Part shown: piece by piece, positions 1 through 64,000 of the stretch | How positions within the stretch are numbered: position 1 is the first letter of the stretch | Layout of the letters: each line of letters begins with the position of its first letter | Position numbers and translations under genes: made by a program | Notes under the pieces: generated by a model | Databases searched by the model: none | What the model was told of the DNA's origin: nothing | The model's input: the letters and a program-made list of their open reading frames with translations, nothing else | Assembly (NCBI GenBank): GCA_963676565.1 | Contig: OY781089.1 | Location: 1,120,001 to 1,184,000 of the forward strand | Direction: 5' to 3' | Source of the DNA: Halarcobacter sp. | Lineage (GTDB): Bacteria > Campylobacterota > Campylobacteria > Campylobacterales > Arcobacteraceae | DNA length: 64,000 nucleotides

Positions 1-1049
1 ATTGTTGTACTATTTATTGTTGTTGATGCACTATTGATAGTTGTATCATTTGATGCATTACCAATAGTTGTATCAGCAGTTCCTGTAGTATTTATATTTG
101 TTGTTCCAAGAATTGTATTAGTTGATGTACTATTACCAATGTTCGTATCGCCACCTGCAATATTTATATTAGTAGTTGTACTTACAATATTATTGGTTGT
201 ACCTGTTATTGTATTAGTATCACCAGTGATAGTATTAGTTGCGCTACTATTACCAATATTTGTATCCCCACTTGTAGTATTTATATTAGTTGTTGAACCT
301 TGAATTGTAACACCAGAATTATTTGTAACAATAGAGCTACTTCCAGAAACTATTGAAACAGCACTTGTATTAGATGAGGAACCTATTGTTGTTGCAGCAG
401 TTCCTGTAGTGTTGATATTTGTTGTTCCTTCTACATTTAGGTTATCTAGGTTTGTTGTTCCATCAACATCTAAATTGCCCGTGGTAGAAATGTTTCCAGT
501 ATTTGTTATATTTCCATCATTTGAAATACCATCAGTATTTGTCATTCCATCAACATCTAATCCACCTGTCCCAATATCAGCCGTAAGTGCTGACATAGTA
601 CCTGTAGTTGATATTCCCACAGAGTCTGAAATACCATCAGTATTTGTCATTCCATCAACATCTAATCCACCTGTCCCAATATCAGCCGTAAGTGCAGACA
701 TAGTACCAGTAGTTGATATTCCTACAGAATCTGATATACCATCAGTTGTAACTTGACCATTAATATCTACATTATCGGTAATATTTACATTTCCAGAAGT
801 ACTAAGTATGTTACCATTAAGATTTATATTAGTAGAATTAATTGTTGTTAGGGTTAGATTAGAAGCGATTATATAATCATATGAAGAAGTTGCATTATTA
901 TAATCTTCAACAAAAAATGTTCCAGTATTATCTTGGTTAGAATCAACTTGGATAGTATAATCATCTACTCCACTTGCATCTGCTGCAAAAGTATTTGAAT
1001 AAGCAAATAAAGTAATAATAGCTAATGCCCTTAATGAACTTCTCATCAT
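1..1049 (-). CDS. Secreted Thr/Asn/Gly/Ile-rich repetitive surface protein, adhesin/autotransporter-like; 3' end runs off the window
   Basis: Absent from the ORF track because no stop falls in the window. Minus strand reads MMRSSLRALAIITLFAYSNTFAADA (signal peptide), followed by low-complexity repeats such as TNINTT, GDTNIGNS and TNTI. AGGGAA RBS upstream. Confidence 0.8.
   Translation of the reverse strand, partial: MMRSSLRALAIITLFAYSNTFAADASGVDDYTIQVDSNQDNTGTFFVEDYNNATSSYDYIIASNLTLTTINSTNINLNGNILSTSGNVNITDNVDINGQVTTDGISDSVGISTTGTMSALTADIGTGGLDVDGMTNTDGISDSVGISTTGTMSALTADIGTGGLDVDGMTNTDGISNDGNITNTGNISTTGNLDVDGTTNLDNLNVEGTTNINTTGTAATTIGSSSNTSAVSIVSGSSSIVTNNSGVTIQGSTTNINTTSGDTNIGNSSATNTITGDTNTITGTTNNIVSTTTNINIAGGDTNIGNSTSTNTILGTTNINTTGTADTTIGNASNDTTINSASTTINSTT
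523..746. repeat. Intragenic tandem repeat, 105-bp (35-aa) unit, about 2.1 copies
   Basis: Near-identical units start at 523, 628 and 733 (GAAATACCATCAGT.../GATATACCATCAGT). Confidence 0.95.
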
Positions 1050-1173
1050 ATTCCCTAAACGTTATTTAGGCTATTATATCAAATAAAATGAAAAATAACA
1101 AAAATTATAAATATATTTAGTTATTAATATAAAAAAGTAATAAAAAGAGAGTTTAAAAGAAAATAGAAACTTA

Positions 1174-1587
1174 TTAATCTAAGTATTCTATTTTGTCTTT
1201 AATTAGGCTTACAATACCTTGTTTAACTTCATTTGCATTGTTTGGGTTATCTTGCATACTATTTTCAATAAAATTAATAGCAATATTGAATTTGTCTGCA
1301 TCTCCATTAGCTAAATCTGATATATTTTCAACTGCTGCAGCTATAATATCTTCACTAGCTAGTTTTCCTGATTCTTGAATTTCATTATATTCAATAGCTT
1401 TAATCTCATCAACTATATCAGCTTGAAAAGATAAAAGTTCTAATTGATCTTCAGGCATAGAATCAAAAAGAATTGAATCCCCATCTTGTTCAGTATCAAT
1501 TGTTTTTTGTACTGTTGGAGTCTCAAAAATTTTCTTAGATATTTCATTTTCAGAGTAAGTTTTCTGGGAAATATTATCAATAGTCAT
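1174..1587 (-). CDS. Hypothetical acidic protein
   Basis: 137-aa ORF with AAGGA RBS; no family recognised. Confidence 0.7.
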   Translation of the reverse strand: MTIDNISQKTYSENEISKKIFETPTVQKTIDTEQDGDSILFDSMPEDQLELLSFQADIVDEIKAIEYNEIQESGKLASEDIIAAAVENISDLANGDADKFNIAINFIENSMQDNPNNANEVKQGIVSLIKDKIEYLD

Positions 1588-1650
1588 TTAAATCCTTTAA
1601 ATCATTATATGGAAAAAAACAATAAAAACTACTGAAATTATATAACTAAG

Positions 1651-1664
1651 TTGATATACATCAA
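1651..1664. promoter_or_regulatory. CRP/FNR-family binding site upstream of hcp
   Basis: Perfect TTGAT-N4-ATCAA (TTGATATACATCAA), 60 bp upstream of the hcp start. Confidence 0.8.
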
Positions 1665-1724
1665 TGAATCACTTTTCAATTTTTATTAAGATTCCATTAA
1701 ATTAATTTTAGAGGAAATAAAAAA

Positions 1725-3050
1725 ATGAGTATGTTTTGTTATCAATGTGAAATGAGTTCACCAAACGGTTGTGGTTCAAACGGAGCAAATATAGGAGTAT
1801 GTGGTAAAGATGAAAATCTAGCAAGATTGCAAGATATTATGATTTTTGGTTTAAAAGGTTTAAGTGCATACAGAGAACATTTAAATGAATTAAGACCGCA
1901 AGAAACAAAAAATGTTGATGATGTTATGAGTGAGACATTATATTTTACACTTACAAATGTAAATTTTAATTTTGATGATCATATTAATCAACTTATGAAA
2001 GTAGGAAGTGCGGGTGTTGAGGTTATGGATAAATTATCAAATGCACACACCAATAAATTTGGAATTCCATCGCCAGTTAAAGTTACACAAAATAAAGTTG
2101 AAGGTAAAGCAATCTTAGTTTCAGGACACAATCTTGAGATGTTAGAAAAACTTTTAATTGCAACACAAGATAAAGGTATAAATGTATATACGCATTCTGA
2201 AATGTTACCAGCTCATGGATATCCAGAATTAAAAAAATATGAACATCTAAAAGGAAATGTTGGAAAAGCATGGTTTGACCAAGCTCAACTAATGAAAAGG
2301 TTTAATGGAACTTTTGTTGTAAACACAAATTGTATCGTACCTCCAAAATCAAATGCTGATTATGTGGATAGAGTTTTTACATATAAAATAGTTGGAATTG
2401 AAGGTGGAAATCAAATTATGGATGATAATTTTGATGAATTGATTGAGAAAACTTTACAATGTGAAGATACGAATATAGATGATAATCTAAGTTTAGTAAC
2501 AGGACATCACTATAAGACTATTTTAACTTTAGCTCCACAAATTTTAGAAGCTGTAGAAGAGGGAAAAATTAGTCAATTTTTTGTAGTTGCAGGTTGCGAT
2601 GCTCCTGGAAAGGCTGGAAATTATTATAGAGAACTAACTGAAAATCTTCCAAATGATTGTGTAATTATTACATCAAGTTGTGGAAAATTTAGATTTAATG
2701 ACATAGATTTTGGAAATGTTCCAGGAACGCAAATACCTAGATATTTAGATTTAGGTCAATGTAATGATTCAAATGGTGCAGTAGAGATAGCAAAGGCAGT
2801 AAGTTCTGCACTTAATACACCAATAAATGATTTACCTATCTCTATTGTATTATCATGGATGGAACAAAAAGCTGTAATTATTCTTTTAGCTTTATTTAGT
2901 TTAGGTGTTAAAAATATCTATTTAGGACCAAAACCACCACAATTTGTAAATGAAGATATATTTAATTTCCTAGCTCAAACTTTTAATTTACATCTAACGG
3001 GTGATGCAAAAGAGGATTTAGAAAAATTATTGATTAAAAAAATCGCTTAA
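1725..3050 (+). CDS. hcp: Hybrid cluster protein (hydroxylamine reductase), short form
   Basis: MFCYQCE N-terminal Cys cluster; SGH, YTHSEMLPAHGYP, GCD, DLGQCND and SWMEQKA motifs. Confidence 0.95.
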   Translation: MSMFCYQCEMSSPNGCGSNGANIGVCGKDENLARLQDIMIFGLKGLSAYREHLNELRPQETKNVDDVMSETLYFTLTNVNFNFDDHINQLMKVGSAGVEVMDKLSNAHTNKFGIPSPVKVTQNKVEGKAILVSGHNLEMLEKLLIATQDKGINVYTHSEMLPAHGYPELKKYEHLKGNVGKAWFDQAQLMKRFNGTFVVNTNCIVPPKSNADYVDRVFTYKIVGIEGGNQIMDDNFDELIEKTLQCEDTNIDDNLSLVTGHHYKTILTLAPQILEAVEEGKISQFFVVAGCDAPGKAGNYYRELTENLPNDCVIITSSCGKFRFNDIDFGNVPGTQIPRYLDLGQCNDSNGAVEIAKAVSSALNTPINDLPISIVLSWMEQKAVIILLALFSLGVKNIYLGPKPPQFVNEDIFNFLAQTFNLHLTGDAKEDLEKLLIKKIA

Positions 3051-3117
3051 ATAAAATGTAAAAGTTTAGTAACCTATTGATGATAAAATATTATCGTATA
3101 TTATCTAAGTAGGTTCA

Positions 3118-3879
3118 ATGGCAAAAGATAAAAAAGATTTAAATTTAAAAGAAGTGACATTAACCCTTTCAGGTGGTGGGATTAGAACTGCCGCCTCATT
3201 GGGTGTAATTAAGTATTTAGAAGAAAATGATTATGAAGTTAAGATGATATCTGGGACTAGTGGAGGAGCTATTATTGCTTTATTATATGGACATGGTTTT
3301 TCCATAAAAGAGATAGAGGAATTTTTCTTTACAGTAAACAAATGGGATTTGTTCAATTTTAAATTTAGATTTAACTCCATTCTTAGTTTAAATAAAATTG
3401 AAAGAAAACTAAGAGCTTTTATAAAAGATAAAGAACAAAAAATACCAATACAAATATGTGTTACAAATATTGAAATAGGAAAAGCAGAATACCATACAAA
3501 GGGGGATTTGATTAAATCAACTATTGCATCTTGCTCTTTACTTCCTTATTTTTCTTCCATTGAAATAAATGAAAAGTTTTTTGTTGATGGTGGATATAGT
3601 GATAATCTACCAAATAAAAAACTTTATAAGTTAAACTATCCAAATATTAGTGTAAATGTTAATAATCTACCTAAAATTTTTTCTCACAAAAAAGACTCAT
3701 TACACAGAAGATCTCTTTTTATATTAACCCAAAGTGCAATGAAAAGGGCAAAAAAAAGAGCAGATTTTTTTATCAATATTGATAGTATTTCAGAAATAAA
3801 ACTATTTGATTTTAAAAGTTTTGATTTTGTTTTAGAGCAAGGATATATAAAAGCAAAAGAGATACTAAGAAAAAACTAA
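3118..3879 (+). CDS. Patatin-like phospholipase
   Basis: LSGGGIR, GTSGG nucleophile elbow and DGG motif. Confidence 0.92.
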   Translation: MAKDKKDLNLKEVTLTLSGGGIRTAASLGVIKYLEENDYEVKMISGTSGGAIIALLYGHGFSIKEIEEFFFTVNKWDLFNFKFRFNSILSLNKIERKLRAFIKDKEQKIPIQICVTNIEIGKAEYHTKGDLIKSTIASCSLLPYFSSIEINEKFFVDGGYSDNLPNKKLYKLNYPNISVNVNNLPKIFSHKKDSLHRRSLFILTQSAMKRAKKRADFFINIDSISEIKLFDFKSFDFVLEQGYIKAKEILRKN

Positions 3880-4026
3880 AAAAATATAGATAAAAAAATC
3901 CAAAAAATTAAAAAGTACAAATCTGGTAAATAAAAAATTTAATAAAATAAAACCCTAAAAAAGCCACTTTATTTTTAAAGGAAAATAAATTAAGAAAATT
4001 TTAAGAAAATAAATTTTTTTTTGATT

Positions 4027-4032
4027 TATAAT
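4027..4032 (+). promoter_or_regulatory. Sigma70 -10 element
   Basis: TATAAT preceded by periodic A/T tracts (TTTAAG) typical of Campylobacterota promoters. Confidence 0.6.
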
Positions 4033-4049
4033 TTCGCTCACAAAACGAT

Positions 4050-4118
4050 AAAAGTTTAAAGAAACTCTATTATAGCATTTGGCCGTGCAAATTGATTTCT
4101 TTATTTGTTGTACCAAAA
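4050..4118 (+). ncRNA. Candidate structured 5'-leader RNA element, copy 1
   Basis: Core AGCATTTGGCCGTGCA (4074-4089) enclosed by stem TAAAGAAA/TTTCTTTA (4057-4064/4096-4103). Downstream TTGTACCAAAA is complementary to the core. A second copy lies at about 4961-5047. Confidence 0.55.
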
Positions 4119-4159
4119 GTACGTTTGTATTATTAGTTGTTGACAACTGGAGAATAAAA

Positions 4160-4435
4160 ATGTTTAAAAAAATTGCATTATCTGTTTTATTGATTTCAGC
4201 TTTTGCATATGCTCAAGATGAGCAAATGAGTTTAGAAGATAAATACAATGCATGTAGTGAAAGCTATGAACAATGCTTAGTAAAATGTGAAGAATCTAAC
4301 GCAAATGCAGAAGAGTGCGGGGTAAAATGTGAAGACTTATTTTATCAATGTAATGAAAAAGTTGATCAAGAATTAGATGAATCTAGTGAAAAAGTTGATC
4401 AAGAAGTAGTAGAAGAATCAAATAGTAATCAATAA
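4160..4435 (+). CDS. Small secreted acidic protein with six Cys
   Basis: GGAG RBS and ATG at 4160; signal peptide MFKKIALSVLLISAFAYA; C-x6-C-x3-C-x9-C-x3-C-x6-C. Confidence 0.85.
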   Translation: MFKKIALSVLLISAFAYAQDEQMSLEDKYNACSESYEQCLVKCEESNANAEECGVKCEDLFYQCNEKVDQELDESSEKVDQEVVEESNSNQ

Positions 4436-4444
4436 GGTTAATAT

Positions 4445-4867
4445 TTGAAAACAAACATCTATAAAAAACTTGTAAGACAATATTATGAAGAGTTATGGAA
4501 TAAAAAGTCAAAAGCCTTGATTGAAGAGCTTTTTACTGATGATATAGAGTTTCATGGTTCTTTGAATATTGATACAAAGGGAAAAAAAGAGTTTGAAAAT
4601 TATATGGATGCAATATTAAAAGGTATACCTAATTTACACCATGGAATTGAAATTCTTTTAGAGGAAAATGCAACAATTGCTGTAAGAGCTATTTATAATG
4701 GAACTCATAGTGGTAAATTATTCGATTATGAAGCTTCAAATAATAGAATAAAATACAATGGGGCATCTTTTTTTAAATTTAGAGATGAAAAGATTTCAAA
4801 TATTTGGGTTTTAGGAGATCTTGCAACCTTACACAAACAGATTGTAAGTACTAAAAAATCCCAATAA
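4445..4867 (+). CDS. SnoaL-like ester cyclase (NTF2-fold) family protein
   Basis: LVRQYYEELWN, GTHSG and F..EKISNIWVLGD patterns; TTG start with AAGG RBS. Confidence 0.85.
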   Translation: MKTNIYKKLVRQYYEELWNKKSKALIEELFTDDIEFHGSLNIDTKGKKEFENYMDAILKGIPNLHHGIEILLEENATIAVRAIYNGTHSGKLFDYEASNNRIKYNGASFFKFRDEKISNIWVLGDLATLHKQIVSTKKSQ

Positions 4868-4945
4868 GGTCCCATATAATAGGCCTTTGATAGGTTCTGC
4901 TTATTTTTTAAGTTTTTTTTTAGATTTTTTCTTTTTTTTATAGAT

Positions 4946-4951
4946 TATAAT
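4946..4951 (+). promoter_or_regulatory. Sigma70 -10 element
   Basis: TATAAT after T-tracts and TTTAAG, just upstream of leader element copy 2. Confidence 0.6.
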
Positions 4952-4960
4952 TATGTAATT

Positions 4961-5047
4961 AAAAGTTAAAATGAGAATTTCTGAAAACCTATCAAAGCAT
5001 TTGGCCGTGCATTTTTTTAAGATTTTCAGAAATTGATGTACCCAAAA
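4961..5047 (+). ncRNA. Candidate structured 5'-leader RNA element, copy 2
   Basis: Core AGCATTTGGCCGTGCA (4996-5011) inside a perfect 12-bp stem AATTTCTGAAAA/TTTTCAGAAATT (4976-4987/5023-5034); ATGTACCCAAAA follows. Confidence 0.55.
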
Positions 5048-5102
5048 TTGAGTGTTTTAATACTAACACAATAACCTTAGTTTTTAGTTAATTGGAGTAG
5101 AA

Positions 5103-5144
5103 ATGAAAATAGGTTATCTACATATGTTATTTATCAATTTATAG
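5103..5144 (+). CDS. Possible 13-aa short ORF (MKIGYLHMLFINL)
   Basis: GGAG RBS at 5094-5097 is correctly spaced to ATG 5103; the stop is 8 nt before the next ORF. Confidence 0.35.
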   Translation: MKIGYLHMLFINL

Positions 5145-5152
5145 AGCCTAAG

Positions 5153-5383
5153 ATGGTTACTAGATCTATTGATGATTTAATATCTAACTATATACTTGAT
5201 GAGCCAGTACAAATATTGGTTAATGAAATAACAAATCATATAAAATTTTATAATGATTATGATTCAGCAATTAAATTAATATTAGCAAATAATCTAAATA
5301 TAGAAAATATAGTTAGAAATACAGCACGACTTAAAACGAATCAGATTGTTGAATTAGCGTCAAAGCTAATTTCTATGAGATAA
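5153..5383 (+). CDS. Small hypothetical helical protein, paralogue of 5598-5807
   Basis: 76-aa ORF; aligns by eye with the ORF at 5598. Confidence 0.7.
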   Translation: MVTRSIDDLISNYILDEPVQILVNEITNHIKFYNDYDSAIKLILANNLNIENIVRNTARLKTNQIVELASKLISMR

Positions 5384-5407
5384 TAAAGATATATTAGGAA
5401 AGGTAAA

Positions 5408-5608
5408 ATGGATTCAATTATTTATGAATTAAGAGCAAACGATATCAAAGAAGATGATATTCAATTTATAATGGAAAAAGTTAAAAATCGAATATCAGAA
5501 CAAAATATTGATATTGAACTTGAAAAATTAGGTTATCCAAAAGTTTTCACAGTTGATTATGATGATTATAGCTATGAATACGATGTGGATGAAGATGATG
5601 AGTTCTAA
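5408..5608 (+). CDS. Small acidic hypothetical protein
   Basis: 66-aa ORF with AAGG RBS, ELEKLGYPKVF motif and a D/E/Y-rich tail. Confidence 0.75.
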   Translation: MDSIIYELRANDIKEDDIQFIMEKVKNRISEQNIDIELEKLGYPKVFTVDYDDYSYEYDVDEDDEF

Positions 5609-5807
5609 TACAATAAATAATCTAAACACAAATGAATTGATTCATCAGATACTATATTTAGTTAAATATAAAAAAGATTTTAAACTAGCAGCACAGGTTA
5701 TGAAAGATAATCTAATCTCAATAGAAGATTTGAGTGAAAAAACATTAAAACTTTCACAACTAGAGCTTGCAAAAATAGCTGATGCAATAATTGAGAATAA
5801 AAGATAA
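5598..5807 (+). CDS. Small hypothetical helical protein
   Basis: Probable start MSSN overlaps the upstream stop; paralogue of 5153-5383. Confidence 0.7.
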   Translation: MSSNTINNLNTNELIHQILYLVKYKKDFKLAAQVMKDNLISIEDLSEKTLKLSQLELAKIADAIIENKR

Positions 5808-5815
5808 TTTTTATC
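5803..5815. promoter_or_regulatory. Possible Fur/PerR-family box upstream of dps
   Basis: GATAA-N3-TTATC inverted repeat about 45 bp upstream of a TACAAT -10 (5858-5863). Confidence 0.35.
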
Positions 5816-5862
5816 CACTAATAAAATTTATTTATGTTTGTCTAAGCAAAAATTCTTTACAA

Positions 5863-5893
5863 TTTCTAATGGAAAAAAATTCTCCATTAGAAA
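5863..5893 (+). promoter_or_regulatory. Stem-loop at the 5' end of the dps leader
   Basis: 11-bp inverted repeat TTTCTAATGGA/TCCATTAGAAA. Confidence 0.55.
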
Positions 5894-5911
5894 AAATAGA
5901 AAGGATATAAG

Positions 5912-6349
5912 ATGACAAATATAGTAGAAAATTTAAAACAATTACAAGCAGATGCACATGCAATGTATGTAAAAGTACACAATTATCATTGGAATATTGA
6001 GGGTATGGACTTTTATCCTGTACACAATCAAACAGAAGAGATTTATACAAAGTTTTCAATGCTTTATGATGACCTTGCAGAAAGAATTTTACAATTAGGT
6101 GCAAAACCATATTTAACTTTATCTGATTTAGTTAATACTACAAAAATAGAAGAGGAATCTAATTCAAGTTTTAGATCTAAAGAGGTTGTAGAAAAAATTG
6201 TAAATGATTACAACTATTTTTTAAGATCATTTAGAGCTTTAAGTGAAATTGCAGGAGAATCAGGAGATAAAACAACTGAAGCTTTTGCAGATGAAAATGT
6301 AGCTAAACTTGAAAAAGATTTATGGATGATTGGAAATATGCTTAAGTAA
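5912..6349 (+). CDS. dps: Dps / DNA starvation protection ferritin-like protein
   Basis: HNYHWNI.G..FY.VH, DDLAERI and LEKDLWM motifs. Confidence 0.95.
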   Translation: MTNIVENLKQLQADAHAMYVKVHNYHWNIEGMDFYPVHNQTEEIYTKFSMLYDDLAERILQLGAKPYLTLSDLVNTTKIEEESNSSFRSKEVVEKIVNDYNYFLRSFRALSEIAGESGDKTTEAFADENVAKLEKDLWMIGNMLK

Positions 6350-6369
6350 TTTAAGTTTTAAGGATTAGT

Positions 6370-7215
6370 ATGGAAACACTTGAATTTAACAATTATATTG
6401 TAGCTTTCCTACTAACCTTATTTGCAGGACTATCGACAAGTATAGGAGCAGTTATTGCATTTTTTTCAAAAACAAAAACTGAAAAATTCTTATCTTTAGG
6501 ATTGGGTTTTTCAGCTGGTGTTATGATATATGTATCTTTTATGGAGATATTACAAAAATCTGCAGAGTCTTTTACACAATTAGTCTCAAGTGAAGTAAAA
6601 GGTGAATTTCTATCATTGGTTTGCTTTTTTTTAGGTATTGCAATTATTGCAATTATTGATAGACTTATCCCACAAGATGTAAACCCCCATGAACCAAAAT
6701 CAGAAGAGCAGTTAGAAGAGTTAAAACCTGATAATAAAAACAATGTTATATTAGATAGTAGTTTAAAAAGAACAGGTGTTTTTACAGCTTTAGCAATAGG
6801 TATTCATAATTTCCCTGAAGGGTTTGCAACTTTTATTTCCTCTTTAGATAACCTAACCCTTGGTTTAAGTATTGCTTTGGCCATTGCTATTCATAATATT
6901 CCAGAAGGGATGGCAGTCTCTTTACCTATTTATCATGCAACAGGAGATAAGAAAAAGGCATTTTGGTATGCAACTTTTTCTGGCTTTGCCGAACCAATAG
7001 GAGCAGTGATAGGTTTTTTTATATTATTTCCTTTTATGGGTGAGGCTACTTTAGGTGTAACTTTTGGGCTTGTAGCTGGAATTATGATTTATATCTCCTT
7101 TGATGAACTTTTACCTGCAGCTAGAGTTTATGGAAATGCTCATACAACTATTGCTGGTTTAATCTTAGGTATGTTTATCATGGCAATTAGTTTATTAGCA
7201 TTTAAATTTGTTTGA
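6370..7215 (+). CDS. zupT: ZIP-family zinc transporter ZupT
   Basis: GFSAGVM, HNFPEG, AIAIHNIPEG and DELLP motifs. Confidence 0.93.
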   Translation: METLEFNNYIVAFLLTLFAGLSTSIGAVIAFFSKTKTEKFLSLGLGFSAGVMIYVSFMEILQKSAESFTQLVSSEVKGEFLSLVCFFLGIAIIAIIDRLIPQDVNPHEPKSEEQLEELKPDNKNNVILDSSLKRTGVFTALAIGIHNFPEGFATFISSLDNLTLGLSIALAIAIHNIPEGMAVSLPIYHATGDKKKAFWYATFSGFAEPIGAVIGFFILFPFMGEATLGVTFGLVAGIMIYISFDELLPAARVYGNAHTTIAGLILGMFIMAISLLAFKFV

Positions 7216-7292
7216 GTTTAACATAAAATAATACTTTTTGAAGACTATTTTATTATATACTTCGAATATATCTTATATCATGGGAGTATATA

Positions 7293-9818
7293 ATGAAAAG
7301 TTTTAGTATTAGTACTAAATTAATGTTATTAATTATTGGAAGTTTAGTTTTTATGTCAGTAACTATTTTGTCAATAAGTATAAATGAAAGTATAAAACAC
7401 TCAGAAAAAGAAAAACTTATCCAACTTAAATCAACAACCTATGCAAAAAAACAACATATACAAGAGTATTTTAAAACTATTGAAGGTTTGATTATTTCTA
7501 TTGCAAATTCTGCTTCAACTCAAGAAGCTTTTAATGAGTTTATTAGAGGTTTTTATACTATTTCTAATCAATCAAGTGAAGAAGTTGATATGGCAAAAGT
7601 AAAAAATGAACTTCTAAATCACTATAATAATTTTTATATAAATAAGATAAATTTTGATTTAGCTAATATCCCTTCAAAAAAAGAAACTAGTAAATATTTA
7701 CCAAAAGATGACAATGGAATTTTAGCTCAATATATGTATATTGTAAAAAATGAAGAGAAAATTGGTGAAAAAAATAAATTAACACAATCAAATACTTTTT
7801 TTAATAATTACGCCTTTGCACATACAAGATTTCATGAAACCTTTAATACAATTTTAGAAAAATTTTCACTATATGATATTTTCTTAGTGGATTTAAAAGG
7901 TACAATTATTTACAGTACTTTTAAAGAAAAAGATTTTGCTACAAACTTAAAAACGGGACCTTATTCAAATAGTGGAATTGCAAAAGTAAATGAAAAAGCA
8001 TATAAGTTAAAAAAAGGTGAAGTTGCTTTTAGTGATTTTGAGCCTTATGAACCAAGTTATAACACTCCTGCTTCTTTTTTAGCTATTCCTGTTTTTAATA
8101 ATCAAAATAGAAGAATCGGTAATTTAATTATGCAATTTCCAATTGATGTGATTGATTCAATTATGAATTTTAATGGAAATTATGAAAATGCAGGTTTAGG
8201 TAAAAGTGGTAAAAGTTATTTAGTTGGAAGTGATTATAAAATGAGAAATAATCACAGATATTTAAAAGACCTTGACCATAAACATGTAAAAAGTTCAGGT
8301 ACTAGTATATCTATATATGAGATTAAAACTGAGGCAACAAAACTTGCTTTAGAGAACAAAAGTGGGGCAAAACTAATAAAAGATAATGAAGGTAAAAAAT
8401 ATCTAAGTGCTTATTCTGGACTAAAAGTTTTTGATCAACAATGGGGAATAATCTCTGAAATTGAAAATGAAGAAGCTTTAGCTGATAGTATTAGATTAAA
8501 TATAATTTTAGCTTCAATTTCATTTGCTGTACTTATTTTGATAATTTTTATTTCAATTTTTATTTTAAGAAATTCAATAATCAAACCTATTAAAAATTTT
8601 GAAAATGGTTTAATGTCTTTTTTTAAATATATAAATAATGAAAGTGATGAAGTTATTTATTTAGATGATTCTAAAAGTGATGAAATAGGGGAAATGTCAA
8701 AAGTTGTTAATAAAAATATTAATAAAACAAAAGATGGAATAGAAAAAGATAGAGAACTAATAAATGAAACTGTAAATATATTATCTGAATTTGAAAAAGG
8801 TGATTTATCTCAAAGAATTAAAACTAATCCTTCAAATCCTTCACTGCAAGAACTAAAAACTGTAATAAATAATATGGGGAATAATTTAGAAACAAATATT
8901 GAAAACATCTTAAAAGTTTTAGAAACTTATACTCAATACAACTATTTGGAAAAAGTTGATCCAAAAGATTTAAAAGAACAGCTTTTAAAATTAGCTCAAG
9001 GGGTAAACCTTTTAGGTGATTCTATTACTCAAATGCTTATTGAAAATAAAACAAATGGATTAAAACTTGATGATAGTTCAGATAAATTAATAGAAAGTGT
9101 AGAAATTTTATCAAATAATACAAATTCTGCCGCTGCATCAATTGAACAAACTTCTGCTGCTTTAGAAGAGATAAATGGAAATATAGTTTCAAATAATGAA
9201 AATGTTGAAAAAATGGCTTCTTATTCCCAAGAAGTTAATAGATCTGTTAAAACAGGAGAAGAATTAGCTCAAAAAACAACTCAAGCTATGGATGAGATAA
9301 ATGAACAAGTTAGCGCTATTAATGAGGCTATAAGTGTTATTGATCAAATAGCTTTCCAAACAAATATTCTTTCATTAAATGCTGCAGTAGAAGCTGCAAC
9401 AGCAGGTGAAGCTGGAAAAGGATTTGCTGTTGTTGCCCAAGAAGTTAGAAATTTAGCTGCAAGAAGTGCAGAAGCTGCAAAAGAGATTAAAAATTTAGTT
9501 GAAACTGCAAATATTAGAGCAAATGAAGGGAAGCAAATCTCAGATTCTATGATTGAAGGATATAGTAGTCTTAGTAAAAATATAACTAGTACAATAGAAC
9601 TTATTCACGCTGTATCAACTTCTTCAAAAGAGCAACAAATTGGAATTTCTCAAATAAATGAAAGTGTTGCAAGTTTAGATAAACAAACTCAAGAAAACTC
9701 AAGTATTGCTCAACATACAAATAGTATAGCACTACAAACAGATACAATTTCCAAACAAATTGTTGCTAATGCAGATGAAAAAGAGTTTTTAGGAAAAAAT
9801 GATATTAAGATAAATTAA
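7293..9818 (+). CDS. Methyl-accepting chemotaxis protein with large periplasmic Cache-type sensor
   Basis: Two TM segments, HAMP (DEIGEM) and [34 protein letters not shown]. Confidence 0.95.
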
Positions 9819-9855
9819 TAAATAAACTAATTCTTTTCATTATTAAAAGATAAAA

Positions 9856-9864
9856 TGCTACAAT
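9856..9864 (+). promoter_or_regulatory. Extended -10 promoter for dedA-SDR
   Basis: TG-C-TACAAT, 27 bp upstream of the ATG. Confidence 0.55.
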
Positions 9865-9891
9865 ACGCCAATTTTTAAAAGGGATACAAAT

Positions 9892-10491
9892 ATGCTTCAT
9901 AGTATTGTAGATTTTATAGTTCAGACAGTTGGCACTTTAGGTTATAGCGGAATTTTCATAATGATGTTTTTAGAAAGTACTTTTTTCCCTTTTCCTAGTG
10001 AGGTAGTAATGATTCCAGCTGGTTACTTAGTTCACAAGGGTGAGATGAATATGGCTATGGTTTTATTTTGTGGAATATCAGGTTCTCTTGCTGGAGCACT
10101 TTTTAACTACTACCTAGCTATTTATGTAGGTCGAGCTGTTTTAATAAAATATGGGAAATATTTTTTCATAAAAGAATCTACAATTCAAAAAGCTGAAAGG
10201 TTTTTCCAAAACCATGGACATATCTCAACTTTTAGTGGAAGATTAATACCTGCTGTTAGACAACTTATATCATTTCCAGCTGGATTAGCTAGAATGAATA
10301 TTGTAAGTTTTTCTATATATACAACTTTAGGTGCCTCTATTTGGGTTGTTATATTAACTTTGCTTGGTTATTACATTGGAGATAATGAAGCTTTAGTAAA
10401 AGAGTATTTATCAACAATTATTTATGTATTATTAGGATTAATTGCCTTAGGTGTTTTCATTTATTATAAAAGAATAAACAAAGGTTTATAA
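9892..10491 (+). CDS. DedA family membrane protein
   Basis: FLESTFFPFPSEVV and GRLIPAVR motifs. Confidence 0.93.
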   Translation: MLHSIVDFIVQTVGTLGYSGIFIMMFLESTFFPFPSEVVMIPAGYLVHKGEMNMAMVLFCGISGSLAGALFNYYLAIYVGRAVLIKYGKYFFIKESTIQKAERFFQNHGHISTFSGRLIPAVRQLISFPAGLARMNIVSFSIYTTLGASIWVVILTLLGYYIGDNEALVKEYLSTIIYVLLGLIALGVFIYYKRINKGL

Positions 10492-10492
10492 A

Positions 10493-11128
10493 ATGAAAAA
10501 AGCTATTGTAACTGGTTATTCTTCTGGAATTGGAAAAGCAATTTGTGAAATTTTAGAAGAAAATGATTACAAAGTTTTAAAGTTAAAATCAAGACTTGAA
10601 GATACTAAAGCACTAGAATCAGAAGTGAAAAAGCTATTAAAAGAAAATGAAATTGATTTGTTAGTTAATTGCGCTGGTCTTGGAATATTTAAACCCCATG
10701 AAGAGATTTCAATTCCAAAAATTCAAGAATTAATAAATATAAATCTTACTGCACCAATTATACTTTCAAGTTTACTTTTAAGAACTCTAAAAAAAACAAA
10801 AGGGCATATTATAAATATTGCTTCAATTGAAGCAACAAGGCATTCCAAATTTTCAGCACTTTACACGGCAACAAAATCAGGCCTTAGAAATTTTTCTTTA
10901 ACTTTATTTGAAGAGTTAAGAAAATCAGATGTTAAAGTTACTACAATTAATCCAGACCTTACTAAAACAAACTTTTTTGATGAGTTTAACTTTGAACCTA
11001 GCGAAAATAAAAACGCCCATCTCTTACCTCAAACAATTGCAAATACAGTTTTAGATATTTTAAATTTTGATGGGGTTATCACAGAAATCACTGTTCGTCC
11101 CCAGCGACTAGAGATTAAAAAAAAATAA
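10493..11128 (+). CDS. Short-chain dehydrogenase/reductase
   Basis: TGYSSGIG, NCAG and YTATK motifs. Confidence 0.92.
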   Translation: MKKAIVTGYSSGIGKAICEILEENDYKVLKLKSRLEDTKALESEVKKLLKENEIDLLVNCAGLGIFKPHEEISIPKIQELININLTAPIILSSLLLRTLKKTKGHIINIASIEATRHSKFSALYTATKSGLRNFSLTLFEELRKSDVKVTTINPDLTKTNFFDEFNFEPSENKNAHLLPQTIANTVLDILNFDGVITEITVRPQRLEIKKK

Positions 11129-11191
11129 AAAAAATATTTTAAGTTATACAATTAAAGAATAATTTTTGTGTAATAAATGTACAAGAAATAC

Positions 11192-11220
11192 TTGACAATG
11201 TAAAAAAAAGTAGTTAAGAT
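11192..11220 (+). promoter_or_regulatory. Sigma70 promoter of the ectoine utilisation operon
   Basis: TTGACA (11192-11197), 17-bp spacer, TAAGAT (11215-11220). Confidence 0.75.
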
Positions 11221-11250
11221 TTACCTATATTTTTATAGGAGGCTACAAAG

Positions 11251-11400
11251 ATGTTATTTATTAATTGTTCAAAATTAAAACATTTTATTTGCTTAGCCTT
11301 AATTAAACTCTTTAGAACTTTCAAAATTAATGTAAGACCTGTAAAAGAGATTCAAAACTTACTAATCCAAGAAAAAAGCTTTATTTTAACTGCCATATAG
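11251..11400 (+). CDS. Putative 49-aa leader peptide
   Basis: AGGAGG (11237-11242) lies 8 nt before the ATG. Open frame MLFINCSKLKHFICLALIKLFRTFKINVRPVKEIQNLLIQEKSFILTAI*; below the ORF-track size cutoff. Confidence 0.65.
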   Translation: MLFINCSKLKHFICLALIKLFRTFKINVRPVKEIQNLLIQEKSFILTAI

Positions 11401-11500
11401 ACCCTCGCAATTTATTTAGTGTGTAATAAATTGTAAGTCATTTAAATAATATATTTAAATATTTATTATTTAAATGACTTAGTAGGGTCTTTTTTATTTT
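11399..11500 (+). terminator. Branched terminator-like/attenuator structure in the operon leader
   Basis: Closing stem AGACCCT (11399-11405)/AGGGTCT (11484-11490) followed by TTTTTATTTT. It encloses hairpin 11407-11434 and a perfect 17-bp inverted repeat (11434-11450/11465-11481). Confidence 0.7.
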
Positions 11501-11533
11501 AAAAAAATCAAAAATTATATTAAGGAAAAAATT

Positions 11534-12778
11534 ATGTTAAACGATAAAACAGTATTTGAAGAGAATGAATCAGAAATTAGAGCTTATTGTAGAGCAGTAC
11601 CAACTGTTTTTAAATCATCAAAAAATGCAATTATGATTGACGAAAATGATAAAGAATTTGTAGACTTTTTTGCAGGAGCTGGAGTTTTAAACTTTGGTCA
11701 CAATAATCCAAAAATGAAAGAAGCGGTAATAGAGTTTTTACAAAGGGATGGAGTAGTTCATTCCCTTGATATGTTTACAGATGTTAAAAGAGATTTTATT
11801 TCAACATTTGTTGAAACAGTTTTAAAGCCTAGAGGAATGGGTGATTATAAACTTCAATTTACAGGACCAACAGGAACAAATGCAGTTGAAGCAGCACTTA
11901 AACTTGCTAGAAAAGTAACTGGAAGAACAGAGATTGTAGCTTTCCATAGAGGTTTCCATGGTATGACTTTAGGTTCACTTGCTTGTACTGCAAATAATGC
12001 CTTTAGAAGCTCATCAGGAGTTCCTTTAAATAATGTTATTAGAGGAACATTTAATGACATGGAAGCTCTAGATAGAATGAGAGAACAAATGTTTGATGCA
12101 GGATCTGGGATGTTACCACCAGCTGGATTTATAGTAGAACCAGTACAAGCTGAAGGTGGTGTTAGGCCAGCAACAAAAGAGTGGCTTCAAGCAGTACAAA
12201 AACTTGCACGAGATACTGGAGCATTATTTATCCTTGATAGTATTCAATGTGGTAATGGTAGATGTGGAAGCTATTTCAGTTTTGATGATTTAGATGTTGA
12301 CCCAGATATTAATATTTGTGCAAAAGGTTTAGGTGGATTTGGTACACCAATTGGTATGTTAGTAAATAAACCAGAAATCGACAAAGCTTGGGGACCAGGA
12401 CAACATACTGGTACATTTAGAGGACAAGGTATCTCATTTGTAGCAGGTAAGGTTGCCTTAGAATATTTTAAAGATGAGGAGTTTAATAAAGAGACTATTA
12501 GAAAAGGTAAAGTGATTAGAACCTTACTTGATGAGATGAATGAAAAATATCCTCAAGTTACAGATATTAGACAAAAGGGGATGATGTTAGCAATAAACTT
12601 TGATAATGCGGCAACTGTTAAAGAGATTACTGGAAAATGTTACGAAAATGGTTTAATTATTGGAGCTTGCTCAACGGGTGAGATTATTAAATTTATTCCA
12701 CCTTTAACAATTGAAGATGAAGTTTTAGAAGAGGGACTAAAAAGATTTAAAGCTTCAGTTGAAGCTGTATTAGGTTAA
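11534..12778 (+). CDS. Diaminobutyrate aminotransferase, EctB-like class III PLP enzyme; probably catabolic (DoeD role)
   Basis: FEENESEIRAYCR, DFFAGAGVLNFGHN, GPTGTNAVEAALKLARK and PGQHTGTFRG motifs; first gene of the doeA/tea cluster. Confidence 0.88.
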   Translation: MLNDKTVFEENESEIRAYCRAVPTVFKSSKNAIMIDENDKEFVDFFAGAGVLNFGHNNPKMKEAVIEFLQRDGVVHSLDMFTDVKRDFISTFVETVLKPRGMGDYKLQFTGPTGTNAVEAALKLARKVTGRTEIVAFHRGFHGMTLGSLACTANNAFRSSSGVPLNNVIRGTFNDMEALDRMREQMFDAGSGMLPPAGFIVEPVQAEGGVRPATKEWLQAVQKLARDTGALFILDSIQCGNGRCGSYFSFDDLDVDPDINICAKGLGGFGTPIGMLVNKPEIDKAWGPGQHTGTFRGQGISFVAGKVALEYFKDEEFNKETIRKGKVIRTLLDEMNEKYPQVTDIRQKGMMLAINFDNAATVKEITGKCYENGLIIGACSTGEIIKFIPPLTIEDEVLEEGLKRFKASVEAVLG

Positions 12779-12918
12779 AAGCAACTCGTTGCTTTCTTTA
12801 GAATTTCTCAAAGAGAGTACAAGTACAAGGCTTCTTTAGATGAGATTTATTCTCATTGATAAAAGAAGTTAAAAAATATAGGTCCCTGAAAAAATGGGAC
12901 ATTTTTTAAGGAGAAATT

Positions 12919-14319
12919 ATGGGATATAGCTCAACACATTTTAAATCAATAAATCCATACAATGAAGAGATTGTATGTGAAGTACCAATGCATACAAAAG
13001 AACAGGCAAGAGAAATTATAGAAAATGCTCAAGAAGCATATGTTGGTGAGTGGATTAATACAAGTTATGAACAAAGAGCAAAGCTTTTAAATGCAGTTGC
13101 AAAAGAGATGAAAGATAACCTTGATTATTACGCTCTTCCTATGACTGAAGAGATGGGTAAACCTATTAATGAAGCAAGAGGGGAAGTTAATAAAGCTGCA
13201 TGGGCAGCAGAACACTATGCAAGTTTTGGAGAAGAGTATTTAAAAACTGAATACTTAGAATCAGATGCAACTGAAAGTTATGTTCAGTATTTACCCCTTG
13301 GAGTAACACTTGGAGTGTTACCTTGGAATGCACCTTTTTGGTTAGCTTTTAGATACTTAGCTCCTGCACTTATGTCTGGAAATACTTGTATTATGAAACA
13401 TGACTCACATACTCCATTATGTGCACTTAGAATAGTCGAAGCCTTTACTAAAGCAGGGTTTCCTACAAATGTTGTTCAAAATCTAATGGTAGGACATTCA
13501 TTACTTGAAGATGTAATTAGACATGAAAATGTAATGGGAGTTTCACTTACAGGTTCATCAAAAGCAGGTGCTGCCGTTGGAGCTATTGCTGGAAGTGAAA
13601 TTAAACCAGTTGTTTTAGAACTTGGTGGTAGTGACCCAGCTATTATTTTAGCAGATACCCAAGATTTAGAAAAAGCAGCTGATGTGGTTGTTTTATCAAG
13701 ATATATAAACGCTGGGCAATCTTGTATTGCTGCAAAAAGAATTATCGTTGAAGAGCCAATTTATGAAAAATTTATAGAACTTTTAAAAGAAAGGTTTGAG
13801 AAATTAAAACTTGGTGATCCTAAAGATGAGTCAACAACTATTGGACCAATAGCTAGACGTGAGTTAGTTGAAGAGATGCATGAGCAAGTTGATAGATCAG
13901 TTGCAGCAGGAGCTAGATTAGTTCTTGGTGGTCAAAGATTAGATGATATGCAAGGGTTTTTCTTCCCTGTGACTATTTTAGCTGATGTAGAACCTGGTAT
14001 GGTTGTTTCTTGCCAAGAAACATTTGGACCAATAGCATCCGTTATAAAAGTAATAGATGAAGAGGAAGCTATAAAAATAGCAAATGCAACAGATTATGGT
14101 TTAGGTGGTTCTGTTTGGACAGGGGATGTCGAAAAAGGTAAAAAAATAGCTTCAAGAATTGTAACAGGACAAGTTTCAATTAATGGAATAGTTAAATCAG
14201 ACCCAAGGCTTCCAAGTGGTGGAGTAAAAAAATCTGGACTTGGAAAGGAGTTAGGACCACATGGAATTAGAATGTTTGTAAATACTCAACAAGTTTGGGT
14301 AGGTCCAGTTAAAAGTTAA
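12919..14319 (+). CDS. NAD(P)-dependent aldehyde dehydrogenase, SSADH-like; probable DoeC role
   Basis: PWNAP, LTGS, LELGGSDP, NAGQSCIA and ETFGP motifs. Confidence 0.9.
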   Translation: MGYSSTHFKSINPYNEEIVCEVPMHTKEQAREIIENAQEAYVGEWINTSYEQRAKLLNAVAKEMKDNLDYYALPMTEEMGKPINEARGEVNKAAWAAEHYASFGEEYLKTEYLESDATESYVQYLPLGVTLGVLPWNAPFWLAFRYLAPALMSGNTCIMKHDSHTPLCALRIVEAFTKAGFPTNVVQNLMVGHSLLEDVIRHENVMGVSLTGSSKAGAAVGAIAGSEIKPVVLELGGSDPAIILADTQDLEKAADVVVLSRYINAGQSCIAAKRIIVEEPIYEKFIELLKERFEKLKLGDPKDESTTIGPIARRELVEEMHEQVDRSVAAGARLVLGGQRLDDMQGFFFPVTILADVEPGMVVSCQETFGPIASVIKVIDEEEAIKIANATDYGLGGSVWTGDVEKGKKIASRIVTGQVSINGIVKSDPRLPSGGVKKSGLGKELGPHGIRMFVNTQQVWVGPVKS

Positions 14320-14334
14320 GTTTTGGAGAAGAAA

Positions 14335-15522
14335 ATGAATAAAACAAAACTTGCCTTTACTAAAAAGGAATATATTCAAAGGGTTAAAAGAGTTAAATCT
14401 TTAATGCAACAAAGGCGAATTGACGTCTTAGTTGCAACTGACCCAGGAAACATGAATTGGCTAACTGGTTATGATGGGTGGTCATTTTATGTTCATCAAG
14501 GGGTAATTATCTCATTAGATCATGAAGAACCTATTTGGTTTGGAAGACTTATGGATGTGAATGCAGCATTACTTAGATGTTACATGAGTAAAGAGAATAT
14601 GATTGGTTATCCTGAAATGTATGTACAAAATCTAGATGAGCATCCAATGACATGGATTGGAGAAAATATTTTCAGAAAAAATAAATGGGAAAAATGTGTT
14701 ATTGCAACTGAAAGGGACAATTACTACTATTCTGCAGAAGCTCATTTTAGATTAACTGCAACTTTACCAAATGCAACATTTGTAAATGCCAATAATCTAG
14801 TAAATTGGGTTAGAGGTAAAAAGTCAGCAAAAGAGATTGAGTATATGAAAATTGCTGGAAGAATTACTGAAAAGATTCATCAAAGAGTACTTGATATTGT
14901 AAGACCTGGTATTCCAAAATCCCATGTAGTTTCTCAAATTTATGAAACAGCAATTGCGGGAGTTGATGGTTATGGGGGAGATTATCCTTCAATCGTACCT
15001 CTACTTCCCTCAGGAAAAGAAGCATCAGCATCTCATATTACTTGGGATGATAGCCCTTTTAAAAGAAATGAAGCAACATTTTTTGAGATATCTGGGTGTT
15101 ATAAAAGATACCATGCTCCTATGTCAAGAACAATTTATATGGGAAAACCAAATCAAAAATTTCTTGATGCAGAAAAGGCATTGCAAGAAACAATAGAAGC
15201 AGGACTTGAAATGGCAAAGCCAGGAAATACAACTGCTGATATTGCAAATGCAGCCCAAAAAGTTATGAATAAATACGGTATTGATAGAAACAATGCAAGA
15301 TATGGATATCCAATTGGAGTTAGTTATCCACCCGATTGGGGTGAGCGAACTTGTAGTTTAAGAAGTACAGATTTAACAGTTCTTGAACCGGGTATGACCT
15401 TTCATTTTATGCCAGGGATTTGGCAAGAGGATTGGGGAGTTGAGATTACAGAAAGTATTCATATTACTAAAGATGGGGTAGAAACTTTTTGTAATTTTCC
15501 AAGACAATTATTTCTAAAGTGA
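14335..15522 (+). CDS. doeA: Ectoine hydrolase DoeA/EutD (M24 fold)
   Basis: NMNWLTGYDGWSFYVHQ, YVQ...HPM and GYPIGVSYPPDWGERT are characteristic of EutD/DoeA; GGAG RBS before ATG 14335. Confidence 0.9.
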   Translation: MNKTKLAFTKKEYIQRVKRVKSLMQQRRIDVLVATDPGNMNWLTGYDGWSFYVHQGVIISLDHEEPIWFGRLMDVNAALLRCYMSKENMIGYPEMYVQNLDEHPMTWIGENIFRKNKWEKCVIATERDNYYYSAEAHFRLTATLPNATFVNANNLVNWVRGKKSAKEIEYMKIAGRITEKIHQRVLDIVRPGIPKSHVVSQIYETAIAGVDGYGGDYPSIVPLLPSGKEASASHITWDDSPFKRNEATFFEISGCYKRYHAPMSRTIYMGKPNQKFLDAEKALQETIEAGLEMAKPGNTTADIANAAQKVMNKYGIDRNNARYGYPIGVSYPPDWGERTCSLRSTDLTVLEPGMTFHFMPGIWQEDWGVEITESIHITKDGVETFCNFPRQLFLK

Positions 15523-15613
15523 CACTAAATATAGGGGGTGTATCTATAAAAAAGCTTATATTTAAAACCAGACAGAGAAAAAGCGATAAAACAAACAAAG
15601 AAAGGAATTTGAT

Positions 15614-16621
15614 ATGAAATTATTTAAAGGATTGGTAATAGCAGGTTTAATTACTGCTACAAGTTTGAGTGCAGCAACATGGAAATATGCTTTTGGTGAA
15701 GGTACAAGTGACCCTCAAGGTATTTATGCAACTGCATTTAAGAGTTTTATAGAGGATAATTCAAGAAATAAAATAGAACTATATAAGGTTGGGTCTTTAG
15801 GTGAAGAAACTGACATGATGGAGCAAACAAGAGCTGGTTTACTTCATTTCTTAGGTCAATCAACAGGATATATGGGTGGAACTATTCCTGAGATGGATGT
15901 TTTTACAGTTCCTTATGTGATGCCTACAGATACAAAACAATTGGATTATTTCTTTAAAAACTCAAAAGTAATTAATGAGATGCTTCCAACAATTTTCCAT
16001 AAACATGGATTAGAATTATTATCTATTTTCCCTGAAGGAGAGATGGCTGTTACAACTTTTGAAGAGTTTCATTCACCTGCAGATTTAAAGGGTAAAAAGA
16101 TGAGAGTTATGCCAGGTTCTCCTATTTTGGTTGAAACATATAAAGCTTTTGGAGCATCTCCTCAACCTATGTCATGGGGTGATTTAGTTGGTGCACTTAA
16201 AACAGGAATGGTTGATGGACAAGAAAACCCAACAGTATGGATTGAAGCATATGGTTTAGATGATTTAACAAAAGTTTTAACATATACAGGACATGGACAC
16301 TTTAATGCATCAGTTAGTGCAAATAAAAAGTTTTATGACGGATTATCAAAAAGAGATAAAAAATTAGTTCAAGAAGCTGCTAAGTTTGCCCATAAAACAA
16401 TTTTACAAGAGGCTCAAAAACTTGATGCTTATGGATTAGGAAGAATTGTAAGAACAAATCCTAGTTATAAAATTGTAACTTTAACTGAAGATGAAAGAAA
16501 AGTATTTAAAGAAGAAGCAAAAGCTGTTCAAGAATCATTCGCTTCAAAAAGTGATTCAAATAAAAAAATTATGACTCAAATGATGAAAGATTTAGCCGAG
16601 GCTGAAGCAAATGCTAAATAA
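15614..16621 (+). CDS. teaA: TRAP substrate-binding protein DctP, TeaA/UehA-like (ectoine)
   Basis: Signal peptide; PEGEM, KMRVM and DGQENP motifs; lies next to doeA and teaBCD-like genes. Confidence 0.82.
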   Translation: MKLFKGLVIAGLITATSLSAATWKYAFGEGTSDPQGIYATAFKSFIEDNSRNKIELYKVGSLGEETDMMEQTRAGLLHFLGQSTGYMGGTIPEMDVFTVPYVMPTDTKQLDYFFKNSKVINEMLPTIFHKHGLELLSIFPEGEMAVTTFEEFHSPADLKGKKMRVMPGSPILVETYKAFGASPQPMSWGDLVGALKTGMVDGQENPTVWIEAYGLDDLTKVLTYTGHGHFNASVSANKKFYDGLSKRDKKLVQEAAKFAHKTILQEAQKLDAYGLGRIVRTNPSYKIVTLTEDERKVFKEEAKAVQESFASKSDSNKKIMTQMMKDLAEAEANAK

Positions 16622-16630
16622 TTTTTAATA

Positions 16631-16697
16631 TATAGTAATCCACTTTTAGTGGATTTACTATAGTAGATTACAAAGTGTTGTAACCTACTATAGTAAA
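16631..16697 (+). other. Overlapping alternative hairpins between teaA and teaB
   Basis: Hairpin A (16631-16662) and hairpin B (16654-16697) share TTTACTATA; B ends at the teaB RBS. Confidence 0.6.
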
Positions 16698-16707
16698 AGG
16701 AAGAATT

Positions 16708-17277
16708 ATGGACACTAGTACAAAGAACCCAATACTAAAAGCTTTAGATTTTGTAGACAAAATGCTAAGCAAATTTGAAGGTATTATGCTTGCTTTAGGT
16801 GTAATTGCAATGGCAATAATAACTATACTTTCAGTTATTACAAGATTTATTTTTAATGATGCCTTAACAATAACAGATGAACTAAATATGATTTTTATTG
16901 TAATAGTTACCTTTGCTGGTCTAAGTTACGCAGCTAGAAATGGAAGACATATTAGAATGTCTGCAATATATGATGCTCTTCCAACAAAAATTAGAAAAGT
17001 CTTTATGATATTTATCTCTTTAATCACTTCAATTTTTATGTTCATATTAGCAAAATATTCATATGGATATATAGTTGAGGTATATGAAAGTGGAAGAATA
17101 TTGCCAGCAATTGGAATACCAGTATTTTATGTATATTTATGGGTTCCTATTGGTTTTACTGTTACAGGGCTTCAATATTTTTTTACAGTTATAAAAAATA
17201 TTAGAGAAGATGATGTTTTTCTTTCAACAAAGGTAAGAGATGGATACAGCGATAGTAACAACGATATGGAAGTATAA
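16708..17277 (+). CDS. teaB: TRAP small permease DctQ, TeaB-like
   Basis: Four TM segments; GLSYAARNGRHIRMSAIYD motif. Confidence 0.85.
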   Translation: MDTSTKNPILKALDFVDKMLSKFEGIMLALGVIAMAIITILSVITRFIFNDALTITDELNMIFIVIVTFAGLSYAARNGRHIRMSAIYDALPTKIRKVFMIFISLITSIFMFILAKYSYGYIVEVYESGRILPAIGIPVFYVYLWVPIGFTVTGLQYFFTVIKNIREDDVFLSTKVRDGYSDSNNDMEV

Positions 17278-17286
17278 GGAAGAAAG

Positions 17287-19047
17287 ATGCAAAAGTTTAT
17301 AAAACAATTTTTAATAATTTCTACAATTTTAGTTGGATTTTCCATATCTGCTTTTTCAAAAGAGAATATAATTTTATACTTTGATGAGATTGCTATTGAG
17401 GATAAAGTGAATCTTTCTATTTATGGTTCAGCAGAATCAGAAGATTTTTCTTCCCATAAATGGCAAATTATAAATGTAAAAGTAAAAGGTAGTAAAAATA
17501 AAGAGCTTCTTTTTAGTACTGAGACTGATAAAAAAGGTTTTTGGGAAGTTGAGAATATAGATATCAAAGATTTTAGTGATGGAAAGCTTAATATTGAAGT
17601 TAAAATGATGACAGAAGATGGTGAAGTTTTGGCTTCTTTAGTAGATAAAAACACTATAAAAGATACAAGTTTTAAAATAACTGAATTTCTAAAAAATCAT
17701 TTATCAGCATCAATTTTTTCATTAATGGTGATTTTATTACTACTTGGTTTTCCTATGATGATTCCATTAATTGCAGGAACCTCATTGGGGGTTTTCTTAC
17801 TTTTTGATGGAGATTTTTCAAAAATGGAGTTTCTAATTCAGCAGATGATGGGAGGAATTAGACCAGCTGCATTAATTGCAGTTCCTATGTTTATTCTATC
17901 TGCTGATATTATGACTAGGGGGAAAAGTGCAGAAAAGCTCATTGATTTAGTAATGGCTTTTGTAAGACATATTAAGGGTGGACTTGCAGTTAGTACAGCA
18001 GGAGCTTGTGCTATGTTTGGTGCTGTTTCTGGTTCTACTCAGGCAACTGTTGTTGCAATTGGATCTCCTTTAAGACCAAGACTTAAAAAAGGTGGATATA
18101 AAGAATCATTTATTTTAGCTCTTATAGTAAATTCAAGTGATATCGCCTTTTTAATCCCTCCAAGTATTGGGATGATTATTTATGGAATTGTTGCTAAAAC
18201 ATCTATTCCTGAACTTTTTATTGCAGGGATTGGACCTGGATTATTAATCCTTTTTCTATTTTCAATTTATAGTATTATTTATGCATATAGACATAATATC
18301 CCAACTGAACCAAAAGCTACATGGAAAGAAAGGGGTAGTGCTTTAGTAAATGCCTTATGGCCTTTAGGTTTCCCTGCAATTATTGTTGGGGGTATTTTTG
18401 GAGGAATCTTCTCTCCAACTGAAGCTGCTGCTGTTAGTGTAGCATATGCAATTTTCTTAGAAGGTATTGTTTTTAAAACAATGAAATTAAAAGATTTGTA
18501 TGCAACTGCTAAATCAACTGGATTAGTAACAGCTGTTGTATTTATATTAGTTGGAGCTGGAGCTGGATTTGCATGGGTTTTATCATTTGCTCAAATTCCA
18601 CAACAAATTTTAAGTTCTATTGGTATTACTGAAATGGGACCTTATCAAGTTTTATTTGTAATCTCAATCGCTTTTTTTGTTGGGTGTATGTTTGTTGATC
18701 CAATTGTAGTTATATTAGTTTTAGTTCCTATTTTTGCACCAATTGTAAATTCAGTTGGATTAGATCCAGTTTTAGTGGGAACTATTATTACACTTCAAGT
18801 AGCAATTGGTTCTGCAACTCCACCTTTTGGTTGTGATATTTTTACAGCTATTGCTGTATTTAAAAGACCATATTTAGAAGTAATAAAAGGAACACCACCA
18901 TTTATTTTTATTCTTTTAAGTGTATCTGTTGCTTTAATTTTCTTTCCAGATATTGCACTATTTTTAAGGGATGTTGCCTTTAGAGAATTAAATGTAATCG
19001 ACTATTTCCAAAATCTATTTGGTTTTAGTGCTCAAGTAATAGAATAA
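17287..19047 (+). CDS. teaC: TRAP large permease DctM, TeaC-like, with an extra N-terminal exported domain of about 135 aa
   Basis: The DctM body (LIAVPMFIL, FGAVSGSTQATV, LIPPSIGMI, PTEAAA, TPPFG) starts near residue 140, preceded by a signal peptide and a soluble beta-rich domain. Confidence 0.85.
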   Translation: MQKFIKQFLIISTILVGFSISAFSKENIILYFDEIAIEDKVNLSIYGSAESEDFSSHKWQIINVKVKGSKNKELLFSTETDKKGFWEVENIDIKDFSDGKLNIEVKMMTEDGEVLASLVDKNTIKDTSFKITEFLKNHLSASIFSLMVILLLLGFPMMIPLIAGTSLGVFLLFDGDFSKMEFLIQQMMGGIRPAALIAVPMFILSADIMTRGKSAEKLIDLVMAFVRHIKGGLAVSTAGACAMFGAVSGSTQATVVAIGSPLRPRLKKGGYKESFILALIVNSSDIAFLIPPSIGMIIYGIVAKTSIPELFIAGIGPGLLILFLFSIYSIIYAYRHNIPTEPKATWKERGSALVNALWPLGFPAIIVGGIFGGIFSPTEAAAVSVAYAIFLEGIVFKTMKLKDLYATAKSTGLVTAVVFILVGAGAGFAWVLSFAQIPQQILSSIGITEMGPYQVLFVISIAFFVGCMFVDPIVVILVLVPIFAPIVNSVGLDPVLVGTIITLQVAIGSATPPFGCDIFTAIAVFKRPYLEVIKGTPPFIFILLSVSVALIFFPDIALFLRDVAFRELNVIDYFQNLFGFSAQVIE

Positions 19048-19066
19048 TTTTAAGTAAAAAGGAGAT

Positions 19067-19525
19067 GTGATGTTTAAAAAAATATTAGTACCAACTGATG
19101 GTTCAGAACAAGCAAATAAGGCTTTGGATTTAGCTTGTAAAATGGCCATGGAAAATGATCAAACTCAGATAAATATATTGTCAGTTTTTAGACATCATAG
19201 TTTTACAGAAGCTTCATTAGCAATGCTTCCAAGACAAGTAGATGATGAAGCTGCAAATTTAGATGAGGTTATGAGAACATATGCAAAGGAGTTAGTTGCC
19301 AAATCAAAAGAGCTTGCTATTGAGTATGGATTAGAAAAACATAGGGTAAGAGGTTTTATTAGAATTGGGCAAGTTGCAAAAGAGATTTTAGATTTTATAA
19401 AAGAGGAAGATGTTGATTTAATTATAATTGGGAAACAAGGAAGAGGAGATTTAAGTGGTTATCTTTTAGGTGGAGTTTCCCATAAAGTTACAGGTCTTGC
19501 AAAAATCCCAGTAATGGTTGTATGA
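19067..19525 (+). CDS. teaD: Universal stress protein, TeaD-like
   Basis: FKKILVPTDGS, VFRHHS and G..GRG...GYLLGGVSHKV motifs; directly after teaC. Confidence 0.85.
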   Translation: MMFKKILVPTDGSEQANKALDLACKMAMENDQTQINILSVFRHHSFTEASLAMLPRQVDDEAANLDEVMRTYAKELVAKSKELAIEYGLEKHRVRGFIRIGQVAKEILDFIKEEDVDLIIIGKQGRGDLSGYLLGGVSHKVTGLAKIPVMVV

Positions 19526-19680
19526 TGATTTTATTTGATATTAGAAAAATCAATAGTATCTATTGCTTTAATAGAGTCTATTCAAAGGTAGCTTACTCGT
19601 CCAGATTATAAAAGGATTAAAGTTTTTAATCCTGCAATATTTTATAAATAATTTAAATAAATTCTTAATCGGACAAAAAA

Positions 19681-20841
19681 ATGAAAAATAAAACAATGAA
19701 AGCTATGGTTTTAACAGGCCATGGAGATATAAATAAAATAAAGTACAAAGATGTAGCAATACCAAAACCAAAAAAAGGTGAGGTATTAGTTGAAGTTCAT
19801 GCCACTGCCAAAAATAATACTGATAGAAAAGCTAGAATTGGTGTTTATGGGGTGGATGATAAAAATAAAGATGAAATTACATCCTTTGATATGAGTGGGG
19901 ATAACACTTTTACCTTTCCTAAAATTCAAGGTGCAGATATAGTTGGAACAATTGTAGCAGTTGGTTCAGAAGTTTCAACTAGTAGAATTGGAAAAAAAGG
20001 TTTAATAGATTTTAATATCTATTTAGACCTTGAAAAAAATGATAATTTAAATCTAACTCCTGATTATATAGGACATGGTTGTGATGGAGGCTTTGCTGAA
20101 TATGTAGTAGTTCCCGATGAAAATTTTTATAATATGTCAAATCTTGATATAAGTGATGCCCAACTTGCAAGTTTAGGTATGTGTTCATATCAAACAGGAC
20201 TTCGAATGCTAAATGCTTCAAGGGTAAAAAAAGGAGATTTAGTATTAGTTTCTGGGGCAAGTGGTGGAGTTGGAACTGCTTTAATTCAAATGTGTAGAAT
20301 CTTAGGGGCAATTCCTTATGCCTTAAGTAGTAAAGAAAAAGAGGCGCAACTTCTAAAAATAGGAGCCGAAAAAGTAATTGATAGAGCAGATATAAATAGC
20401 TTAAAACAAAGAGTTTTAGAAGCAACAAATGGAAAAGCTATAGATGCAGTTATGGATATGGTTGGTGGAGAATACACAAATGTTTTCTTAGATTGTATGA
20501 TTACTGATATGAAAAATAAAAGTGACTATCCAAGACTTAGTATTGCAGGAGCTAGTGGAGATAATCTAACACAAATTATGTGGTCAAAGATATATCTATA
20601 TCAAATAGAGATTCATGGAGTTTCCCATGGAACTAGAAATGAAGTAAAACAATTAATGAAATGGATTAGAGAGGGGAAATTAAAACCTATGCTTCATGCC
20701 ACATTTAAGCTTTCTGAGCTTCATAAGTGTGAAGAGTATTTTGCAAATAGGTCAAATAATTATCTTGGAAAAGTAGTAGTAATTCCTGATTCAAAATGGG
20801 ATGAATATGGGAAAGAGTTTGCTCAAAAGGATTCTTTATGA
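19681..20841 (+). CDS. MDR-family NAD(P)-dependent oxidoreductase, apparently zinc-independent
   Basis: NNTD, IQGADIVG, DGGFAEY and SGASGGVG motifs; lacks the catalytic-Zn Cys and the GHE motif. Confidence 0.88.
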   Translation: MKNKTMKAMVLTGHGDINKIKYKDVAIPKPKKGEVLVEVHATAKNNTDRKARIGVYGVDDKNKDEITSFDMSGDNTFTFPKIQGADIVGTIVAVGSEVSTSRIGKKGLIDFNIYLDLEKNDNLNLTPDYIGHGCDGGFAEYVVVPDENFYNMSNLDISDAQLASLGMCSYQTGLRMLNASRVKKGDLVLVSGASGGVGTALIQMCRILGAIPYALSSKEKEAQLLKIGAEKVIDRADINSLKQRVLEATNGKAIDAVMDMVGGEYTNVFLDCMITDMKNKSDYPRLSIAGASGDNLTQIMWSKIYLYQIEIHGVSHGTRNEVKQLMKWIREGKLKPMLHATFKLSELHKCEEYFANRSNNYLGKVVVIPDSKWDEYGKEFAQKDSL

Positions 20842-21881
20842 GTTCAAAAGAGCATAAAATAGGTCTAATTGATACCCACGCTGGAGGTGATGTTAGTAGA
20901 ATAGTTTTTTCTGGAGTTAAAAAACTTCCAGGGAAAACTGTAAGAGAGCAAATGGAATACTTACAAAAAAAGGCAGATGGTTTAAGAAAAACATTACTTT
21001 TTGAGCCATATGGAATCCCTGAGATGTCAATAGATTTAGTTGTTCCAGCTTGCGAAAGCGAAGCAGTTGCAGGATATATTATTATGGAAGTGATGGGATA
21101 TCCTATCTATTCTGGGTCTAATACTTTATGTACAGCAACTGCGGTTATTGAAAAAGGATTAGTAGCTAAAAAAGAGGGAATAACAAATTTTAAACTTGAA
21201 TCTCCTGCAGGTTTAGTTGATATTGAAGCAAATATAGTAAATGGTGTTGTTGAATCTGTAACTTGTCAAGGATTACCAAGTTATATTCATTCTTATAAAC
21301 AGATAATTAATATACCAAATTTGGGAGAAGTTACTTATTCAATAGCCTATAGTGGTGGTTTTTATGTTTTAGTTGAAGCCTCGCAACTTGGTTTTAAATT
21401 AAATAAAAGTGAAGAGGAAGAGTTATCTAAAACTGCATATATGATAATTGAAGAAATTAGAAAAAAACAGGATTTTAAACACTATAGTTTAGGTGATGTG
21501 GGACCTATTCCTTTTTTACATTTTATGGGTGAAGTTACTAAAAAACAGGAAGGTTTATATAGCTCACCTTCAACTACTTATGTACACCCAGGGGTTATTT
21601 GTAGAAGTACAACAGGAACAGGAACTTCAGCTAGACTTGCATATTTATATTATGAAGGAAAGATAAAACAAGGGGATAGATTAGAGACTATTTCCTTAAG
21701 AGATACAAGATTTATTGGAGTTTTTGAAAGTGTTGAAAAACAAAAAAACTACAATGTTATTAACAACAAAATTTCAGGTAAAAGTTATATCATAGGTAAA
21801 CAAGATATTTATATTAATTGTGATGATCCAATGTTAAATCATCTTAATAGTTTGAATGAATTAACAGATCTACTTGAATAA
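20838..21881 (+). CDS. Proline racemase superfamily protein, Ser/Thr active-site type (putative dehydratase)
   Basis: IDTHAGG and LLFEPYG motifs; YSGSN in place of MCGH; CRSTTGTGTSAR in place of DRSPCGTG. Confidence 0.88.
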   Translation: MSSKEHKIGLIDTHAGGDVSRIVFSGVKKLPGKTVREQMEYLQKKADGLRKTLLFEPYGIPEMSIDLVVPACESEAVAGYIIMEVMGYPIYSGSNTLCTATAVIEKGLVAKKEGITNFKLESPAGLVDIEANIVNGVVESVTCQGLPSYIHSYKQIINIPNLGEVTYSIAYSGGFYVLVEASQLGFKLNKSEEEELSKTAYMIIEEIRKKQDFKHYSLGDVGPIPFLHFMGEVTKKQEGLYSSPSTTYVHPGVICRSTTGTGTSARLAYLYYEGKIKQGDRLETISLRDTRFIGVFESVEKQKNYNVINNKISGKSYIIGKQDIYINCDDPMLNHLNSLNELTDLLE

Positions 21882-21899
21882 GATAAAAAGGAGAATTAT

Positions 21900-23060
21900 A
21901 TGTTAAAAAAATTTGAAGAGGTTGTAAACTTTGCAATAGATTTTAGACACAATTTACATAAACACCCAGAATTAAAATGGGAAGAAACTAATACAGCAAA
22001 ATCTATTAGAGATATTTTAGATGAGTATGATATTCCTTATAAAACCTATGCAAATACAGGAACTTGTGGACTTTTAGCACAAGATAAAAAAGGCCCTCAT
22101 ATTGCAATTAGAGGTGATATTGATGCCCTTGCATTAGTAGAAAAAACAGATGTACCATATAAGTCAACAAAAGAGCAATGTATGCATGCTTGTGGGCATG
22201 ATGGTCACACAGCAACACTAATGACGGCTGCCATTTGGTTAAAACAAAATGAACATCTATTAGAAAACCCAGTAACACTTTTATTTCAACCAGCAGAAGA
22301 GGGTGGTCATGGAGCTAAGAAAATGATAGAAGAGGGTTGTTTAGATGGTGTTGATATGATTTTTGGTTGGCATAATTGGCCTGCTATTAAATTTGGTCAA
22401 GCTGTATGTCCCGATGGTACTGTAATGGCTGGAAATGGAACTTTTCATATAAATATAAAAGGAAAGGGTGGACACTCTTCCCAACCTGAATTATGTCATG
22501 ACCCAGTTTTAGCAGCAAGTGCTATGACATTAAATCTCCAACAAATAATAAGTAGACAAGTCTCTCCACAAGATAGTGCAGTTGTTTCAGTAACTTCAAT
22601 TGATGGGAAAAGTGATTTAACTACAATCCCTGATTTTGTAAAACTTGAAGGAAGTATTAGAGTGCCAACTGATGAGTTAAAGAGTTTTGTTTTTAATAAA
22701 ATAGATGAGATTGTAAAAGCAACTGCAAAAACTTATAACGTAGAGGTTGATGTTGAATTAAGAGATAGGTATGGAGCAACAATAAACCACAAAACCCAAG
22801 CGGAAATGGTTAGAGAAGAGTTAAAAAATCAATTGGGTGAAAATTGGGAAAGTGATATTCCAACACCTATTATGGCAAGTGAAGATTTTAGCTATTATTT
22901 AAACACAATACCTGGAGCTTTTGCACTTATTGGAAGTGATGATGGGGTTGAAAAACATCAAAAAGCTTGTCATAATGTTCATTATGATTTTAATGATAAA
23001 TTAATATCTCCAGTTAGTAAAACTTTAATGAGATTAGCTGGTTACAAAGGAGAGTTTTAG
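21900..23060 (+). CDS. M20D amidohydrolase; putative N-acetyl-diaminobutyrate deacetylase role
   Basis: RGDIDAL, MHACGHDGH, FQPAEEG, GKGGH and SEDFS motifs. Confidence 0.9.
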   Translation: MLKKFEEVVNFAIDFRHNLHKHPELKWEETNTAKSIRDILDEYDIPYKTYANTGTCGLLAQDKKGPHIAIRGDIDALALVEKTDVPYKSTKEQCMHACGHDGHTATLMTAAIWLKQNEHLLENPVTLLFQPAEEGGHGAKKMIEEGCLDGVDMIFGWHNWPAIKFGQAVCPDGTVMAGNGTFHINIKGKGGHSSQPELCHDPVLAASAMTLNLQQIISRQVSPQDSAVVSVTSIDGKSDLTTIPDFVKLEGSIRVPTDELKSFVFNKIDEIVKATAKTYNVEVDVELRDRYGATINHKTQAEMVREELKNQLGENWESDIPTPIMASEDFSYYLNTIPGAFALIGSDDGVEKHQKACHNVHYDFNDKLISPVSKTLMRLAGYKGEF

Positions 23061-23069
23061 GAGATACAA

Positions 23070-23540
23070 TTAGGCAATTGGCCTATTGTATCTCATAAAA
23101 TATATAGATGGAATTGCAAGTCCAAAGCCAATTCCCCCTAAAATAGTAATTGTTTTTAAACCATTTTCAACAAAAATAGTAATAAGTTCAGGGGTAACTC
23201 CATGGGCACTCATATTTATAAGATTTATAACAGCATTAAAAGCATATGTTCCGGGAATCAAAGGTATAATTGAAGCAATCGTATAAACAGGTCTTGGAAT
23301 AATATATTTTCTTGACCAATATAGAGCAACTAAACCAACTATTGTAGAAGCTAAAAATGTTGCAAGTTCAATACTAAAATTTATATCCATTAAAATAGTT
23401 CTTGAAGTATATGCAATTGCTCCACCAAATCCACAATATATAAGTGTATGTTTAGGAACATTAAAAACCATACCAAAGCCAATAGCTGGAATGGCAGCAA
23501 AAATTGCATTTATAATATAATTAATTAATTCAGTACCCAT
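23070..23540 (-). CDS. ThrE_2/YjjB-like exporter subunit
   Basis: GFGMVFNVP and IIPLIPG motifs; paired with the YjjP-like gene. Confidence 0.88.
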   Translation of the reverse strand: MGTELINYIINAIFAAIPAIGFGMVFNVPKHTLIYCGFGGAIAYTSRTILMDINFSIELATFLASTIVGLVALYWSRKYIIPRPVYTIASIIPLIPGTYAFNAVINLINMSAHGVTPELITIFVENGLKTITILGGIGFGLAIPSIYFMRYNRPIA

Positions 23541-23541
23541 A

Positions 23542-24333
23542 TTACCAACCTTTTAAGTCTAAAATTACAAAGGCAAAAACAATCCCAATTGCAGTTGCTA
23601 CTGTTAATAAAACAGCTTGCATCCAACGACCCCAACCCATGGCTAGATAACCTTTTACAGCATCTAAAACAGAATTGATAAAAGGGAAACCAGGAGCAAG
23701 TAAAATTACACTTGATGATAAAGCAATATCTATCTTATCACTTAATTCATATATATGGGCAAGTCCAGAGATTATTGTTGCCACAAAAGCAGTTGCAGCA
23801 AAGGTTATAATCATCACAAACTTTCTTTTTGCTAATTCTTGTCTAGTAAACATAGCTACACTTGATGCAACAAAAGTGACAAAAAATGAGATTAAATCTG
23901 CTCCGTTTAAGTATGCAAAAGAGGCACATGATAAACCAATCATAAAAACTACAAGCCATCTATTATAATAGTTTGCTTGAATCTCTTTCATTGTTTTTAA
24001 TACAAAACTTACATCTTTTTTTTCTTTTTCTGTTTGATGACACATCCTTTGAACATCACAAACAATAGACATGTTTATTGGTTTATGGTATGCCCTTCTT
24101 GTTGTTGTAACAGAGTGTGTTTGATTGTTTGTTAGTGTTGTTAAAACAATAGCCGAAGGGATTAGAGAAAGTTCAACGGAATCAACACCTAAAGCCTTTC
24201 CTAATCTTTGAGCAGTTTGTTCTATAAGTCTACTTTCTGCACCATATTCAAGCATTAATACAGCAGCTTTAATTACAGCCCTTGTAATCTTTGTTTGTTC
24301 TTCGTAAGTTAGTTGTGTTTGTATCTCTTCCAT
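23542..24333 (-). CDS. ThrE/YjjP-like exporter subunit (threonine/succinate exporter family)
   Basis: LEYGAESRLIE, INMSIV and LAPGFPFINSVLD motifs. Confidence 0.88.
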   Translation of the reverse strand: MEEIQTQLTYEEQTKITRAVIKAAVLMLEYGAESRLIEQTAQRLGKALGVDSVELSLIPSAIVLTTLTNNQTHSVTTTRRAYHKPINMSIVCDVQRMCHQTEKEKKDVSFVLKTMKEIQANYYNRWLVVFMIGLSCASFAYLNGADLISFFVTFVASSVAMFTRQELAKRKFVMIITFAATAFVATIISGLAHIYELSDKIDIALSSSVILLAPGFPFINSVLDAVKGYLAMGWGRWMQAVLLTVATAIGIVFAFVILDLKGW

Positions 24334-25085
24334 TATTTTATAAAATCTTTTATTTTTAGTATATTTCCACCATCATCAGCAATATAAAGATTACCTTTTT
24401 TATCAAAGGTTATTCCTTCTTGATCATAATAGTTTGTTAGTTTGTATTCTTTTTTTGTCTTTTGTTTTTTTAAATCATATTCAATTAAAAGTGAATCTTT
24501 ATCACTTACCATAAAAAGATTATTTTTATAAAAAGTTAATCCTGCAATATCTTTATATCCATGGTTTATAATCTCTTTAATCTTTTGTTTTTTCTTTTTC
24601 AAATCGTAATCAATAACCACAATTACAGAAGAGTCTTCTTTTGGATAAAGCTTATTAGATTGGTTTGATAAATATATTTTATCTTTTAATATGGCAATAC
24701 CTTCAATACCATCATTACCTTTTTTTAAAACCTTAATTCCATCAAATTCTCTTTTTATTGAGATCTCTTTTTTCTTTTTAAAATTTTTTTTTGATAGGAC
24801 TAAAATATTATCTTCACCTTCAATTGCTACTAATAAAATATCTTTTTTATCATCAACTGCAACACCTTCAAAATCATATTTCCCTATCTCTTTTTCCCTT
24901 AGAATTTTACCTTCTAAATCTAATTCATAAATTGAACCCTCATCTGCAACAACAAAAAGTGTGTTTGATTTTTTTGAGTAAGTGATACCAGAAGCCTCTT
25001 GAATTTTCGAAATTATAATCTCTTTTGCTAACATATTTTGAATTAAACCATTAAAAATTAAAACTATAAGAAGAAATCTTTTCAT
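24333..25085 (-). CDS. Secreted SdiA-regulated (YjiK-like) beta-propeller protein
   Basis: Signal peptide; repeated EASGIT/DFEGV/GIEGI/QEGIT blades. Confidence 0.8.
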   Translation of the reverse strand: MKRFLLIVLIFNGLIQNMLAKEIIISKIQEASGITYSKKSNTLFVVADEGSIYELDLEGKILREKEIGKYDFEGVAVDDKKDILLVAIEGEDNILVLSKKNFKKKKEISIKREFDGIKVLKKGNDGIEGIAILKDKIYLSNQSNKLYPKEDSSVIVVIDYDLKKKKQKIKEIINHGYKDIAGLTFYKNNLFMVSDKDSLLIEYDLKKQKTKKEYKLTNYYDQEGITFDKKGNLYIADDGGNILKIKDFIK

Positions 25086-27871
25086 CCTTCTTTTACCTCT
25101 ATTGGAAGAGAAAGGGTGAAAAGTGCGCCTTTATAATAGATTTCATCAACTAAAAAAGTACAATTAGATACTAAGATTCTACCCTTTAAATGTTTAGTAA
25201 TGATTTCATTTGACATATAAAGTCCTATTCCAGTACCTTGTGATTTATGTTTAGTTGTAAAGTATGGTTCTAGAATTCTATTTATAATATTTTTAGGAAT
25301 TCCCCCCGCATTATCTTTTATCTCAATGATTAGTGAATCTTTTTCTTTATAAGTATTTATACAAATTACAGCTTTTGATATTTTTTTTGATTCAATTGCA
25401 TCAATTGCATTATTTAAAATATTTAGTAAAATTTGTACAAGTTCACTTTCTAAAGTTTTTATCTTTATACTTCTCATATCTTTTATAACTTCAATATTAT
25501 ATTTCTTTAGTCTTGAATCAACTAAATATAAAGATTTGTCAATGCAATCTTTTATATCAAAATATTGAACAAGTTTATTTGGATAAAAAAAATTTCTAAA
25601 ATCTTCTATTGTTTTTGAAAGATATTGAGATTGTTTATTTATGGAGTTTATACTTTCAAGTAAAAACTTTTCATCCACTTTTTTATTTATCTCCAATTGC
25701 AATTGCATTCCTGTCGAGGCAGTTGAAATCACTGAAAGTGGTTGTCTCCATTGGTGAGCAATATTCTCTAACATCTCTCCCATTGCCGCCATTTTAGATT
25801 GCTGTGCAAGAAGTGTGTCTTGTTCCCTTTTTTCTAATTCAAGTTTTTTTATTTTTGTTAAATCAAGTATAGTCCCAATGATAAATAAAGGTTTACCTTC
25901 ATTTGAAAATTTTGTTATTTTTGAGGTTAATTGAATATATTTAATAGTCTCATCTCTTAGTAAGATTTTAAATTCAAAGGAATTTTTTCTTTTTGTTCTA
26001 AAAGATTTTAAAAACTCTTTTTTTACTCTTTTTTTATCATCAGAATGGATAAAAGAGAAAAAAGTTAACAATGTTGGCTTAATTTCACCCACAAAAAGTC
26101 CAAAAATTTTATAGTGTTCATTACTCCATTTTAATTCTTTCTTTTTTATACTGTAACCAAAACTTCCTAGTTTTGCAATTGTTTGTGCTTCATCAAGTAG
26201 ATAATTGGCTCTTCTTAATTCTTTAGTTTTTTCTTCAATTCTTTCTTCTAATTGTTCATTTAAAATCTTTAGCTCTTTAGTTCTTTCATCCACAAGAATT
26301 TTTAAGTTTTTGCTTTTTCGTAAGTTTTGTTGATTAAAATATATTAATGGAATAAAAAATAAACTTGTTAGACCAAGTAAAACCCACAGGGTTTTATAAT
26401 CAAAGTTTTTCTCAAATTGAACATTTTCCCATCTTTTTATTATAGAGTTTACTTTCTCTTCATTTAATGAAATTATTGCTTTATTTAGTATTGATTGTAA
26501 AATTTTATAATCATCTCTAATCATAATACTCATATCATAATTTAGACCAGTATTACCTGTGATTTTTAAGGAGTCATAATTAAGTTTTCTAATGTTGTAA
26601 GCTAATAAAGGTTTAATATCAATAAAAGCATAGGCTTTTTTTTCATTTACAGCTCTTAATCCCTCATTGATATTTTTAACTAATAAAAAATCTAAATTTG
26701 GGTATTTCTCCCTTAAGATTTTGTGTGCAGTGAAGTTTTCTCCCACAGCAATTCTTTTATTAGAAAGATAGTTCATATTCTCTATAAAGTTTTCATCTTT
26801 AAGGGTAACTATAGACAAAGGAAAAGATGCATAAGATTTTGAAAATAGGGCATATTTTTTCCTATCTTTTGTTTCTCCGACACTAAATATTAAGTCTTGT
26901 TCTTTATTTTTTATTGCAAAGAGTTGTTTAGTAAAGTCATTATTAACAAAAAACTCATATTTTAAACCAAGTTTTTTAGCAATAAGTTCCCAAATTTCAG
27001 TTGAAATTCCCTCTGGCTTATTAACAGAAACAAAGGAAAAAGGTTCCCAAGATTTTGAAAGGGAAATTTTAAGGGTTTTTGATTTTATAAAATCTTTTTC
27101 CTCTTGGGTTAATTGAGTTAAGTTCTTGATATCCTCATAAATTCTTTGCTCGTTATGTATAATCCATTTACTCTCAACAGAAGCTAAATCTTCAGGTTTT
27201 AATTTTTCAAAACTTTCATTAAATATTTTTATAAGATTTTCATCTTTAGAAATGGCACTTATTTTAAAAGAATTAGATAAAAGTTTTATTGAACGTATTA
27301 AATGAAAATAGCCATTTTGCAAGGCATAATATTCAATTGCAATTTTATCATCATAAATTAAATCTATTTTTCTTGAAGTAAAATCTTTAAAAGCATCGGC
27401 ATAGTTCTTGTAAATAATAATTTCAGAATTTATAAAATTGTTTTTTATAATCTTTTCATAATCACTTCCTATAATTCCAACTATATAAGGAGCGTCTTTA
27501 CTAAATCCTTTGTCATTCTCTTTATGTATAAATAGGGAAGTATTAAGTTCATAGTAGGTTTTTGAACTTTTCATCCAATCTTCATAAGGATTTGTACCTA
27601 AAAAGAAATCAACTTTCTTTTCTTTTGCAAGATTTATTGAATTATCCCACGTAATTCCATTAATAAACTTTATACTATAATGATTTTCTTCTGCCCAAAG
27701 TCTCCAAAGATCTACAAAAAGACCCTCTGCTTTTCCATTTTGCTCATAGGAAAAGGGTGCATAATCTGGGTCATAAGAAACCTTAAATTGTTTTTGATTA
27801 GCATTTGATGGAATCAAAAGAATAAAAAAGAATAAAATAAGTATTTTTAGGAATATTTTTTTTGTGAACAT
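25082..27871 (-). CDS. Sensor histidine kinase with two periplasmic solute-binding domains and PAS
   Basis: YAPFS and WEPFS SBP domains, TM segment, PAS, NIAHQWRQPL H-box and GTGIGLY. Confidence 0.92.
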   Translation of the reverse strand: MFTKKIFLKILILFFFILLIPSNANQKQFKVSYDPDYAPFSYEQNGKAEGLFVDLWRLWAEENHYSIKFINGITWDNSINLAKEKKVDFFLGTNPYEDWMKSSKTYYELNTSLFIHKENDKGFSKDAPYIVGIIGSDYEKIIKNNFINSEIIIYKNYADAFKDFTSRKIDLIYDDKIAIEYYALQNGYFHLIRSIKLLSNSFKISAISKDENLIKIFNESFEKLKPEDLASVESKWIIHNEQRIYEDIKNLTQLTQEEKDFIKSKTLKISLSKSWEPFSFVSVNKPEGISTEIWELIAKKLGLKYEFFVNNDFTKQLFAIKNKEQDLIFSVGETKDRKKYALFSKSYASFPLSIVTLKDENFIENMNYLSNKRIAVGENFTAHKILREKYPNLDFLLVKNINEGLRAVNEKKAYAFIDIKPLLAYNIRKLNYDSLKITGNTGLNYDMSIMIRDDYKILQSILNKAIISLNEEKVNSIIKRWENVQFEKNFDYKTLWVLLGLTSLFFIPLIYFNQQNLRKSKNLKILVDERTKELKILNEQLEERIEEKTKELRRANYLLDEAQTIAKLGSFGYSIKKKELKWSNEHYKIFGLFVGEIKPTLLTFFSFIHSDDKKRVKKEFLKSFRTKRKNSFEFKILLRDETIKYIQLTSKITKFSNEGKPLFIIGTILDLTKIKKLELEKREQDTLLAQQSKMAAMGEMLENIAHQWRQPLSVISTASTGMQLQLEINKKVDEKFLLESINSINKQSQYLSKTIEDFRNFFYPNKLVQYFDIKDCIDKSLYLVDSRLKKYNIEVIKDMRSIKIKTLESELVQILLNILNNAIDAIESKKISKAVICINTYKEKDSLIIEIKDNAGGIPKNIINRILEPYFTTKHKSQGTGIGLYMSNEIITKHLKGRILVSNCTFLVDEIYYKGALFTLSLPIEVKEG

Positions 27872-27922
27872 TAATGATACCAGCTATTAAAATTGAAGGA
27901 AATTATAGCTAAAACAAACTTT

Positions 27923-27931
27923 TGTTATAAT
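27923..27931 (+). promoter_or_regulatory. Extended -10 promoter of the hyp-coaX-hisG operon
   Basis: TG-T-TATAAT, 24 bp upstream of the TTG start. Confidence 0.65.
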
Positions 27932-27955
27932 CTCAAATAATTTACAGGAGCATAT

Positions 27956-28288
27956 TTGAAAGAATTAACAAAATACTTTTTAAATGAAGATATTTTATTT
28001 AAAGAATTAATTGAAATTAATCCAAAAGATTTAGGAAGTAGAAAAAAAATCAAAATCTATAAAGCCACTGCAACCAATAACTCATACTATGCAATATTTA
28101 TCGTTGATGGTAAAAGTAGATTTATTAGAAAAAATGCAAATGATTTATTAGAGCTTTTTAATAAATTAGTCGAAAAAGAAGGGCATAACTTTAAAGAAAA
28201 AAAACTTTTAATCTCTTCTCCACTATGCTCAAAAGCAAAAAAGTTTTTAGAAGAAAACAAATGGAGTGTACGAATTGATTTTGTGTGA
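27956..28288 (+). CDS. Conserved hypothetical protein
   Basis: AGGAG RBS with TTG start; KSRF and PLCSKA motifs. Confidence 0.75.
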   Translation: MKELTKYFLNEDILFKELIEINPKDLGSRKKIKIYKATATNNSYYAIFIVDGKSRFIRKNANDLLELFNKLVEKEGHNFKEKKLLISSPLCSKAKKFLEENKWSVRIDFV

Positions 28289-28901
28289 TATTGGAAATAC
28301 AACATTCCATTTTTTAATTGAGGGAAAACATAAAAGATATTTTCTTGAAGAAGAACTTCCAAAATTTAATGATGATATTTTTTATATATCAGTAAATAAA
28401 ACTGCAACAAAAAAATTAAAACAAATTAATCCTCAGGCAAAAAATATTAAGAAGTTGATGGATTTTGAAACCTCTTATGTTGGTTTAGGAATAGATAGGG
28501 CGATTGCAAGTTATTTTGAAAAAGATGCAGTAATTGTTGATGCTGGTAGTGCAATAACTGTTGATATAATGGAAAAAGGGATTCATAAAGGTGGTTTTAT
28601 TTTACCTGGTTTTAGGTCTTTTATGAAAACTTATCCCAAAATTTCTAAAAAACTAAAGTTTGATTTTGAAAAAAATATAAATTTAGATAAAATACCGCTT
28701 CAAACAAAAGATGCTATAACATATGCGATGATGAAATCAATCATTTTACCAATCAAAGAAGTAAGTAAAGATAGAAGAATTATCTTCACTGGTGGAGATG
28801 GAAAGCTATTAAGTAAACATTTTGAAAATAGCATTTATAAAAAAGATTTAATATTTGAGAACATGAAAAGGATAATTGATGCTAACAATTGCATTGCCTA
28901 A
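28275..28901 (+). CDS. coaX: Type III pantothenate kinase
   Basis: CDIGNT, GLGIDR, VDAGSAITVD, GGFILPG and TGGDG motifs; TTG start after GGAG. Confidence 0.92.
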   Translation: MILCDIGNTTFHFLIEGKHKRYFLEEELPKFNDDIFYISVNKTATKKLKQINPQAKNIKKLMDFETSYVGLGIDRAIASYFEKDAVIVDAGSAITVDIMEKGIHKGGFILPGFRSFMKTYPKISKKLKFDFEKNINLDKIPLQTKDAITYAMMKSIILPIKEVSKDRRIIFTGGDGKLLSKHFENSIYKKDLIFENMKRIIDANNCIA

Positions 28902-29487
28902 GGGTAGAATTGCAGAAGAGACTCTTGATAAATTTGAGAAAGCTTTTGGTGAAAAGTTTATTTTCGAAGATAGAAAATTAATTTTAGAAAAAAGTGGATT
29001 CAGATTTTTAAATGTAAGAAATCAAGATGTACCAACATATGTAATGCATGGTGCAGCAGATCTTGGAGTTGTTGGTTTAGATGTTCTTGAAGAAAAAGAA
29101 TATGATTTAATTAAATTATTAAATTTACAATTAGGAAAATGTAAAGTTGCCTTTGGTCTAAGAAAGGGTGAAGAACTTGATATGACTAAGAGTAAAATTA
29201 CAGTTGCAACAAAACATGAAAAAATAGCAAAAAGATATTTTGAAGAAAGAGCAATGGCTGTTCAAATTATCAAACTTTATGGCTCAATTGAACTTGCACC
29301 TTTAGTTGGTCTTTGTGATTGTATTGTTGATATTGTTGAAACTGGAACTACTATGAAACAAAATGGACTTGAAGTTGGACCAACTATTATGGAAAGTTCT
29401 GCTCATTTAATAGCAAATAAAAATTCATATTATTCAAAAAAAGATTTAATCTTTGATTTAAGAACTAAGCTTGAGGCAGTTCTTTAA
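28876..29487 (+). CDS. hisG: ATP phosphoribosyltransferase, short form
   Basis: IALPKGR, GSIELAP and DIVETGTT motifs. Confidence 0.96.
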   Translation: MMLTIALPKGRIAEETLDKFEKAFGEKFIFEDRKLILEKSGFRFLNVRNQDVPTYVMHGAADLGVVGLDVLEEKEYDLIKLLNLQLGKCKVAFGLRKGEELDMTKSKITVATKHEKIAKRYFEERAMAVQIIKLYGSIELAPLVGLCDCIVDIVETGTTMKQNGLEVGPTIMESSAHLIANKNSYYSKKDLIFDLRTKLEAVL

Positions 29488-30188
29488 TGGGTTTAGACCT
29501 ATATTCAAAAATAGAACCATATCTTGATTTTGATGAAGAGGTTTATAATTTAAATAATGAGTTTATGTCTAATATTATGGAAAAAGAACTTGATAATATT
29601 TTAGATATAGGGTGTGGTCAAGGATATTTCTTACAAATTTTAGAAGTTAATAATAAAACAGCTTTTGGAATAGATTTAAGTGAAGCTCAAATTGATGCTT
29701 GTAGGGAAAAAGGGATTGAGAACACTGCCTGTATTCCCTTAGAAAAAGTAGAAGAGAAGTATGACAATGCAACTGCTATTTTTGATGTAATAAACTATAT
29801 TCCAAGAAATGAACTTAAAAAGTTTTTTACAGATATTGCAAGAGTTTTAAATGATAATGGATATTTTATATTTGATGTTAATACCTTATTTGGATTTGAT
29901 GAAGTTGCTCAAGGATCTATTAGTATTGATAGAAAAGATAAATTTATAGCTATTGATGCCTATTATGAAGATAAAAAATTAATTACTTCTTTAACACTTT
30001 TTTCAAAGGATGAAAGTGGAAAATATATTAAAGAAAAAGATAAAATTACTCAATATTATCATGATAAAAAAACTTTAAAAGAGTTATTAAAAAAAGCAGG
30101 TTTTGAAGTTGAAGAAATAAAGGAATTCAATCTTCATGGATTTGATGAAGCTGATAAGCTAATCTACATTTGTAGAAAAGTAAATTAG
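29487..30188 (+). CDS. Class I SAM-dependent methyltransferase
   Basis: ILDIGCGQG, GIDLS and FDVINY motifs. Confidence 0.9.
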   Translation: MGLDLYSKIEPYLDFDEEVYNLNNEFMSNIMEKELDNILDIGCGQGYFLQILEVNNKTAFGIDLSEAQIDACREKGIENTACIPLEKVEEKYDNATAIFDVINYIPRNELKKFFTDIARVLNDNGYFIFDVNTLFGFDEVAQGSISIDRKDKFIAIDAYYEDKKLITSLTLFSKDESGKYIKEKDKITQYYHDKKTLKELLKKAGFEVEEIKEFNLHGFDEADKLIYICRKVN

Positions 30189-31522
30189 TTTAGGTGTTCT
30201 AGTTCAACTCTATTTCTTCCTAACTCTTTTGCCTTGTATAAAGCCTCATCGGCTCTTTTAAAAAAGTTGGCTTTTGTATCTGAACTATGAAATTGTGAAA
30301 TACCTATTGAGCAAGTTACCCTTCCAATATTTTTAAAGTCAAAGCTTTCAATTGAATCTCTAAGTTTTTCTGAAAAGATTGTTGCTTGTTCTATATTTGT
30401 ATTAGGTAGAAGTATTACAAACTCTTCTCCACCCCATCTTGCAACAATATCACTTCCCCTTGTAGTAATTGTTAATATTTTTGCAATCTCTTGAAGAACC
30501 TTATCCCCTTCTAAGTGACCATGTTTATCATTTATTTTCTTGAAATGATCAATATCAAGCATTGCCAAAGAGAAACTGTAGTTACTATAGTTTTTAAAAT
30601 TTTCAATTTGTTCAATTAAAAGTGTGTCAAACATATTTCTATTGTATAGTTTAGTTAAATAATCAAATGAAACCTCTTTTTTTAGTTTTGAAGTTGCTTT
30701 TAAAAGTTTCTCATTTGTTCTTGACATTTTTGAACCTTCTTCTTTGATAAGTTCAATCCATTTATTATAAACTGTTTTAAGTAACTCTTTTTGGGTTATA
30801 ATCCCTGAAAGATATCTGTTCTCATCAACTACAACAATTCTTTTATAATGTTTATCTTTTATATATTTAACTGCTTTTGCAATAGTAGTTCTATCATCTA
30901 AAGTATTTACAGGAGATGTCATATAGTTTTTGATAGGTTTTAATAGGTCAAAATCGTTGTGAACTATATCGATAAAATCTTTTGTAGTAAAAATTCCAAT
31001 TGGTCTTAAATCTGAATCTACTATAATAACGGCATCTCTAGAGCTTTCTTTTAAAAGATGAATAACTTGAAGAGTAGATGCATTTTCATCTGAAGTTACA
31101 GCTTTATATTGATGGGTTAATGAAGAAAGAGTTTGTTTCTTCATCATAATTTGTGGGTCAATATTATTAACTATATCAGTATAAGAAACTATTCCTATTA
31201 GCTTTTCATTTTCTGTAATAACCATATATTCATCACTTGAATCAATATCATTTAAAACAGAAAGAAGATTTATATTTTTATCAAGTTCTTTTACTTTAGG
31301 TATTTTAAGATCTTCTAAAATTGCACTTTTATCAATATTAGAAATTTTGAATTCCAACAGATGAGTTGTTGTTAATATATGATAAGATTTATCTTCATAA
31401 TTTTTTAATATTATTGTTCGAAGATTATAATCAGACATCTTTTTTATAGCATCATCTAATGTTTTTTGAACATCTATAGTTAATACATCTTGAATACAAA
31501 TATCATATACTGTTGGAATCAA
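30185..31522 (-). CDS. Diguanylate cyclase with tandem CBS domains
   Basis: Four CBS-like repeats; DYLTKLYNR, DIDHFK, RGSD I-site and GGEEF. Confidence 0.92.
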   Translation of the reverse strand: MIPTVYDICIQDVLTIDVQKTLDDAIKKMSDYNLRTIILKNYEDKSYHILTTTHLLEFKISNIDKSAILEDLKIPKVKELDKNINLLSVLNDIDSSDEYMVITENEKLIGIVSYTDIVNNIDPQIMMKKQTLSSLTHQYKAVTSDENASTLQVIHLLKESSRDAVIIVDSDLRPIGIFTTKDFIDIVHNDFDLLKPIKNYMTSPVNTLDDRTTIAKAVKYIKDKHYKRIVVVDENRYLSGIITQKELLKTVYNKWIELIKEEGSKMSRTNEKLLKATSKLKKEVSFDYLTKLYNRNMFDTLLIEQIENFKNYSNYSFSLAMLDIDHFKKINDKHGHLEGDKVLQEIAKILTITTRGSDIVARWGGEEFVILLPNTNIEQATIFSEKLRDSIESFDFKNIGRVTCSIGISQFHSSDTKANFFKRADEALYKAKELGRNRVELEHLN

Positions 31523-31531
31523 ACTTTATCC

Positions 31532-32494
31532 TTATAAACCTACAATCTCTCTAATAGCTTCCATCTTAGCACTCGCTATTTTTTTTGCTTTGTCTGCTCC
31601 AAAAGCTAAAATCTCTTTTACTTCTTTTGGATTGTCTAGTAAGTGTTGTCTTTTCTCAGCATATGGAGCAAAGTGTTCATTAATTTTTTCTAGAAGTGAA
31701 AGTTTAAAATGACCATACCCTTCGCCTGGAGTTGCATATCTTTGTTGAAGTTGCTTTAACTCATCTTCATTCATAAATAGTTCACATAGTTTATAAACAT
31801 TACAAGTAGTATAGTCTTTTGCTTCATCAAGCTCTTTTGAATCAGTAACTATCCCCATAACTTGTTTTTTAATACCTTTTTTTGTTCCAAACATATCAAT
31901 TGTATTTCCATAAGATTTCGACATTTTAGCTCCATCAGTTCCTGGAACTGTTGCAACCACTTCATCAACTTTAGCTTCAGGTAAAACTAAAATATCTGTG
32001 TTGTAGTGGTGATTAAAGCTATTTGCAATATCTCTTGTCATTTCAACATGTTGAATTTGATCTTTCCCAACAGGAACAATATTTGAATCATAAAGTAAAA
32101 TATCTGCAGCCATTAGTACAGGATAAGAAAAAAGCCCATGATTTGTCTGAAAGCCACGAGCTGTTTTATCTTTATAAGAGTGTGCACGTTCAAGTAATCC
32201 CATTGAAGTATGGTTTGATAAAATCCAATATAATTCTAATACTTCTTTTACATCACTTTGAACCCAGAATGTAGACTTTTCTGGATCCATTCCTAATGCT
32301 AAAAAATTCACTGCAGCTTCAAAAATATTTTTTTCTAGAAGCTCTTTTTCTTTTACTGTTGTTAATGCATGATATGAAGCTATAAAGGCAAAAAGCTCAC
32401 CATCATCTTGTGCTTCAACCATCTTCTTTATCATTCCAAAATAGTTACCAATATGAATAGTCCCACTTGGTTGAATTCCCGATAATATTCTCAA
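31532..32494 (-). CDS. trpS: Tryptophan--tRNA ligase
   Basis: SGIQPSG, HIGN, YPVLMAADIL and KMSKS motifs; probable TTG start at 32494. Confidence 0.97.
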   Translation of the reverse strand: MRILSGIQPSGTIHIGNYFGMIKKMVEAQDDGELFAFIASYHALTTVKEKELLEKNIFEAAVNFLALGMDPEKSTFWVQSDVKEVLELYWILSNHTSMGLLERAHSYKDKTARGFQTNHGLFSYPVLMAADILLYDSNIVPVGKDQIQHVEMTRDIANSFNHHYNTDILVLPEAKVDEVVATVPGTDGAKMSKSYGNTIDMFGTKKGIKKQVMGIVTDSKELDEAKDYTTCNVYKLCELFMNEDELKQLQQRYATPGEGYGHFKLSLLEKINEHFAPYAEKRQHLLDNPKEVKEILAFGADKAKKIASAKMEAIREIVGL

Positions 32495-32588
32495 AATATA
32501 ATTCCTTATAAAGCTCCCCATTAATAGGGAAATTATTTTTTTGCGAAATTATATCTAAAATTAGTAAAATAGCTTTTTAAACAAGTCC

Positions 32589-33878
32589 TTATATAGCTTT
32601 TTCAATCTTATTTATAACATGGTCAATATGAAGTTGAAGATTATAGTATTCCCCCATAAATGATAAAGGAACTTTTGTTTCATTACTAATTTCAATTCTT
32701 AACTTTTCAAGTTTCTCTAACTCTTCTTGATATTTTGTTTTATCGATATTTTCTAATTCTCTGTCGATAGCTTTAACTTCATCATACCATCTATAGATTT
32801 TTGATCTCATTGACCAATTATAAAGTGGGAAGAAACCTTTAAATAGTGGGAATAATAAAGTGATTAAAGGGATTAATAAAATCTTTAATCTATCTATATT
32901 TGAAGCTATCCAATAAGGAAAAATCTTCTCTAAAAATGTATCTCCATTTTCAAAATATCTTTGTGCCTCATCATCTAAATCAAGTTTCATATTTATTGTA
33001 TTTGGAAAATAATTAGCCTTTGAAAATAGGTCTTTTTTATTATGAACATCAACTATTTTTTTCAAGAATAATCTTTTTAATTCTTCCGGAAAGTTTTCAT
33101 TTACTACTAAATTTGCAGTTGTTGAAAGAAGATTTATATTTTGATCTGGAAGATTTCTATAAAGATCTAAAGTCCCTTCATATAGTGTTAAATCCTCTAA
33201 GAATGTATATTTTTGGCTATATGCCCTTGCTCTTTTAAAACTAAATACATTTACATTAGGAGAAGCTAAAAGTTCTTTTACTATTTCAGATTTGTGGGAA
33301 GATACAACAAACATAACATCAATATTCCCTTTTAGTAACTCATTTTTAGCTTCTTCATTAGTTAAATCTAGAATCTGAGAATTTGTGTTGTCTATGCCAT
33401 TATCTGTTAAGATATTTGATGCTAAATCTCTTGTTCCACTTCCTTGTTTACCAATTGATATTTTTTTTGAATAAAACTGTATTAAGTAATCAACATTAAA
33501 ACCTTCATTTTTATAAAATACCCAAAGTGGCTCATAATAGATTGAGGCAAGTGATTTTATACCTTCAGAAGTTTCATTACTAATTGTTCCATTTTGCATA
33601 AAAGCGATATCTGCTTTTTTCTCCTTTAGTAATTGAATATTTTCAATAGAACCAGCCGAATTGATTATGTTAACTGTAACATCCTCTTTTTCTAATAGTT
33701 TTTTATACTCTAATGCTGTTTTATAATAATTGCCAGTTTTCCCTCCTGTTGCAATTGTAATCTCTTTTTTTGGGCTTGGTTGTATAAACGATGCTGTAAA
33801 ATAAAAAGCACCAAAAATTAGAAGAATAAACGGTATTGTAACCGTGAAAAATTTGTATTTCATCCATAAAGCTTTCAT
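32589..33878 (-). CDS. TAXI-family TRAP solute-binding protein with N- and C-terminal TM anchors
   Basis: IATGG..GNY, GSIENI, YYEPLW and G..GSGT motifs; C-terminal hydrophobic helix then IYRWY. Start taken at MKALW. Confidence 0.82.
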   Translation of the reverse strand: MKALWMKYKFFTVTIPFILLIFGAFYFTASFIQPSPKKEITIATGGKTGNYYKTALEYKKLLEKEDVTVNIINSAGSIENIQLLKEKKADIAFMQNGTISNETSEGIKSLASIYYEPLWVFYKNEGFNVDYLIQFYSKKISIGKQGSGTRDLASNILTDNGIDNTNSQILDLTNEEAKNELLKGNIDVMFVVSSHKSEIVKELLASPNVNVFSFKRARAYSQKYTFLEDLTLYEGTLDLYRNLPDQNINLLSTTANLVVNENFPEELKRLFLKKIVDVHNKKDLFSKANYFPNTINMKLDLDDEAQRYFENGDTFLEKIFPYWIASNIDRLKILLIPLITLLFPLFKGFFPLYNWSMRSKIYRWYDEVKAIDRELENIDKTKYQEELEKLEKLRIEISNETKVPLSFMGEYYNLQLHIDHVINKIEKAI

Positions 33879-33974
33879 ATTGGTATAGTAACATATTTTA
33901 TTATAGAAGCCATTATAAAACACTAAAAAGTTAATTTTGGATATAATCAGCAAAAATTTATAAGAAAGATTGAA

Positions 33975-35213
33975 ATGATTGATGTAAAGCAACTACAAAA
34001 AGAATTTGAAAATATGGCGAATGCCTTAAAGAGAAAAGGTGTTGAACAATCTACTCTTGATAAGTTAAAAGACTTAACTGATGATGCAAAGCAAAAAAGA
34101 CAAGAGATGGAAAATGTTACAGCAGAGCAAAATAAGCTTTCAAAAGAGTTTGGAAGATATAAAAAAGAGGGTTTAGATATTGCTCCTTTGCAAGCTTCAA
34201 TTAATGAACTTAAATCAAAAAAACAATTAATGGAAGAGGAGGTTAAAACTTTAGAAGATGAGTTAACTTCTATTGCTTTAGGTATCCCAAATCTTCCAGA
34301 TGAAAATGTTCCTGATGGCGCTGATGAAAATGAAAATGTTATTTTAGAAATAATTGGTGAAAAACCTGAATTCTCTTTTGAGCCAAAAGAGCACTGGGAC
34401 TTAGATAATGGATGGTTAGACTTTGAAAGAGGTGTGAAGTTAGCAAAATCTAGATTCTCTGCAATTAAAGGACAGGGGGCAAGATTAGAGCGAGCACTTA
34501 TTAACTATATGCTTGATTTTAATAAAGAGCGAGGGTTTGAAGAGTGGTATGTTCCATTTATGGCAAATTCAAGTACACTTCAAGGAACAGGGCAATTACC
34601 AAAATTTGAAGATGATTTATTTAAAATTGAGGGTGAAGATTTATATTTAATCCCAACTGCTGAGGTTCAATTAACAAATCTTTACAATGATGAGATTATA
34701 CCTGCTGATGAGTTACCTTTATTAATGACTTCTTATACACCATGTTTTAGAAAAGAAGCTGGAAGTGCAGGACGTGATACAAGAGGATTAATTAGACAAC
34801 ACCAATTTGATAAAGTTGAGATGGTAGCAATTACTAAACAAGAAGAATCAGAAGAAGTTTTTGAGAAAATGGTAAATTGTGCAAGTGATTTATTAACTTC
34901 ACTTGGTCTTGCACACCAAAAAGTACAATTATGTACAGGAGATTTAGGATTTAGTGCTTCAACTACAATAGACTTAGAAGTTTGGCTTCCTGGTCAAGGA
35001 AAATATAGAGAAATCTCTTCTATTTCTAACACAAGAGAGTTTCAAGCAAGACGTGCAAAAATCAGATATAAAGATGGTAAAAAGAATATCTTAGCTCATA
35101 CTTTAAATGGTTCTTCACTTGCTGTTGGAAGAACTTTATTAGCAATAATGGAAAACTATCAACAAGAAGATGGTTCTGTTAAAATTCCTGAAGTTTTAGC
35201 GAAGTATATGTAA
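33975..35213 (+). CDS. serS: Serine--tRNA ligase
   Basis: [30 protein letters not shown] and HTLNGS motifs. Confidence 0.98.
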
Positions 35214-35225
35214 GAATATTTTTAA

Positions 35226-37301
35226 ATGCAAAAGTTTTTAATAAGTTCTATATCTTTATTAATTCTTATATTTTTATCTTATAAATTTTATTATTTAGAT
35301 AAAAAAAATGAATATGAAAAAGATATTTATAATAAAAAAAGTGAAGAGATTATAGCTTTTTTTAGGGATGAAGTTGAAAAGAAATTTGGGAAAACTTTTG
35401 CATTAACAAATCTTTTAAGTAAAGATAAAAATCTAATTGAAGCATTAGTCAAAAAAGACAACTCTTTATTAGATTATTCAAAAATTATTGAAGAGACTCA
35501 AAGATTTGGGGAATATAGAAATTTATGGATTCAAATTATTGATAAAGATGGCTATAGCTTTTATAGAAGTTGGACAAATAGAATTGGAGACCATGCCGCA
35601 AGTGCTAGAATAGATATTGTTGATATGATAAAAAATCCCAGACCTATGAGAGGTATTAGTACGGGACGATTTGATATGACATTTAAAACAATGATTCCTT
35701 TATATGATAATGGTAAATTTATAGGGATTATTGAGATGATTTCTAAATTTAACTCAATAGCAAGAGTTCTTAAAAAATATGATATTGAACCATTAATGGT
35801 TCTTCATGAAGATTATACAACTAGATTTATAAAACCTTTTACTTCTTTGTTTATTGGTAATAATTATGTTGCAAATCTAAATGCATCTAAAAGTTTAATG
35901 AAGAAAGTTAAAATCTATGGTTTGAAAAAATTGATGTATTTAGAAAAACCTATACTTTTTGATAAATATTTAGTAACTACTACTCAAATTAAAGATATTC
36001 ATGGTGGTGAAATGGGCTTTTTTATCTTCTTTTTTGAGGAAAAAAAACTTGATAAATCAAAAATTTATAACTTTAGATTTGAATATTCATCACAAGTTAT
36101 TGTAGCTGTAGTAATCTATGTTCTTTTTATATTGTTTTTACTTAATAAAAATTATGTTGGAAGATTAAATAAAGAGGTTGAAAAAAAGACTCTTAAAATT
36201 GGTAGACAAAAGAAAAAGTTAAAAGAGTTATTAAATGTTTATGACAATAATGTAATTTTTTCAAAAACAGATTTAAAAGGTTACATAACTTATGTTAGTA
36301 AGGCTTTTTGTGAGATATCAGGTTATACAAAAGAGGAACTAATTGGTAAACCTCATAATATAATCAGACATCCTGATATGAAAAAAACTGTTTTTAAAGA
36401 ACTATGGACAACAATTCAAAGTGGGAAAGTTTGGGAAAATGAGGTTAAAAACCTTAAAAAAGATGGGGGATATTACTGGGTTTATTCAAGGGTAGAGCCT
36501 GTTTATAGCCAAGAAAATCAAATTATAGAGTATATTTCAACTAGAACTGATATAACTGCTAAAAAAAAGTATGAAGAACATCAATTAAAAATGTTAAATC
36601 AAACTAGAATGACTGCACTTGGTGAAATGTTAAGTAATATTGCTCACCAATGGAGACAACCTTTATCAATTATAACTTCTGTAGCTTCATCTGTTTCATT
36701 AAAACAAGAACTAAAAATGTTAAAAGAAGTTGATTTAGAAAAAGAGATGAGTAGCATTATGGATAGTGCAAATTATCTTTCTAATATAATAGAGTCTTTT
36801 AGAAATTTTATAAGAAATGATAAGGAGTTTAAAGCAGTTAGTATTAAAAAAAGCGTAGATGATGTACTTCAAATCCTAGATACAACAATAAAAAGTAATC
36901 ATATAAACATAATAAATAATATAGAAAAAAACGACATTGTTATTGGGATGATTTCAGGTGAATTAGAGCAAGTATTAATAAATATAATCAATAATGCTAA
37001 TGAAATCTTTATTGAAAGAAATATTCAAGATAAAAATATAATATTAGATTTAAAAGTTGAAAAAGAGACTATTACTATAACTTTAGAAGATAATGCAGGG
37101 GGAATTCCCGATGATGTTATCAATAAAATTTTTGATGCTTACTTTACAACAAAACATAAGTCTCAAGGTACTGGCTTAGGACTTTATATGAGTTATAGAA
37201 TTGTAACAGAAAGTCTAAAAGGTAATCTTTTTGTAAAAAATACTGATAAAGGTGCTAAGTTTTTTATAGAGATTCCAATAAAATATGATAGTTTAAAATA
37301 G
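35226..37301 (+). CDS. PAS-domain sensor histidine kinase with periplasmic Cache-like domain
   Basis: TM-periplasm-TM; PAS (SKTDLKG, HNIIRHPDM); NIAHQWRQPL; GTGLGLY. Confidence 0.92.
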   Translation: MQKFLISSISLLILIFLSYKFYYLDKKNEYEKDIYNKKSEEIIAFFRDEVEKKFGKTFALTNLLSKDKNLIEALVKKDNSLLDYSKIIEETQRFGEYRNLWIQIIDKDGYSFYRSWTNRIGDHAASARIDIVDMIKNPRPMRGISTGRFDMTFKTMIPLYDNGKFIGIIEMISKFNSIARVLKKYDIEPLMVLHEDYTTRFIKPFTSLFIGNNYVANLNASKSLMKKVKIYGLKKLMYLEKPILFDKYLVTTTQIKDIHGGEMGFFIFFFEEKKLDKSKIYNFRFEYSSQVIVAVVIYVLFILFLLNKNYVGRLNKEVEKKTLKIGRQKKKLKELLNVYDNNVIFSKTDLKGYITYVSKAFCEISGYTKEELIGKPHNIIRHPDMKKTVFKELWTTIQSGKVWENEVKNLKKDGGYYWVYSRVEPVYSQENQIIEYISTRTDITAKKKYEEHQLKMLNQTRMTALGEMLSNIAHQWRQPLSIITSVASSVSLKQELKMLKEVDLEKEMSSIMDSANYLSNIIESFRNFIRNDKEFKAVSIKKSVDDVLQILDTTIKSNHINIINNIEKNDIVIGMISGELEQVLINIINNANEIFIERNIQDKNIILDLKVEKETITITLEDNAGGIPDDVINKIFDAYFTTKHKSQGTGLGLYMSYRIVTESLKGNLFVKNTDKGAKFFIEIPIKYDSLK

Positions 37302-37407
37302 ACTATTTTTGATAACTTACCTTAAAAAAAAATATATAAAAAAAATTTACTTTTTGATTAAATTTAAAAAATTAAAATATACTTAATAAAAACTCAAGGA
37401 GGCTATT

Positions 37408-37578
37408 ATGATTATCAAGATTATTGGTGCCTTAGTGTTAATAGGTTTTTTCTTTGTATTAAGTAAAGTTGGCATGGCAATGGTTGGAAAAGAGAATCCA
37501 TTATCAAAAGCTTTTCCTATTGGTTCAACTGTAATTGTATCATTTATAATAGGACTTATGTTTTTAGGTGAGCCTTAA
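37408..37578 (+). CDS. Small two-TM membrane protein (56 aa)
   Basis: AAGGAGG RBS; MIIKIIGALVLIGFFFVLSKVGMAMVGKENPLSKAFPIGSTVIVSFIIGLMFLGEP; not in the ORF track. Confidence 0.75.
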   Translation: MIIKIIGALVLIGFFFVLSKVGMAMVGKENPLSKAFPIGSTVIVSFIIGLMFLGEP

Positions 37579-37580
37579 AT

Positions 37581-37961
37581 TTATTTGACATAAACCTTAG
37601 AATCAAATATTCTATTTCTTAGGCTTACTTTAAGAAGTCCATTTTGGACATTTAAATGTTTATATGTTAACTCCTCACCGATTTTTATATTTCTTTTGTC
37701 ATAAATAGGTTTGGAGTTAACATAATGTCCAATTGAATTACCAATTGAAACATCTGGTTTTACATTAAATGCGTTTCCATATAAAAATATTTTTGTGTAA
37801 CATACTCCATTGTAATTATTTTTTGTTTTTCTTACATGTTGGATATTCTCTCCTCTACCTTGAGCATCAAAAATCCCAACTGCATAAATCCCTTTGATAT
37901 TTGATTTATAGGCATAAACACTTGTAAAAGCAATGATAAATAATATAAATATTTTTTTCAT
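37581..37961 (-). CDS. Secreted hypothetical protein
   Basis: Signal peptide MKKIFILFIIAFTSVYA. Confidence 0.7.
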   Translation of the reverse strand: MKKIFILFIIAFTSVYAYKSNIKGIYAVGIFDAQGRGENIQHVRKTKNNYNGVCYTKIFLYGNAFNVKPDVSIGNSIGHYVNSKPIYDKRNIKIGEELTYKHLNVQNGLLKVSLRNRIFDSKVYVK

Positions 37962-38108
37962 ACTAAAATAGTAACATTTTTTTGTGTAGAAATTGCAAAT
38001 AAAAAACATTCAAATTTTTTTGATGATTTTTTAACAAATATTTCTAAGCACAGAAAGTGAAATTATGTTAATATAAATATAATTAATCAAAAACTTAGGA
38101 ATTAACCC

Positions 38109-39074
38109 ATGAATTTTTTTAAATATATTAAAGCAGTTGGAACTGGTCCAAAATCTAATCGTGATCTTACAAAAGAAGAGATTATTGAAGCTATCGATGG
38201 AATCTTACAAAATAAATGTGAGAGTGAACAAGCTGCAGCTTTTTTAATGCTTTTAAGAGTTAAATTAGAAAGTGATGAGGAGTTAGCTGGTTGTTTAGAA
38301 GCTTGTGAAAAATATATTAAAAAAGATGATATCCCTCAATCAGTTGAGCTTGGTTACTCTTTTGATGGTAAAACAGACCAACCTTATCTATTCCCTCTAT
38401 TTAGTTCAGTTTTAAATGATTTTTTCAAAGAACACAAAGAGATAGAACCTTTTAAACTTGTGATTAGTGGAGATAAATTACAACCTGCAAAAAGTGGGCT
38501 TTTTGTAAAGGAGTTAGCTCAAGCAATTGAACTTGATGATAATATCATAGCTTTTTATGATAGAAAAGATTATTTTGAGGAGTTATCTAATTTAACACAA
38601 TTAAGAAAAAAACTTTATATGAGAACTATTTTTAATACTGTTGAAAAACTTTTAAATCCTGCAAACTCTAAATATGCTATTACTTCAGCTTTCCATAGAC
38701 CTTATGTGGAAAAGTATACAAAACTATTTGGACATAATTATGAAAATCTTCTTATTTTAAAAGGTAGTGAAGGTTCAACTGAAGTTTTCTCAAACTCAAA
38801 ATATTGGATTAAAGAGGGTGAAGAGATTGTTGAAAAGCCAATTAAATTAGCTGACTTTGATATTAATTACACTGAAAAATATGAGAATATCACTTTAGAA
38901 GAGAATCTAAAAATATTAGAAAATCCAAGTGCAGAGCTTATGAAACTAGTTAAATTAAATGTAGCAATTATTCTTTTTACGGCAAAAAGAGTTGAATCTA
39001 TTGAAAAAGCATATGAGATGCTTAATAAAAAAGATTGTTGTATCGTTAGATTTTGGAAGTGGCTATTAAAATAG
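38109..39074 (+). CDS. YbiB-like / anthranilate phosphoribosyltransferase-fold (glycosyltransferase family 3) protein
   Basis: YIKAVGTGPK..RDL, AFLMLLRVK.E, RTIFNTVEKLLNP and KGSEG motifs. Confidence 0.82.
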   Translation: MNFFKYIKAVGTGPKSNRDLTKEEIIEAIDGILQNKCESEQAAAFLMLLRVKLESDEELAGCLEACEKYIKKDDIPQSVELGYSFDGKTDQPYLFPLFSSVLNDFFKEHKEIEPFKLVISGDKLQPAKSGLFVKELAQAIELDDNIIAFYDRKDYFEELSNLTQLRKKLYMRTIFNTVEKLLNPANSKYAITSAFHRPYVEKYTKLFGHNYENLLILKGSEGSTEVFSNSKYWIKEGEEIVEKPIKLADFDINYTEKYENITLEENLKILENPSAELMKLVKLNVAIILFTAKRVESIEKAYEMLNKKDCCIVRFWKWLLK

Positions 39075-39075
39075 T

Positions 39076-39657
39076 TTAGAAAGAAACAGGAGTAATAGCC
39101 GAAATATAAGAAGCTTTTTCATTACTTCTGTTTTCAATTTTATGTGGTATTTCAGGATTAAACCTAATGCAATCCCCTTGAGATAAAACAAACTCTTTAT
39201 CATTTAATGTTACTACAATTTCACCGTTTAAAACATAATTACACTCTTCTCCACCCTTTGTATGAGGAATAATATCCTCTGTAACTCTTTGTGGTTCAAG
39301 ATTAACTAATACAAACTCAATATCACCTTGTAAATCTGGCACTAGTAGTTCACAGTTGTAAAGTGGATCAGGAAAAGATATTTTTTTTCTATTTTTACTT
39401 CTTACCACATAAAAAGATTCATCATTTATAGCTTTGTTTGTAATCTCTTCTTCATTTGTAAATAGTTGTGCTAATGTGGTATTTAAAACCTTTGCAATTT
39501 TTCTGAGCGTTTCAACTGAACCTTGTGTAGAGCCATTTTCTAATTGTGATAACATACCAACAGAAATTTGTGCATTATTTGCTAAATCTTTTGCACTCAT
39601 ATTAAGACTTGTTCTAAGCTCTTTTATCTTTGTTCCTACGAAAAATTCATTTTCCAT
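39076..39657 (-). CDS. XRE-family HTH regulator with C-terminal cupin (PuuR-like)
   Basis: HTH (LSQLENG...SVETLRKIA) plus cupin (H..GEE...L.G...GD..F....H); start taken at MENEF. Confidence 0.9.
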   Translation of the reverse strand: MENEFFVGTKIKELRTSLNMSAKDLANNAQISVGMLSQLENGSTQGSVETLRKIAKVLNTTLAQLFTNEEEITNKAINDESFYVVRSKNRKKISFPDPLYNCELLVPDLQGDIEFVLVNLEPQRVTEDIIPHTKGGEECNYVLNGEIVVTLNDKEFVLSQGDCIRFNPEIPHKIENRSNEKASYISAITPVSF

Positions 39658-39802
39658 TATTTGCCTTTTTATAAATAAACACTGACATTTTAACAAAACT
39701 AATATTAAGTTTAATAAAACTAAATTATTTAATATAATTAAACTTTATTTCAATAAAAAAGGGGTAAAATTTAATTTAATTAAAATATCTAAAGGAAATT
39801 AA

Positions 39803-40909
39803 ATGAAAATTGGTTTAATCAAGGAAATTAAAGTACATGAATATAGAGTTGGTTTAACACCAGATTGTGTAAGTGCATATGTAAACGCAGGACATACAGT
39901 ATTTGTTGAAAAAGATGCGGGTATTGGTGCGGGTTTTGAAAATAGTGATTATGAAAAAGTTGGAGCTATTATAGAAGAGAATAAACAAAAAATCTTTGAT
40001 GATAGTGAAATGATTGTAAAAGTAAAAGAACCATTACCTGAAGAGTATGATTTTTTCCATGAGGGACAAATTTTATATACTTATTTACATATAGCTGCTG
40101 ATAAACCACAAGCACAAATGCTTTTAGACAAAAAAGTTAAAGCAGTTGCCTATGAAACTATTACTTCACCTGAGGGTGGACTTCCTTGTTTAACACCAAT
40201 GAGTGAAATTGCAGGTAGACTTGCTGCCCAAGAAGGTGCAAAATATCTAGAAAAACCTTTTGGTGGAAGAGGGGTATTACTTGGTGGTGTACCTGGAGTA
40301 CAAAGAGGAAATGTAGTAATTATTGGTGGAGGAATTGTTGGACTAAATGCTTGTAAAATGGCAGTAGGTCTTGGTGCAAATGTAACTGTTATGGATATTA
40401 GTGCTTCAAGACTTGCTTTTTACGATGATATTTTTGGTTCAAAGGTAACTACACTATTTTCAAATAGAACAAATATTATTAAAGCAATTAGTGAAGCTGA
40501 TTTAGTTATTGGTGCAGTTTTAATTCCAGGTGCAGCAGCTCCAAAACTAATCTCTAAAGATGATTTAAAACTTATGAAGAAAAACTCAGTTATTGTTGAT
40601 GTTGCTATTGATCAAGGTGGATGTTTTGAAACAAGTAAAGCTACATATCATAATAATCCAACATATGTTGTAAATGACGTAGTTCATTATTGTGTTGCAA
40701 ATATGCCTGGAGCAGTTTCTTTAACTTCAACTTTAGCTTTAACTGCAACAACATTAAGACATGGATTGGCAATTGCAAATAAAGGTTTAGAAAAAGCTTT
40801 AGCTGATGATAAGCACTTATTAAATGGTCTAAATACTTATGATGGAAAACTAACAAATGAAGCAGTGGCAAAAAGTTTAGATATTCCATTTGAAAAAATT
40901 ACATTTTAA
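39803..40909 (+). CDS. ald: Alanine dehydrogenase
   Basis: KEIKVHEYRV, VKVKEP, PMSEIAGR, DVAIDQGG and HYCVANMPGAV motifs. Confidence 0.97.
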   Translation: MKIGLIKEIKVHEYRVGLTPDCVSAYVNAGHTVFVEKDAGIGAGFENSDYEKVGAIIEENKQKIFDDSEMIVKVKEPLPEEYDFFHEGQILYTYLHIAADKPQAQMLLDKKVKAVAYETITSPEGGLPCLTPMSEIAGRLAAQEGAKYLEKPFGGRGVLLGGVPGVQRGNVVIIGGGIVGLNACKMAVGLGANVTVMDISASRLAFYDDIFGSKVTTLFSNRTNIIKAISEADLVIGAVLIPGAAAPKLISKDDLKLMKKNSVIVDVAIDQGGCFETSKATYHNNPTYVVNDVVHYCVANMPGAVSLTSTLALTATTLRHGLAIANKGLEKALADDKHLLNGLNTYDGKLTNEAVAKSLDIPFEKITF

Positions 40910-40924
40910 TTTGATTAAAATTAT

Positions 40925-40953
40925 AAAGAAGGAAGAACTTTTCTCCTTCTTTT
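40925..40953 (+). terminator. Probable intrinsic terminator after ald
   Basis: Imperfect hairpin AAAGAAGGAAGAA...TTCTCCTTCTTTT. Confidence 0.6.
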
Positions 40954-40992
40954 AAATATATTTAAATATAATCCAATTTTAAAGGATTATTC

Positions 40993-41622
40993 TTGGACTT
41001 AATAAACATAACTTTACTTTTAGTTTTTATTCCTACTTTCTTTTTTGTATCAATTACCCCTGGAATGTGTATGACACTTGCCCTTAGTATGGGGATGAGT
41101 ATAGGATTAAAAAAAACTTTTTATATGATGTATGGAGAACTATTAGGGGTAGGCTTAGTAGCTACTTCTTCTGTTATTGGTGTTGCAACTATAATGTTAA
41201 AATATCCTACTATATTTCTTTTTTTGAAATATGGTGGAGGGGCTTATTTAGCCTATCTTGGTATTCAAATGTGGATGTCAAAGGGAAAAATGGCTTTAAA
41301 ACTTGATAATAGTTGTAGTTTTGAAATCTCAAAAAAATCTCTTGCAATGCAAGGGTTTGTTACAGCTATTGCAAATCCAAAGGGTTGGGCATTTTTCATA
41401 GCATTGTTACCACCTTTTATAGATGATTCTTTACCTATGATATCCCAATTACCAATATTGATTTTTATGATTTTATCTTTAGAGTTTTTGTGTTTGATAA
41501 TCTATGCATCAGGTGGAAGTACCCTTAGAAAGATTTTACAAGATAGTTCAAATGTAAGATTAATAAATAAAATTGCTGGAACTCTAATGATGGGAATTGG
41601 AGTTTGGTTGGCAAGTAGTTAA
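40993..41622 (+). CDS. LysE/RhtB family amino-acid exporter
   Basis: SITPG, LKYGGGAYL.YLG and ANPKG motifs. Confidence 0.92.
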   Translation: MDLINITLLLVFIPTFFFVSITPGMCMTLALSMGMSIGLKKTFYMMYGELLGVGLVATSSVIGVATIMLKYPTIFLFLKYGGGAYLAYLGIQMWMSKGKMALKLDNSCSFEISKKSLAMQGFVTAIANPKGWAFFIALLPPFIDDSLPMISQLPILIFMILSLEFLCLIIYASGGSTLRKILQDSSNVRLINKIAGTLMMGIGVWLASS

Positions 41623-41643
41623 AAGCAAATAAGTAGCTTTTAA

Positions 41644-43881
41644 CTATTTTTTACCTATAAAATCACTTTCATTTGCATTTTGAACAACTTTTGATGCAAT
41701 AGAATTTGTATTTCTTGCTATCTCATTTGTTTTTTCCGCAACTAGCGCATTTTCTTGTGTAAATTTATCCAAGTTATTAATTGTATCACTAATATGTAAC
41801 ATAACTTCTGTTTGCTCTTTTGCTGCATAAGCTACATCATTTATCATTTGATTTGTTTCATTTATCTTCTCTTCTAACTCTTCAAAACCATTAATCATAT
41901 TAGAACTAATTGTTTTCCCTTCTTGGGTTTGAATTGTTGCAGATTCTACTAATTGTTTAATCTCACTTGCTGCTTCGGCTGATCTTGCTGCAAGATTTCT
42001 AACCTCTTGGGCAACAACTGCAAAACCTTTACCTGCTTCTCCTGCTGTTGCTGCTTCAACTGCTGCATTTAAAGATAAGATATTTGTTTGAAATGCAATT
42101 TGGTCAATAACATTAATAGATTCATTTATGGTTTGTACTTTTTCATTTATCTCATCCATAGAACTAACTGTTTTGGATGCTAGCTCTTTACCTTTTGATG
42201 AAGATTCTTTTGTCGTTGAAGAAAGGTTAAACATATTTTGTGCTTTTTGACTTGTATTATTAATATTTTCAGTAACTTCTGTAATAGATGCAGCCACTTC
42301 CTCTAATGATGCAGCTTGGTTTGTTGCATTTGCTGATAGGGTACTAACATTAGTTGAAAGTTCTTTTGAAGTTTTTTCTAAAGTTATACCATCATTTTGG
42401 CTTGATATTAACATTTGAGTTATAATATTATTCATATTACTTATCTCTTTACCAATAATTCCAGCTTTATCTTTATCAAGTTGTTTTGTAAAGTCTCTTT
42501 TTCCATATGAATCTAAAACTGCAACCAAAGTATTTAAGTCATTACCAACAAATCTTTTAAGATTTGATAACATCTCATTGATTAAATCTTTAAGTTCATT
42601 TAACATCTCTGTAGAGGTTGTAGAGTTTATTCTTTTATCTAAATAACCTTTGTTTACCTCTTCAATAATAGTTTTAACTTCATTTATTAGAATGATATCT
42701 TCATTTATGGTTTTTTTGGTAAAGTTAATATTTTCATTAATAACTTTTGCCATTGTACCAATTTCATCATTTGAATTAATCTCTATTAGTTGAGCTTCCT
42801 TTGACTCTTTATTAACAAATTTAAAAAAGTTTAGAAGGCCATTTTCAAATTTTTCTAAAGGATTAGAAATAAGTTTGTTTACTAATACAAATATTATTGA
42901 TAAAAAGATTATTGTGAGAATTATTGAACCTATAATAAACAGGTTTCCAACTTTTTTTGATATATCTAAAAATTCATCTTCGTATGAGCTAAGAACAATT
43001 GTCCAACCCCATTTATCATATTTTTTAAAAGCTGCAATTTTTTCCCTTGATTTGTTGTTCTCAAGCATATCGTAGTGAATTACACCCTCTTTTTTTTCTA
43101 AAATCTCTTTTATATAATAGTTTCCATCTTTATCTTTGAAATTAGATACATTTTTCCCTTCCAATGTTTTGTGGACTATTAATTTACCTTTTTCATCTAA
43201 GATATAAATAAAACCAGTTTTCCCAATAACAACCTCTTTTAGTTTTTTCTCTACAGCTATTAATCCATCGGTAAATTTGTATCCAACAAATAATGCACCT
43301 ACAATCTCACCTTTTTGTTCAATAGGTTTATATGCTGAGATATAGCTCTCCCCTTCAAAATTCTCCAATGAGACATATTGTTCATTTTTTTCAAGGCTTT
43401 TATATATTTTACTATTAGGGGTAATTTTATGTAAAAGGTCTCTTTCTCCATTTTTTCTTATTAAAGATGAAGTAACACTTATAAATGCGTCATTTTCTTT
43501 TACATATACAGATGCCACAGCTTGAGTTTGTTCTGTAAATAAATCTACTGGATGAAAGTTGTTATTCAAACTAGCAAAACCATTATAGATATTTTTAACA
43601 GGCACACCATTAATCTTTGTAGTTAAATCACCTTTTATTTGTAGTTTTCTAAAGGATTTTTCAAAAATATTTATTAATGTAATTGAATTTTTTTCTAATG
43701 TATCATTATATAACTCTACTGTTTTATAATAACTTTGTGTCTGAGTTTGAAGATTTTTTTCAAGTTCTAATATAAGATTTTTATTTACTAGATTAATTAA
43801 AATAACTGCAAATATAGTGATTAATAAAAGTATAGTAACCCCAAATGCTAATAGAAATTTTTTATTAATTGTATTAAACAT
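41644..43881 (-). CDS. Methyl-accepting chemotaxis protein with Cache domains
   Basis: Cache_3/Cache_2-like periplasmic region ([15 protein letters not shown]), HAMP and MCP signalling domain. Confidence 0.95.
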
Positions 43882-43952
43882 TGTGTGCCTTTTTTATGGA
43901 AAGATTAAGTTCTAAATAATATTATACTTAAGAAGCTAAAGGCTTCTTAAGT

Positions 43953-44699
43953 TTAGTGATCTAATATTTGTTCTAAGAACATTTTTAATCTATCGGATTG
44001 TGGATTTTCAAAGAATTCGATTGGTTCATTCTCTTCAACAATTTGTCCCGCATCCATAAATATTACTCTGTCTGCAACTTTTTTAGCAAATCCCATTTCG
44101 TGAGTTACACAAACCATAGTAATACCATCATTTGCTAGTTCAACCATTACATCAAGAACTTCACCAATCATTTCTGGGTCTAGTGCTGCAGTTGGTTCAT
44201 CAAACAACATAATATCAGGATTTGAACAAAGACATCTAGCAATTGCCACCCTTTGTTGTTGACCACCTGATAATTGATTTGGATATTTATCTGCCTGGTC
44301 TGCAATTTTTACTCTTTCTAGATAATGCATTGCAGTTTCAACAGCTTGTTTTCTAGGAACCTTTGATACCCAAGTAGGAGCAAGTACAAGATTTTCTAAA
44401 ATAGAAAGATGGGGGAAAAGATTAAAGTGTTGGAAAACCATACCAACGTGAGTTCTAACCTCTCTAATCCTTTTTACATCTTCTGTTAATTGTAAACCTT
44501 TTACAAAAATCTCACCCTCTTGGAAAGGTTCAAGTCTATTTATACATCTAATAGTTGTAGATTTACCAGAACCTGAAGGTCCACAAATAACAACCCTTTC
44601 CCCTTTTTTAACTTTTAAGTTAACATCTTTTAGTACGTGAAAATCCCCATACCATTTGTTAACATCGTTCATTTCTATCATATATTCTAATTCACTCAT
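43953..44699 (-). CDS. aapP: Amino-acid ABC transporter ATP-binding subunit (AapP/BztD-like)
   Basis: [21 protein letters not shown] and FDEPT motifs; start taken at MSELEY. Confidence 0.88.
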
Positions 44700-44712
44700 T
44701 CTATTTCCTATT

Positions 44713-45789
44713 TTATCTATGGTTTGTATTAAATTTATCTTCAATCGATTTTGCATATTTTGACATGCTAAAACAAATTACCCAATATACAAAGGTTATA
44801 AATACATAACCCTCTGTTTCAAATCCTAACCAATTTGCATCTGTTGTGGTTAACGTAACCATTGCAAGAAGGTCAAATAATCCAATAATCAATACTAGTG
44901 TTGTATCTTTAAATAATGAGATAAAAGCACCAACTATATTTGGAATTGAAATTTTAAGTGCTTGTGGTAAAATAATTAATCCCATTGATTGCCAATATGA
45001 TAATGCCATTGAATCGGCTGCTTCATATTGTCCTTTTGGAATTGCTTGTAAACCACCCCTTACAACTTCAGCAATATATGCTGCTTGGAAAAGTGTAATA
45101 CCAATAAGTGCTCTAAGTAATTTATCAAAATCAACACCTTCTGGAAAAAATAGGGGTAAAATAACTGAAGACATAAATAATAGTGTAATTAAAGGTACAC
45201 CTCTAATAAACTCAATATACATAATAGATATTGTTCTAATAATTGGCATTTTAGATTGTCTACCAAGGGCAAACAAAATACCAATAGGGAAAGATGCAAC
45301 AATACCAACAGAAGCAACTACTATTGTAAGTAAAAGTCCACCCCATTTAGTTGTAGGGATTACTTCTAATCCTAATCCTCCATATATTAAGAAAAATGAA
45401 ACAATAGGGAAAAATGCAATAACTACAAATTTTAAAATTGTTGGCATTTTTCTAAATGTAAAAATAGATACAAAAAATAGTACTAAGATTAAATTTGGTC
45501 TCCAGTATTGATCTTCTGGATAAAAACCATAAATAAACTGATTGAATTTTTCATAAATGAAAATCCATCTAGCACCATTACCTGTAATCTCCTCTTTTGT
45601 TCCACTCCATGTGGCATCAAAAATCAACCAATTTAATAGTGGCGGTAAAACTATATAAAGAACATAAAGAGATATTATTGTTAAAATTGAACTTGTTACA
45701 TTTGAAAATAAGTTCTCTTTAAACCAATGGATTAGTCCTTTTGTTCCAGAAGGAGCAGGTCTAGCTTCTTTTTTTTCATAAATAGCCAT
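44713..45789 (-). CDS. aapM: Amino-acid ABC transporter permease (AapM/BztC-like)
   Basis: [16 protein letters not shown] and [19 protein letters not shown] motifs. Confidence 0.88.
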
Positions 45790-46973
45790 TATCTCTCCTT
45801 TATCTTCATTTTTTCATTAAAGTAGTTCATCACAACTGAAATGATAATACTTAATGTTAAATACACTGCCATTGTCATCAATATAATCTCAATTGCTTGC
45901 CCCACTTGATTTAGTGATGTACCTGCAAAAATAGTTACTAACTCTGGATAACCAATTGCTGTTGCAAGTGACGAGTTTTTTGTTAGGTTTAGATATTGAT
46001 TAATAACAGGTGGAATAATTACTCTAAGTGCTTGAGGTAAAACAACTTTTTTTAAGATTACAGAATCTTTTAAACCTAAAGATGCAGCAGCTTCCTTTTG
46101 CCCTTTTGGCACAGCTTCAATACCAGCTCTTACTGCTTCAGCTATATAAGTAGCAGTGTAAATACTTAGTGCAAATGCTAAAGCAAGAAGTTCTGGAATC
46201 ATTGTCCACCCACCTCTAAAGTTAAACCCTTTAAGTGCTGGATAATCTAAAGTTGCAGGCATCCCACTTACAAAAAATACAATTGTAGGAGCTAATACTA
46301 AAATAGCTATTGAAGTTGAAATAAGTGGAAACTCTTCACCTGTCTCATCATGTCTTTTCTTTGACCATCGTGAAAGATAAAATACTCCAACAATTGCTAA
46401 TATAAATGCAATAATTACAGAAATAAATCCACTTTCTAAAACAGGACTTGGGATATATAATCCTCTGTTGTTAAAGAAAATTGTATCAAAATAAGAGAAT
46501 GATTGTCGTGGACTAGGTAGTGAGGCTAATACAACATTATACCAAAACAGTATTTGTAATAAAATAGGAATATTTCTAAATGTTTCTACATAGACCATAG
46601 ATAATTTTGAAATCATCCAGTTCTTTGAAAGTCTTCCAATACCAACTAGTAAACCAATTATCGTAGCAAAAAATATACTAATTGAAGATACTAAGACTGT
46701 ATTTAGAAGTCCAACAAGAAAAACTTTTCCATGTGAATTTGATTCATCATATTCTATTAATGATTGAATAATACCAAATCCAGCTTCACTTCCTAAGAAG
46801 TCAAACCCTGTATTAATCCCACGTTTTTCGATGTTTATAAACATATTGTTTAAAACAAAATATGTAAATATAAAAATACCAGCTAGTGCTAAAACCTGAT
46901 AAATTATTGCCCTTTTTTCAGGGTTATTATAAAAAGCTACATTAGCTTGTGGCTTTTTTTTATGTTTTGTCAT
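45789..46973 (-). CDS. aapQ: Amino-acid ABC transporter permease (AapQ/BztB-like)
   Basis: FRNIPILLQ, NNRG, GFNFRGG and NLTKNSSLA motifs. Confidence 0.88.
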   Translation of the reverse strand: MTKHKKKPQANVAFYNNPEKRAIIYQVLALAGIFIFTYFVLNNMFINIEKRGINTGFDFLGSEAGFGIIQSLIEYDESNSHGKVFLVGLLNTVLVSSISIFFATIIGLLVGIGRLSKNWMISKLSMVYVETFRNIPILLQILFWYNVVLASLPSPRQSFSYFDTIFFNNRGLYIPSPVLESGFISVIIAFILAIVGVFYLSRWSKKRHDETGEEFPLISTSIAILVLAPTIVFFVSGMPATLDYPALKGFNFRGGWTMIPELLALAFALSIYTATYIAEAVRAGIEAVPKGQKEAAASLGLKDSVILKKVVLPQALRVIIPPVINQYLNLTKNSSLATAIGYPELVTIFAGTSLNQVGQAIEIILMTMAVYLTLSIIISVVMNYFNEKMKIKER

Positions 46974-47041
46974 TTTTCAACCTTAAAACAATCCTTAACA
47001 AGGATCAAGTTTTTTAATTGTTTGGAATATTTACTTCCTAC

Positions 47042-47074
47042 AAAAAAAAAGGGAAGTAAGTCTTCCCCCTTTTT
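47042..47074 (-). terminator. Terminator/stabiliser hairpin between aapJ and aapQ
   Basis: GGGAAG/CTTCCC stem with an A9 tract on the + strand, i.e. a U-tract on the transcript. Confidence 0.65.
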
Positions 47075-47096
47075 ATTTAAATTAAATCAAGTTTAA

Positions 47097-48113
47097 TTAT
47101 CTAATTGGTGCTCCATATTGTAAACCACCATCTTTCCATAAGGCATTTAACCCTCTAGAAATTTTAAGTGGAGAACCCATACCAACATTTCTTTCGAATG
47201 CTTCACCATAATTTCCAACTTGTTTAATAATATTATATGCCCATTTTGGATCTAAACCTAAGTTTTTACCAATATCACCTGATTCACCAAGTAATCTTTT
47301 AATTGATGGGTTTGGAGATTTTAACATCTCGTCAACATTTGCAGAATTTACACCTAATTCTTCTGCATTTAACATTGCAATGTGAGTCCATTTTACAATA
47401 TTAAACCATTTGTCATCACCTTGTCTTACAACTGGTCCTAAAGGCTCTTTAGAGATAATTTCTGGTAATACCATTGCAGAATCTGGATCTTTTAAAGTTG
47501 TTCTTAATCCATATAATTGAGAAGCATCTGAAGTTAAAGCATCACATCTTCCTGCAGCAAAACCTTCAACAGTTTGTGCTGATGTATCATAAGTGATTGG
47601 TTTATACTCCATTTTATTAGCTTTGAAATAATCAGTTAAGTTAAGCTCAGTTGTTGTACCCGCTTGAATACAAAAAGTAGCTCCATCTAGTTCTTTAGCT
47701 GATTTTACTCCTAAATCTTTTTTTACTAAAAAACCTTGACCATCATAATAGTTTACACCTGTAAAGTTTAAACCTAATGATGTATCCCTTGTAGCAGTCC
47801 ACGTTGTATTTCTTGCTAAAACATCAACTTCACCACTTGCTAGTGCAGTAAATCTCTCTTTTGCATTTAAATGAGCGTATTTTACTTTTGAAGCATCACC
47901 TAACACTGCAGCGGCAACTGCTCTACACATATCAACATCTAAACCTTTCCAAACACCGTTTGAATCAGGAGATGCAAATCCTGGAAGTCCAGTATTTAGA
48001 CCACAACTTAGAACACCATTTTTCTTTGTAGTTTCTAAAGTATCAGCCATAGATACAGTAGCAGTCATTGCTAAAGCAGCAAGACTTAAAGAGGCAGTTT
48101 TTAGTAATTTCAT
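47097..48113 (-). CDS. aapJ: General L-amino-acid ABC transporter substrate-binding protein (AapJ/BztA-like)
   Basis: Signal peptide from MKLLK; RNTTWT, YYDGQGF, ISKEPLGP and VGNYGE motifs. Confidence 0.9.
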   Translation of the reverse strand: MKLLKTASLSLAALAMTATVSMADTLETTKKNGVLSCGLNTGLPGFASPDSNGVWKGLDVDMCRAVAAAVLGDASKVKYAHLNAKERFTALASGEVDVLARNTTWTATRDTSLGLNFTGVNYYDGQGFLVKKDLGVKSAKELDGATFCIQAGTTTELNLTDYFKANKMEYKPITYDTSAQTVEGFAAGRCDALTSDASQLYGLRTTLKDPDSAMVLPEIISKEPLGPVVRQGDDKWFNIVKWTHIAMLNAEELGVNSANVDEMLKSPNPSIKRLLGESGDIGKNLGLDPKWAYNIIKQVGNYGEAFERNVGMGSPLKISRGLNALWKDGGLQYGAPIR

Positions 48114-48514
48114 ATTTTTTTCCTTATTATAGATTTGGATTACCATTATAAATACTGTAGATAGCAAATAAATAGCATTTGTGATTATATTACATAAAAT
48201 AGTTGCTTTTAATACAATATATGTATAATTTATATGCAATTTTTGATTTTAGTTTTATTGAAATTAAATTGCTTTTTGATGTAATAAAAAGGTCTAAATA
48301 TTGTTTTTATGGTGTATCTAGGAATATAACAATGAACTTATGATAATAAAATCTCGATAATTAGAAGAAGATAGATTAGATATAGAAAATTTACAAAATT
48401 TTAAGACTTTTTAAATAATATTAAGGTTATGGCTTCAAAAATCGATATAAATGTATATAGATTTTGTCAAGATAATAAAAGTTTTATTATATTTTGATTT
48501 ATGGAAGAGGTGGT

Positions 48515-49246
48515 TTAATCAAACCACCTTAACTCTTCCCTTAATTTTACAACTTCACCAACAATTATAATTGCAGGACTTACTGCTTCTTTAGATTTTT
48601 CTACAATATCTTTTAAAGTTCCAGTTATTACTTTTTGTTTGCTTGTTGTGCCATTTGAGATAATAGCACATGGATAATTTTCACCTTTTCCAACTTCAAG
48701 AAGTTTTGAAACAATCAAGTTTATGTTGTGTAAACCCATTAAAAAAACAATTGTCTCATCTTCGATAAAAGATTGCCAATTGATATTTGCAATATTGTCA
48801 CTAGATTTTCTATGACCTGTTACAACTCTAAATGATGGTGTAACTCCTCTGTTTGTAACTGGAATCCCTGCATAAGCTGGAACACTTATTGCCGAAGTTA
48901 CCCCTGGGATTATTTCAAATTTTATATCCCTTTGTTTTAGATATAAAGCCTCTTCCCCTCCACGTCCAAAAACAAAAGGATCTCCACCTTTTAATCTAAC
49001 TACGTTTTCATACTTTAAAGCACACTGGAAAATTAGTTCATTTATCTCATCTTGGGGAATTTTATGATTTCCTTTTTCTTTACCCACAAAAATAAGCTCT
49101 GCGTCTTTTCTTGCTTCTTTTAAGATTTCAGGGTTTGCTAATCTGTCATAAATTATTACATCGGCTTTTTGAATCGATTTTAAAGCTTTTATTGTTAAAA
49201 GTTCAACATCACCAGGCCCTGCACCTGTTAAATATACTTTACTCAT
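48515..49246 (-). CDS. cobA: Uroporphyrinogen-III C-methyltransferase
   Basis: GAGPGD, YDRL and RLKGGDPFVFGRGGEE motifs. Confidence 0.95.
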   Translation of the reverse strand: MSKVYLTGAGPGDVELLTIKALKSIQKADVIIYDRLANPEILKEARKDAELIFVGKEKGNHKIPQDEINELIFQCALKYENVVRLKGGDPFVFGRGGEEALYLKQRDIKFEIIPGVTSAISVPAYAGIPVTNRGVTPSFRVVTGHRKSSDNIANINWQSFIEDETIVFLMGLHNINLIVSKLLEVGKGENYPCAIISNGTTSKQKVITGTLKDIVEKSKEAVSPAIIIVGEVVKLREELRWFD

Positions 49247-49383
49247 GTCATATCTTTTTTTGGTGGAATTATAACCTATAAAAGTAGTATAAACCTTAAC
49301 ATTAAGGATAGTATTTATACATATTCTAGATTTAAGCTAGATTATAATAAGCTTCATAAATTTTAAAAGATAAGTAGGAAATT

Positions 49384-50352
49384 ATGTTAATTGATGGACA
49401 TGGTAGAAAAGTTGATTATCTAAGGGTTTCTGTAACAGAACGATGTAATTTTAGATGTCAATATTGTATGCCTGAAAAACCGTTTTCTTGGGTACCTAGA
49501 GAAAATTTACTATCATATGAAGATTTATTTAAATTTGTAAAAGTTTCAATAGATGAGGGTATTAGAAAAGTTAGAATTACAGGTGGGGAACCACTTTTAA
49601 GGGAAGGGCTTGAAAATTTTGTAAAAATGATTGCTGATTATAAAAGTGATATTGATTTAGCCCTTACAACAAATGCGTATTTATTACCTAAAGCTGCACA
49701 AAAATTAGCAGATGCTGGTTTAAAAAGAATAAATGTATCTTTAGATTCTCTAAATGATGAGGTTGCAGCAAAAATTGCACAAAAAGATGTTTTAAAAACA
49801 GTTTTAAAAGGTATTCAAGCCGCATCAGATGCTGGTTTAAAGGTAAAAGTTAATTGTGTCCCTATGAAAGGGATCAATGATGGTGAACTTGTTGAAATAA
49901 TGGACTTTTGTAAAGAAAAAGGTTATCCAATTAGATATATTGAATATATGGAAAACCAACATGCAAAAGATACTGCAAAGGGTTTAAATTCTGAAGAGAT
50001 TCAAGCAATAATTAGAGAAAAATACAATTTCAAGATGATTGAAAGGGAAGGAAGTTCCCCTTCTCAAAACTACCAGTTAGATGATGGGTATGTATTTGGG
50101 ATAATTGAACCTCATAAAGATGATTTTTGTGCTACATGTAATAGAATTAGATTAACTGCAAGTGGTGTTTTAATTCCATGTTTATATTTTGAAGATGCTC
50201 AAAGTATTAAAGAAGCAATTCAAGCTAATGATATAGATAAAGCTGCAGCAATTTTAAAAGATGTATTAGCAAAGAAACCTGAAAAAAATAAATGGGCAGA
50301 TGAAGAAGGAAATGAAACCTCTTCTAGAGCTTTTTACGAAACAGGTGGTTGA
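49384..50352 (+). CDS. moaA: GTP 3',8-cyclase MoaA
   Basis: [13 protein letters not shown] and [11 protein letters not shown] motifs; C-terminal GG. Confidence 0.97.
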
Positions 50353-50370
50353 TTTGAAAGTTTGATTGGA

Positions 50371-51189
50371 TTAAAATCCAATCTTCTTTCTATGACCCAT
50401 CTCTTTTAAGGTTTTAAACTCTTCAATTTTTGGCACATTATAGAGTTCTATAAATAAACCTATTGCATTTGATCTTAAATAAATAAAGCTATCTTTTTTA
50501 TCGTGATTTTCCACTAAATACTCATTGTTCCCATTTTTAACAATTTTTTTGTAATCAGTATACCTAGCTTCAATTTGAAGTCTTAAAGATAAAAACTCTT
50601 TTTTATTCTTTGACAAAAAACCATAATAATAAGACTTCCCATCTTTTTTTGTAAATTTAAAATCCTCTTTTGTTAAGTCTATATTTTTCTCTTTTACTAT
50701 TTTTGCAAATTTCACATCTTGGTCATGACCAATATCATTATCAAGTAAAAACCTACATAAATCTTCTGCTTTTTTTAATCCAAAATCATAAAAAATACCA
50801 TCAGTTAAAACTACCTCTTCTTTACCGTCTAAAATAAATGTCACTGAAAAACTTGAATAAAAATTTCCAGTTAAATAGTTTATTTCTGTTTTTACTTCTT
50901 TTATATCATCTCTATTTATATGTTTTTCACTAACTAATTTATTATTATCAAATATCTCCCATGATATATTTTTCTCATCAATATTTAACTTTACACTTCT
51001 TTTTACAAAAGTAACATAAATTGCTGATGCTATTTGAAAAGCACAAAGAGCTAATGCCCCAAAAAATAAAATTGAATAAATACCACCACTTTTTAAATGA
51101 CCTTGATACATAACAAGTGCGAAGATACCAAAAGCTAAAAGCATAAAAAGTTTATATGAAAACCCTTTATCTAAAATATATTTTTGCAA
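50371..51189 (-). CDS. Hypothetical membrane protein (two N-terminal TM segments)
   Basis: 272-aa ORF with TTG start. Confidence 0.75.
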   Translation of the reverse strand: MQKYILDKGFSYKLFMLLAFGIFALVMYQGHLKSGGIYSILFFGALALCAFQIASAIYVTFVKRSVKLNIDEKNISWEIFDNNKLVSEKHINRDDIKEVKTEINYLTGNFYSSFSVTFILDGKEEVVLTDGIFYDFGLKKAEDLCRFLLDNDIGHDQDVKFAKIVKEKNIDLTKEDFKFTKKDGKSYYYGFLSKNKKEFLSLRLQIEARYTDYKKIVKNGNNEYLVENHDKKDSFIYLRSNAIGLFIELYNVPKIEEFKTLKEMGHRKKIGF

Positions 51190-51204
51190 ATTTAAACCTT
51201 AATA

Positions 51205-51861
51205 TTAAATATATGTGCTTAAAAGTTTATCATCTTTATCATTAGGGTTTAAGTTTTTCTCAAATAGTTTTACGCCAGATTGTAATAAAAGTTTTTGGTG
51301 TGTTGATGAGATACTATCATCAGTATCTACAGTATCGTCTCTTCTTCTTCCTGTAATCTCATTTTTTCTTCTATCATTTAGTTCTTGATTAGCTCTTTTA
51401 TCAATTTTAAAATTTTTTATAAATAGGTTTTTTTCCAATAAAAAAATTAATGAATATAATTCATCTTTTGAGATTTTAGATTCACTATTTTCATTGAATT
51501 CACTTTTCATCCAAAATAAGGTTGTAATTAAATCATGACTTACATGGTTTATTATCCCTAAAGTTTTTGCATATTCAATTAGATTATGTTCATTTATTTT
51601 TAACCATCGCTCTTTTAATTTTGATGATTGAAAGTTATATTCATCTGAATCTTTTAAAATTTTACTTATATTTTTTACTCCAAAAAATTCAATTCTTCTT
51701 TGAAGATTTATAATTACACAATCCCACAAAGTAAATAAAACAAAAGAAAACTTCTCTAAATCAATTAACTCCTTTGCCTCTTTTAATGAATAAATTTCGT
51801 TTTCTTCTAAATTATAAAGGGGATTATCTGGGTTATTTAATATATCAGGCGTATCACACAT
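51205..51861 (-). CDS. Hypothetical protein
   Basis: 218-aa ORF with AGGAGAG RBS. Confidence 0.75.
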   Translation of the reverse strand: MCDTPDILNNPDNPLYNLEENEIYSLKEAKELIDLEKFSFVLFTLWDCVIINLQRRIEFFGVKNISKILKDSDEYNFQSSKLKERWLKINEHNLIEYAKTLGIINHVSHDLITTLFWMKSEFNENSESKISKDELYSLIFLLEKNLFIKNFKIDKRANQELNDRRKNEITGRRRDDTVDTDDSISSTHQKLLLQSGVKLFEKNLNPNDKDDKLLSTYI

Positions 51862-51934
51862 AATCTCTCCTTTTCTTTATTTTAGATTAAATTATATCAT
51901 ATTTATTCTCTTTATGCAAGAAAAGTGAGTTTAA

Positions 51935-52723
51935 CTATTCAATTGACTTGATGTAATACCGTTGGTTTTCCTCTTCTAAGAGAATTTTTGATTCAAAAAT
52001 TTTAGACAAATTCTCTGAATTTAGAATCTGCTTTTTTTCACCTTGTTTAAAAATAGTTTTATTATAAAGCATTGCAATATGTGAAATTTCAGGAAAAATC
52101 TCTTCAATATGGTGTGTAACTAATATGATTGAGGCTTTAGCTGAAAGTTTTCTAACTATTTGTAAAAATGAGTTTTGAGCTTTTATATCAAGACCAACAG
52201 TTGGTTCGTCTAAAATAAAAGCCTTAGGTTCATGAATTAATGCACGACCTATAATACATCGTCTTAATTGACCTGTACTCATTTGATGAACTTTTTTATC
52301 TTTTATATGTGGAATTTCTAAAAACTCTAAAACCTCTAAAGCTTTTTGGTGTTGTATTTCAGTAAAGTCTTGGTGCTTAAATACTCCAATTGTGCTGTAG
52401 AAGCCACTTAAAATAACTTCATAAGCACTTAAGAAATTTCCATGTTTTTCAAAATAGTTATGTAAATCATTTGTGATAATCCCTAAATTTTTCTTTAAAT
52501 CAAAGATACTCCATCTCTCTTTACCAAAAATAAGTTTTTTAAATTTATATTTTGTATTTGGGTATAAATCATTTGAAAGAAGTTTAATTAAAGTAGATTT
52601 TCCACTCCCATTAGACCCTAAAATAGCCCAATGTTCTCCTTCTTTTATCTCTAAATTTATATTTTCTAACACAGGATTTACTTCATAACTTACATATATA
52701 TTGTTAAAATCTATTATTTTCAT
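51935..52723 (-). CDS. ABC ATP-binding protein (ModF/YlmA-like)
   Basis: GEHWAILGSNGSGKS, MSTGQ, LDEPT and VTHH motifs. Confidence 0.9.
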   Translation of the reverse strand: MKIIDFNNIYVSYEVNPVLENINLEIKEGEHWAILGSNGSGKSTLIKLLSNDLYPNTKYKFKKLIFGKERWSIFDLKKNLGIITNDLHNYFEKHGNFLSAYEVILSGFYSTIGVFKHQDFTEIQHQKALEVLEFLEIPHIKDKKVHQMSTGQLRRCIIGRALIHEPKAFILDEPTVGLDIKAQNSFLQIVRKLSAKASIILVTHHIEEIFPEISHIAMLYNKTIFKQGEKKQILNSENLSKIFESKILLEEENQRYYIKSIE

Positions 52724-52778
52724 TTCAATATCCTTAAAAAAACAATTTTACTTAAAGAATGTTTAAAGTTGTTTAATA

Positions 52779-52836
52779 TATAATTCGCGTCCACTTTGAA
52801 AAAAGTGAAATTCATATACCTATTAGGAGGTCAATC
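52779..52836 (+). promoter_or_regulatory. rpsO promoter and structured leader
   Basis: TATAAT at 52779-52784; CACTTT-GAAA-AAAGTG GNRA hairpin at 52792-52807; AGGAGG RBS. Confidence 0.6.
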
Positions 52837-53109
52837 ATGGCTTTAGATCAGGACGTAAAAGCAAATATTATTGCAAAATACAGAAGAGATGACAAAGACA
52901 CTGGTTCAGCAGAAGTTCAAATTGCTTTATTAACAGAGCAAGTAAAAGTTTTAACAGAGCATTTAAAAACTAATAAAAAAGATCACTCATCAAGATTAGG
53001 TCTTTTAAAAATGGTTGGTAAAAGAAAAAGACTTTTAAAATACCTTAGAAAAACTGATTATGAAAGATTTACTACGTTAGTAGCTGATTTAGGAATCAGA
53101 GCTAAATAG
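52837..53109 (+). CDS. rpsO: 30S ribosomal protein S15
   Basis: [13 protein letters not shown] and [20 protein letters not shown] motifs. Confidence 0.99.
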
Positions 53110-53129
53110 ATTTGACATTAATTTGTTTT

Positions 53130-53168
53130 AAAAAAGGTTGCAAGAATTTCCTTGCAACCTTTTTTTTT
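53130..53168 (+). terminator. Rho-independent terminator after rpsO
   Basis: AAAAAAGGTTGCAAG-aatttc-CTTGCAACC followed by T9. Confidence 0.92.
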
Positions 53169-53252
53169 GATAAACTAATAAATTAATTTACCAAGATAAA
53201 CTTATTTAATAGTTGTTTTTGTAAAATAATTTAAAAAAAGATTAGGAACACT

Positions 53253-53654
53253 ATGTTACTTACAAAAAAAAGTGAATATGCTTTACTTGCTTTGATATCA
53301 ATTGCTAAAAGTGAAGAGCTTAAAAATGTTGATGTTTTATCCCGTGAACTTAATATTCCTAAATCTTTTCTAGCAAAAATTATGCAAAATCTTGCAAAAA
53401 ATGATATTGTAGTTTCCCATAGGGGTGTAAATGGTGGATTTGTTTTAAAAAAACCATATGATGAGATTACAATTTTAGAAATTACAACTGTTGCTGAAGA
53501 AAAGATTCCTTCTGTATTTGAATGTTCTCCTTCTGTATCCTCTTGCCCTTCTGATATTGGAATGGTGTGTGGTTTATGGCCAGTTTTAAATAATCTTCAA
53601 ACAAGAATAAATGGCTTTTTAGAAGGATTAACATTAAAGGATATTGCTTCGTGA
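53253..53654 (+). CDS. Rrf2-family transcriptional regulator
   Basis: SEYAL, FLAKIMQ.L and RGVNGGF motifs; three C-terminal Cys. Confidence 0.93.
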   Translation: MLLTKKSEYALLALISIAKSEELKNVDVLSRELNIPKSFLAKIMQNLAKNDIVVSHRGVNGGFVLKKPYDEITILEITTVAEEKIPSVFECSPSVSSCPSDIGMVCGLWPVLNNLQTRINGFLEGLTLKDIAS

Positions 53655-54700
53655 AACTTTTTCATTTGTCTCATACGGATTTAGATGGTTACTCTTGTCA
53701 ACTTTTGATAAAAGAGTATTTCAATGATGGATTTTATTTCAATGCCAATTATGGTTTAGAAGTAAAACTAAGTTTAAAGAAAATACTTCAAGATATTCAA
53801 GAGTATAAAGATGATGAGATTTTATTTTTTATTACTGATTTAAATCTTACTTTTAATGAAGCAAAAGATTTAGATAATGAAATAAACGATTTAAATGAAA
53901 ATGGCTTTAATATAAAACTTCAATTACTTGACCACCACGCAACTGGTCAAAAGAGTGCAGATACATTCAGCTGGTATTATTTGGATACTAAAAGATGTGC
54001 TACAAAAATAGTTTATGATTATCTAAATACTACATACAATGGTTTTTCAGATGAAAAAAAATTATGGATGAAACCCCTTGTAGATGCAATAAATGCAATT
54101 GATATTTGGGTAGATAAAGAGGTTAAAAACTTTGAGTTTGGTAAGGTTTTACTTAGAATGGTTTCTCAAGTAAGAGAGATAAATAATGTGCTTTTCCCAG
54201 ATTTAAATAGGGACTTTAGAATTTACCTACTAAAAGAATCAGCAAAATATATAAATGAAGAGAATGGAAATATTAAATTAGATAATGAAATCCATTTTTT
54301 AAAGAAAAACTTTCTTATGCAAGATGGATGTGATGACACTATTGATAATCTTAGTGCAAAATATTTAGTGTCTTGTTTAGATAAATTAAAAGAGAAATTA
54401 ACAGTAACATATAAAGGACATAAAGGACTTTTAACTTATACTTTAGGTTCTATTTCAATCCCTGCAAATGCTTTTTTAGTGGCTAATGAAGACTATGATT
54501 TTTTTATTGATATTAGTAAGAAAGGAAATGCCTCTTTTAGAGCAGATGGAAAAGTTGATGTATCTTTAATAGCACAAGCTTTAGCAAATGGAGGAGGGCA
54601 CCCAAATGCTTCTGGTTGTAAATTTGAAGACTTCAAAGAATCAATTGACTACAATGATATTAAATCTTATATCCAAGGGAAACTTGACAGCTTAGCATAA
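53651..54700 (+). CDS. DHH-family phosphoesterase (NrnB-like)
   Basis: SHTDLDG, ITDL, LDHH and GGGHPNA motifs. Confidence 0.9.
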   Translation: MKLFHLSHTDLDGYSCQLLIKEYFNDGFYFNANYGLEVKLSLKKILQDIQEYKDDEILFFITDLNLTFNEAKDLDNEINDLNENGFNIKLQLLDHHATGQKSADTFSWYYLDTKRCATKIVYDYLNTTYNGFSDEKKLWMKPLVDAINAIDIWVDKEVKNFEFGKVLLRMVSQVREINNVLFPDLNRDFRIYLLKESAKYINEENGNIKLDNEIHFLKKNFLMQDGCDDTIDNLSAKYLVSCLDKLKEKLTVTYKGHKGLLTYTLGSISIPANAFLVANEDYDFFIDISKKGNASFRADGKVDVSLIAQALANGGGHPNASGCKFEDFKESIDYNDIKSYIQGKLDSLA

Positions 54701-55092
54701 TTCCTGAAATTTATTTTCTTTGGTATTATAAATCTCTATTCTTCCATCTTCAATTTTATAATACCAACCATGAATGTCCAGTGTTCCCTCTTTGATTTTT
54801 TTTGAACCTCAGGAAAAGTTAGCAGATTTTTAAGTTGATATTTTATAGAGCTTTTTTCAGTTTCTAAATCTAAATATAAAGATCTACATGCTCCATAATT
54901 AGAGTGACCACAAATTATTATGTGTTTTACATTTAAAACTGAAACAGCAAACTCAATAGCTGCTAATGTTCCATGGAAATCATTATCATTTTTATATGGA
55001 GGAACAAAGTTCCCCATATTTCTAATAATAAACATATCTCCTGGTCTTGATGAACTAATTAAATTTTGTATCTCTAAAAAGTTTATTTCCAA
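54692..55092 (-). pseudogene. Degraded beta-carbonic anhydrase
   Basis: PGDMFIIRNMGN and AAIEFAV motifs present. HxxC is mutated to HSNY, the N-terminal CxDxR is absent, and there is an internal deletion. The C-terminus (GTLDIHGWYYKIEDG...) continues in another frame after an A-run. Confidence 0.82.
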
Positions 55093-55115
55093 TCTTTAAA
55101 TCTTCAATTGTTATT

Positions 55116-56567
55116 TTAGTTCCTTACTTTTAATTTTTTTTCTTTTATATTATTAATTAATTTCATAATTCTTTGAACTTTTTCTTCTTCATCTTTTAAG
55201 TGGTCTTGAGCGCTTAGGGTAAATTGATCAAGTTTTGCATCTAAATAATTTGTTGTAAATCTTCCTGCCTGAAAATCTTCATCTCTAGTAATTTCTCTAT
55301 GTAATTGTATATTTGTAGGAAAACCTTCAAGTACAAATTCATCTAAAGCCCTTATTGCTTTTTTGACTGCTCCTTCCCAATCTAATGCCCAAACAATTAG
55401 TTTTCCTATCATTGAATCGTAATTTGCAGGAACTTTATATCCTGTGTAAGCACAAGAATCTAGTCTTACCCCTGGGCCATTTGGCGTTAAATATTGTGTA
55501 ATAGTTCCTGCTGATGGCATAAAGTTTTTTTGTGGATTTTCAGCATTAATTCTAAACTCAATTGCATATCCCCTAAATTTAACTTCTTCTTGCATATATT
55601 TTAATTTATCTCCTCCTGCAATTTCAATCATTCTTTGAATAATATCAACTCCACTTGTTATTTCTGTCACAGGATGTTCTACTTGAACTCTGGTATTCAT
55701 TTCTATAAAAAAGATATTGTCATTTTCATCAACTAAAAATTCAATTGTTCCTACACTTTCATATCCAAGTTTAAACATTGATTTAGTTGATATCCTAAAT
55801 AACTCTTTTCTTACTTCATTGTTAAGTAATGGAGATGGAGAGATTTCAATTACTTTTTGATGTCTTCTTTGAATAGAACAATCCCTTTCTCCTAAATGTA
55901 CAACATTCCCATGTTTATCTGCAATAATTTGAACTTCAATATGTCTTGGGTTTTCAACATACTTCTCTATAAAACAAGCGCCATTTCCAAAGAATTTTTT
56001 TGCTTCTGTTGTGGCAGCTTCAAACATAGAATCAAACTCTTTTTCTTTTTTGACAATTCTCATTCCTCTACCTCCACCACCAAAGGCAGCTTTGATAATC
56101 ACAGGAAATCCTATCTGTGATGCAACTTTTTTTGCTTCATTTTTATCTTCTATTGCTTCTTCTGTACCTTCTAAAATAGGAACGCCAACTTTTTTCATAG
56201 CATTTTTAGAAGCCATTTTATCTCCAAAAAGTGCAATATGTTCTGGCTTTGGACCAATAAATATAATACCTGCATCTTCACAAGCTTGAGCAAAATCCGC
56301 ATTTTCACTTAAAAATCCATACCCAGGATGAATAGCATCGCAATTTGCTTTTTTTGCAATAGATATGATAGTTTCATAGTTTAAATATGCTTGAATTACA
56401 TCACCTACAATTGGATAACATTCGTCAGCTTTTCTAACCCATAAACCCTCAACATCAATTTCTGAAAATATAGCTACGCTTGTTACATCTAATTCTTTAC
56501 ATGCCCTTATTATTCTAAGAGCTATTTCCCCTCTATTTGCTATTAAAACTTTTGATATTTTTTCCAT
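55116..56567 (-). CDS. Biotin carboxylase subunit (pyruvate carboxylase A / AccC-like)
   Basis: IANRGEIA, HPGYGFLSEN, GGGGRG, RDCSIQRRHQK and EMNTRVQVEH motifs. Confidence 0.93.
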   Translation of the reverse strand: MEKISKVLIANRGEIALRIIRACKELDVTSVAIFSEIDVEGLWVRKADECYPIVGDVIQAYLNYETIISIAKKANCDAIHPGYGFLSENADFAQACEDAGIIFIGPKPEHIALFGDKMASKNAMKKVGVPILEGTEEAIEDKNEAKKVASQIGFPVIIKAAFGGGGRGMRIVKKEKEFDSMFEAATTEAKKFFGNGACFIEKYVENPRHIEVQIIADKHGNVVHLGERDCSIQRRHQKVIEISPSPLLNNEVRKELFRISTKSMFKLGYESVGTIEFLVDENDNIFFIEMNTRVQVEHPVTEITSGVDIIQRMIEIAGGDKLKYMQEEVKFRGYAIEFRINAENPQKNFMPSAGTITQYLTPNGPGVRLDSCAYTGYKVPANYDSMIGKLIVWALDWEGAVKKAIRALDEFVLEGFPTNIQLHREITRDEDFQAGRFTTNYLDAKLDQFTLSAQDHLKDEEEKVQRIMKLINNIKEKKLKVRN

Positions 56568-56717
56568 TATTTTCCCTTTTTCTTAATTAATTAGCTTATT
56601 GTATGATTTAAATAAGAAAAATTCTTTATTTTTTGTGCTGAATTTATTGTTAATTTATGTTCTAAAAATTGTTCAAAAATGCTAAAAATTTATTCCATTT
56701 TTGATAGAATTAACTTT

Positions 56718-57593
56718 ATGAAAAAAGAGACTTTAGAAAAAAATGTAAAAATTGCTAATAATATTATGTACTATATATACACACATATTGATACTACTAT
56801 TAATTTAGAAGAGTTAAGTTATGACTTAAATATTAGTAAATTTCATATGTATAGAATTTTTAAAGATGCTTTTGGAATAAATATTTATGAAAGTATTAAA
56901 TCAATAAGACTCCAAAAAGCTGCAAATCTACTCCTAACAAATAAGTACTCAACAATATCAAATATTGCAAATTTATGTGGATATAGCTCCCATTCCTCTT
57001 TTATAAAAGCATTTTCAAAAAGGTTTGAAATGTCGCCAAAGCAATGGCGAAAAGGTGGGTATAAAGAATATGCAGCAAAAATTTTGAAACAATCAAATAA
57101 AGCAATGAACTCAAAAGCAATTTTTTCTCATTTATTACCAACAATAGTAAAAATGCCTGAAATTGAAAGTTATTATATAAGAAATAAAGGTTATAACAAA
57201 AATATAAAACAAACTTGGCAAAAACTTCATACCTTGATTTTAAATAATGATATCAATGAATATAAACATATAGCATTACTTCATGATAATCCTGTTATTA
57301 CTCCACTAGATGAGTGTCAATATATTGCTTGCGTGCAGACATCACAAAAAGGTGAAGTTTTATCAAAAAGAGTTCCTAAGTTTAGAATTGCAAGTGGAGT
57401 ATATGCAAGGTTTGATTTAAAAGGTCATCAAGGGGATATTCTTAGATTTATTAATTGGGTATATCATGAATGGCTATTAAATAGTGATTATGAAACTACA
57501 ACAAAACCTTCGTATATCATTTATCATAAAAACAACTTTTTATCTGAAGATGATGAGTTTGATATTAGTTTTTATGTTTCTATAAATTACTAA
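56718..57593 (+). CDS. AraC-family regulator with GyrI-like effector domain
   Basis: N-terminal AraC HTH pair (SKFH..RIF, CGYSSHSSF) and HDNP..TP..ECQY.AC. Confidence 0.9.
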   Translation: MKKETLEKNVKIANNIMYYIYTHIDTTINLEELSYDLNISKFHMYRIFKDAFGINIYESIKSIRLQKAANLLLTNKYSTISNIANLCGYSSHSSFIKAFSKRFEMSPKQWRKGGYKEYAAKILKQSNKAMNSKAIFSHLLPTIVKMPEIESYYIRNKGYNKNIKQTWQKLHTLILNNDINEYKHIALLHDNPVITPLDECQYIACVQTSQKGEVLSKRVPKFRIASGVYARFDLKGHQGDILRFINWVYHEWLLNSDYETTTKPSYIIYHKNNFLSEDDEFDISFYVSINY

Positions 57594-57652
57594 ATTTATA
57601 AATTGATTAAAGAATTTTGATTATAATATAAGAAATATATAAAGGAGTAAAA

Positions 57653-58084
57653 ATGGAGTGTGAATTTCCATCAGTTAATAGTAATATTGAAGAGATTAAA
57701 GAGATTTTTGAAAATACAAAAACGATTGCAGTAATTGGTTGTTCTCCAGACCCAAGTAAAGCAAGTAATATGGTTGCAAACTATTTAAAAAATGCTGGGT
57801 TTAAAATGGTACCTGTTTATCCTAAAGAGGATGAAATTTTAGGGGAAAAGGTATATAGAAGTTTAAAAGAGATCCCTTTTAAAGTTGACATGGTTGATAT
57901 ATTTAGAAAACCTGATGTTATAGGACAAGTAGTTGATGCAGCTATTGAGCGTGGTGATGTTGATACAGTTTGGACTCAACTAGGACTTGTAAATAATGAA
58001 GCGGCAAAAAAAGCACAAGAAAAAGGTATGAAGGTAGTACAAAATAAGTGTACAAAGATAGAGCATAGAGCTATTTTTGAGTAG
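57653..58084 (+). CDS. CoA-binding protein (YccU-like)
   Basis: IAVIGCS, VDMVDIFR and WTQLG motifs. Confidence 0.92.
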   Translation: MECEFPSVNSNIEEIKEIFENTKTIAVIGCSPDPSKASNMVANYLKNAGFKMVPVYPKEDEILGEKVYRSLKEIPFKVDMVDIFRKPDVIGQVVDAAIERGDVDTVWTQLGLVNNEAAKKAQEKGMKVVQNKCTKIEHRAIFE

Positions 58085-59399
58085 ACTCTTTTTTAGATTC
58101 TTTCTTTTTTGGTATGGTAGTGTTTGGCAATATTAATGTTGCCACACAACCGCTTTTATCATCTGTTCTATTTTTTAAACTTACAGTAGCTTCTAGTGAA
58201 TCTGCAGCATTTTTAGCCAAGAATAATCCCAATCCAGCACCACTTTCTTCTCCCATTCTTTTAAATGGAGCAAAAAGGTCTATTGACTCATCAATACCTA
58301 CACCATCATCAGTTACTGTTATTGTTGTTGTATCAGGCTCTTTTTCCATTCTAATGGCAATAGATTTTTCATCGGGTGTAAATTTAATAGCATTTTGAAC
58401 AAAGTTTTGAATTATTTGATTTAATAAAGTTGGTTGAACATAAATTTCATGGTGATTTACATTTGAAAAAAATGTAATTACTATTTTTTTCTTAGCACTA
58501 AGCATTCTGTAATCATTAGTTTTTCTTTGTAGATATTTTACTAAGTCAATCTCTTCAGGTTTTTCAAATTGAGCACCTTCTGCACGACCAATATCTAAAA
58601 TTGAACTAATCATTTTATTCATATCATTAATTTGTTCAACTGTTAATTTCATTGTTTCTTGATATTTTTCAGCTTCTCTTTTTTTCATAAGAGCAACTTC
58701 ATTTTTTAGTTTCATAACAGCAAGTGGCGTTTTTAATTCATGTGCAACACCAATAAACAACTCTTTTTTAAATTTTATATTAGTTTCAATTCTTGTCATT
58801 AAAGAGTTTATTGAGTTTGCAAGTGGATGGAACTCAATTGGTAAATTATCTTTTTTTATTTGTGATAAAAAGTTTTCATCCATATTTGATAATTTGTTTG
58901 TAATTTGAATAATAGGTCTTAAAAGTGTTTTTGAAACTGTAAATGCATATAAAACTACCATTATCAAACCTCCAAAAGAGATCAATAAAAGGTTATTAAA
59001 TATCTTATTTAACATCTCAATAGATGAATCTATATTTTTTACAATTTTTATATATTTATTTTTTGTTAAATCAAAGGGATAAAGAATTTGAATAAAATGT
59101 TTATTTCCTACTTTAAAGTATGTGTATCCGCTTTGTGGAACGTTAAGTAGTTCTACTATATCAACATTGATTCCATTACTTGTTATAAGATTAAAATTGT
59201 TTGTATTTACATCTGAAGTTTTACTAACTTCTAAAATCAACTGTGCATCAGCATACAGTGAATCTTGAATTTCATCAAAGATTGTTGATTTTGTATATCC
59301 ATAAAAAATAAAAGATAAAATAATGATTAGTATTGAAGTAGCAATTACAAGCTTTTGATGAAATTGCTTGTAAATGCTCTTTGGTTTTAGAATACTCAT
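58071..59399 (-). CDS. Sensor histidine kinase, probable partner of HsrA/CosR
   Basis: Two TM segments, HAMP, AHELKTPL, QNAIKF and GAGLGL. Confidence 0.92.
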   Translation of the reverse strand: MSILKPKSIYKQFHQKLVIATSILIIILSFIFYGYTKSTIFDEIQDSLYADAQLILEVSKTSDVNTNNFNLITSNGINVDIVELLNVPQSGYTYFKVGNKHFIQILYPFDLTKNKYIKIVKNIDSSIEMLNKIFNNLLLISFGGLIMVVLYAFTVSKTLLRPIIQITNKLSNMDENFLSQIKKDNLPIEFHPLANSINSLMTRIETNIKFKKELFIGVAHELKTPLAVMKLKNEVALMKKREAEKYQETMKLTVEQINDMNKMISSILDIGRAEGAQFEKPEEIDLVKYLQRKTNDYRMLSAKKKIVITFFSNVNHHEIYVQPTLLNQIIQNFVQNAIKFTPDEKSIAIRMEKEPDTTTITVTDDGVGIDESIDLFAPFKRMGEESGAGLGLFLAKNAADSLEATVSLKNRTDDKSGCVATLILPNTTIPKKKESKKESTQK

Positions 59400-59412
59400 T
59401 TTTTAAAAAATA

Positions 59413-60093
59413 TTATGCTTCTTCTTGAGTATCTGGATAACAGAATCTATAACCTCTTCTTCTGATTGTTTCAATAGTAGAGATATTTAATGGTTTATCC
59501 ATTTTTTGTCTAATTTGGTTAATAGCAACTTCAATTACATTTGGAGTTACTAATTCTGGCTCTTCCCAGATAGCATCTAGTAATTGCTCTTTAGAAACAA
59601 TTTGATCTCTGTGTCTTGCAAGGTGAGTTAATACTTCAAAAGGTTTACCTTTTAATTCAATCTCTTCACCATTGAATTCAATTTTTTCTTCATCAGGGTT
59701 AATTGATAACTCATCAATCTCAATTATATTTGTTCCACCAAATCTTAATCTTGCTTCAATTCTTGCAAGTAAGATATCAAAATCAAATGGTTTTTTAATA
59801 TAATCATCAGCTCCTGATTTTAATGCTTCAATTTCAGAATCTTTATCATCTCTTGCAGAAAGGATAACAACTGCTGTTCTTGAGCTTCTGTTTTTTACGA
59901 TTTTACATAATTCAATTCCATCACCATCTGGTAACATCCAGTCAGTTAGAACTAAATCATAATTTCTAATGTCGATAAAATATTCGGCATCTTTATAGTT
60001 TTCAGCAGCATCTACTTGGTAACCAAAATCAGTTAGTCCCTCTTGTAGTGTTCTATTTAATGTGATTTCATCTTCAATAATTAATATTCTCAT
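59413..60093 (-). CDS. hsrA: Homeostatic OmpR-family response regulator HsrA/CosR
   Basis: IDIRNYDLVL, GKPFEVLTHLARH and VTPNVIEVAINQIRQKMDKPL motifs. Confidence 0.92.
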   Translation of the reverse strand: MRILIIEDEITLNRTLQEGLTDFGYQVDAAENYKDAEYFIDIRNYDLVLTDWMLPDGDGIELCKIVKNRSSRTAVVILSARDDKDSEIEALKSGADDYIKKPFDFDILLARIEARLRFGGTNIIEIDELSINPDEEKIEFNGEEIELKGKPFEVLTHLARHRDQIVSKEQLLDAIWEEPELVTPNVIEVAINQIRQKMDKPLNISTIETIRRRGYRFCYPDTQEEA

Positions 60094-60156
60094 TTAGACA
60101 TTCCTCTTATTAGTTTTTGTAAGCTTAAATTTAAGTTAAGTTTAAAATTGGTCGGC

Positions 60157-60165
60157 ATTATAACA
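60157..60165 (-). promoter_or_regulatory. Extended -10 promoter of hsrA
   Basis: Minus-strand TG-T-TATAAT. Confidence 0.6.
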
Positions 60166-60420
60166 CAAATTCAGTAAAATTTAAAGGTTTTCTAAGGTAA
60201 ATTTTGAAATTCTTTGAAATAATGTGCAAATTTTATATTATTTAGACAATATTTTTAGAAAACTATGAAAAATTATATTAAAATTGACTTAAAGTTTGAA
60301 GAAACAAGTTTTAAAGAACTCTTAATTTTGACATACTTTAATTAATTAAATACAACGTAGTTAACTTTTTATTAAATAAAAGAAGATAGAATATTGCCTA
60401 TTAAAAAAAGAAGGAAAATA

Positions 60421-61242
60421 ATGAGTTTATTTACAAAGAAAAGATTATTAACAAGTTTAATCGCATCATTGGCAATTTCGTCAATATCTTTAAATGCAGC
60501 AGATTATGGATCTGTAAATGGTGAGCAAATCACTAAAGAAGATATTGCAGTTGTGTTAAGAAATCCAAATGTAAAGTTTGATGATTTACCAAAAAAGAGT
60601 AAAGATAAGGTTTTAGAACAAGTTGTTGAGAAAAAACTATTAACACAAAATGCTGTAAAAAGTGGCGTTTCATCTGATGAAGAGTATAAAAAAGCATTAG
60701 AAAAACTAAAAGCAGATTTAGCTTTAGAAATTTGGATGCAAAAAGAGTTTAAAAAAGTTTCTGTTTCAGATAAAGATGCAAAAGATTTTTATAACAAAAA
60801 TAAAGCAAAATTCAAAGTTCCTGCAACACTAGAAGCTAGACATATTTTAACAAAAACTGAAAATGATGCAAAAGCTATCATTAAAGATTTAGATAAAGCA
60901 AAAGATAAAAAAGCAAAATTTGTTGAATTAGCAAAATCAAAATCAGTTGGTCCTTCAGGTCCAAAAGGTGGATATTTAGGTAAATTTACAGAAAATCAAA
61001 TGGTTCCAGAGTTTTCAAAAGCAGCAAAAGCTTTAGACAAAGGTAAATACTCTAAAGCTCCTGTTAAAACTCAATTTGGTTATCATGTAATTTATTTAGA
61101 AGATAAAAATCCTGCAAGTGATTTAGCCTATGATAAAGTAAAAGAAAAAATTAAACAAATGGTAGTTCAAGGTAAATTCCAAGAATATATTAAAAATAAA
61201 GTTGATGGCTTAAAAAGCAAAGCAAAAATTGTTATCAAGTAA
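60421..61242 (+). CDS. Periplasmic parvulin-type PPIase (PEB4/Cbf2-like)
   Basis: Signal peptide; ARHIL, GGYLG.F...QMVPEF and VKTQFGYHVI motifs. Confidence 0.92.
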   Translation: MSLFTKKRLLTSLIASLAISSISLNAADYGSVNGEQITKEDIAVVLRNPNVKFDDLPKKSKDKVLEQVVEKKLLTQNAVKSGVSSDEEYKKALEKLKADLALEIWMQKEFKKVSVSDKDAKDFYNKNKAKFKVPATLEARHILTKTENDAKAIIKDLDKAKDKKAKFVELAKSKSVGPSGPKGGYLGKFTENQMVPEFSKAAKALDKGKYSKAPVKTQFGYHVIYLEDKNPASDLAYDKVKEKIKQMVVQGKFQEYIKNKVDGLKSKAKIVIK

Positions 61243-61260
61243 TTTAATTAAGGAGAAGAG

Positions 61261-62328
61261 ATGGGTGTTTTAGAAGTTGTTAATGCAGGTGTATTAAGTG
61301 GTAGTGAAGCAAAAAAACTTTTTGCATATGCAAAAGAGAATAAATTTGCAATTCCTGCAGTAAATGTAGTTGGTACTGATTCAGTAAATGCAGTAATGGA
61401 AGCTGCAGCTAAAGTAAATTCACCGGTGATTATTCAGTTTTCAAATGGTGGAGCACAATTTTTTGCTGGTAAGGGATTAAAAACTGCCAATGCAGCTACA
61501 ATTGGAGCAATTTCTGGAGCTATGCATGTGCATGCATTAGCAGAATCATATGGTATTCCTGTAATTTTACATACAGACCATGCTGCAAGAAAACTTCTTC
61601 CTTGGATAGATGGTTTATTACAAGCTGGAGAAACTTTTTATGAAAAGCATGGTAAACCATTATTTACGTCACATATGCTTGATTTAAGTGAAGATACACT
61701 TGAAGAAAATGTAGGAACCTGTGTTGAGTTTTTTGAAAGAATGAATAAAATCGATATGATGATTGAGATTGAACTTGGTATTACTGGTGGTGAAGAAGAT
61801 GGTGTTGATAACTCTGATGTTGACAATGCATTGCTTTATACACAACCTGAAGAAGTATGTTATGCTTATGAGAAGTTAAGTAAAGTTGGAAAAAACTTTA
61901 CGATTGCTGCATCATTTGGAAATGTACATGGGGTTTATAAACCAGGTAATGTTGTTTTATCTCCAAAAATCTTAGATAATTCACAAAAATTTATTGAAGA
62001 AAAACATTCAACTGTTGCACAACCAGTTGATTTTGTATTCCATGGTGGATCAGGTTCTGCTCTTGAAGAGATTAGAGAAGCTATTGATTATGGTGTAATT
62101 AAAATGAATATTGACACAGATACTCAATGGGCAACTTGGGATGGTGTAAGAGAATATGTGGCTAAAAATCATGATTATTTACAAGGTCAAATTGGTAACC
62201 CTGAGGGTGAAGATAAACCAAATAAATCTTATTATGACCCAAGAAAATGGGTAAGAGCTGGACAAGAGTCTATGATTGCAAGACTTGAAGTTGCATTCTC
62301 TGACCTTTGTGCACTAAATAAAAACTAA
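61261..62328 (+). CDS. fbaA: Class II fructose-bisphosphate aldolase
   Basis: HTDHA, SHMLDLS, GNVHGVYKPG, VFHGGSGS and YYDPR motifs. Confidence 0.97.
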   Translation: MGVLEVVNAGVLSGSEAKKLFAYAKENKFAIPAVNVVGTDSVNAVMEAAAKVNSPVIIQFSNGGAQFFAGKGLKTANAATIGAISGAMHVHALAESYGIPVILHTDHAARKLLPWIDGLLQAGETFYEKHGKPLFTSHMLDLSEDTLEENVGTCVEFFERMNKIDMMIEIELGITGGEEDGVDNSDVDNALLYTQPEEVCYAYEKLSKVGKNFTIAASFGNVHGVYKPGNVVLSPKILDNSQKFIEEKHSTVAQPVDFVFHGGSGSALEEIREAIDYGVIKMNIDTDTQWATWDGVREYVAKNHDYLQGQIGNPEGEDKPNKSYYDPRKWVRAGQESMIARLEVAFSDLCALNKN

Positions 62329-62339
62329 ATAATATTTAT

Positions 62340-62362
62340 AAAAGCGTGAATTTCACGCTTTT
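62340..62362. terminator. Bidirectional terminator between fbaA and mgtE
   Basis: AAAAGCGTGAA-T-TTCACGCTTTT inverted repeat. Confidence 0.85.
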
Positions 62363-62370
62363 ATTTTTCT

Positions 62371-63738
62371 CTATAATAAAATTATTGTAGCTAAACCTAA
62401 AAAAGAAAAAAATCCAACTACATCTGTTACTGTTGTTAAAATTACCGTTGAACCAATGGCTGGGTCAATATCAAATTTTTCTAAAACAATAGGTATCACT
62501 GCTCCAAAAAATCCTGCACTTAAAAGATTTATCACCATTGATAAAGCAATTACAACACCTAAAAGTGGCATACTAAACCAAATAAAAGCAATTATTCCTA
62601 TAATAACTGCAAATAATAAACCATTAACAAGGGATATTAAAACCTCTTTTTTTATTGTTTTTTTTGCATCTGTATAAGATATCTCACCAAGTGCCATTTG
62701 TCTAACTGTTACAGTTAAGGTTTGAGTACCCGCATTTCCACCCATGGAAGCAACTATTGGCATAAGAACAGCTAAGGCAACTAAAGATTGTATTGTTGAA
62801 TCAAAAATACCAATTACAAGAGAAGCTAAGATTGCAGTTATTAAATTTATTCCTAACCAAAATGCTCTATTTTTTCCAATGATTACAATATCTTCTTCAT
62901 GTTCAGCTTCATCATTAACCCCAGCTAGTGAATAGATTTGTTTTGTATTTTGTTCTTGGATAATATCATGAATATCATCGTGTGTAATTCTACCTACAAG
63001 TTTTTCATTTTCGTCAATAACTGCTAGGGCACTTAAATTATAGTTTGTAAAAGTTTCAACAACATCAGAAATATCATCGTTATCTTTACAAGAATAGTTT
63101 TTGATTTTTTCTTTTGGTATATCTTCAAAATTTTGAGAATGTTCAAATAAGATAAGTTCTTCTAATCCTATTGTTCCAATAAATTTATCATCTTTATCAA
63201 TTAAATAGGCATGAAAAATATTATCTAATTCATTTACCTCTTTTAATTGTTTTAATCTTTTTAATGCAAGACCTATATTTTCATCTATTTTAGCACTGAA
63301 AAGCTCACTTTGCATATGGGAACCAGCAACATTATCTTCATAAGAATTTAGTTTTTCAATTACTTCTTTATCTTCATTATCAAGTTTAGAAAGAATAGTT
63401 TCAGCTGCATCCTCATGATCTTGAGCAATGTTATAAATAAGCATAGATGCATCATCACTATCCATTTTTGATACAATATTTGCAATTTTCTTTTCACTAA
63501 TTACTTCAGAAATCTCTTCTTGAACATAATTTGGCATTTCACAAAGTGTTTCAGCCAAAAGTTCACTTGGCATCTTTTTACAAATTGATTTATACTCTTC
63601 TTCATCAAGTTCTCTTAACTTTTCAAGTTCTTTAGCAATATCAAAAGGGTGAGGTGTCTCAATCTCATCTTTATAAGCAGAGATAATCTCTAAAAGATGG
63701 GATACTAACTCTTCAACACTCAAGTTTGTATCATTCAC
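62371..63738 (-). CDS. mgtE: Magnesium transporter MgtE
   Basis: MDSDDA, CBS pair, MGGNAGTQ and DPA...TTVTD motifs; probable GTG start at 63738 after AAGGAG. Confidence 0.93.
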   Translation of the reverse strand: MNDTNLSVEELVSHLLEIISAYKDEIETPHPFDIAKELEKLRELDEEEYKSICKKMPSELLAETLCEMPNYVQEEISEVISEKKIANIVSKMDSDDASMLIYNIAQDHEDAAETILSKLDNEDKEVIEKLNSYEDNVAGSHMQSELFSAKIDENIGLALKRLKQLKEVNELDNIFHAYLIDKDDKFIGTIGLEELILFEHSQNFEDIPKEKIKNYSCKDNDDISDVVETFTNYNLSALAVIDENEKLVGRITHDDIHDIIQEQNTKQIYSLAGVNDEAEHEEDIVIIGKNRAFWLGINLITAILASLVIGIFDSTIQSLVALAVLMPIVASMGGNAGTQTLTVTVRQMALGEISYTDAKKTIKKEVLISLVNGLLFAVIIGIIAFIWFSMPLLGVVIALSMVINLLSAGFFGAVIPIVLEKFDIDPAIGSTVILTTVTDVVGFFSFLGLATIILL

Positions 63739-64000
63739 TTTTCTCTCCTTTTTCATTTGTAATTAGTGCAAGATTATTAAGATTATATTTTTGTAGAAGA
63801 TCTAAAATAGTTACAACTCTATCATATGTTACATTTTTATCAATTCTAACAATAACTGCTTTTTTCTTGTCTTTTATCACTTTTAAACTCTCTTCTAAAG
63901 ATACTAAATTTACTTCGACACCTCTAATTGCTATTTTTTCAGAACTTAGCTCTATAAATACTTGGTCTTCTTTTATTTGTGTTTCTTTTGCATTTGCTTC
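63731..64000 (-). CDS. exbD: ExbD/TolR family protein, C-terminal part (5' end outside the window)
   Basis: Minus strand reads ...VIVRIDKNVTYDRVVTILDLLQKYNLNNLALIT...*. Confidence 0.82.
   Translation of the reverse strand, partial: EANAKETQIKEDQVFIELSSEKIAIRGVEVNLVSLEESLKVIKDKKKAVIVRIDKNVTYDRVVTILDLLQKYNLNNLALITNEKGEKSE

Follow-up and report, generated by a model that had tools for sequence, protein, structure and literature searches.

Results

A structured leader RNA occurs twice in the window

We describe an RNA motif of about 110 nt that is present in two copies in the 64,000-nucleotide stretch of the Halarcobacter sp. genome analysed here (the window), and for which 72 distinct examples were collected from Arcobacteraceae genomes and metagenomes. 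It contains three strongly covarying helices (P1, P2 and P3), lies behind a promoter, and is associated with genes for secreted cysteine-rich proteins. We infer that the leader regulates expression, and it is probably a cis-acting translational control element, of either the riboswitch or the protein-binding-leader kind.

Using model R1, the motif is found in 33 of 151 genomes of the family, representing 8 of 22 genera. Among 151 genomes sampled across the order, model R2 matched three, two of which belong to the home family; the sole out-of-family genome is the only match among the 61 genomes of its own family. The full motif is also present in 34 of 77 public genome and metagenome loci retrieved by a 3'-side pattern. 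The covariation set comprised 79 motif matches, 72 of them distinct. A pattern search allowing two mismatches was discarded as mostly noise, with matches in 143 of 184 genomes, many of them intragenic, and in the controls too; three of 31 one-mismatch segments (L012, L015 and L049) were in coding sequence and were excluded. RNAalifold on a plain MAFFT alignment (A2) gave P2 only (four pairs) because P1 was misaligned, and model-based alignments were therefore used.

The initial annotation had regarded the element as unrecognised, and Rfam 15 bears this out, with no matches at the gathering score in the window and only seven chance-level matches between positions 3800 and 5500 (E 0.4-3.1, far under the cut-offs); the sub-threshold matches to mir-3167 and rox1 are just the P1 hairpin. 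Seven related loci gave no Rfam 15 matches at E≤0.1. As judged by its table row, the unnamed high-ranking candidate HRC-5 of Arcobacter sp. L (Stav et al. 2019, PMC6429828, Table S1 sheet d) may be the same motif. According to that row, HRC-5 is restricted to Arcobacter and environmental sequences and has 14 examples; its function is given as '?' and its downstream gene as 'bSCRAP90' (PMC6429828). If our guess at the acronym is right, the label would suit a small protein, rich in cysteine and about 90 aa long, such as the one described below. HRC-5, 'SCRAP' and 'cysteine' are absent from the main text of that paper, a literature search found 'bSCRAP90' in no other paper, and the HRC-5 intergenic region was not found at the coordinates of Stav et al. 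in two candidate genomes. The literature search returned no paper on RNA motifs in Arcobacteraceae, and Arcobacter, Epsilonproteobacteria and Campylobacter all go unmentioned in the main text of Narunsky et al. 2024 (PMC11109978).

Layout of the two copies

The repeat that first drew attention to this region, the 16-mer AGCATTTGGCCGTGCA, is real: with up to three mismatches there are two matches compared with 0.19 expected, a number of at least two being reached in 1 of 100 shuffles, and its 15-mer core has just two copies in the 3,340,668-base genome even when two mismatches are allowed. A TATAAT box precedes and a GGAG follows each copy, which also has the flanking words AAAAGTT, CTAT and GATTT and an enclosing stem, all as annotated (Table 1). 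Mean column identity between the two copies is 76% over 176 alignment columns. The minimum free energy (MFE) fold of copy 1 includes P1 and P2, and P1-P2 of copy 2 scores 92.2 bits with R2; the single-sequence folds of both copies are unexceptional, with z of -0.5 to -1.5.

Table 1. Features of the two leader copies and of the genes that follow them (window coordinates).
Feature	Position	Strand	Remarks
Copy 1 TTAAG words	3990-3994, 4001-4005	+	11 nt apart, upstream of -10 box
Copy 1 -10 box TATAAT	4027-4032	+	predicted transcription start about 4039-4041
Copy 1 AAAAGTT	4050-4056		
Copy 1 P1-P2 domain	4057-4103	+	P1 4057-4064 with 4096-4103 (UAAAGAAA/UUUCUUUA)
Copy 1 CTAT	4067-4070		
Copy 1 16-mer	4074-4089	+	
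Copy 1 P2	4075-4078 with 4085-4088		GCAU with GUGC; apical loop UUGGCC 4079-4084
Copy 1 GATTT	4094-4098		
Copy 1 TGTACCAAAA	4109-4118		
Copy 1 P3 hairpin	4110-4122	+	GUAC-CAAAA-GUAC; shortened version of the family GUACUC/GAGUAC stem
Copy 1 putative anti-start segment CGUUUGUAUU	4122-4131	+	P4 5' strand
Copy 1 GGAG RBS	4149-4152	+	
Copy 1 AAUAAAAAUG	4153-4162	+	P4 3' strand, ending in start codon
Six-cysteine protein gene	4160-4435	+	91 aa, secreted, acidic; C-x6-C-x3-C-x9-C-x3-C-x6-C
SnoaL-like protein gene	4445-4867	+	PF07366, E 3.8e-27; recurs in related loci
Copy 2 TTAAG and TTTAG	4908-4912, 4919-4923	+	11 nt apart, upstream of -10 box
Copy 2 -10 box TATAAT	4946-4951	+	
Copy 2 AAAAGTT	4961-4967		
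Copy 2 P1-P2 domain	4976-5034	+	P1 4976-4987 with 5023-5034 (AAUUUCUGAAAA/UUUUCAGAAAUU)
Copy 2 CTAT	4989-4992		
Copy 2 16-mer	4996-5011	+	
Copy 2 P2	4997-5000 with 5007-5010		loop 5001-5006
Copy 2 GATTT	5021-5025		
Copy 2 TGTACCCAAAA	5037-5047		
Copy 2 P3, weakened	5038-5055	+	GUACCC/GAGUGU; two G-U pairs, one C-A mismatch (model alignment)
Copy 2 degenerate P4 region	5055-5106	+	UUUUAAUACU; conserved block ACUAAC...CUUAG...UUAGUUAA; GGAG 5094-5097; AUG 5104-5106
Copy 2 remnant ORF MKIGYLHMLFINL	5104-5145	+	13 codons; cysteine-rich gene here in relatives
Small orphan gene cluster	5153-5807	+	76-aa family 5153-5383; acidic 66-aa protein 5408-5608
Paralogue of 76-aa family	within 5553-5807	+	paralogy by alignment A9

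Three helices covary

P1 is the enclosing stem, P2 is a GCAU/GUGC hairpin with a conserved UGGC in its loop, and P3 is a GUACUC/GAGUAC hairpin. Across the 72 distinct sequences, 93.1% of cells in P1-P3 are paired compared with 77.4% for shuffled partners, both-sided changes are present in 20 of 20 pairs, and none of 500 shuffles matches the observed value on any of five measures; when the partners are slid, the paired share falls to 34.5-50.8% of cells. The search of relatives and the model building uphold an element that covaries at the RNA level, and the covariation claimed for the enclosing stem from the two window copies holds across relatives. Within P2, GC is replaced by UA in 17 sequences and by AU in 4, CG by UA in 5, and AU by GC in 2, and the variants are GCAU/GUGC, ACAU/GUGU, UCAU/GUGA, UUGU/GCAA, UAAU/GUUA and AUAU/AUAU. 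P3 has both-sided changes in 6 of 6 pairs, with 94.9% of cells paired. Seven to eight loop bases are near-invariant across at least eight genera, as is the linker, which spans 4104-4109 in copy 1; the J1/2 and J2/1 junction strands differ in sequence and length among relatives. P1 and P2 form one irregular hairpin with a conserved apical loop and no multi-helix junction. The frame that opens with TTG and crosses the core (LAVQ.../LAVH...) is unconserved outside it, and the element is therefore not coding.

The core had also been proposed to pair with its 3' segment in a mutually exclusive switch helix (UUUGG/CCAAA, together with GUGCAA/UUGUAC in one copy and GUGCAU/AUGUAC in the other). Both copies in the window allow these pairings, but relatives do not bear them out. 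The UUUGG:CCAAA helix is found only in this genome (G000) and one sister (G086), and in all others the bases 3' of GUAC are the 5' strand of the P3 hairpin. GUGCA:UGUAC shows no covariation, with 80.5% of cells pairable compared with 80.7% for shuffled partners and 314 of 500 shuffles reaching the observed value, and its sixth pair, described as compensatory, is paired in just 48.6% of cells. GUGC is the 3' strand of P2 rather than part of this helix. With covariation equal to the shuffled control, the loop-tail pseudoknot or switch helix was rejected; the loose resemblance to SAM-II and SAM-V aptamers that had been noted is not backed by any Rfam score, and no H-type loop-tail pseudoknot is supported.

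Promoters and transcripts

The predicted 5'-leader location is as originally proposed: 67 of 71 distinct examples have an exact TATAAT ahead of P1, at a distance of 7-38 nt (19-38 nt in 65 of the 67). All 67 TATAAT-bearing relatives also have TT[ACT]AG-N-T[TC][ACT]AG further upstream, although this expression is permissive in AT-rich DNA; as read from the sequence, the TTAAG pair is possibly a promoter-proximal or activator site. RNA-library (metatranscriptome) contigs of relatives cover 4050-4317, 4057-4442 and 4961-5136, link the leader to coding sequence and begin 10-18 nt past the predicted starts; these are assembled contigs with partial cover (three contig-level runs), DNA carry-over is possible, and one (4914-5132) begins upstream of the copy-2 promoter. 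The contig starts at 4050 and 4057 hint at a transcription start near 4039-4041 for copy 1.

These observations bear on whether the element acts instead as DNA, being an operator or promoter part for a start at the TATACT word after P3, with the RNA folds incidental. It is the case that TTTATACT after P3 looks like a -10 box, that 4 of 71 elements sit immediately after another gene and lack the upstream TATAAT, and that the inversion of the P1-flanked core in one genome (G157) would be tolerable for a symmetric DNA site. However, the compensatory changes extend to all 20 pairs and tolerate G-U on the + strand alone, which indicates RNA; the RNA-library contigs span element and gene, and TATACT is one strand of P4 (see below) and must therefore be within the mRNA. 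We consider action at the DNA level very improbable.

A probable helix at the translation start

An additional helix, P4, new to this analysis, is probably formed between the 10 nt starting at the last P3 base and a 10-nt stretch that has the AUG as its 3' end. We compared the last P3 base and the next nine with this stretch in the 34 leaders whose spacing was 40-60 nt, and in this register an average of 8.24 out of 10 positions are paired versus 2.94-5.53 in eight slid registers, with at least 9 pairs in 17 leaders and at least 8 in 25. Of 40 leaders scored with RNAduplex, 16 had z≤-2.5. Copy 1 pairs at 9 of 10 positions and the helix is present in its MFE folds; copy 2 has 7 of 10 positions paired in register (L068:1501-1608). 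The only occurrence of GGAGTATAAATG in the genome is at an unrelated site, and it is therefore not a generic start region. No both-sided change is seen in P4, the support for which comes from conserved complementarity and a few one-sided wobble-compatible changes. Predicted pairing from the RBS to the AUG is 0.57 for 43 leaders compared with 0.51 for 150 genes of the same genome, a slight difference (Mann-Whitney p 0.016) among related sequences that are not independent. The P4 pairing fits a helix that would sequester the start site.

We found no covarying alternative helix that would expose the start among the two candidates tested, namely the switch helix described above and a potential anti-sequestor, UUGGUGUA:UAUACUAA, which shows conservation only, equals the shuffled control and was rejected. 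P3 was also rejected as an intrinsic terminator, no terminator-like site being called in 3880-5200.

Downstream genes and a possible macromolecular ligand

As the initial annotation had stated, the downstream genes are not Met/SAM genes; they encode the six-cysteine secreted protein alongside a SnoaL-like protein and small orphan proteins. When tabulated across the family, an ORF with at least five cysteines follows 50 of 72 distinct elements, and a four-cysteine version follows four more. The six-cysteine protein, predicted to fold as a helical hairpin, belongs to a family present in 57 of 184 family genomes, and all six cysteines are invariant in 24 relatives. The SnoaL-like gene is a frequent member of the motif-bearing gene cluster. 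Neither the six-cysteine protein, the 76-aa family nor the acidic 66-aa protein has a Pfam or NCBIfam match; protein-atlas matches were under the useful range (0.82), protein relatives carry only the name 'hypothetical protein', and exact-sequence look-up returned no names. Short remnants starting MLKLF or MYKLL, comparable to the remnant ORF of copy 2, are also present in sister genomes, and several genomes keep the motif with an intact P1-P2 ahead of decayed genes. Redox or metal genes lie near some loci, with Dps and a ZIP zinc transporter in the window and a DsbA-like gene in L037.

The leader could be read by a macromolecule, with a protein at the P2 apical loop or at GGA sites controlling translation or mRNA decay; possible binders are the small orphan proteins of the cluster, a CsrA-like global regulator or a trans-acting RNA. 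Protein or RNA contact sites usually take the form of an invariant apical loop on a stem of variable sequence, as seen here; the P2 loop has no Watson-Crick partner of at least 5 nt at a recurrent cis position (-60 to +260) in 72 leaders, and conserved small orphan genes accompany the motif. CsrA favours GGA motifs, and 39 of 67 promoters have a conserved TAGAATAAGGAA-like (TAGAATAAGG-like) GGA-containing word 3' of the -10 box, although both window copies lack it. Against a trans-acting RNA, no intergenic site in the genome is complementary to the loop, all other CGGCCAA sites being inside long ORFs. No candidate protein binder was found either; the AlphaFold model of the 76-aa family (five helices, pLDDT 78.5), like that of the six-cysteine protein, has no PDB match at E≤0.001. 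We regard a macromolecular reader as possible rather than probable.

Loss and replacement of the P1-P2 core

The P1-P2 core is absent or replaced in at least ten genomes that retain the gene, P3 and P4 (G089, G091, G096, G097, G151, G153, G154, G159, G160 and G161), and is therefore dispensable. The substitutes in some genomes are unrelated hairpins, and P3 and P4 are retained even where P1-P2 has been replaced.

That unrelated hairpins can stand in for P1-P2 would suit a constitutive leader without a switch, in which hairpins shield the mRNA 5' end or keep translation of an abundant secreted protein low, at a fixed or temperature-dependent level, and the repeat is a duplicated promoter and UTR. 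No covarying alternative fold was seen, the window copies are clearly paralogous cassettes, and P4, being AU-rich, could open as the temperature changes. Stable 5' hairpins are known ahead of envelope-protein genes in the ompA-type 5' UTR stabilisers, as here before a secreted-protein gene, but those do not require a loop and linker conserved across genera. The seven to eight near-invariant loop bases and linker exceed what a generic stabiliser needs, and the retention of intact P1-P2 before decayed genes also argues against a purely constitutive role, which we consider unlikely.

The same losses weigh on the view that the leader is a metabolite or ion riboswitch, in which P1-P2 (the UGGC loop and flanking internal loops) would bind a ligand, possibly one tied to envelope, thiol or metal stress, and shift P3 and P4 to open or close the start. 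The sensor part is lost or swapped in several gene-retaining lineages, J1/2 and J2/1 are variable in sequence and length, there is neither a multi-stem junction nor a supported pseudoknot to form a junction pocket, and the regulated proteins, being of no known function, give no clue to a ligand. Strongly conserved unpaired bases do lie within covarying stems of a 5' leader, a start-occluding platform is directly downstream, the motif is linked to one gene family, and redox or metal neighbours are present at some loci. On balance a riboswitch in this strict sense seems rather doubtful.

Discussion

The motif shares with RBS- or start-sequestering riboswitches and leaders (SAM-II/SAM-V, preQ1, fourU/ROSE) its position in a 5' leader, covarying helices around conserved unpaired bases, and a downstream segment complementary to the translation start region. 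It differs from them in having no Rfam score and no supported pseudoknot, a sensor-like part that is a single long hairpin, and no identified ligand or alternative fold. Protein-binding leaders (ribosomal-protein, CsrA) likewise have an invariant-loop hairpin before an occludable start and small conserved operon genes, but no binder is known or predicted for this motif and, in contrast to CsrA-controlled leaders, the P2 loop is without GGA in 72 of 72 listed P2 regions.

Our preferred reading remains a cis-acting translational control element that spans these two kinds. Each copy would be the 5' leader of a transcription unit, which when intact begins with the gene for the six-cysteine secreted acidic protein, and would be ordered as the long P1-P2 hairpin with the near-invariant UGGC in its apical loop, a short conserved linker, P3, and the P4 segment. 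The default fold would conceal the translation start through P4, in which the spacer and start codon are paired, and a signal sensed by the P1-P2 hairpin or the linker would set how frequently the start is exposed. The two window copies presumably arose by duplication of the whole cassette, the second of which would have lost its cysteine-rich gene, leaving the 13-codon remnant, with P3 and P4 weakened and P1-P2 intact. Several observations count against this explanation. Besides the want of both-sided changes in P4, the slight difference in predicted pairing, the failure to find a covarying alternative helix, the dispensable core and the limits of the contig data, there is no intact gene for copy 2 to act on, and the single-hairpin shape of P1-P2, with no junction, is less typical of small-molecule aptamers.

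More speculatively, P1-P2 with its invariant U-UGGC-(C/G)-G loop could be the sensor of a new, lineage-restricted riboswitch or RNA-protein switch, through which a signal from envelope, thiol or metal stress would govern how a previously unknown family of disulfide-stapled periplasmic mini-proteins is translated, along with its orphan partner genes. We offer this tentatively; if true, the Arcobacteraceae would have both an RNA class and a stress regulon that are new.

The motif is narrow in range, and its immediate reach is therefore modest. It adds a well-supported structured leader RNA outside Rfam 15, represented by 72 distinct examples and comprising three helices that covary and one that probably sequesters the start, from a family, the Arcobacteraceae, for which we found little in the literature on RNA regulation. 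It also gives a handle on an uncharacterised gene set, comprising the six-cysteine secreted mini-protein, the SnoaL-like protein and the orphan small proteins, and the trigger of the leader would tell when these genes are needed.

Two copies of a leader with a shared core

The initial annotation described a 16-mer present in two copies, and AGCATTTGGCCGTGCA occurs on the + strand at 4074 (copy 1) and 4996 (copy 2), with all of the listed flanking words in place and a TATAAT 5' and a GGAG 3' of both copies. Allowing up to three mismatches there are two matches where 0.19 are expected, and with two mismatches permitted the 3.34-Mb genome has no further site. The two stretches align with 76% column identity across 176 columns.

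Coordinates of features at the leader locus
Feature	Position	Strand
Hybrid-cluster protein gene, upstream of the locus	1725-3050	
TATAAT box, copy 1	4027-4032	+
GGAG, copy 1	4149-4152	+
TATAAT box, copy 2	4946-4951	+
GGAG, copy 2	5094-5097	+
13-codon remnant ORF, copy 2	5104-5145	+
Orphan small-gene cluster (76-aa five-helix family with at least one paralogue at the locus; acidic 66-aa protein)	5153-5807	
Dps-like ferritin, downstream	5912-6349	same strand
ZIP zinc transporter, downstream	6370-7215	same strand

Distribution among relatives

A one-mismatch pattern search located the core in 20 of 184 family genomes, usually twice per genome, on the same strand and 0.8–11 kb apart. This search gave 31 distinct segments, and the 28 that remained after removal of three within genes were the source of a first covariance model, whose matches fall in 33 of 151 family genomes and 8 of 22 genera. 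With a second covariance model, a sample of 151 genomes from across the order gave 3 that have the motif: two belong to the home family, and the third, G302, is the sole match among the 61 genomes of another family and is probably a transferred locus. Public genomes and metagenomes were also scanned with a pattern taken from the motif's 3' side, leaving the 5' part unbiased. The resulting 77 loci (23 + 54 stretches) include 34 with the full motif at E≤0.001; the named records are Arcobacteraceae, uncultured Campylobacterales, Arcobacter sp. YIC-310 and Sulfurospirillum arcachonense DSM 9755, and the remaining loci, which come from unrelated phyla, resemble chance matches.

Three covarying helices in the leader

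Covariation was examined in a pooled model alignment of 79 matches (72 distinct), and in this alignment, which is fitted to the model, the helices P1, P2 and P3 are strongly supported, with double-sided changes in 20 of 20 pairs. P1, the enclosing stem, has 10 pairs (89.8% of cells paired), P2, the GCAU-UUGGCC-GUGC hairpin inside the 16-mer, has four (98.6%), and P3, a GUACUC/GAGUAC hairpin, has six (94.9%). None of 500 shuffles equals the observed values on any of five measures, pairing falls to 34.5–50.8% when the partners are slid, and a smaller alignment (A4) gives the same helix picture. The P2 stem exists in at least six versions around a loop, U-UGGC-(C/G)-G, that is kept. The internal-loop strands that join P1 and P2 differ in both length and sequence and are frequently paired, so P1-P2 is most aptly seen as a single long, irregular hairpin whose tip is conserved.

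The covarying RNA element proposed initially is thus upheld, with a fold that differs from the one drawn, and the second helix of that proposal is rejected as a conserved feature, since it equals the shuffled control and its partners are already used by P2 and P3. Its UUUGG:CCAAA part is present only in the window genome and one sister genome, and in other relatives the bases 3' of GUAC are the P3 5' strand. The GUGCA:UGUAC part can be drawn in most sequences, yet 80.5% of cells are paired compared with 80.7% after shuffling, and 314 of 500 shuffles reach the observed value; the sixth pair, thought to be compensatory, is paired in just 48.6% of cells. With this helix goes the suggested likeness to SAM-II and SAM-V.

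The whole window has no Rfam 15 match at gathering score, in agreement with the view that the RNA is unrecognised. Near the element Rfam 15 returned chance-level matches only (E 0.4–3.1), two of which simply match the long P1 hairpin, and seven related loci of different genera gave none at E≤0.1. Arcobacter sp. L was among the genomes screened by Stav et al. 2019 (PMC6429828), and their supplementary Table S1 (sheet d) lists HRC-5, an unnamed candidate with 14 examples, from Arcobacter and environmental sequences only, placed upstream of 'bSCRAP90'. By its table entry, HRC-5 may be the same motif as the window leader; the main text does not mention it. A literature search found no paper on 'bSCRAP90' and none on RNA motifs of Arcobacteraceae. 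Other literature on Arcobacter riboswitches shows no sign of the motif at listing level, and Arcobacter, Epsilonproteobacteria and Campylobacter are all absent from the main text of Narunsky et al. 2024. The structured leader is a real and well-supported RNA, narrow in distribution and unmatched by Rfam 15, possibly glimpsed earlier and left without a name.

A putative start-site platform

The conserved block directly 3' of P3 usually reads CAUUUAUACU. Its reverse complement, AGUAUAAAUG, comprises the spacer and start codon of the downstream gene. A helix, P4, would pair the 10 nt from the last P3 base with the 10 nt ending at the AUG. In 34 leaders with a P3-to-AUG distance of 40–60 nt this register has a mean of 8.24 of 10 positions paired, against 2.94–5.53 in eight slid registers; at least nine pairs form in 17 of the 34 and at least eight in 25. 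For 16 of 40 leaders the duplex energy is better than in shuffles (z≤-2.5). Two results weigh against P4: it has no double-sided changes, and start-region pairing by partition function is only slightly higher for leaders (0.57) than for ordinary genes (0.51; p 0.016, the related sequences not being independent). In predicted folds from two genera the 3' strand of P4 is shifted, such that CUUUUAUA...UAACAAAU is paired to AUUUGUUAUAUAGGAG and the helix takes in the ribosome-binding site proper. The start-region word GGAGTATAAATG has a single site in the window genome, at an unrelated location. Overall, P4 is a probable helix between this anti-start block and the start region, and the leader probably has a platform that sequesters the start site.

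Modularity was checked in 26 further loci holding the cysteine-rich protein gene described below, of which 10, including one from the relative G157, have the full-length motif at E≤0.001. At least 10 genomes retain the gene together with P3 and the post-P3 block and either lack the P1-P2 core or have an unrelated hairpin instead. P3/P4 thus stays constant, and P1-P2 is a module in front of it that can be exchanged. The UGGC hairpin is missing at L120, L124, L129, L130, L133-L136, L138 and L143 (matching genomes G097, G096, G089, G091, G160, G151, G154, G153, G159 and G161); at some of these loci it is replaced by an unrelated hairpin, and at one there is no hairpin. In G157 (L131:802-949) the P1-enclosed segment, which comprises the P2 core and its loops, is inverted with respect to the downstream gene, and P1, P3 and the post-P3 block are oriented as usual; the segment may have been inverted between the P1 arms in a single event, or it may hint at a switch at the DNA level.

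Promoters and transcription

An exact TATAAT lies 7–38 nt 5' of P1 in 67 of 71 distinct elements (19–38 nt in 65 of the 67), and in the other four the upstream gene directly adjoins. The promoters of the window (3990-4032 and 4908-4951) and of relatives have two TT(A/C/T)AG words about 11 nt apart, a T-rich spacer and the TATAAT; a TAGAATAAGGAA-like word just 3' of the -10 box is found in 39 of 67 relatives and is absent from the window copies. As sequence words, these suggest that there may be an extra transcription-factor or CsrA-type layer. RNA-library contigs of related organisms (three libraries) join leader and gene (4050-4317 and 4057-4442) or cover 4961-5136, all three beginning 10–18 nt 3' of predicted transcription starts, and a fourth (4914-5132) begins upstream of the second promoter. 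These contigs lend weak support to transcription of the leader, DNA carry-over being possible. No terminator-like sites were called in 3880-5200.

Downstream genes and the possible trigger

In 50 of 72 distinct elements the next ORF encodes a protein of 68–119 aa that has a signal peptide, five or more cysteines and an acidic tail, and 24 aligned relatives have the six-cysteine pattern C-x6-C-x3-C-x8-11-C-x3-C-x6-C. Four more have a four-cysteine version, and the other 18 have short remnants with a signal-peptide-like beginning or run directly into the next cluster gene. Several genomes of the genus have a second-cassette gene that has decayed to a remnant of 5–28 codons, with P1-P2 intact, as downstream of copy 2 and at sister loci L062, L064, L066, L067, L069 and L071. 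The protein family is present in 57 of 184 family genomes and 13 of 22 genera, with no member in any of the 44 genomes of the largest genus; its relatives are named only 'hypothetical' in databases, structure and family searches gave no match, and the modelled fold is a predicted helical hairpin. The exact 91-aa product (ATG 4160; 4160-4435) is absent from a 15-billion-protein collection, and the gene may lack an annotation, or its start may have been placed at the upstream TTG at 4079, inside the RNA core. A doubled protein of 119 aa with 12 cysteines, in two tandem six-cysteine modules, is encoded at L042:1613-1972 (G103).

The cluster partners are a SnoaL-like protein, the 76-aa five-helix family with its paralogues, the acidic 66-aa protein, which ends in a D/E/Y-rich tail, and in some genomes an M42-like peptidase. 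The small genes of the orphan cluster accompany the leader in most genomes, and the 76-aa family and acidic protein have no family or structural match. None of the partners indicates a ligand, and a small ligand as the trigger is unlikely. The shape, in which the apical loop is conserved and the stem varies, suits contact with a protein or RNA no less well than a small-molecule pocket. Neither a cis partner of at least 5 nt at a conserved position nor an intergenic complementary site in the window genome was found for the P2 loop, and a macromolecular trigger is only a tentative proposal. No covarying alternative fold was found. The best candidate, in which the linker and P3 start would pair with the last part of the anti-start block (UUGGUGUA:UAUACUAA), is pairable in 81.8% of cells, equal to the shuffle at 82.0%, and was rejected. 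That the leader works without any trigger is quite improbable in our estimation. We favor the leader being a cis-acting element of translational control, which is likely, and its stress- and metal-related neighbors, the hybrid-cluster protein, the Dps-like ferritin and the ZIP transporter, might share its signal.

Follow-up and report, generated by a model that had tools for sequence, protein, structure and literature searches.

Positions 11534–23060 of the window, by which we mean the whole 64,000-nt stretch of DNA analysed here, can be assigned with high confidence to an ectoine operon with DoeB2 as its deacetylase. In our view the operon serves to import and break down ectoines (ectoine is a salt protectant) and consists of a four-enzyme core with two add-ons, and its novel part is a gene pair for an MDR-superfamily reductase and a proline-racemase-superfamily (PRS) protein. 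Given core and add-ons, the best explanation of this pair, to which we assign a probability of roughly 55%, is that a dehydratase and a reductase remove the hydroxyl of hydroxyectoine; hydroxyectoine would then most likely be used by a route not described before. Such a dehydroxylation step is known to exist, without an assigned enzyme. The region comprises ten co-oriented open reading frames, all on the + strand and separated by −4 to 155 nt; they are real and lie exactly where the original prediction had placed them. Families were assigned by Pfam and NCBIfam profile searches of the operon proteins:

11129..11533, no strand: 405-nt intergenic region upstream of doeD, presumed promoter/control region
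11534..12778, + strand: doeD, L-2,4-diaminobutyrate transaminase (class-III aminotransferase); NF006733 550 bits (cut-off 438), Aminotran_3 267 bits
12919..14319, + strand: doeC/ssd-type aldehyde dehydrogenase; Aldedh 464.6 bits
14323..15522, + strand: doeA/eutD, ectoine hydrolase (M24); TIGR02993 587.2 bits (cut-off 613)
15614..16621, + strand: teaA, ectoine/hydroxyectoine-type TRAP solute-binding protein (DctP); top PDB matches 3gyy/2vpn and 3fxb
16708..17277, + strand: teaB, TRAP small membrane subunit (DctQ); PF04290 91.3 bits
17287..19047, + strand: teaC, TRAP large membrane subunit (DctM); PF06808 354 bits, residues 146-555 of 586
19067..19525, + strand: teaD, universal stress protein; PF00582 97.5 bits
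19681..20841, + strand: MDR-superfamily NAD(P)H reductase, no catalytic-zinc motif; ADH_N and ADH_zinc_N
20838..21881, + strand: PRS protein, dehydratase type (Ser92/Thr259), start overlapping the MDR stop by 4 nt; PF05544 277.8 bits
21900..23060, + strand: doeB2, M20 N-alpha-acetyl-L-2,4-diaminobutyrate deacetylase; NF038260 620.6 bits (cut-off 550)
23071..23085, no strand: palindromic hairpin, possible bidirectional terminator, found on both strands in the terminator scan

What would this operon do? Family membership argues with high confidence for a core route in which DoeA would open the ectoine ring to N-alpha-acetyl-diaminobutyrate, DoeB2 would take off the acetyl group, DoeD would transaminate diaminobutyrate to aspartate semialdehyde, and the aldehyde dehydrogenase would probably oxidize the latter to aspartate. 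DoeA, encoded by a single-copy gene in this genome, scores 546 bits against the solved Halomonas DoeA (6twk, 6twj), the following PDB match being at 83 bits; the top NCBIfam match of the aldehyde dehydrogenase is the succinic-semialdehyde dehydrogenase model (463.6 bits, under the 730 cut-off). The first add-on would be a TeaABC-type TRAP importer plus the universal stress protein TeaD. TeaA matches 3gyy/2vpn (293–297 bits), which we take to be TeaA, and 3fxb (292 bits), presumably UehA, with the following match at 131 bits, and its residues E29, R164, W188, N205, W209 and F230 align with what we take to be the known TeaA ligand contacts. The earlier reading was right in seeing here a Campylobacterota (Arcobacteraceae-type) operon for taking up and catabolizing ectoine.

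The M20 protein passes the curated NCBIfam equivalog NF038260 ('DoeB2') with a full-length match, and no difference was found between model and protein; its nearest solved relatives are the N-acyl-amino-acid amidohydrolases 1xmb (245 bits) and 1ysj (210 bits). The notion of a replaced deacetylase holds insofar as a different enzyme does the step, but this enzyme is not unrecognized, as its NF038260 score attests. The name 'DoeB2' was not found in the open-access literature, and according to a 2026 AEM survey the role of the M20 'abgB' of Gram-positive clusters is unknown. The absence of EutE/DoeB, EutA, EutB, EutC and EnuR, first noted for this region, extends to the whole 3.34-Mb genome (99.97% complete), including eutE and eutBC at other loci: the best EutE/DoeB match, encoded beside a RimK gene, reached 101 bits (cut-off 402.7), EutA and EutC gave no match, the best EutB match scored 268.7 bits against 413, and Rhizobium johnstonii EnuR as query retrieved only a 22.5-bit match. 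We rejected the best EutB match as EutB, since TIGR01127 identifies it as IlvA (505 bits, cut-off 379). EctC is present in the genome; EctD is absent from the complete genome, so that hydroxyectoine, if any, would come from outside.

Compared with the doeAB-doeX-doeCD and teaABCD genes of Halomonas elongata, the system shares the hydrolase, the transaminase and aldehyde dehydrogenase logic, the TRAP type and the universal stress protein, yet here all genes lie in one operon, the deacetylase is M20 DoeB2 rather than AstE/AspA-type DoeB, AsnC/DoeX, EnuR and eutB/eutC are missing, and the MDR-PRS pair is added. Rhizobial ectoine clusters likewise join transporter, usp and catabolic genes in one unit, and their 'adh', which the Czech 2018 review lists among the ectoine-cluster genes of undefined role, is an orthologue of the operon's MDR (40–42% identity; 4j6f at 280 bits). 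The differences are that none of EutA, EutB, EutC, EutE, AsnC and EnuR is found here, and that the MDR here is coupled to a PRS-family enzyme, which the rhizobial clusters lack. In 7/8 alphaproteobacterial plasmid records, MDR orthologues (40–52% identity) lie directly 3′ of ssd-atf, and six of these seven have DoeA no more than about 12 kb away. In Alphaproteobacteria, then, the MDR keeps company with EutABC, has no PRS partner and sits with ssd-atf, not eutABC, which does away with the idea of the MDR as a substitute foreign to canonical systems.

A survey of 184 Arcobacteraceae genomes for DoeA and PRS places the pair in relation to the core. DoeA occurs in 24 and PRS in 12 of them; every PRS-bearing genome carries DoeA, and in all 12 the ten genes are clustered together. 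Ten of these, the window included, have the gene order seen here; the other two have teaABCD-MDR-PRS-doeB2-doeD-doeC-doeA, so that the teaD-MDR-PRS-doeB2 block survives rearrangement. The remaining 12 doeA loci lack the pair: eight consist of doeD, doeC, doeA and doeB2 only, three have teaABC in addition, and one is cut by a contig end. One genus has both forms (five with the pair, one without). By contrast with the pair, doeD is present in 24/24 doeA clusters, the aldehyde dehydrogenase always adjoins doeD and doeA, and doeB2 is linked to doeA at 23/24 loci, the 24th being cut by a contig end; all complete Arcobacteraceae clusters seen contain doeB2 as a core gene. The neighbourhood of doeA homologues thus marks the pair as an optional insert, and since the core is complete without it, the pair must feed something extra into the core.

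Outside the family, the overlapping MDR and PRS genes are found on their own in Halomonas, Marinobacter and their kin, and a pair with overlapping genes also lies on a Tsukamurella plasmid. Across genome loci, an MDR-like sequence lies directly upstream of PRS at 80/80 (near full length at 77), while the flanks are unrelated and variable at 79/80 and, outside Arcobacteraceae, the pair is not beside ectoine genes. Co-occurrence was assessed in 301 genomes of the order that holds Marinobacter (15 PRS-positive, 286 PRS-negative). EctC was found in 15/15 PRS-positive against 111/286 PRS-negative genomes, EctD in 13/15 against 39/286, DoeA in 6/15 against 9/286 (leaving nine PRS-positive genomes without it), and EctD or DoeA in 15/15 against 42/286. 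Among EctC-positive genomes only, EctD accompanied PRS in 13/15 and was present in 39/111 without it (Fisher p = 1.8e-4), although these genomes are related, mostly Marinobacter and Halomonas kin, and p-values therefore overstate the case.

Taken with the context inside Arcobacteraceae, this makes a role of the pair in the hydroxyectoine branch probable. With moderate confidence, the second add-on would be the translationally coupled MDR and PRS between teaD and doeB2, acting to remove the 5-hydroxyl and so to let hydroxyectoine enter the core route. PRS, as the proposed 5-hydroxyectoine dehydratase, would act on (4S,5S)-5-hydroxyectoine, which corresponds to (2S,3S)-trans-3-hydroxyproline with an enlarged ring, by removing its alpha-proton and expelling its beta-hydroxyl. 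The dehydration product, 2-methyl-1,6-dihydropyrimidine-4-carboxylate, would then be reduced to ectoine by the zinc-less MDR, using NAD(P)H. This chemistry would be that once proposed for EutB and EutC, performed by unrelated folds and without PLP. It is reasonable to suppose, as first suggested, that the pair stands in for EutABC, but it does so as one separable two-gene module, not as two independent replacements.

That hydroxyectoine itself, rather than a ring-opened hydroxy intermediate, is the substrate we propose only tentatively. EutD and EutE of R. pomeroyi have been reported to process hydroxyectoine directly, and loss of the hydroxyl may thus follow ring opening. In that case hydroxyectoine would be turned by DoeA and DoeB2 into hydroxy-alpha-ADABA and then 3-hydroxy-DABA, both beta-hydroxy amino acids with an open chain; PRS would dehydrate one of the two, and reduction of the imine or enamine by MDR would give ADABA or DABA. 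The optional insert and the co-occurrence fit such a sequence equally well, and the position of the alphaproteobacterial MDR with ssd-atf, genes acting on DABA, speaks for it. We regard it as unlikely nonetheless: the PRS members described in the eLife 2014 study all act on a cyclic imino acid, and 9/15 sampled genomes have the pair on its own, with no DoeA available for ring opening.

To our knowledge, all characterized PRS enzymes have proline derivatives as substrates, and with trans-3-hydroxy-L-proline (t3Hyp) dehydratase B9K4G4/4k7g the operon's PRS shares the fold, the active-site Ser/Thr pair and the logic proposed here, in which a cyclic imino acid bearing a beta-hydroxyl is first dehydrated and the product then reduced with NAD(P)H. 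Its SGSN and TTGTG motifs align with 4k7g, a t3Hyp dehydratase with Ser90/Thr256 (eLife 2014), and Ser92/Thr259, invariant in 23/23 clade members, correspond to that Ser/Thr pair. The pair might accordingly be an ordinary module converting t3Hyp or another hydroxy-imino acid to proline, merely riding in the Arcobacteraceae ectoine operon, with MDR as a new kind of pyrroline-2-carboxylate reductase in place of the OCD or MLD2 family member of the t3Hyp route. The top NCBIfam match of PRS is indeed the t3Hyp dehydratase model, distant MDR paralogues (35–36% identity) pair with enolase-superfamily genes, one of them in Phaeobacter adjoining cis-3-hydroxyproline dehydratase and OCD genes, and the gammaproteobacterial pair has no ectoine neighbours. 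Yet PRS passes none of the named NCBIfam models and falls far short of both t3Hyp dehydratase cut-offs (235 bits vs 550; 150 vs 540), and in its clade Cys255 replaces the DRSP-motif Asp of 6r76, 4k7g and 4k8l, so that the mechanism is not simply transferable. The 66% identical Marinobacter orthologue of PRS, A1U2K1, among the proteins assayed in the eLife 2014 study, is named only 'Protein Maqu_2141', a name that suggests it lacks t3Hyp dehydratase activity. Moreover, the eight annotated loci show no hydroxyproline genes beside the pair, the Arcobacteraceae pair occurs only inside ectoine clusters (12/12), keeping its place by teaD and doeB2 through rearrangement, and the EctD/DoeA enrichment and the MDR orthologues in alphaproteobacterial ectoine clusters would be left unexplained. 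Such a module is thus quite improbable.

The MDR carries invariant ATAKNNTD and IQGAD at the zinc-ADH Cys/His positions, plus GASGGVG, and is called zinc-less by what we take to be the zinc-ADH Cys/His motif. Its top PDB match is 4j6f (280 bits; following match 81 bits), and its subfamily has tree support of 100/100, with the Paracoccus eut-cluster MDR sister (100/100) to the Arcobacteraceae and gammaproteobacterial clade. Given its alphaproteobacterial setting its role could lie in the common lower pathway, where it might, for example, reduce a reactive aldehyde, imine or enamine derived from diaminobutyrate or aspartate semialdehyde, with PRS as an accessory epimerase or isomerase and neither specific for hydroxyectoine. 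The R. phaseoli orthologue sits in ssd-atf-MDR only, not beside eut genes, the 7/8 records with ssd-atf-MDR include one with no eut genes within 14 kb, and the S. meliloti oxidoreductase adjoining aminotransferase and SSADH is given as inducible by ectoine itself in the Czech 2018 review; the Nitratireductor orthologue has no ectoine genes nearby. We give this account the least credence, because eight four-gene cores and three cores with transporter manage without the pair, which the core route therefore does not need, a Ser/Thr PRS has no two-base set-up of racemases as described in eLife 2014, and MDR-PRS coupling at 80/80 loci favours two consecutive steps on one substrate.

Several features of the operon's boundaries and transporter complete the picture. 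The upstream region gave no match in an Rfam search and holds promoter-like hexamers at 11192–11220 (10/12 matches) and 11441–11469 (9/12), though such hexamers number 62 region-wide, not above shuffles (58.9 ± 8.3). No regulator gene was seen adjoining the operon. At the 3′ end, the hairpin separates doeB2 from a convergent ThrE-type gene; the region-wide terminator-scan count of seven is not above shuffles either (5.6 ± 2.5). In the PDB search output, 3gyy/2vpn bear the label 'periplasmic substrate binding protein'. The position of teaD matches that of usp/teaD in the TRAP-type ectoine clusters covered by the Czech 2018 review, and TeaC has an additional N-terminal extension of ~145 residues with a hydrophobic helix at its start.

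What does this operon do, and which part of it is new? Ten co-oriented ORFs, separated by gaps of −4 to 155 nt, follow a 405-nt spacer in a complete genome of 3.34 Mb, of which the window covers 1.12–1.18 Mb. ORF calls and family scans bore out the ten-gene content of the original prediction, the scans returning, in gene order, a class-III aminotransferase, an ALDH, DoeA, DctP, DctQ, DctM, a universal stress protein, MDR, PRS and M20. The features discussed here are:

11534–23060 (+), operon doeD, doeC, doeA, teaA, teaB, teaC, teaD, MDR, PRS, doeB2
17287–17725 (+), N-terminal extension of teaC, ~145 codons
19681–20841 (+), MDR, zinc-less reductase gene
20838–21881 (+), PRS, proline-racemase-superfamily gene
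21900–23060 (+), doeB2, M20 deacetylase gene
23071–23085, palindromic hairpin 3′ of the operon, followed by a convergent ThrE-type gene

The ten genes are presumably co-transcribed. Promoter and terminator scans gave counts no higher than in shuffled sequence, so that individual sites are only possibilities, and an Rfam search of 10500–24000 yielded no match at E ≤ 0.1. Four oligo-dT RNA runs labelled with a related species contributed two partial reads each in three cases and none in the fourth, all of them falling in the AT-rich upstream spacer and thus uninformative about expression. A methyl-accepting chemotaxis protein is encoded 1.7 kb upstream of the operon (7293–9818); its dCache_1-like sensor domain reaches 43.4 bits, just below the Pfam cut-off of 45.

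The window is AT-rich (G+C ~28%), climbing to 30–35% over the operon region; between 12000 and 24000 the values are 0.30–0.35 as compared to 0.25–0.29 in the surrounding genome, making the operon 3–8 points richer. This would fit acquisition from outside. Both for the individual proteins and for the operon as a unit, the nearest relatives with a name come from Halarcobacter, Arcobacteraceae and Campylobacterota records. Gammaproteobacterial doeA genes resembling those of Arcobacter (72–77% identity, six loci) have none of the other nine genes within ~10 kb, and a donor of the whole cluster was thus not found.

The operon core is ordinary. As a whole, the operon would work in the same way as the doe/tea genes of Halomonas and the ueh-usp-eut genes of Ruegeria, sharing with them the kind of DoeA, DoeD, DoeC and TeaABCD. 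Unlike both, it has DoeB2 in place of the AstE/AspA-type DoeB, lacks EutABC and all known regulators, and carries an added MDR-PRS module. DoeD, at 550 bits, clears the cut-off of 438 set for NF006733, the model for diaminobutyrate transaminase. Judged by sequence, the single-copy DoeA is specifically akin to the solved ectoine hydrolase of Halomonas (6twk/6twj, 546 bits over the full length; next PDB match 83 bits) and far from other M24 enzymes, and is predicted to hydrolyse ectoine. It scores 587.2 bits against the TIGR02993 equivalog cut-off of 613 and merely 210.6 bits against the DoeA_2 model; the 24 Arcobacteraceae DoeA proteins span 571–594 bits with TIGR02993, and none of 184 genomes in the family exceeds that cut-off.

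The M20 hydrolase had originally been read as a non-orthologous replacement. It does stand in for DoeB, but it is not new: scoring 620.6 bits where 550 are required, with residues 6–381 covering positions 2–377 of a 378-position profile, it passes the NCBIfam equivalog NF038260, ‘N(2)-acetyl-L-2,4-diaminobutanoate deacetylase DoeB2’, so that NCBI had already catalogued the substitution for the AstE-type enzyme. At 23 of 24 Arcobacteraceae doeA loci, doeB2 is linked to doeA, doeC and doeD; the 24th stops at a contig end. Searches of the open-access literature (PMC, bioRxiv) found neither the name ‘DoeB2’ nor anything relevant for ectoine combined with M20 or amidohydrolase, and the available text of a 2026 AEM survey describes an M20 gene of Gram-positive clusters as having no known role.

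As for uptake, the best PDB matches of TeaA are 3gyy/2vpn (293–297 bits) and 3fxb (292 bits), which we take to be TeaA and UehA, respectively, with the next match at 131 bits. The presumed TeaA ligand contacts E9, R144, W167, N184, W188 and F209 (chain numbering) align with E29, R164, W188, N205, W209 and F230 of the window's protein, and F66 with Y86. This contact list reportedly goes back to Kuhlmann et al. in 2008. The teaC extension encodes a hydrophobic helix, then ~105 residues that lack a Pfam match; the N-terminal 153 residues of TeaC, folded without an alignment, gave a mean pLDDT of 43, too low for use. Full-length alignments retain the extension in five of 11 other ten-gene clusters, and it is shorter or split in three more; at three homologous loci of one genus (L111, L113 and L115), the teaC match comprises only ~420–450 residues, beginning past it.

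The noted lack of EutE/DoeB, EutA, EutB, EutC and EnuR holds genome-wide by profile or query search. For DoeB/EutE (TIGR02994), the best score was 101.2 bits (cut-off 402.7), from a gene at 2.72 Mb that adjoins a RimK ligase gene. Among the EutABC models (TIGR02990, TIGR02991, TIGR02992), EutB peaked at 268.7 bits (cut-off 413), EutC found no match in the genome, and neither did EutA, which also found none in control genomes and is the least secure of these absences. A Rhizobium query detected no EnuR-like protein in the genome. That eutB-like and eutE-like genes elsewhere carry the flux can be dismissed, these being IlvA and a RimK-associated AstE-family protein. No conserved regulator emerged among 25 proteins flanking seven Arcobacteraceae clusters. 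EctC is present outside the window (G000:C1:2398486-2398875 of the same genome, 185.8 bits), while the best EctD match genome-wide reaches 47.8 bits; the organism thus probably makes ectoine and not hydroxyectoine, and probably both makes and degrades ectoine. The literature searched held no mention of ectoine catabolism in Arcobacteraceae: two Arcobacter genomics papers treat ectoine synthesis only, and the main text of the 2026 AEM survey of EutD distribution does not name Campylobacterota. The operon would extend ectoine catabolism to this phylum.

How, then, do MDR and PRS relate to the core? Across 184 genomes of the same family, DoeA occurs in 24 and PRS in 12, every PRS genome also having DoeA, and we examined all 23 other DoeA loci. 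In the 11 other PRS genomes, the ten genes invariably form a single cluster, nine times in the window's order and twice as teaABCD-MDR-PRS-doeB2-doeD-doeC-doeA, showing that the block teaD-MDR-PRS-doeB2 survives rearrangement. The 12 DoeA genomes without PRS comprise eight with doeD, doeC, doeA and doeB2 only, three with this core plus teaABC (one also with teaD) and one interrupted by a contig end. Hence, the four-enzyme route from ectoine to aspartate appears complete and selectable on its own, with DoeB2 as part of it, whereas MDR and PRS are an accessory, present only where the transporter is too. Within one genus, five genomes have the insert and one, with a teaD-doeB2 spacing of 33 nt, does not; such close Arcobacteraceae with and without the two genes represent a clean natural experiment.

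Two further kinds of neighbour were seen at related loci. A gene for a YgjV-family inner-membrane protein follows doeB2 on the same strand in four of seven, as a possible eleventh gene, and is not present after doeB2 in the window:

L109:3071-3616 (-), YgjV-family gene
L111:2534-3094 (-), YgjV-family gene
L120:4117-4620 (-), YgjV-family gene
L124:16058-16618 (+), YgjV-family gene

At L109:15601-17504 and L120:13700-15621, divergent aspartate ammonia-lyase and asparaginase-domain genes adjoin doeD, consistent with a pathway that ends in aspartate.

Both ectoine and hydroxyectoine are of wide importance, as major osmolytes, as nutrients in the sea and as products of commerce. For the unsolved step in which hydroxyectoine loses its hydroxyl, the MDR-PRS module is a concrete, testable candidate, with folds unlike those of EutB and EutC. 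Our most far-reaching reading, to which we give a probability of roughly two in five, is that the overlapping genes encode a widespread PLP-independent dehydratase-reductase converting 5-hydroxyectoine to ectoine, with PRS relatives in 442 species. We infer the substrate of the pair and every catalytic step as follows. By our own structural reasoning, (4S,5S)-5-hydroxyectoine shares the layout of imino nitrogen, alpha-carboxylate and beta-hydroxyl with (2S,3S)-trans-3-hydroxy-L-proline, though on a six-membered amidine ring. A dehydratase-type PRS could then turn it into 2-methyl-1,6-dihydropyrimidine-4-carboxylate—according to the available text of the Czech 2018 review, a once-proposed product of EutB—which MDR would reduce to ectoine, leaving DoeA, DoeB2, DoeD and DoeC to lead on to aspartate.

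PRS carries SGSN and TTGTG at the positions of the racemases' two catalytic cysteines. Its Ser92 and Thr259 align with the Ser/Thr of 4k7g, a trans-3-hydroxyproline dehydratase (Ser90/Thr256) in the available part of eLife 2014;3:e03275; all 23 clade members compared share both residues. Taking as dehydratase-type those proteins with Thr for the second Cys and either Cys or Ser at the first, PRS belongs to that type. Sub-cut-off scores with both NCBIfam t3HypD models (235.4 bits vs 550; 149.9 bits vs 540), a clade-invariant Cys255 replacing the Asp of DRSP in three aligned structures, and a partner that is MDR, where the hydroxyproline pathway uses OCD or MLD2 reductases, set the clade apart, and on sequence grounds it is not a known dehydratase family. 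The Marinobacter orthologue A1U2K1 (66% identity), listed among the characterised proteins in the part of eLife 2014;3:e03275 available, is still named only ‘Protein Maqu_2141’ and, going by this name alone, may have failed proline-type assays. Open-access searches (PMC, bioRxiv) combining ectoine with ‘proline racemase’, or hydroxyectoine with ‘hydroxyproline dehydratase’, found nothing.

The pair is common outside Arcobacteraceae. PRS homologues of 62–67% identity are frequent in Halomonas, Vreelandella, Marinobacter, Marinospirillum, kin of Alcanivorax and Ectothiorhodospiraceae; pair carriers include many members of the first three genera, 12 Arcobacteraceae and one actinobacterium, a Tsukamurella whose plasmid holds the two genes overlapping. 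The count of 442 species comes from a scan of one genome per species. At the best 80 loci from these 442 species, PRS always has an MDR orthologue directly upstream in the same orientation; 77 of the orthologues are near full length and three are fragments, and at one locus a 1.9-kb insertion separates the two genes. Of the 80 loci only one, from a Halarcobacter MAG, contains the ten-gene operon. In eight annotated gammaproteobacterial loci with 44 flanking proteins, the flanks were unrelated and variable, with no recurring neighbour but DJ-1/PfpI (twice) and no OCD, MLD2, DAAO or DHDPS beside the pair save one DAO-domain protein (locus L017). Unlinked and variably flanked, the two genes thus make up a module of their own, which occurs in three phyla. 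A prediction of an MDR-PRS complex scored 0.00 (mark 0.32), which does not weigh on binding in either direction.

Which genomes carry the pair? Our sample was 301 genomes from the order containing Marinobacter, 15 with and 286 without the PRS clade.

Co-occurrence with the PRS clade (genomes with the clade; genomes without it)
EctC: 15/15; 111/286
EctD: 13/15; 39/286
DoeA: 6/15; 9/286
EctD or DoeA: 15/15; 42/286

Restricting the comparison to EctC-positive genomes left EctD in 13/15 versus 39/111 (Fisher p = 1.8e-4, which overstates the case as the genomes are kin). The direction is clear: carriers of the pair are genomes equipped to make hydroxyectoine or to consume ectoines. DoeA is missing in nine of the 15 sampled carriers, and the pair is unlinked in most Gammaproteobacteria. 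An unlinked pair without DoeA would fit a possible recycling of self-made hydroxyectoine to ectoine but does not amount to evidence for it. If the most far-reaching reading is true, many hydroxyectoine producers can recycle this solute without degrading it, and consumers without EutABC can still eat hydroxyectoine; an enzyme pair of this kind would also matter for strain engineering of producers such as Halomonas.

The chief rival is that the hydroxyl may be removed after ring opening. The available text of Hermann et al. 2021 describes ring opening and deacetylation of hydroxyectoine itself by EutD and EutE, and a rapid conversion of hydroxy-DABA to DABA, with the activities of EutABC unknown, so that the hydroxyl is possibly lost at the ring-opened stage. 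Another rival gives MDR a role in the lower pathway, and room for it is left by alphaproteobacterial clusters in which MDR accompanies ssd-atf alongside EutABC and without PRS. Running the pair backwards for oxygen-independent hydroxyectoine synthesis we reject as the main reading, as the pair belongs to an operon for uptake and catabolism, and as NAD+-dependent desaturation should be unfavourable.

What, finally, is MDR? Among solved structures, 4j6f is by a wide margin its nearest relative (280 bits; next PDB match 81 bits). It carries GASGGVG and the invariant motifs ATAKNNTD and IQGAD, which presumably occupy the positions of the zinc-ligand motifs and leave the protein without them. The lack of zinc ligands together with GASGGVG typifies the superfamily branch of ene and imine reductases. 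Orthologues of 40–52% identity follow immediately after ssd-atf in seven of eight alphaproteobacterial plasmid records examined, Nitratireductor being the sole exception, with DoeA within ~12 kb in six of the seven:

S. meliloti, ssd-atf-MDR
S. medicae, ssd-atf-MDR
R. johnstonii, ssd-atf-MDR
R. gallicum, ssd-atf-MDR
R. phaseoli, ssd-atf-MDR
Phyllobacterium, ssd-atf-MDR, MDR truncated
Paracoccus yeei, ssd-atf-MDR, MDR ending the run ehuD-eutABC-doeAB-ssd-atf

In a tree of 28 hand-picked, non-exhaustive rows, the subfamily forms a 25-row clade, with 100/100 support against enolase-superfamily-linked paralogues. Arcobacteraceae genes form a monophyletic group (99/99), whose join with its gammaproteobacterial sister group is weaker (94/90), and the MDR of the Paracoccus eut cluster is sister (100/100) to the two combined. 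The tree assigns the window's MDR to the ectoine-cluster ‘adh’ subfamily, that of the S. meliloti pSymB oxidoreductase and PDB 4j6f. The available text of the Czech 2018 review describes three S. meliloti enzymes, the aminotransferase, the oxidoreductase and SSADH, as inducible by ectoine, and counts ‘adh’ among the cluster genes of undefined role. The operon thereby offers a first functional context both for a so far orphan group within the proline racemase superfamily and for this reductase of the classical Sinorhizobium cluster; were our reading correct, a function could be assigned to the orphan Maqu_2141 PRS cluster and to the ectoine-inducible ‘adh’ alike.

Plasmids of Leisingera and Phaeobacter carry more distant MDR paralogues (35–36% identity), each overlapping an enolase-superfamily gene downstream:

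L095:10001-12216, MDR paralogue with enolase-superfamily gene
L142:14001-16195, MDR paralogue with enolase-superfamily gene

The Phaeobacter genes lie near those for a cis-3-hydroxy-L-proline dehydratase, OCD, aconitase-X, TRAP and usp proteins, in what looks like a second pairing of a reductase with a proton-abstracting enzyme.

Follow-up and report, generated by a model that had tools for sequence, protein, structure and literature searches.

[quoted passage not shown]

Background

What do two overlapping genes, which encode a proline-racemase-superfamily protein (PRS) and its Zn-free oxidoreductase partner (MDR), contribute to an operon for the breakdown of ectoine? [quoted passage not shown]

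We report an analysis of these two genes in a window of 64,000 nucleotides from Halarcobacter sp., together with their relatives in other genomes and metagenomes. A preliminary description of the pair had suggested that a dehydration followed by a reduction turns hydroxyectoine into ectoine and replaces EutB/EutC. We propose that MDR and PRS act together as an accessory module of ectoine metabolism, in which the two enzymes remove the 5-hydroxyl of the stress protectant 5-hydroxyectoine to yield ectoine, a reading that we consider evenly balanced between right and wrong.

Results

Organisation of the operon

Read on the plus strand, the genes follow the order doeD-doeC-doeA-TRAP-usp-[MDR-PRS]-doeB2 (Table 1). 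The cluster holds an ectoine hydrolase, an N-acetyl-DABA deacetylase, a DABA transaminase and a semialdehyde dehydrogenase, the components of a doe/eut-type ectoine catabolic operon, and the pair is embedded in it. The hydrolase matches PDB 6TWK ('Ectoine hydrolase DoeA') at E 3.8e-163, and the top NCBIfam matches of the semialdehyde dehydrogenase are succinate-semialdehyde dehydrogenase models, every one under its equivalog cut-off, so that this assignment stands at family level only. The TRAP binding protein matches PDB 3GYY, 2VPN/2VPO and 3FXB at E of about 1e-86, which we take to be the ectoine/hydroxyectoine-binding proteins TeaA and UehA.

The ATGA overlap given in the preliminary description is confirmed; the order in its title, racemase-fold gene and then oxidoreductase, has to be reversed, with MDR first and PRS second. 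The start of doeB2 lies 18 nt downstream of the PRS stop. The cassette fills the slot after usp that eutABC takes in R. pomeroyi, whose operon reads uehABC-usp-eutABCDE (PMC5924519).

Table 1. Features of the operon (positions in the window)
Feature	Position	Strand	Evidence or remarks
doeD-like diaminobutyrate-2-oxoglutarate transaminase	11534..12778	+	NF006733 550 bits (cut-off 438); Aminotran_3
doeC/ssd-like semialdehyde dehydrogenase	12919..14319	+	Aldedh 464.6 bits
doeA ectoine hydrolase	14323..15522	+	TIGR02993 587.2 bits, slightly below cut-off 613
TRAP transporter P, Q and M subunits, TeaABC/UehABC type	15614..19047	+	DctP, DctQ, DctM
Universal stress protein, in the usp/teaD position of ectoine TRAP clusters	19067..19525	+	Usp 97.5 bits
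Spacer of 155 nt, 5' of the cassette	19526..19680		Part conserved in relatives; hairpin at about 19614-19632
Zn-free MDR, COG0604/QOR-like; proposed to reduce the dehydration product with NAD(P)H	19681..20841	+	Domains, PDB 4J6F, tree
ATGA stop/start overlap of MDR and PRS	20838..20841	+	MDR stop TGA, PRS start ATG
PRS with Ser/Thr dyad and Cys for the prolyl-N-binding Asp; proposed cofactor-free 5-hydroxyectoine dehydratase	20838..21881	+	PF05544, motifs
doeB2, M20-family N(2)-acetyl-L-2,4-diaminobutanoate deacetylase	21900..23060	+	NF038260 620.6 bits (cut-off 550)

An Rfam scan of positions 10500-24500 (E<=0.1), the 155-nt spacer included, matched nothing, and a consensus scan gave 62 promoter-like sites against 58.8 expected, which is not above shuffles, and 7 terminator-like sites against 5.7. 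Four RNA runs mapped to positions 11000-23400 gave 0, 0, 0 and 2 reads, the listed carriers of the stretch having no RNA records.

The PRS protein

PRS, of 347 amino acids, scores 277.8 bits with PF05544 (Pro_racemase), for which the cut-off is 27, over nearly the full length of the profile (residues 11-332 aligned to positions 2-320 of 325), and it has 17 relatives in the PDB, the top one at E 8.3e-54. In the alignment to PDB 4K7G, Ser and Thr fall at its two catalytic positions, within the motifs MGYPIYSGSN and VICRSTTGTG. The 4K7G protein is t3HypD, with Ser90 and Thr256 (Zhao et al. 2014, PMC4113996), for which the same account has the catalytic Ser held by an Asn (SGSN) and a Thr in place of the second Cys. 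The Ser (YSGSN) and Thr (CRSTTGTG) singled out at the outset are indeed a dehydratase-type dyad, complete with the Ser-positioning Asn, and the same set is found in 4K7G.

Four residues ahead of the Thr, an Asp of 4K7G is replaced by Cys in PRS (VICRSTTGTG against KIDRSPTGTG); an Asp at this position coordinates the prolyl nitrogen in the characterised members of the superfamily. Cys stands there in 120/120 homologues in which the motif was found, from a set of 121, in which MGYPIYSGSN is kept in 120 and VICRSTTGTG in 118. The top NCBIfam match of PRS is T3LHypDht, at 235.4 bits, which is below the equivalog cut-off of 550 and leaves PRS outside that family (its Halomonas orthologue scores 266.1 bits). 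In the tree PRS belongs to a separate superclade (SH-like support 100), deep and uncharacterised, in which the nitrogen-binding Asp is lost throughout and an aromatic stretch, MGYPx[FY], is found.

The ESM Atlas returned only generic 'proline racemase' clusters for PRS, and a cluster look-up with ten representatives of the superclade a single name, from Aquisalimonas lutea. One member, on an S. americanum plasmid, lies near genes for a glycine-betaine/proline ABC transporter, an FAD oxidoreductase, an SDR, an ALDH and a GlxA-type regulator. Another, G525 (46% identity), is not paired with an MDR, and its surroundings are uninformative.

The MDR protein

MDR has 386 amino acids and matches PF08240 (the GroES-like ADH_N, 53.1 bits), PF00107 (the Rossmann domain ADH_zinc_N, 57.7 bits) and PF13602 (41 bits), with quinone_pig3 as its best NCBIfam subfamily, under that model's cut-off, and PDB 4J6F, a 'putative alcohol dehydrogenase', as a structural relative (E 3.7e-82). 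Zinc-dependent alcohol dehydrogenases carry C-H-S/T-D and GHE motifs at the positions of the zinc ligands, and the Zn-type outgroup of our tree shows CGVCHSD; MDR has NNTD and GAD there, one Cys only around the structural-zinc loop, and the nucleotide motif GASGGVG. Because the ligand motifs are replaced and GASGGVG is kept, MDR is Zn-free and QOR-like, and the two replacements and the single Cys uphold the earlier remark that it lacks zinc ligands.

The nearest relative outside MDR-PRS pairs, at 52% identity, comes from Paracoccus yeei, where it is the final gene of ehuABCD-eutA-eutB-cyclodeaminase-doeA-doeB-ssd-atf, and in the tree it is sister to the whole set of PRS-paired MDRs (SH-aLRT 100). 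Homologues with 40-42% identity across 95% or more of the query (41.6% over 97% for pSymB) come after ssd-atf, beside ehu-eut-doeA, on pSymB of S. meliloti and on pRL12 of R. johnstonii; altogether, three further lineages show a link between this family and ectoine clusters. An ectoine-induced oxidoreductase of S. meliloti (COG604, 'adh') has been described at that position (PMC5924519; PMC5320631), its role being given as undefined in the first of these accounts. On plasmids of Leisingera and Mesorhizobium, members of a related MDR subclade adjoin or overlap a gene of the enolase superfamily within hydroxyproline-type clusters, and the combination of a dehydratase with this kind of MDR therefore recurs; these MDRs form a different subclade, 29-36% identical to that of the window.

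Distribution of the pair

PRS has an MDR homologue upstream on the same strand at 78 of the 80 loci from genomes and at 70 of the 80 from metagenomes, and nine of the ten metagenome contigs without a visible MDR stop less than 650 nt upstream of PRS; the pairing is not due to chance. No doe gene is present within 10 kb of PRS at 76 of the 80 genome loci and 79 of the 80 metagenome loci. Overall the pair is not near ectoine genes at about 150 of about 160 loci and stands alone in Gammaproteobacteria; PRS sits beside ectoine genes only in Arcobacteraceae-type loci (the window, L001-L004, L092, L174 and L175). The gammaproteobacterial neighbourhoods vary and show no constant partner, the sole recurrent neighbours being MMSDH, CorA and ArfB, which are Vreelandella synteny genes. 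Ectoine genes were not found near the Tsukamurella pair, and hydroxyproline genes (D-Hyp oxidase, DHDPS-type deaminase) stood beside the pair at 0 of about 160 loci. Carriers of PRS include Halomonadaceae, Marinobacter, Alcanivorax, Ectothiorhodospiraceae and Arcobacteraceae; among 401 sampled Pseudomonadota genomes, a search with PRS (E<=1e-45) produced no hit in a small genome.

Among 184 genomes of the window's own family, 24 have DoeA-like genes and 12, from three genera, have PRS, in every case at most 6.4 kb from a DoeA-like gene; none of the 160 genomes without DoeA carries it. The PRS-bearing operons show two gene orders, that of the window and, in L174 and L175, TRAP-usp-MDR-PRS-doeB2-doeD-doeC-doeA, in which the block is retained. 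The relative L179 has the same operon without the cassette, usp and doeB2 lying 33 nt apart, and L176, L177, L178 and L181 are minimal doe operons. The pair is an optional cassette within an ectoine-degradation operon.

In the window's genome no gene matched a EutC model or the OCD-family model, and none exceeded the EutB cut-off of 413 bits, the best reaching 268.7; EutC was found in 0 of the 184 family genomes. These absences agree with the suggestion that the pair replaces EutB/EutC, but such a replacement is not general, as a EutC-like gene is present in 56 of 106 Halomonadaceae genomes with both PRS and DoeA, and Paracoccus and rhizobia have the MDR alongside eutABC. Because 56 Halomonadaceae genomes have both the pair and EutC, the replacement holds only in part.

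PRS is present in 109 of 201 Halomonadaceae genomes, and DoeA in 106 of the 109 with PRS against 62 of the 92 without, in a comparison that takes no account of phylogeny. The 168 DoeA-positive genomes divide into 56 with PRS and EutC, 50 with PRS only, 50 with EutC only and 12 with neither, which gives an odds ratio of 0.27, likewise uncorrected for phylogeny. Such co-occurrence statistics are confounded by shared ancestry. Among 50 PRS-positive genomes, ten have no DoeA, six of which also lack EctD, and all ten have the ectoine synthase EctC.

Discussion

We infer substrate, order of steps and product of the module as follows. PRS would expel the syn 5-OH of hydroxyectoine to give 2-methyl-1,6-dihydropyrimidine-4-carboxylate, and MDR, from the ene-reductase/QOR branch, would then reduce this alpha,beta-unsaturated cyclic enamine/imine to ectoine with NAD(P)H. 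In the window's genome the resulting ectoine would pass to DoeA, DoeB2, DoeD and DoeC of the same operon, and in halophilic producers with a stand-alone pair the product would feed the ectoine pool. By our mapping of the CIP descriptors, (4S,5S)-5-hydroxyectoine and (2S,3S)-trans-3-hydroxy-L-proline are identical in relative configuration. Because of this identity, the syn elimination described for t3HypD (PMC4113996) would fit hydroxyectoine, and no epimerase would be needed. Several points weigh against the proposal, among them the many loci away from doe genes, the genomes that have EutC as well as the pair and the PRS-positive genomes without DoeA. An amidinium substrate is not obviously in need of losing an acidic nitrogen ligand; R. 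pomeroyi is reported to use hydroxyectoine via EutABC, and its operon as given in PMC5924519 lists no such MDR; and EutD/EutE are reported to open and then deacetylate hydroxyectoine directly (PMC8739950), and therefore the hydroxyl may leave an acyclic intermediate, which would be poorly suited to the PRS fold.

A first alternative is a different order or substrate, in which MDR would first oxidise the 5-hydroxyl to 5-oxo-ectoine and PRS would isomerise it, or the pair would act on the ring-opened hydroxy-alpha-ADABA or hydroxy-DABA formed by DoeA and DoeB2. The MDR gene does precede the PRS gene, and the rhizobial MDR follows ssd-atf, whose enzymes act on DABA; yet Zn-free MDRs from this branch are known for the reduction of C=C bonds or quinones, not for alcohol dehydrogenation, and a Ser/Thr dyad is not expected to support two-base epimerisation. 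EutD/EutE are reported to convert hydroxyectoine to hydroxy-alpha-ADABA and possibly to hydroxy-DABA, and DABA accumulates in hydroxyectoine-fed R. pomeroyi cells (PMC8739950), whereas all PRS enzymes characterised according to PMC4113996 use cyclic imino acids, and we regard this alternative as very improbable. That PRS is a hydroxyproline-type (3-hydroxy-L-proline) enzyme, which would owe its position in the operon only to an island shared by compatible-solute and amino acid genes, is improbable too, if less so. T3LHypDht is its top NCBIfam match, the Ser/Asn/Thr set is identical to that of t3HypD, and a related MDR subclade lies in hydroxyproline-type clusters; but the score of 235 bits lies below the cut-off of 550, PRS branches in its own deep superclade, the Asp for the prolyl nitrogen is Cys wherever the motif was found, those MDRs belong to another subclade, no hydroxyproline genes adjoin the pair, and within the family PRS is confined to DoeA-positive genomes, always close to DoeA.

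Of greater weight, though still unlikely, is a halophile module of a dehydratase and an ene/imine reductase for some other beta-hydroxy cyclic or N-substituted amino acid, recruited secondarily to the Arcobacteraceae operon; candidate substrates would be a hydroxypipecolate, a hydroxylated N-methylproline or proline betaine, or a by-product of ectoine that has been oxidised or damaged (in salvage or repair). In Gammaproteobacteria the two genes form a unit of their own whose surroundings vary, six of 50 PRS-positive genomes have neither DoeA nor EctD, and the Tsukamurella pair is without ectoine genes nearby, all of which agrees with such a module, as do the superclade-wide loss of the nitrogen-binding Asp, the aromatic MGYPx[FY] stretch and the transporter near the S. 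americanum gene. Against it stand the strict linkage to doeA in Arcobacteraceae through two gene orders, the closest unpaired MDR inside a complete ehu-eut-doe operon, the association of PRS with DoeA in Halomonadaceae and the presence of EctC in 10/10 PRS-positive genomes without DoeA.

[quoted passage not shown] In a wider reading, to which we give slightly under even chances, a cofactor-independent PRS-fold 5-hydroxyectoine dehydratase and a Zn-free MDR would constitute a widespread, previously unrecognised route from hydroxyectoine to ectoine, which would act in catabolism when fused to doe operons and in back-conversion or salvage in producers. If so, an MDR family with a solved structure and reported induction by ectoine would gain a role, the rhizobial ectoine-cluster 'adh' (4J6F family) a function, and the Asp-less, uncharacterised superclade of proline racemases would be opened with its first assigned member. 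In producers the pair would be a hidden drain on hydroxyectoine pools. Strains of Halomonas and Vreelandella used in production, such as H. salifodinae IM328 (L024), carry it; if it reconverts hydroxyectoine to ectoine, it could cap the hydroxyectoine yield and would be an obvious deletion target there.

Comparison with known systems

In a full-text search of a limited literature, 'proline racemase' was never found together with hydroxyectoine or ectoine, nor in the Halomonas/ectoine papers searched, and 'DoeB2' was not found; the words Arcobacter, Campylobacter and racemase are absent from a 2026 survey of ectoine catabolism. The sections consulted of the papers on the doeA deletion in H. salifodinae (PMC11142988) and on H. 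hydrothermalis (PMC6815383) are silent on a conversion of hydroxyectoine to ectoine.

With t3HypD (2014; B9K4G4, 4K7G), PRS shares the PF05544 fold, an Asn-held catalytic Ser and a non-catalytic Thr, and the logic proposed for the pair, in which a dehydratase acts without a cofactor and a reductase then uses NAD(P)H, is that of t3HypD and pyrroline-2-carboxylate reductase. Unlike t3HypD, PRS has Cys for Asp and RS-T-T for RS-P-T, its context is ectoine rather than hydroxyproline genes, and its partner is a Zn-free MDR in place of an OCD- or MLD2-family reductase.

The window resembles known ectoine catabolic clusters in its DoeA, DoeC/Ssd, DoeD/Atf, TeaABC/UehABC-type TRAP transporter and Usp. 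It differs from them in its host, a member of Campylobacterota, in the M20-type deacetylase DoeB2 in place of DoeB/EutE, and in being without enuR, an asnC regulator and eutABC. The 'adh' of the asnC-ssd-atf region of S. meliloti and 4J6F belong to the same Zn-free MDR family in an ectoine catabolic cluster, although the S. meliloti protein lies in clade B, accompanied by ssd-atf and eutABC and not by PRS, and the MDR of the window in clade A.

A functional parallel is proposed with EutA/EutB/EutC of Ruegeria pomeroyi and Sinorhizobium meliloti. The likeness is one of functional analogy only, as a PLP threonine-dehydratase-like and an OCD-like fold stand against PRS and MDR, neither of which belongs to the EutB/EutC families (TIGR02991/TIGR02992), and the MDR-PRS route would need no equivalent of the racemase EutA. 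The pair co-occurs with EutC in 56 of 201 Halomonadaceae genomes. Like EutABC as described in PMC5924519, the pair takes the slot after the transporter and usp and is optional in ectoine clusters, and the two systems would share their net reaction and the intermediate 2-methyl-1,6-dihydropyrimidine-4-carboxylate.

The gene pair within its ectoine operon

The two open reading frames of the preliminary description, which encode a proline racemase superfamily protein (PRS) and a medium-chain dehydrogenase/reductase (MDR), are found at the expected place and overlap by ATGA, though the order in its title was reversed, the MDR gene coming first. The PRS is of dehydratase type, and its translation is coupled to that of the reductase, which is Zn-free: the MDR carries the nucleotide motif GASGGVG and, as had been noted, lacks zinc ligands, with NNTD and GAD at the sites where zinc alcohol dehydrogenases hold their Cys/His ligands.

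Features of the ectoine-degradation operon and its surroundings, in window positions
Feature	Position	Strand	Remarks
doeD-like DABA transaminase	11534-12778	+	
doeC/ssd-like aldehyde dehydrogenase	12919-14319	+	
Ectoine hydrolase DoeA	14323-15522	+	TIGR02993, 587 bits vs cut-off 613
TRAP transporter	15614-19047	+	binding protein matches 3GYY, 2VPN, 3FXB, E about 1e-86
TRAP large permease	17287-19047		586 aa
Usp	19067-19525	+	
usp-MDR spacer	19526-19680		155 nt
Conserved stretch in spacer	around 19545-19610		common to five Arcobacter/Halarcobacter loci
Hairpin in spacer	about 19614-19632		GGATTAA-AGTTT-TTAATCC
MDR	19681-20841	+	386 aa; ADH_N and ADH_zinc_N domains
ATGA shared by MDR stop and PRS start	20838-20841		
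PRS	20838-21881	+	347 aa, full-length; PF05544, 277.8 bits vs cut-off 27
DoeB2, M20-type deacetylase	21900-23060	+	NF038260, 620.6 bits, above 550 cut-off
Convergent downstream genes	23070-27871	-	two-gene ThrE-type exporter; SdiA-regulated/phytase-like beta-propeller; 929-aa histidine kinase with two SBP_bac_3 domains and a PAS domain

The array lies on one strand in the order doeD-doeC-doeA-TRAP-usp-spacer-MDR-PRS-doeB2. Its DoeA matches PDB entry 6TWK ('Ectoine hydrolase DoeA', E 3.8e-163), and the structures matched by the TRAP binding protein are those which we take to be the ectoine/hydroxyectoine-binding proteins TeaA and UehA. Since doeB2 starts 18 nt past the PRS stop, an essential catabolic gene stands directly downstream of the pair, whose insertion point in ectoine operons is the one occupied by eutABC in the arrangement uehABC-usp-eutABCDE described in a review (PMC5924519). 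The DctM match of the large TRAP permease starts only at residue 146, and about 145 aa therefore extend the protein at its N terminus; it is matched at full length in a Halarcobacter-type locus (L002) and over only about 426 aa in loci L001 and L003. The elements in the usp-MDR spacer, for which Rfam gave no match, may be an operator or attenuator of the cassette; no enuR- or asnC-type regulator was found in the window's ectoine cluster.

The genome, a single contig of 3.34 Mb, encodes the ectoine synthase EctC outside the window (G000:C1:2398486-2398875) and lacks EctD (best match 47.8 bits against 336.5); the host probably both makes and degrades ectoine, and hydroxyectoine would reach it only from outside. 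The EutC model has zero matches in this genome and the EutB model best matches an ORF of 406 aa (268.7 bits against 413), read from its length as a threonine dehydratase.

The active site of the PRS protein

The PRS falls below all curated equivalogs (T3LHypDht, 235.4 against 550 bits; proline racemase, 206 against 556; 4-Hyp epimerase, 184 against 376). [quoted passage not shown] In that bacterial enzyme the catalytic Ser90 is positioned by Asn93, Thr256 is non-catalytic, an Asp coordinates the prolyl nitrogen and the dehydration is syn (PMC4113996). The window PRS keeps the S-G-S-N and the Thr of 4K7G but differs in having Cys at the Asp position (VICRSTTGTG as compared to KIDRSPTGTG). Both motifs recur amongst homologues 62-98% identical, MGYPIYSGSN in 120 and VICRSTTGTG in 118 of 121.

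When 1.84 billion representatives were searched, the closest full-length relatives beyond this clade proved only 41-47% identical, and the database names of PRS relatives are all generic, such as 'proline racemase family protein'. A FastTree analysis of 84 PRS sequences divides them, at an SH-like support of 100, into 49 classical D-R-x-C/T sequences and a 35-member superclade, including the window PRS, with GYPx[FY]S and C-R-x-T/S. No superclade member exceeds a curated cut-off (80 of 110 full-length representatives scanned), the best-scoring, P0141, reaching 333.7 bits against 550. A superclade PRS on an S. americanum plasmid (L172, 159-11092), also without the Asp and with the motif MGYPLISGTN, lies amongst genes for a glycine-betaine/proline ABC transporter, an 815-aa FAD oxidoreductase, an SDR, an ALDH and a GlxA-type regulator, a cluster which hints that the superclade handles N-substituted osmolytes.

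Pairing and distribution

The MDR-PRS pair is inherited as a unit. Of the best 80 of 404 PRS relatives in genomes, 78 have an MDR homologue upstream and on their own strand; L019 and L050 are without one at 50% coverage or more, and at L041 it is about 2 kb off. Amongst the metagenome loci the figure is 70 of 80; in nine of the others the contig breaks off before reaching 650 nt upstream of the PRS, and the last (L155) has room with no match. The PRS loci with doe genes are of Arcobacter/Halarcobacter type (L001-L004, L092).

Within the Arcobacteraceae (184 genomes) the PRS occurs in 12 genomes of three genera, a DoeA-like protein in 24 of five genera and EutC in none; in each of the 12, PRS and DoeA share a contig and are no more than 6.4 kb apart. 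The loci form a graded series, from doeD-doeC-doeA-doeB2 (L176, L178, L181) or doeB2-doeD-doeC-doeA (L177), through doeD-doeC-doeA-TRAP-usp-doeB2 with 33 nt from usp to doeB2 (L179) and doeD-doeC-doeA-TRAP-usp followed by the contig end (L180), to the window type, where MDR-PRS separates usp from doeB2. This is the behaviour of an optional cassette within the ectoine operon, and the pair stays linked to that operon through a rearrangement, the order in another genus (L174, L175) being TRAP-usp-MDR-PRS-doeB2-doeD-doeC-doeA.

Among 201 sampled Halomonadaceae genomes the PRS is present in 109, DoeA over cut-off in 168 and an EutC-like protein (match E up to 1e-95) in 107. DoeA accompanies 106 of the 109 PRS-positive as against 62 of the 92 PRS-negative genomes (odds ratio 17, its significance inflated by shared ancestry). 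The 168 DoeA-positive genomes divide into 56 with PRS and EutC, 50 with PRS only, 50 with EutC only and 12 with neither (odds ratio 0.27, likewise inflated in significance by shared ancestry); in one of these 12 (G062:C1:3272965-3273947) the PRS is in two pieces with in-frame stops, apparently a pseudogene. The suggestion that the pair replaces EutB/EutC, which agrees with the lack of EutC in the 184 Arcobacteraceae genomes, is thus true for some lineages only, given the Halomonadaceae genomes that hold both.

In 50 of 80 PRS-positive genomes taken for a wider census, DoeA is over cut-off in 30, full-length at 480-593 bits in eight, broken in two and missing from 10; EctD is over cut-off in 30 and near it in three more, and an EutC-like gene lies within 14 kb of DoeA in nine. 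All 10 genomes without DoeA (four Marinobacter, Alloalcanivorax, Marinospirillum, Halovibrio, V. utahensis, KBTZ08 and a MAG) have EctC, and six of them lack EctD.

Relatives of the MDR

The nearest solved structure to the MDR is 4J6F, a 'putative alcohol dehydrogenase' (E 3.7e-82); the remaining PDB matches, at 1e-21 or weaker, are quinone oxidoreductases, enoyl reductases, 2-haloacrylate reductase and the like. A tblastn search of plasmids gave 196 records (99 Rhizobium, 74 Sinorhizobium), six of which were inspected for context, and the MDR family proves to be tied to ectoine clusters across independent lineages. The Paracoccus yeei homologue (52% identity) is the last gene of ehuABCD-eutA-eutB-cyclodeaminase-doeA-doeB-ssd-atf, and those of S. 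meliloti pSymB and R. johnstonii pRL12 (40-42%) follow (asnC-)ssd-atf, divergent from enuR-ehuABCD-eutABC-doeA(-doeB). On a Tsukamurella tyrosinosolvens plasmid (L086, 10920-14995) the genes of a 41%-identical MDR and of a superclade PRS of 47% identity overlap and are followed by that of a 625-aa 'SDR family oxidoreductase', and ectoine genes are absent from the surrounding 12 kb; the context of the Nitratireductor plasmid homologue is uninformative.

A Leisingera plasmid MDR (L091, 10001-12216; 36%) overlaps an enolase-superfamily gene beside hydroxyproline-type genes, and a Mesorhizobium plasmid from the PRS search (L173, 6682-10023) has MDR-enolase-PRS in a like setting, its MDR (29%) annotated 'alcohol dehydrogenase family protein' and its PRS of the classical D-R-C-P-C type. 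The enolase partners belong to the mandelate-racemase/enolase superfamily, and GntR, DHDPS-like, ALDH and FAD oxidase genes complete the cluster, a setting which suggests that enolase-type hydroxyproline dehydratases may have an MDR-type reductase, as yet undescribed, for a partner. In a small IQ-TREE analysis the Paracoccus eut-operon MDR is sister to the full set of halophile MDRs that are paired with a PRS (SH-aLRT 100); other groups hold the MDRs of the rhizobia, Nitratireductor and Tsukamurella and the two enolase-paired MDRs. The literature agrees with this placing of the family in ectoine clusters: the ectoine review lists 'adh' among genes 'with yet undefined roles' (PMC5924519), and Suvorova and Rodionov describe an ectoine-induced COG604 oxidoreductase in the EutR regulon of several Rhizobiales (PMC5320631).

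A candidate route from 5-hydroxyectoine to ectoine

That the pair is a 5-hydroxyectoine dehydratase (PRS) and reductase (MDR) giving ectoine, as originally put forward, is a proposal to which we give an even chance; its chemistry and context hold up. The PRS would remove water from 5-hydroxyectoine. By our own mapping, (4S,5S)-5-hydroxyectoine matches (2S,3S)-trans-3-hydroxy-L-proline in the relative configuration of its alpha and beta carbons; a syn elimination like that of t3HypD would then be open to the PRS, without an inversion of the EutA kind. The predicted dehydration product is an alpha,beta-unsaturated carboxylate or cyclic enamine, a class of compounds reduced by MDRs of this branch. 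This product, 2-methyl-1,6-dihydropyrimidine-4-carboxylate, has already been proposed as that of EutB (PMC5924519). It would then be reduced to ectoine, for DoeA/DoeB2 or the solute pool. We speculate that the Asp to Cys change and the aromatic MGYPIY fit a ring nitrogen in a delocalised amidinium and not a secondary amine. Rfam, RNA data, a promoter scan, an Atlas search and two papers on strain engineering yielded nothing bearing on the function of the pair.

The Ser/Thr dyad, together with the enolase-paired MDRs inside hydroxyproline clusters, would also suit a route from 3-hydroxyproline that uses a reductase of a new type. We hold this improbable, since the equivalog cut-off is missed, the Asp is lost, none of the loci has hydroxyproline genes beside the pair, and in Arcobacteraceae the PRS is strictly linked to DoeA. 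That the substrate is some other hydroxylated solute, cyclic or N-substituted, or else a by-product of ectoine, is unlikely though to be taken seriously, as the pair stands alone in gammaproteobacteria, six PRS-positive genomes lack both DoeA and EctD, and a superclade member sits in a betaine-type cluster. A different order of steps or an acyclic substrate, suggested by reports of direct processing of hydroxyectoine by EutD/EutE and of DABA accumulation in hydroxyectoine-fed cells (PMC8739950), we consider highly improbable.

Comparison with known systems

A full-text search of the available literature found nothing on ectoine or hydroxyectoine together with 'proline racemase', and in the available portion of a 2026 phylogenomic survey of ectoine catabolism, inclusion in which required EutD, EutE and EutB, neither 'racemase' nor 'Arcobacter' occurs. 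The proposed route resembles the t3HypD pathway in pairing a cofactor-free PRS dehydratase with a subsequent NAD(P)H reductase, and its net reaction would be that ascribed to EutABC. What is new is the PRS subfamily, within a deep superclade with an altered nitrogen ligand, along with the reductase family, the ectoine context and the host phylum.
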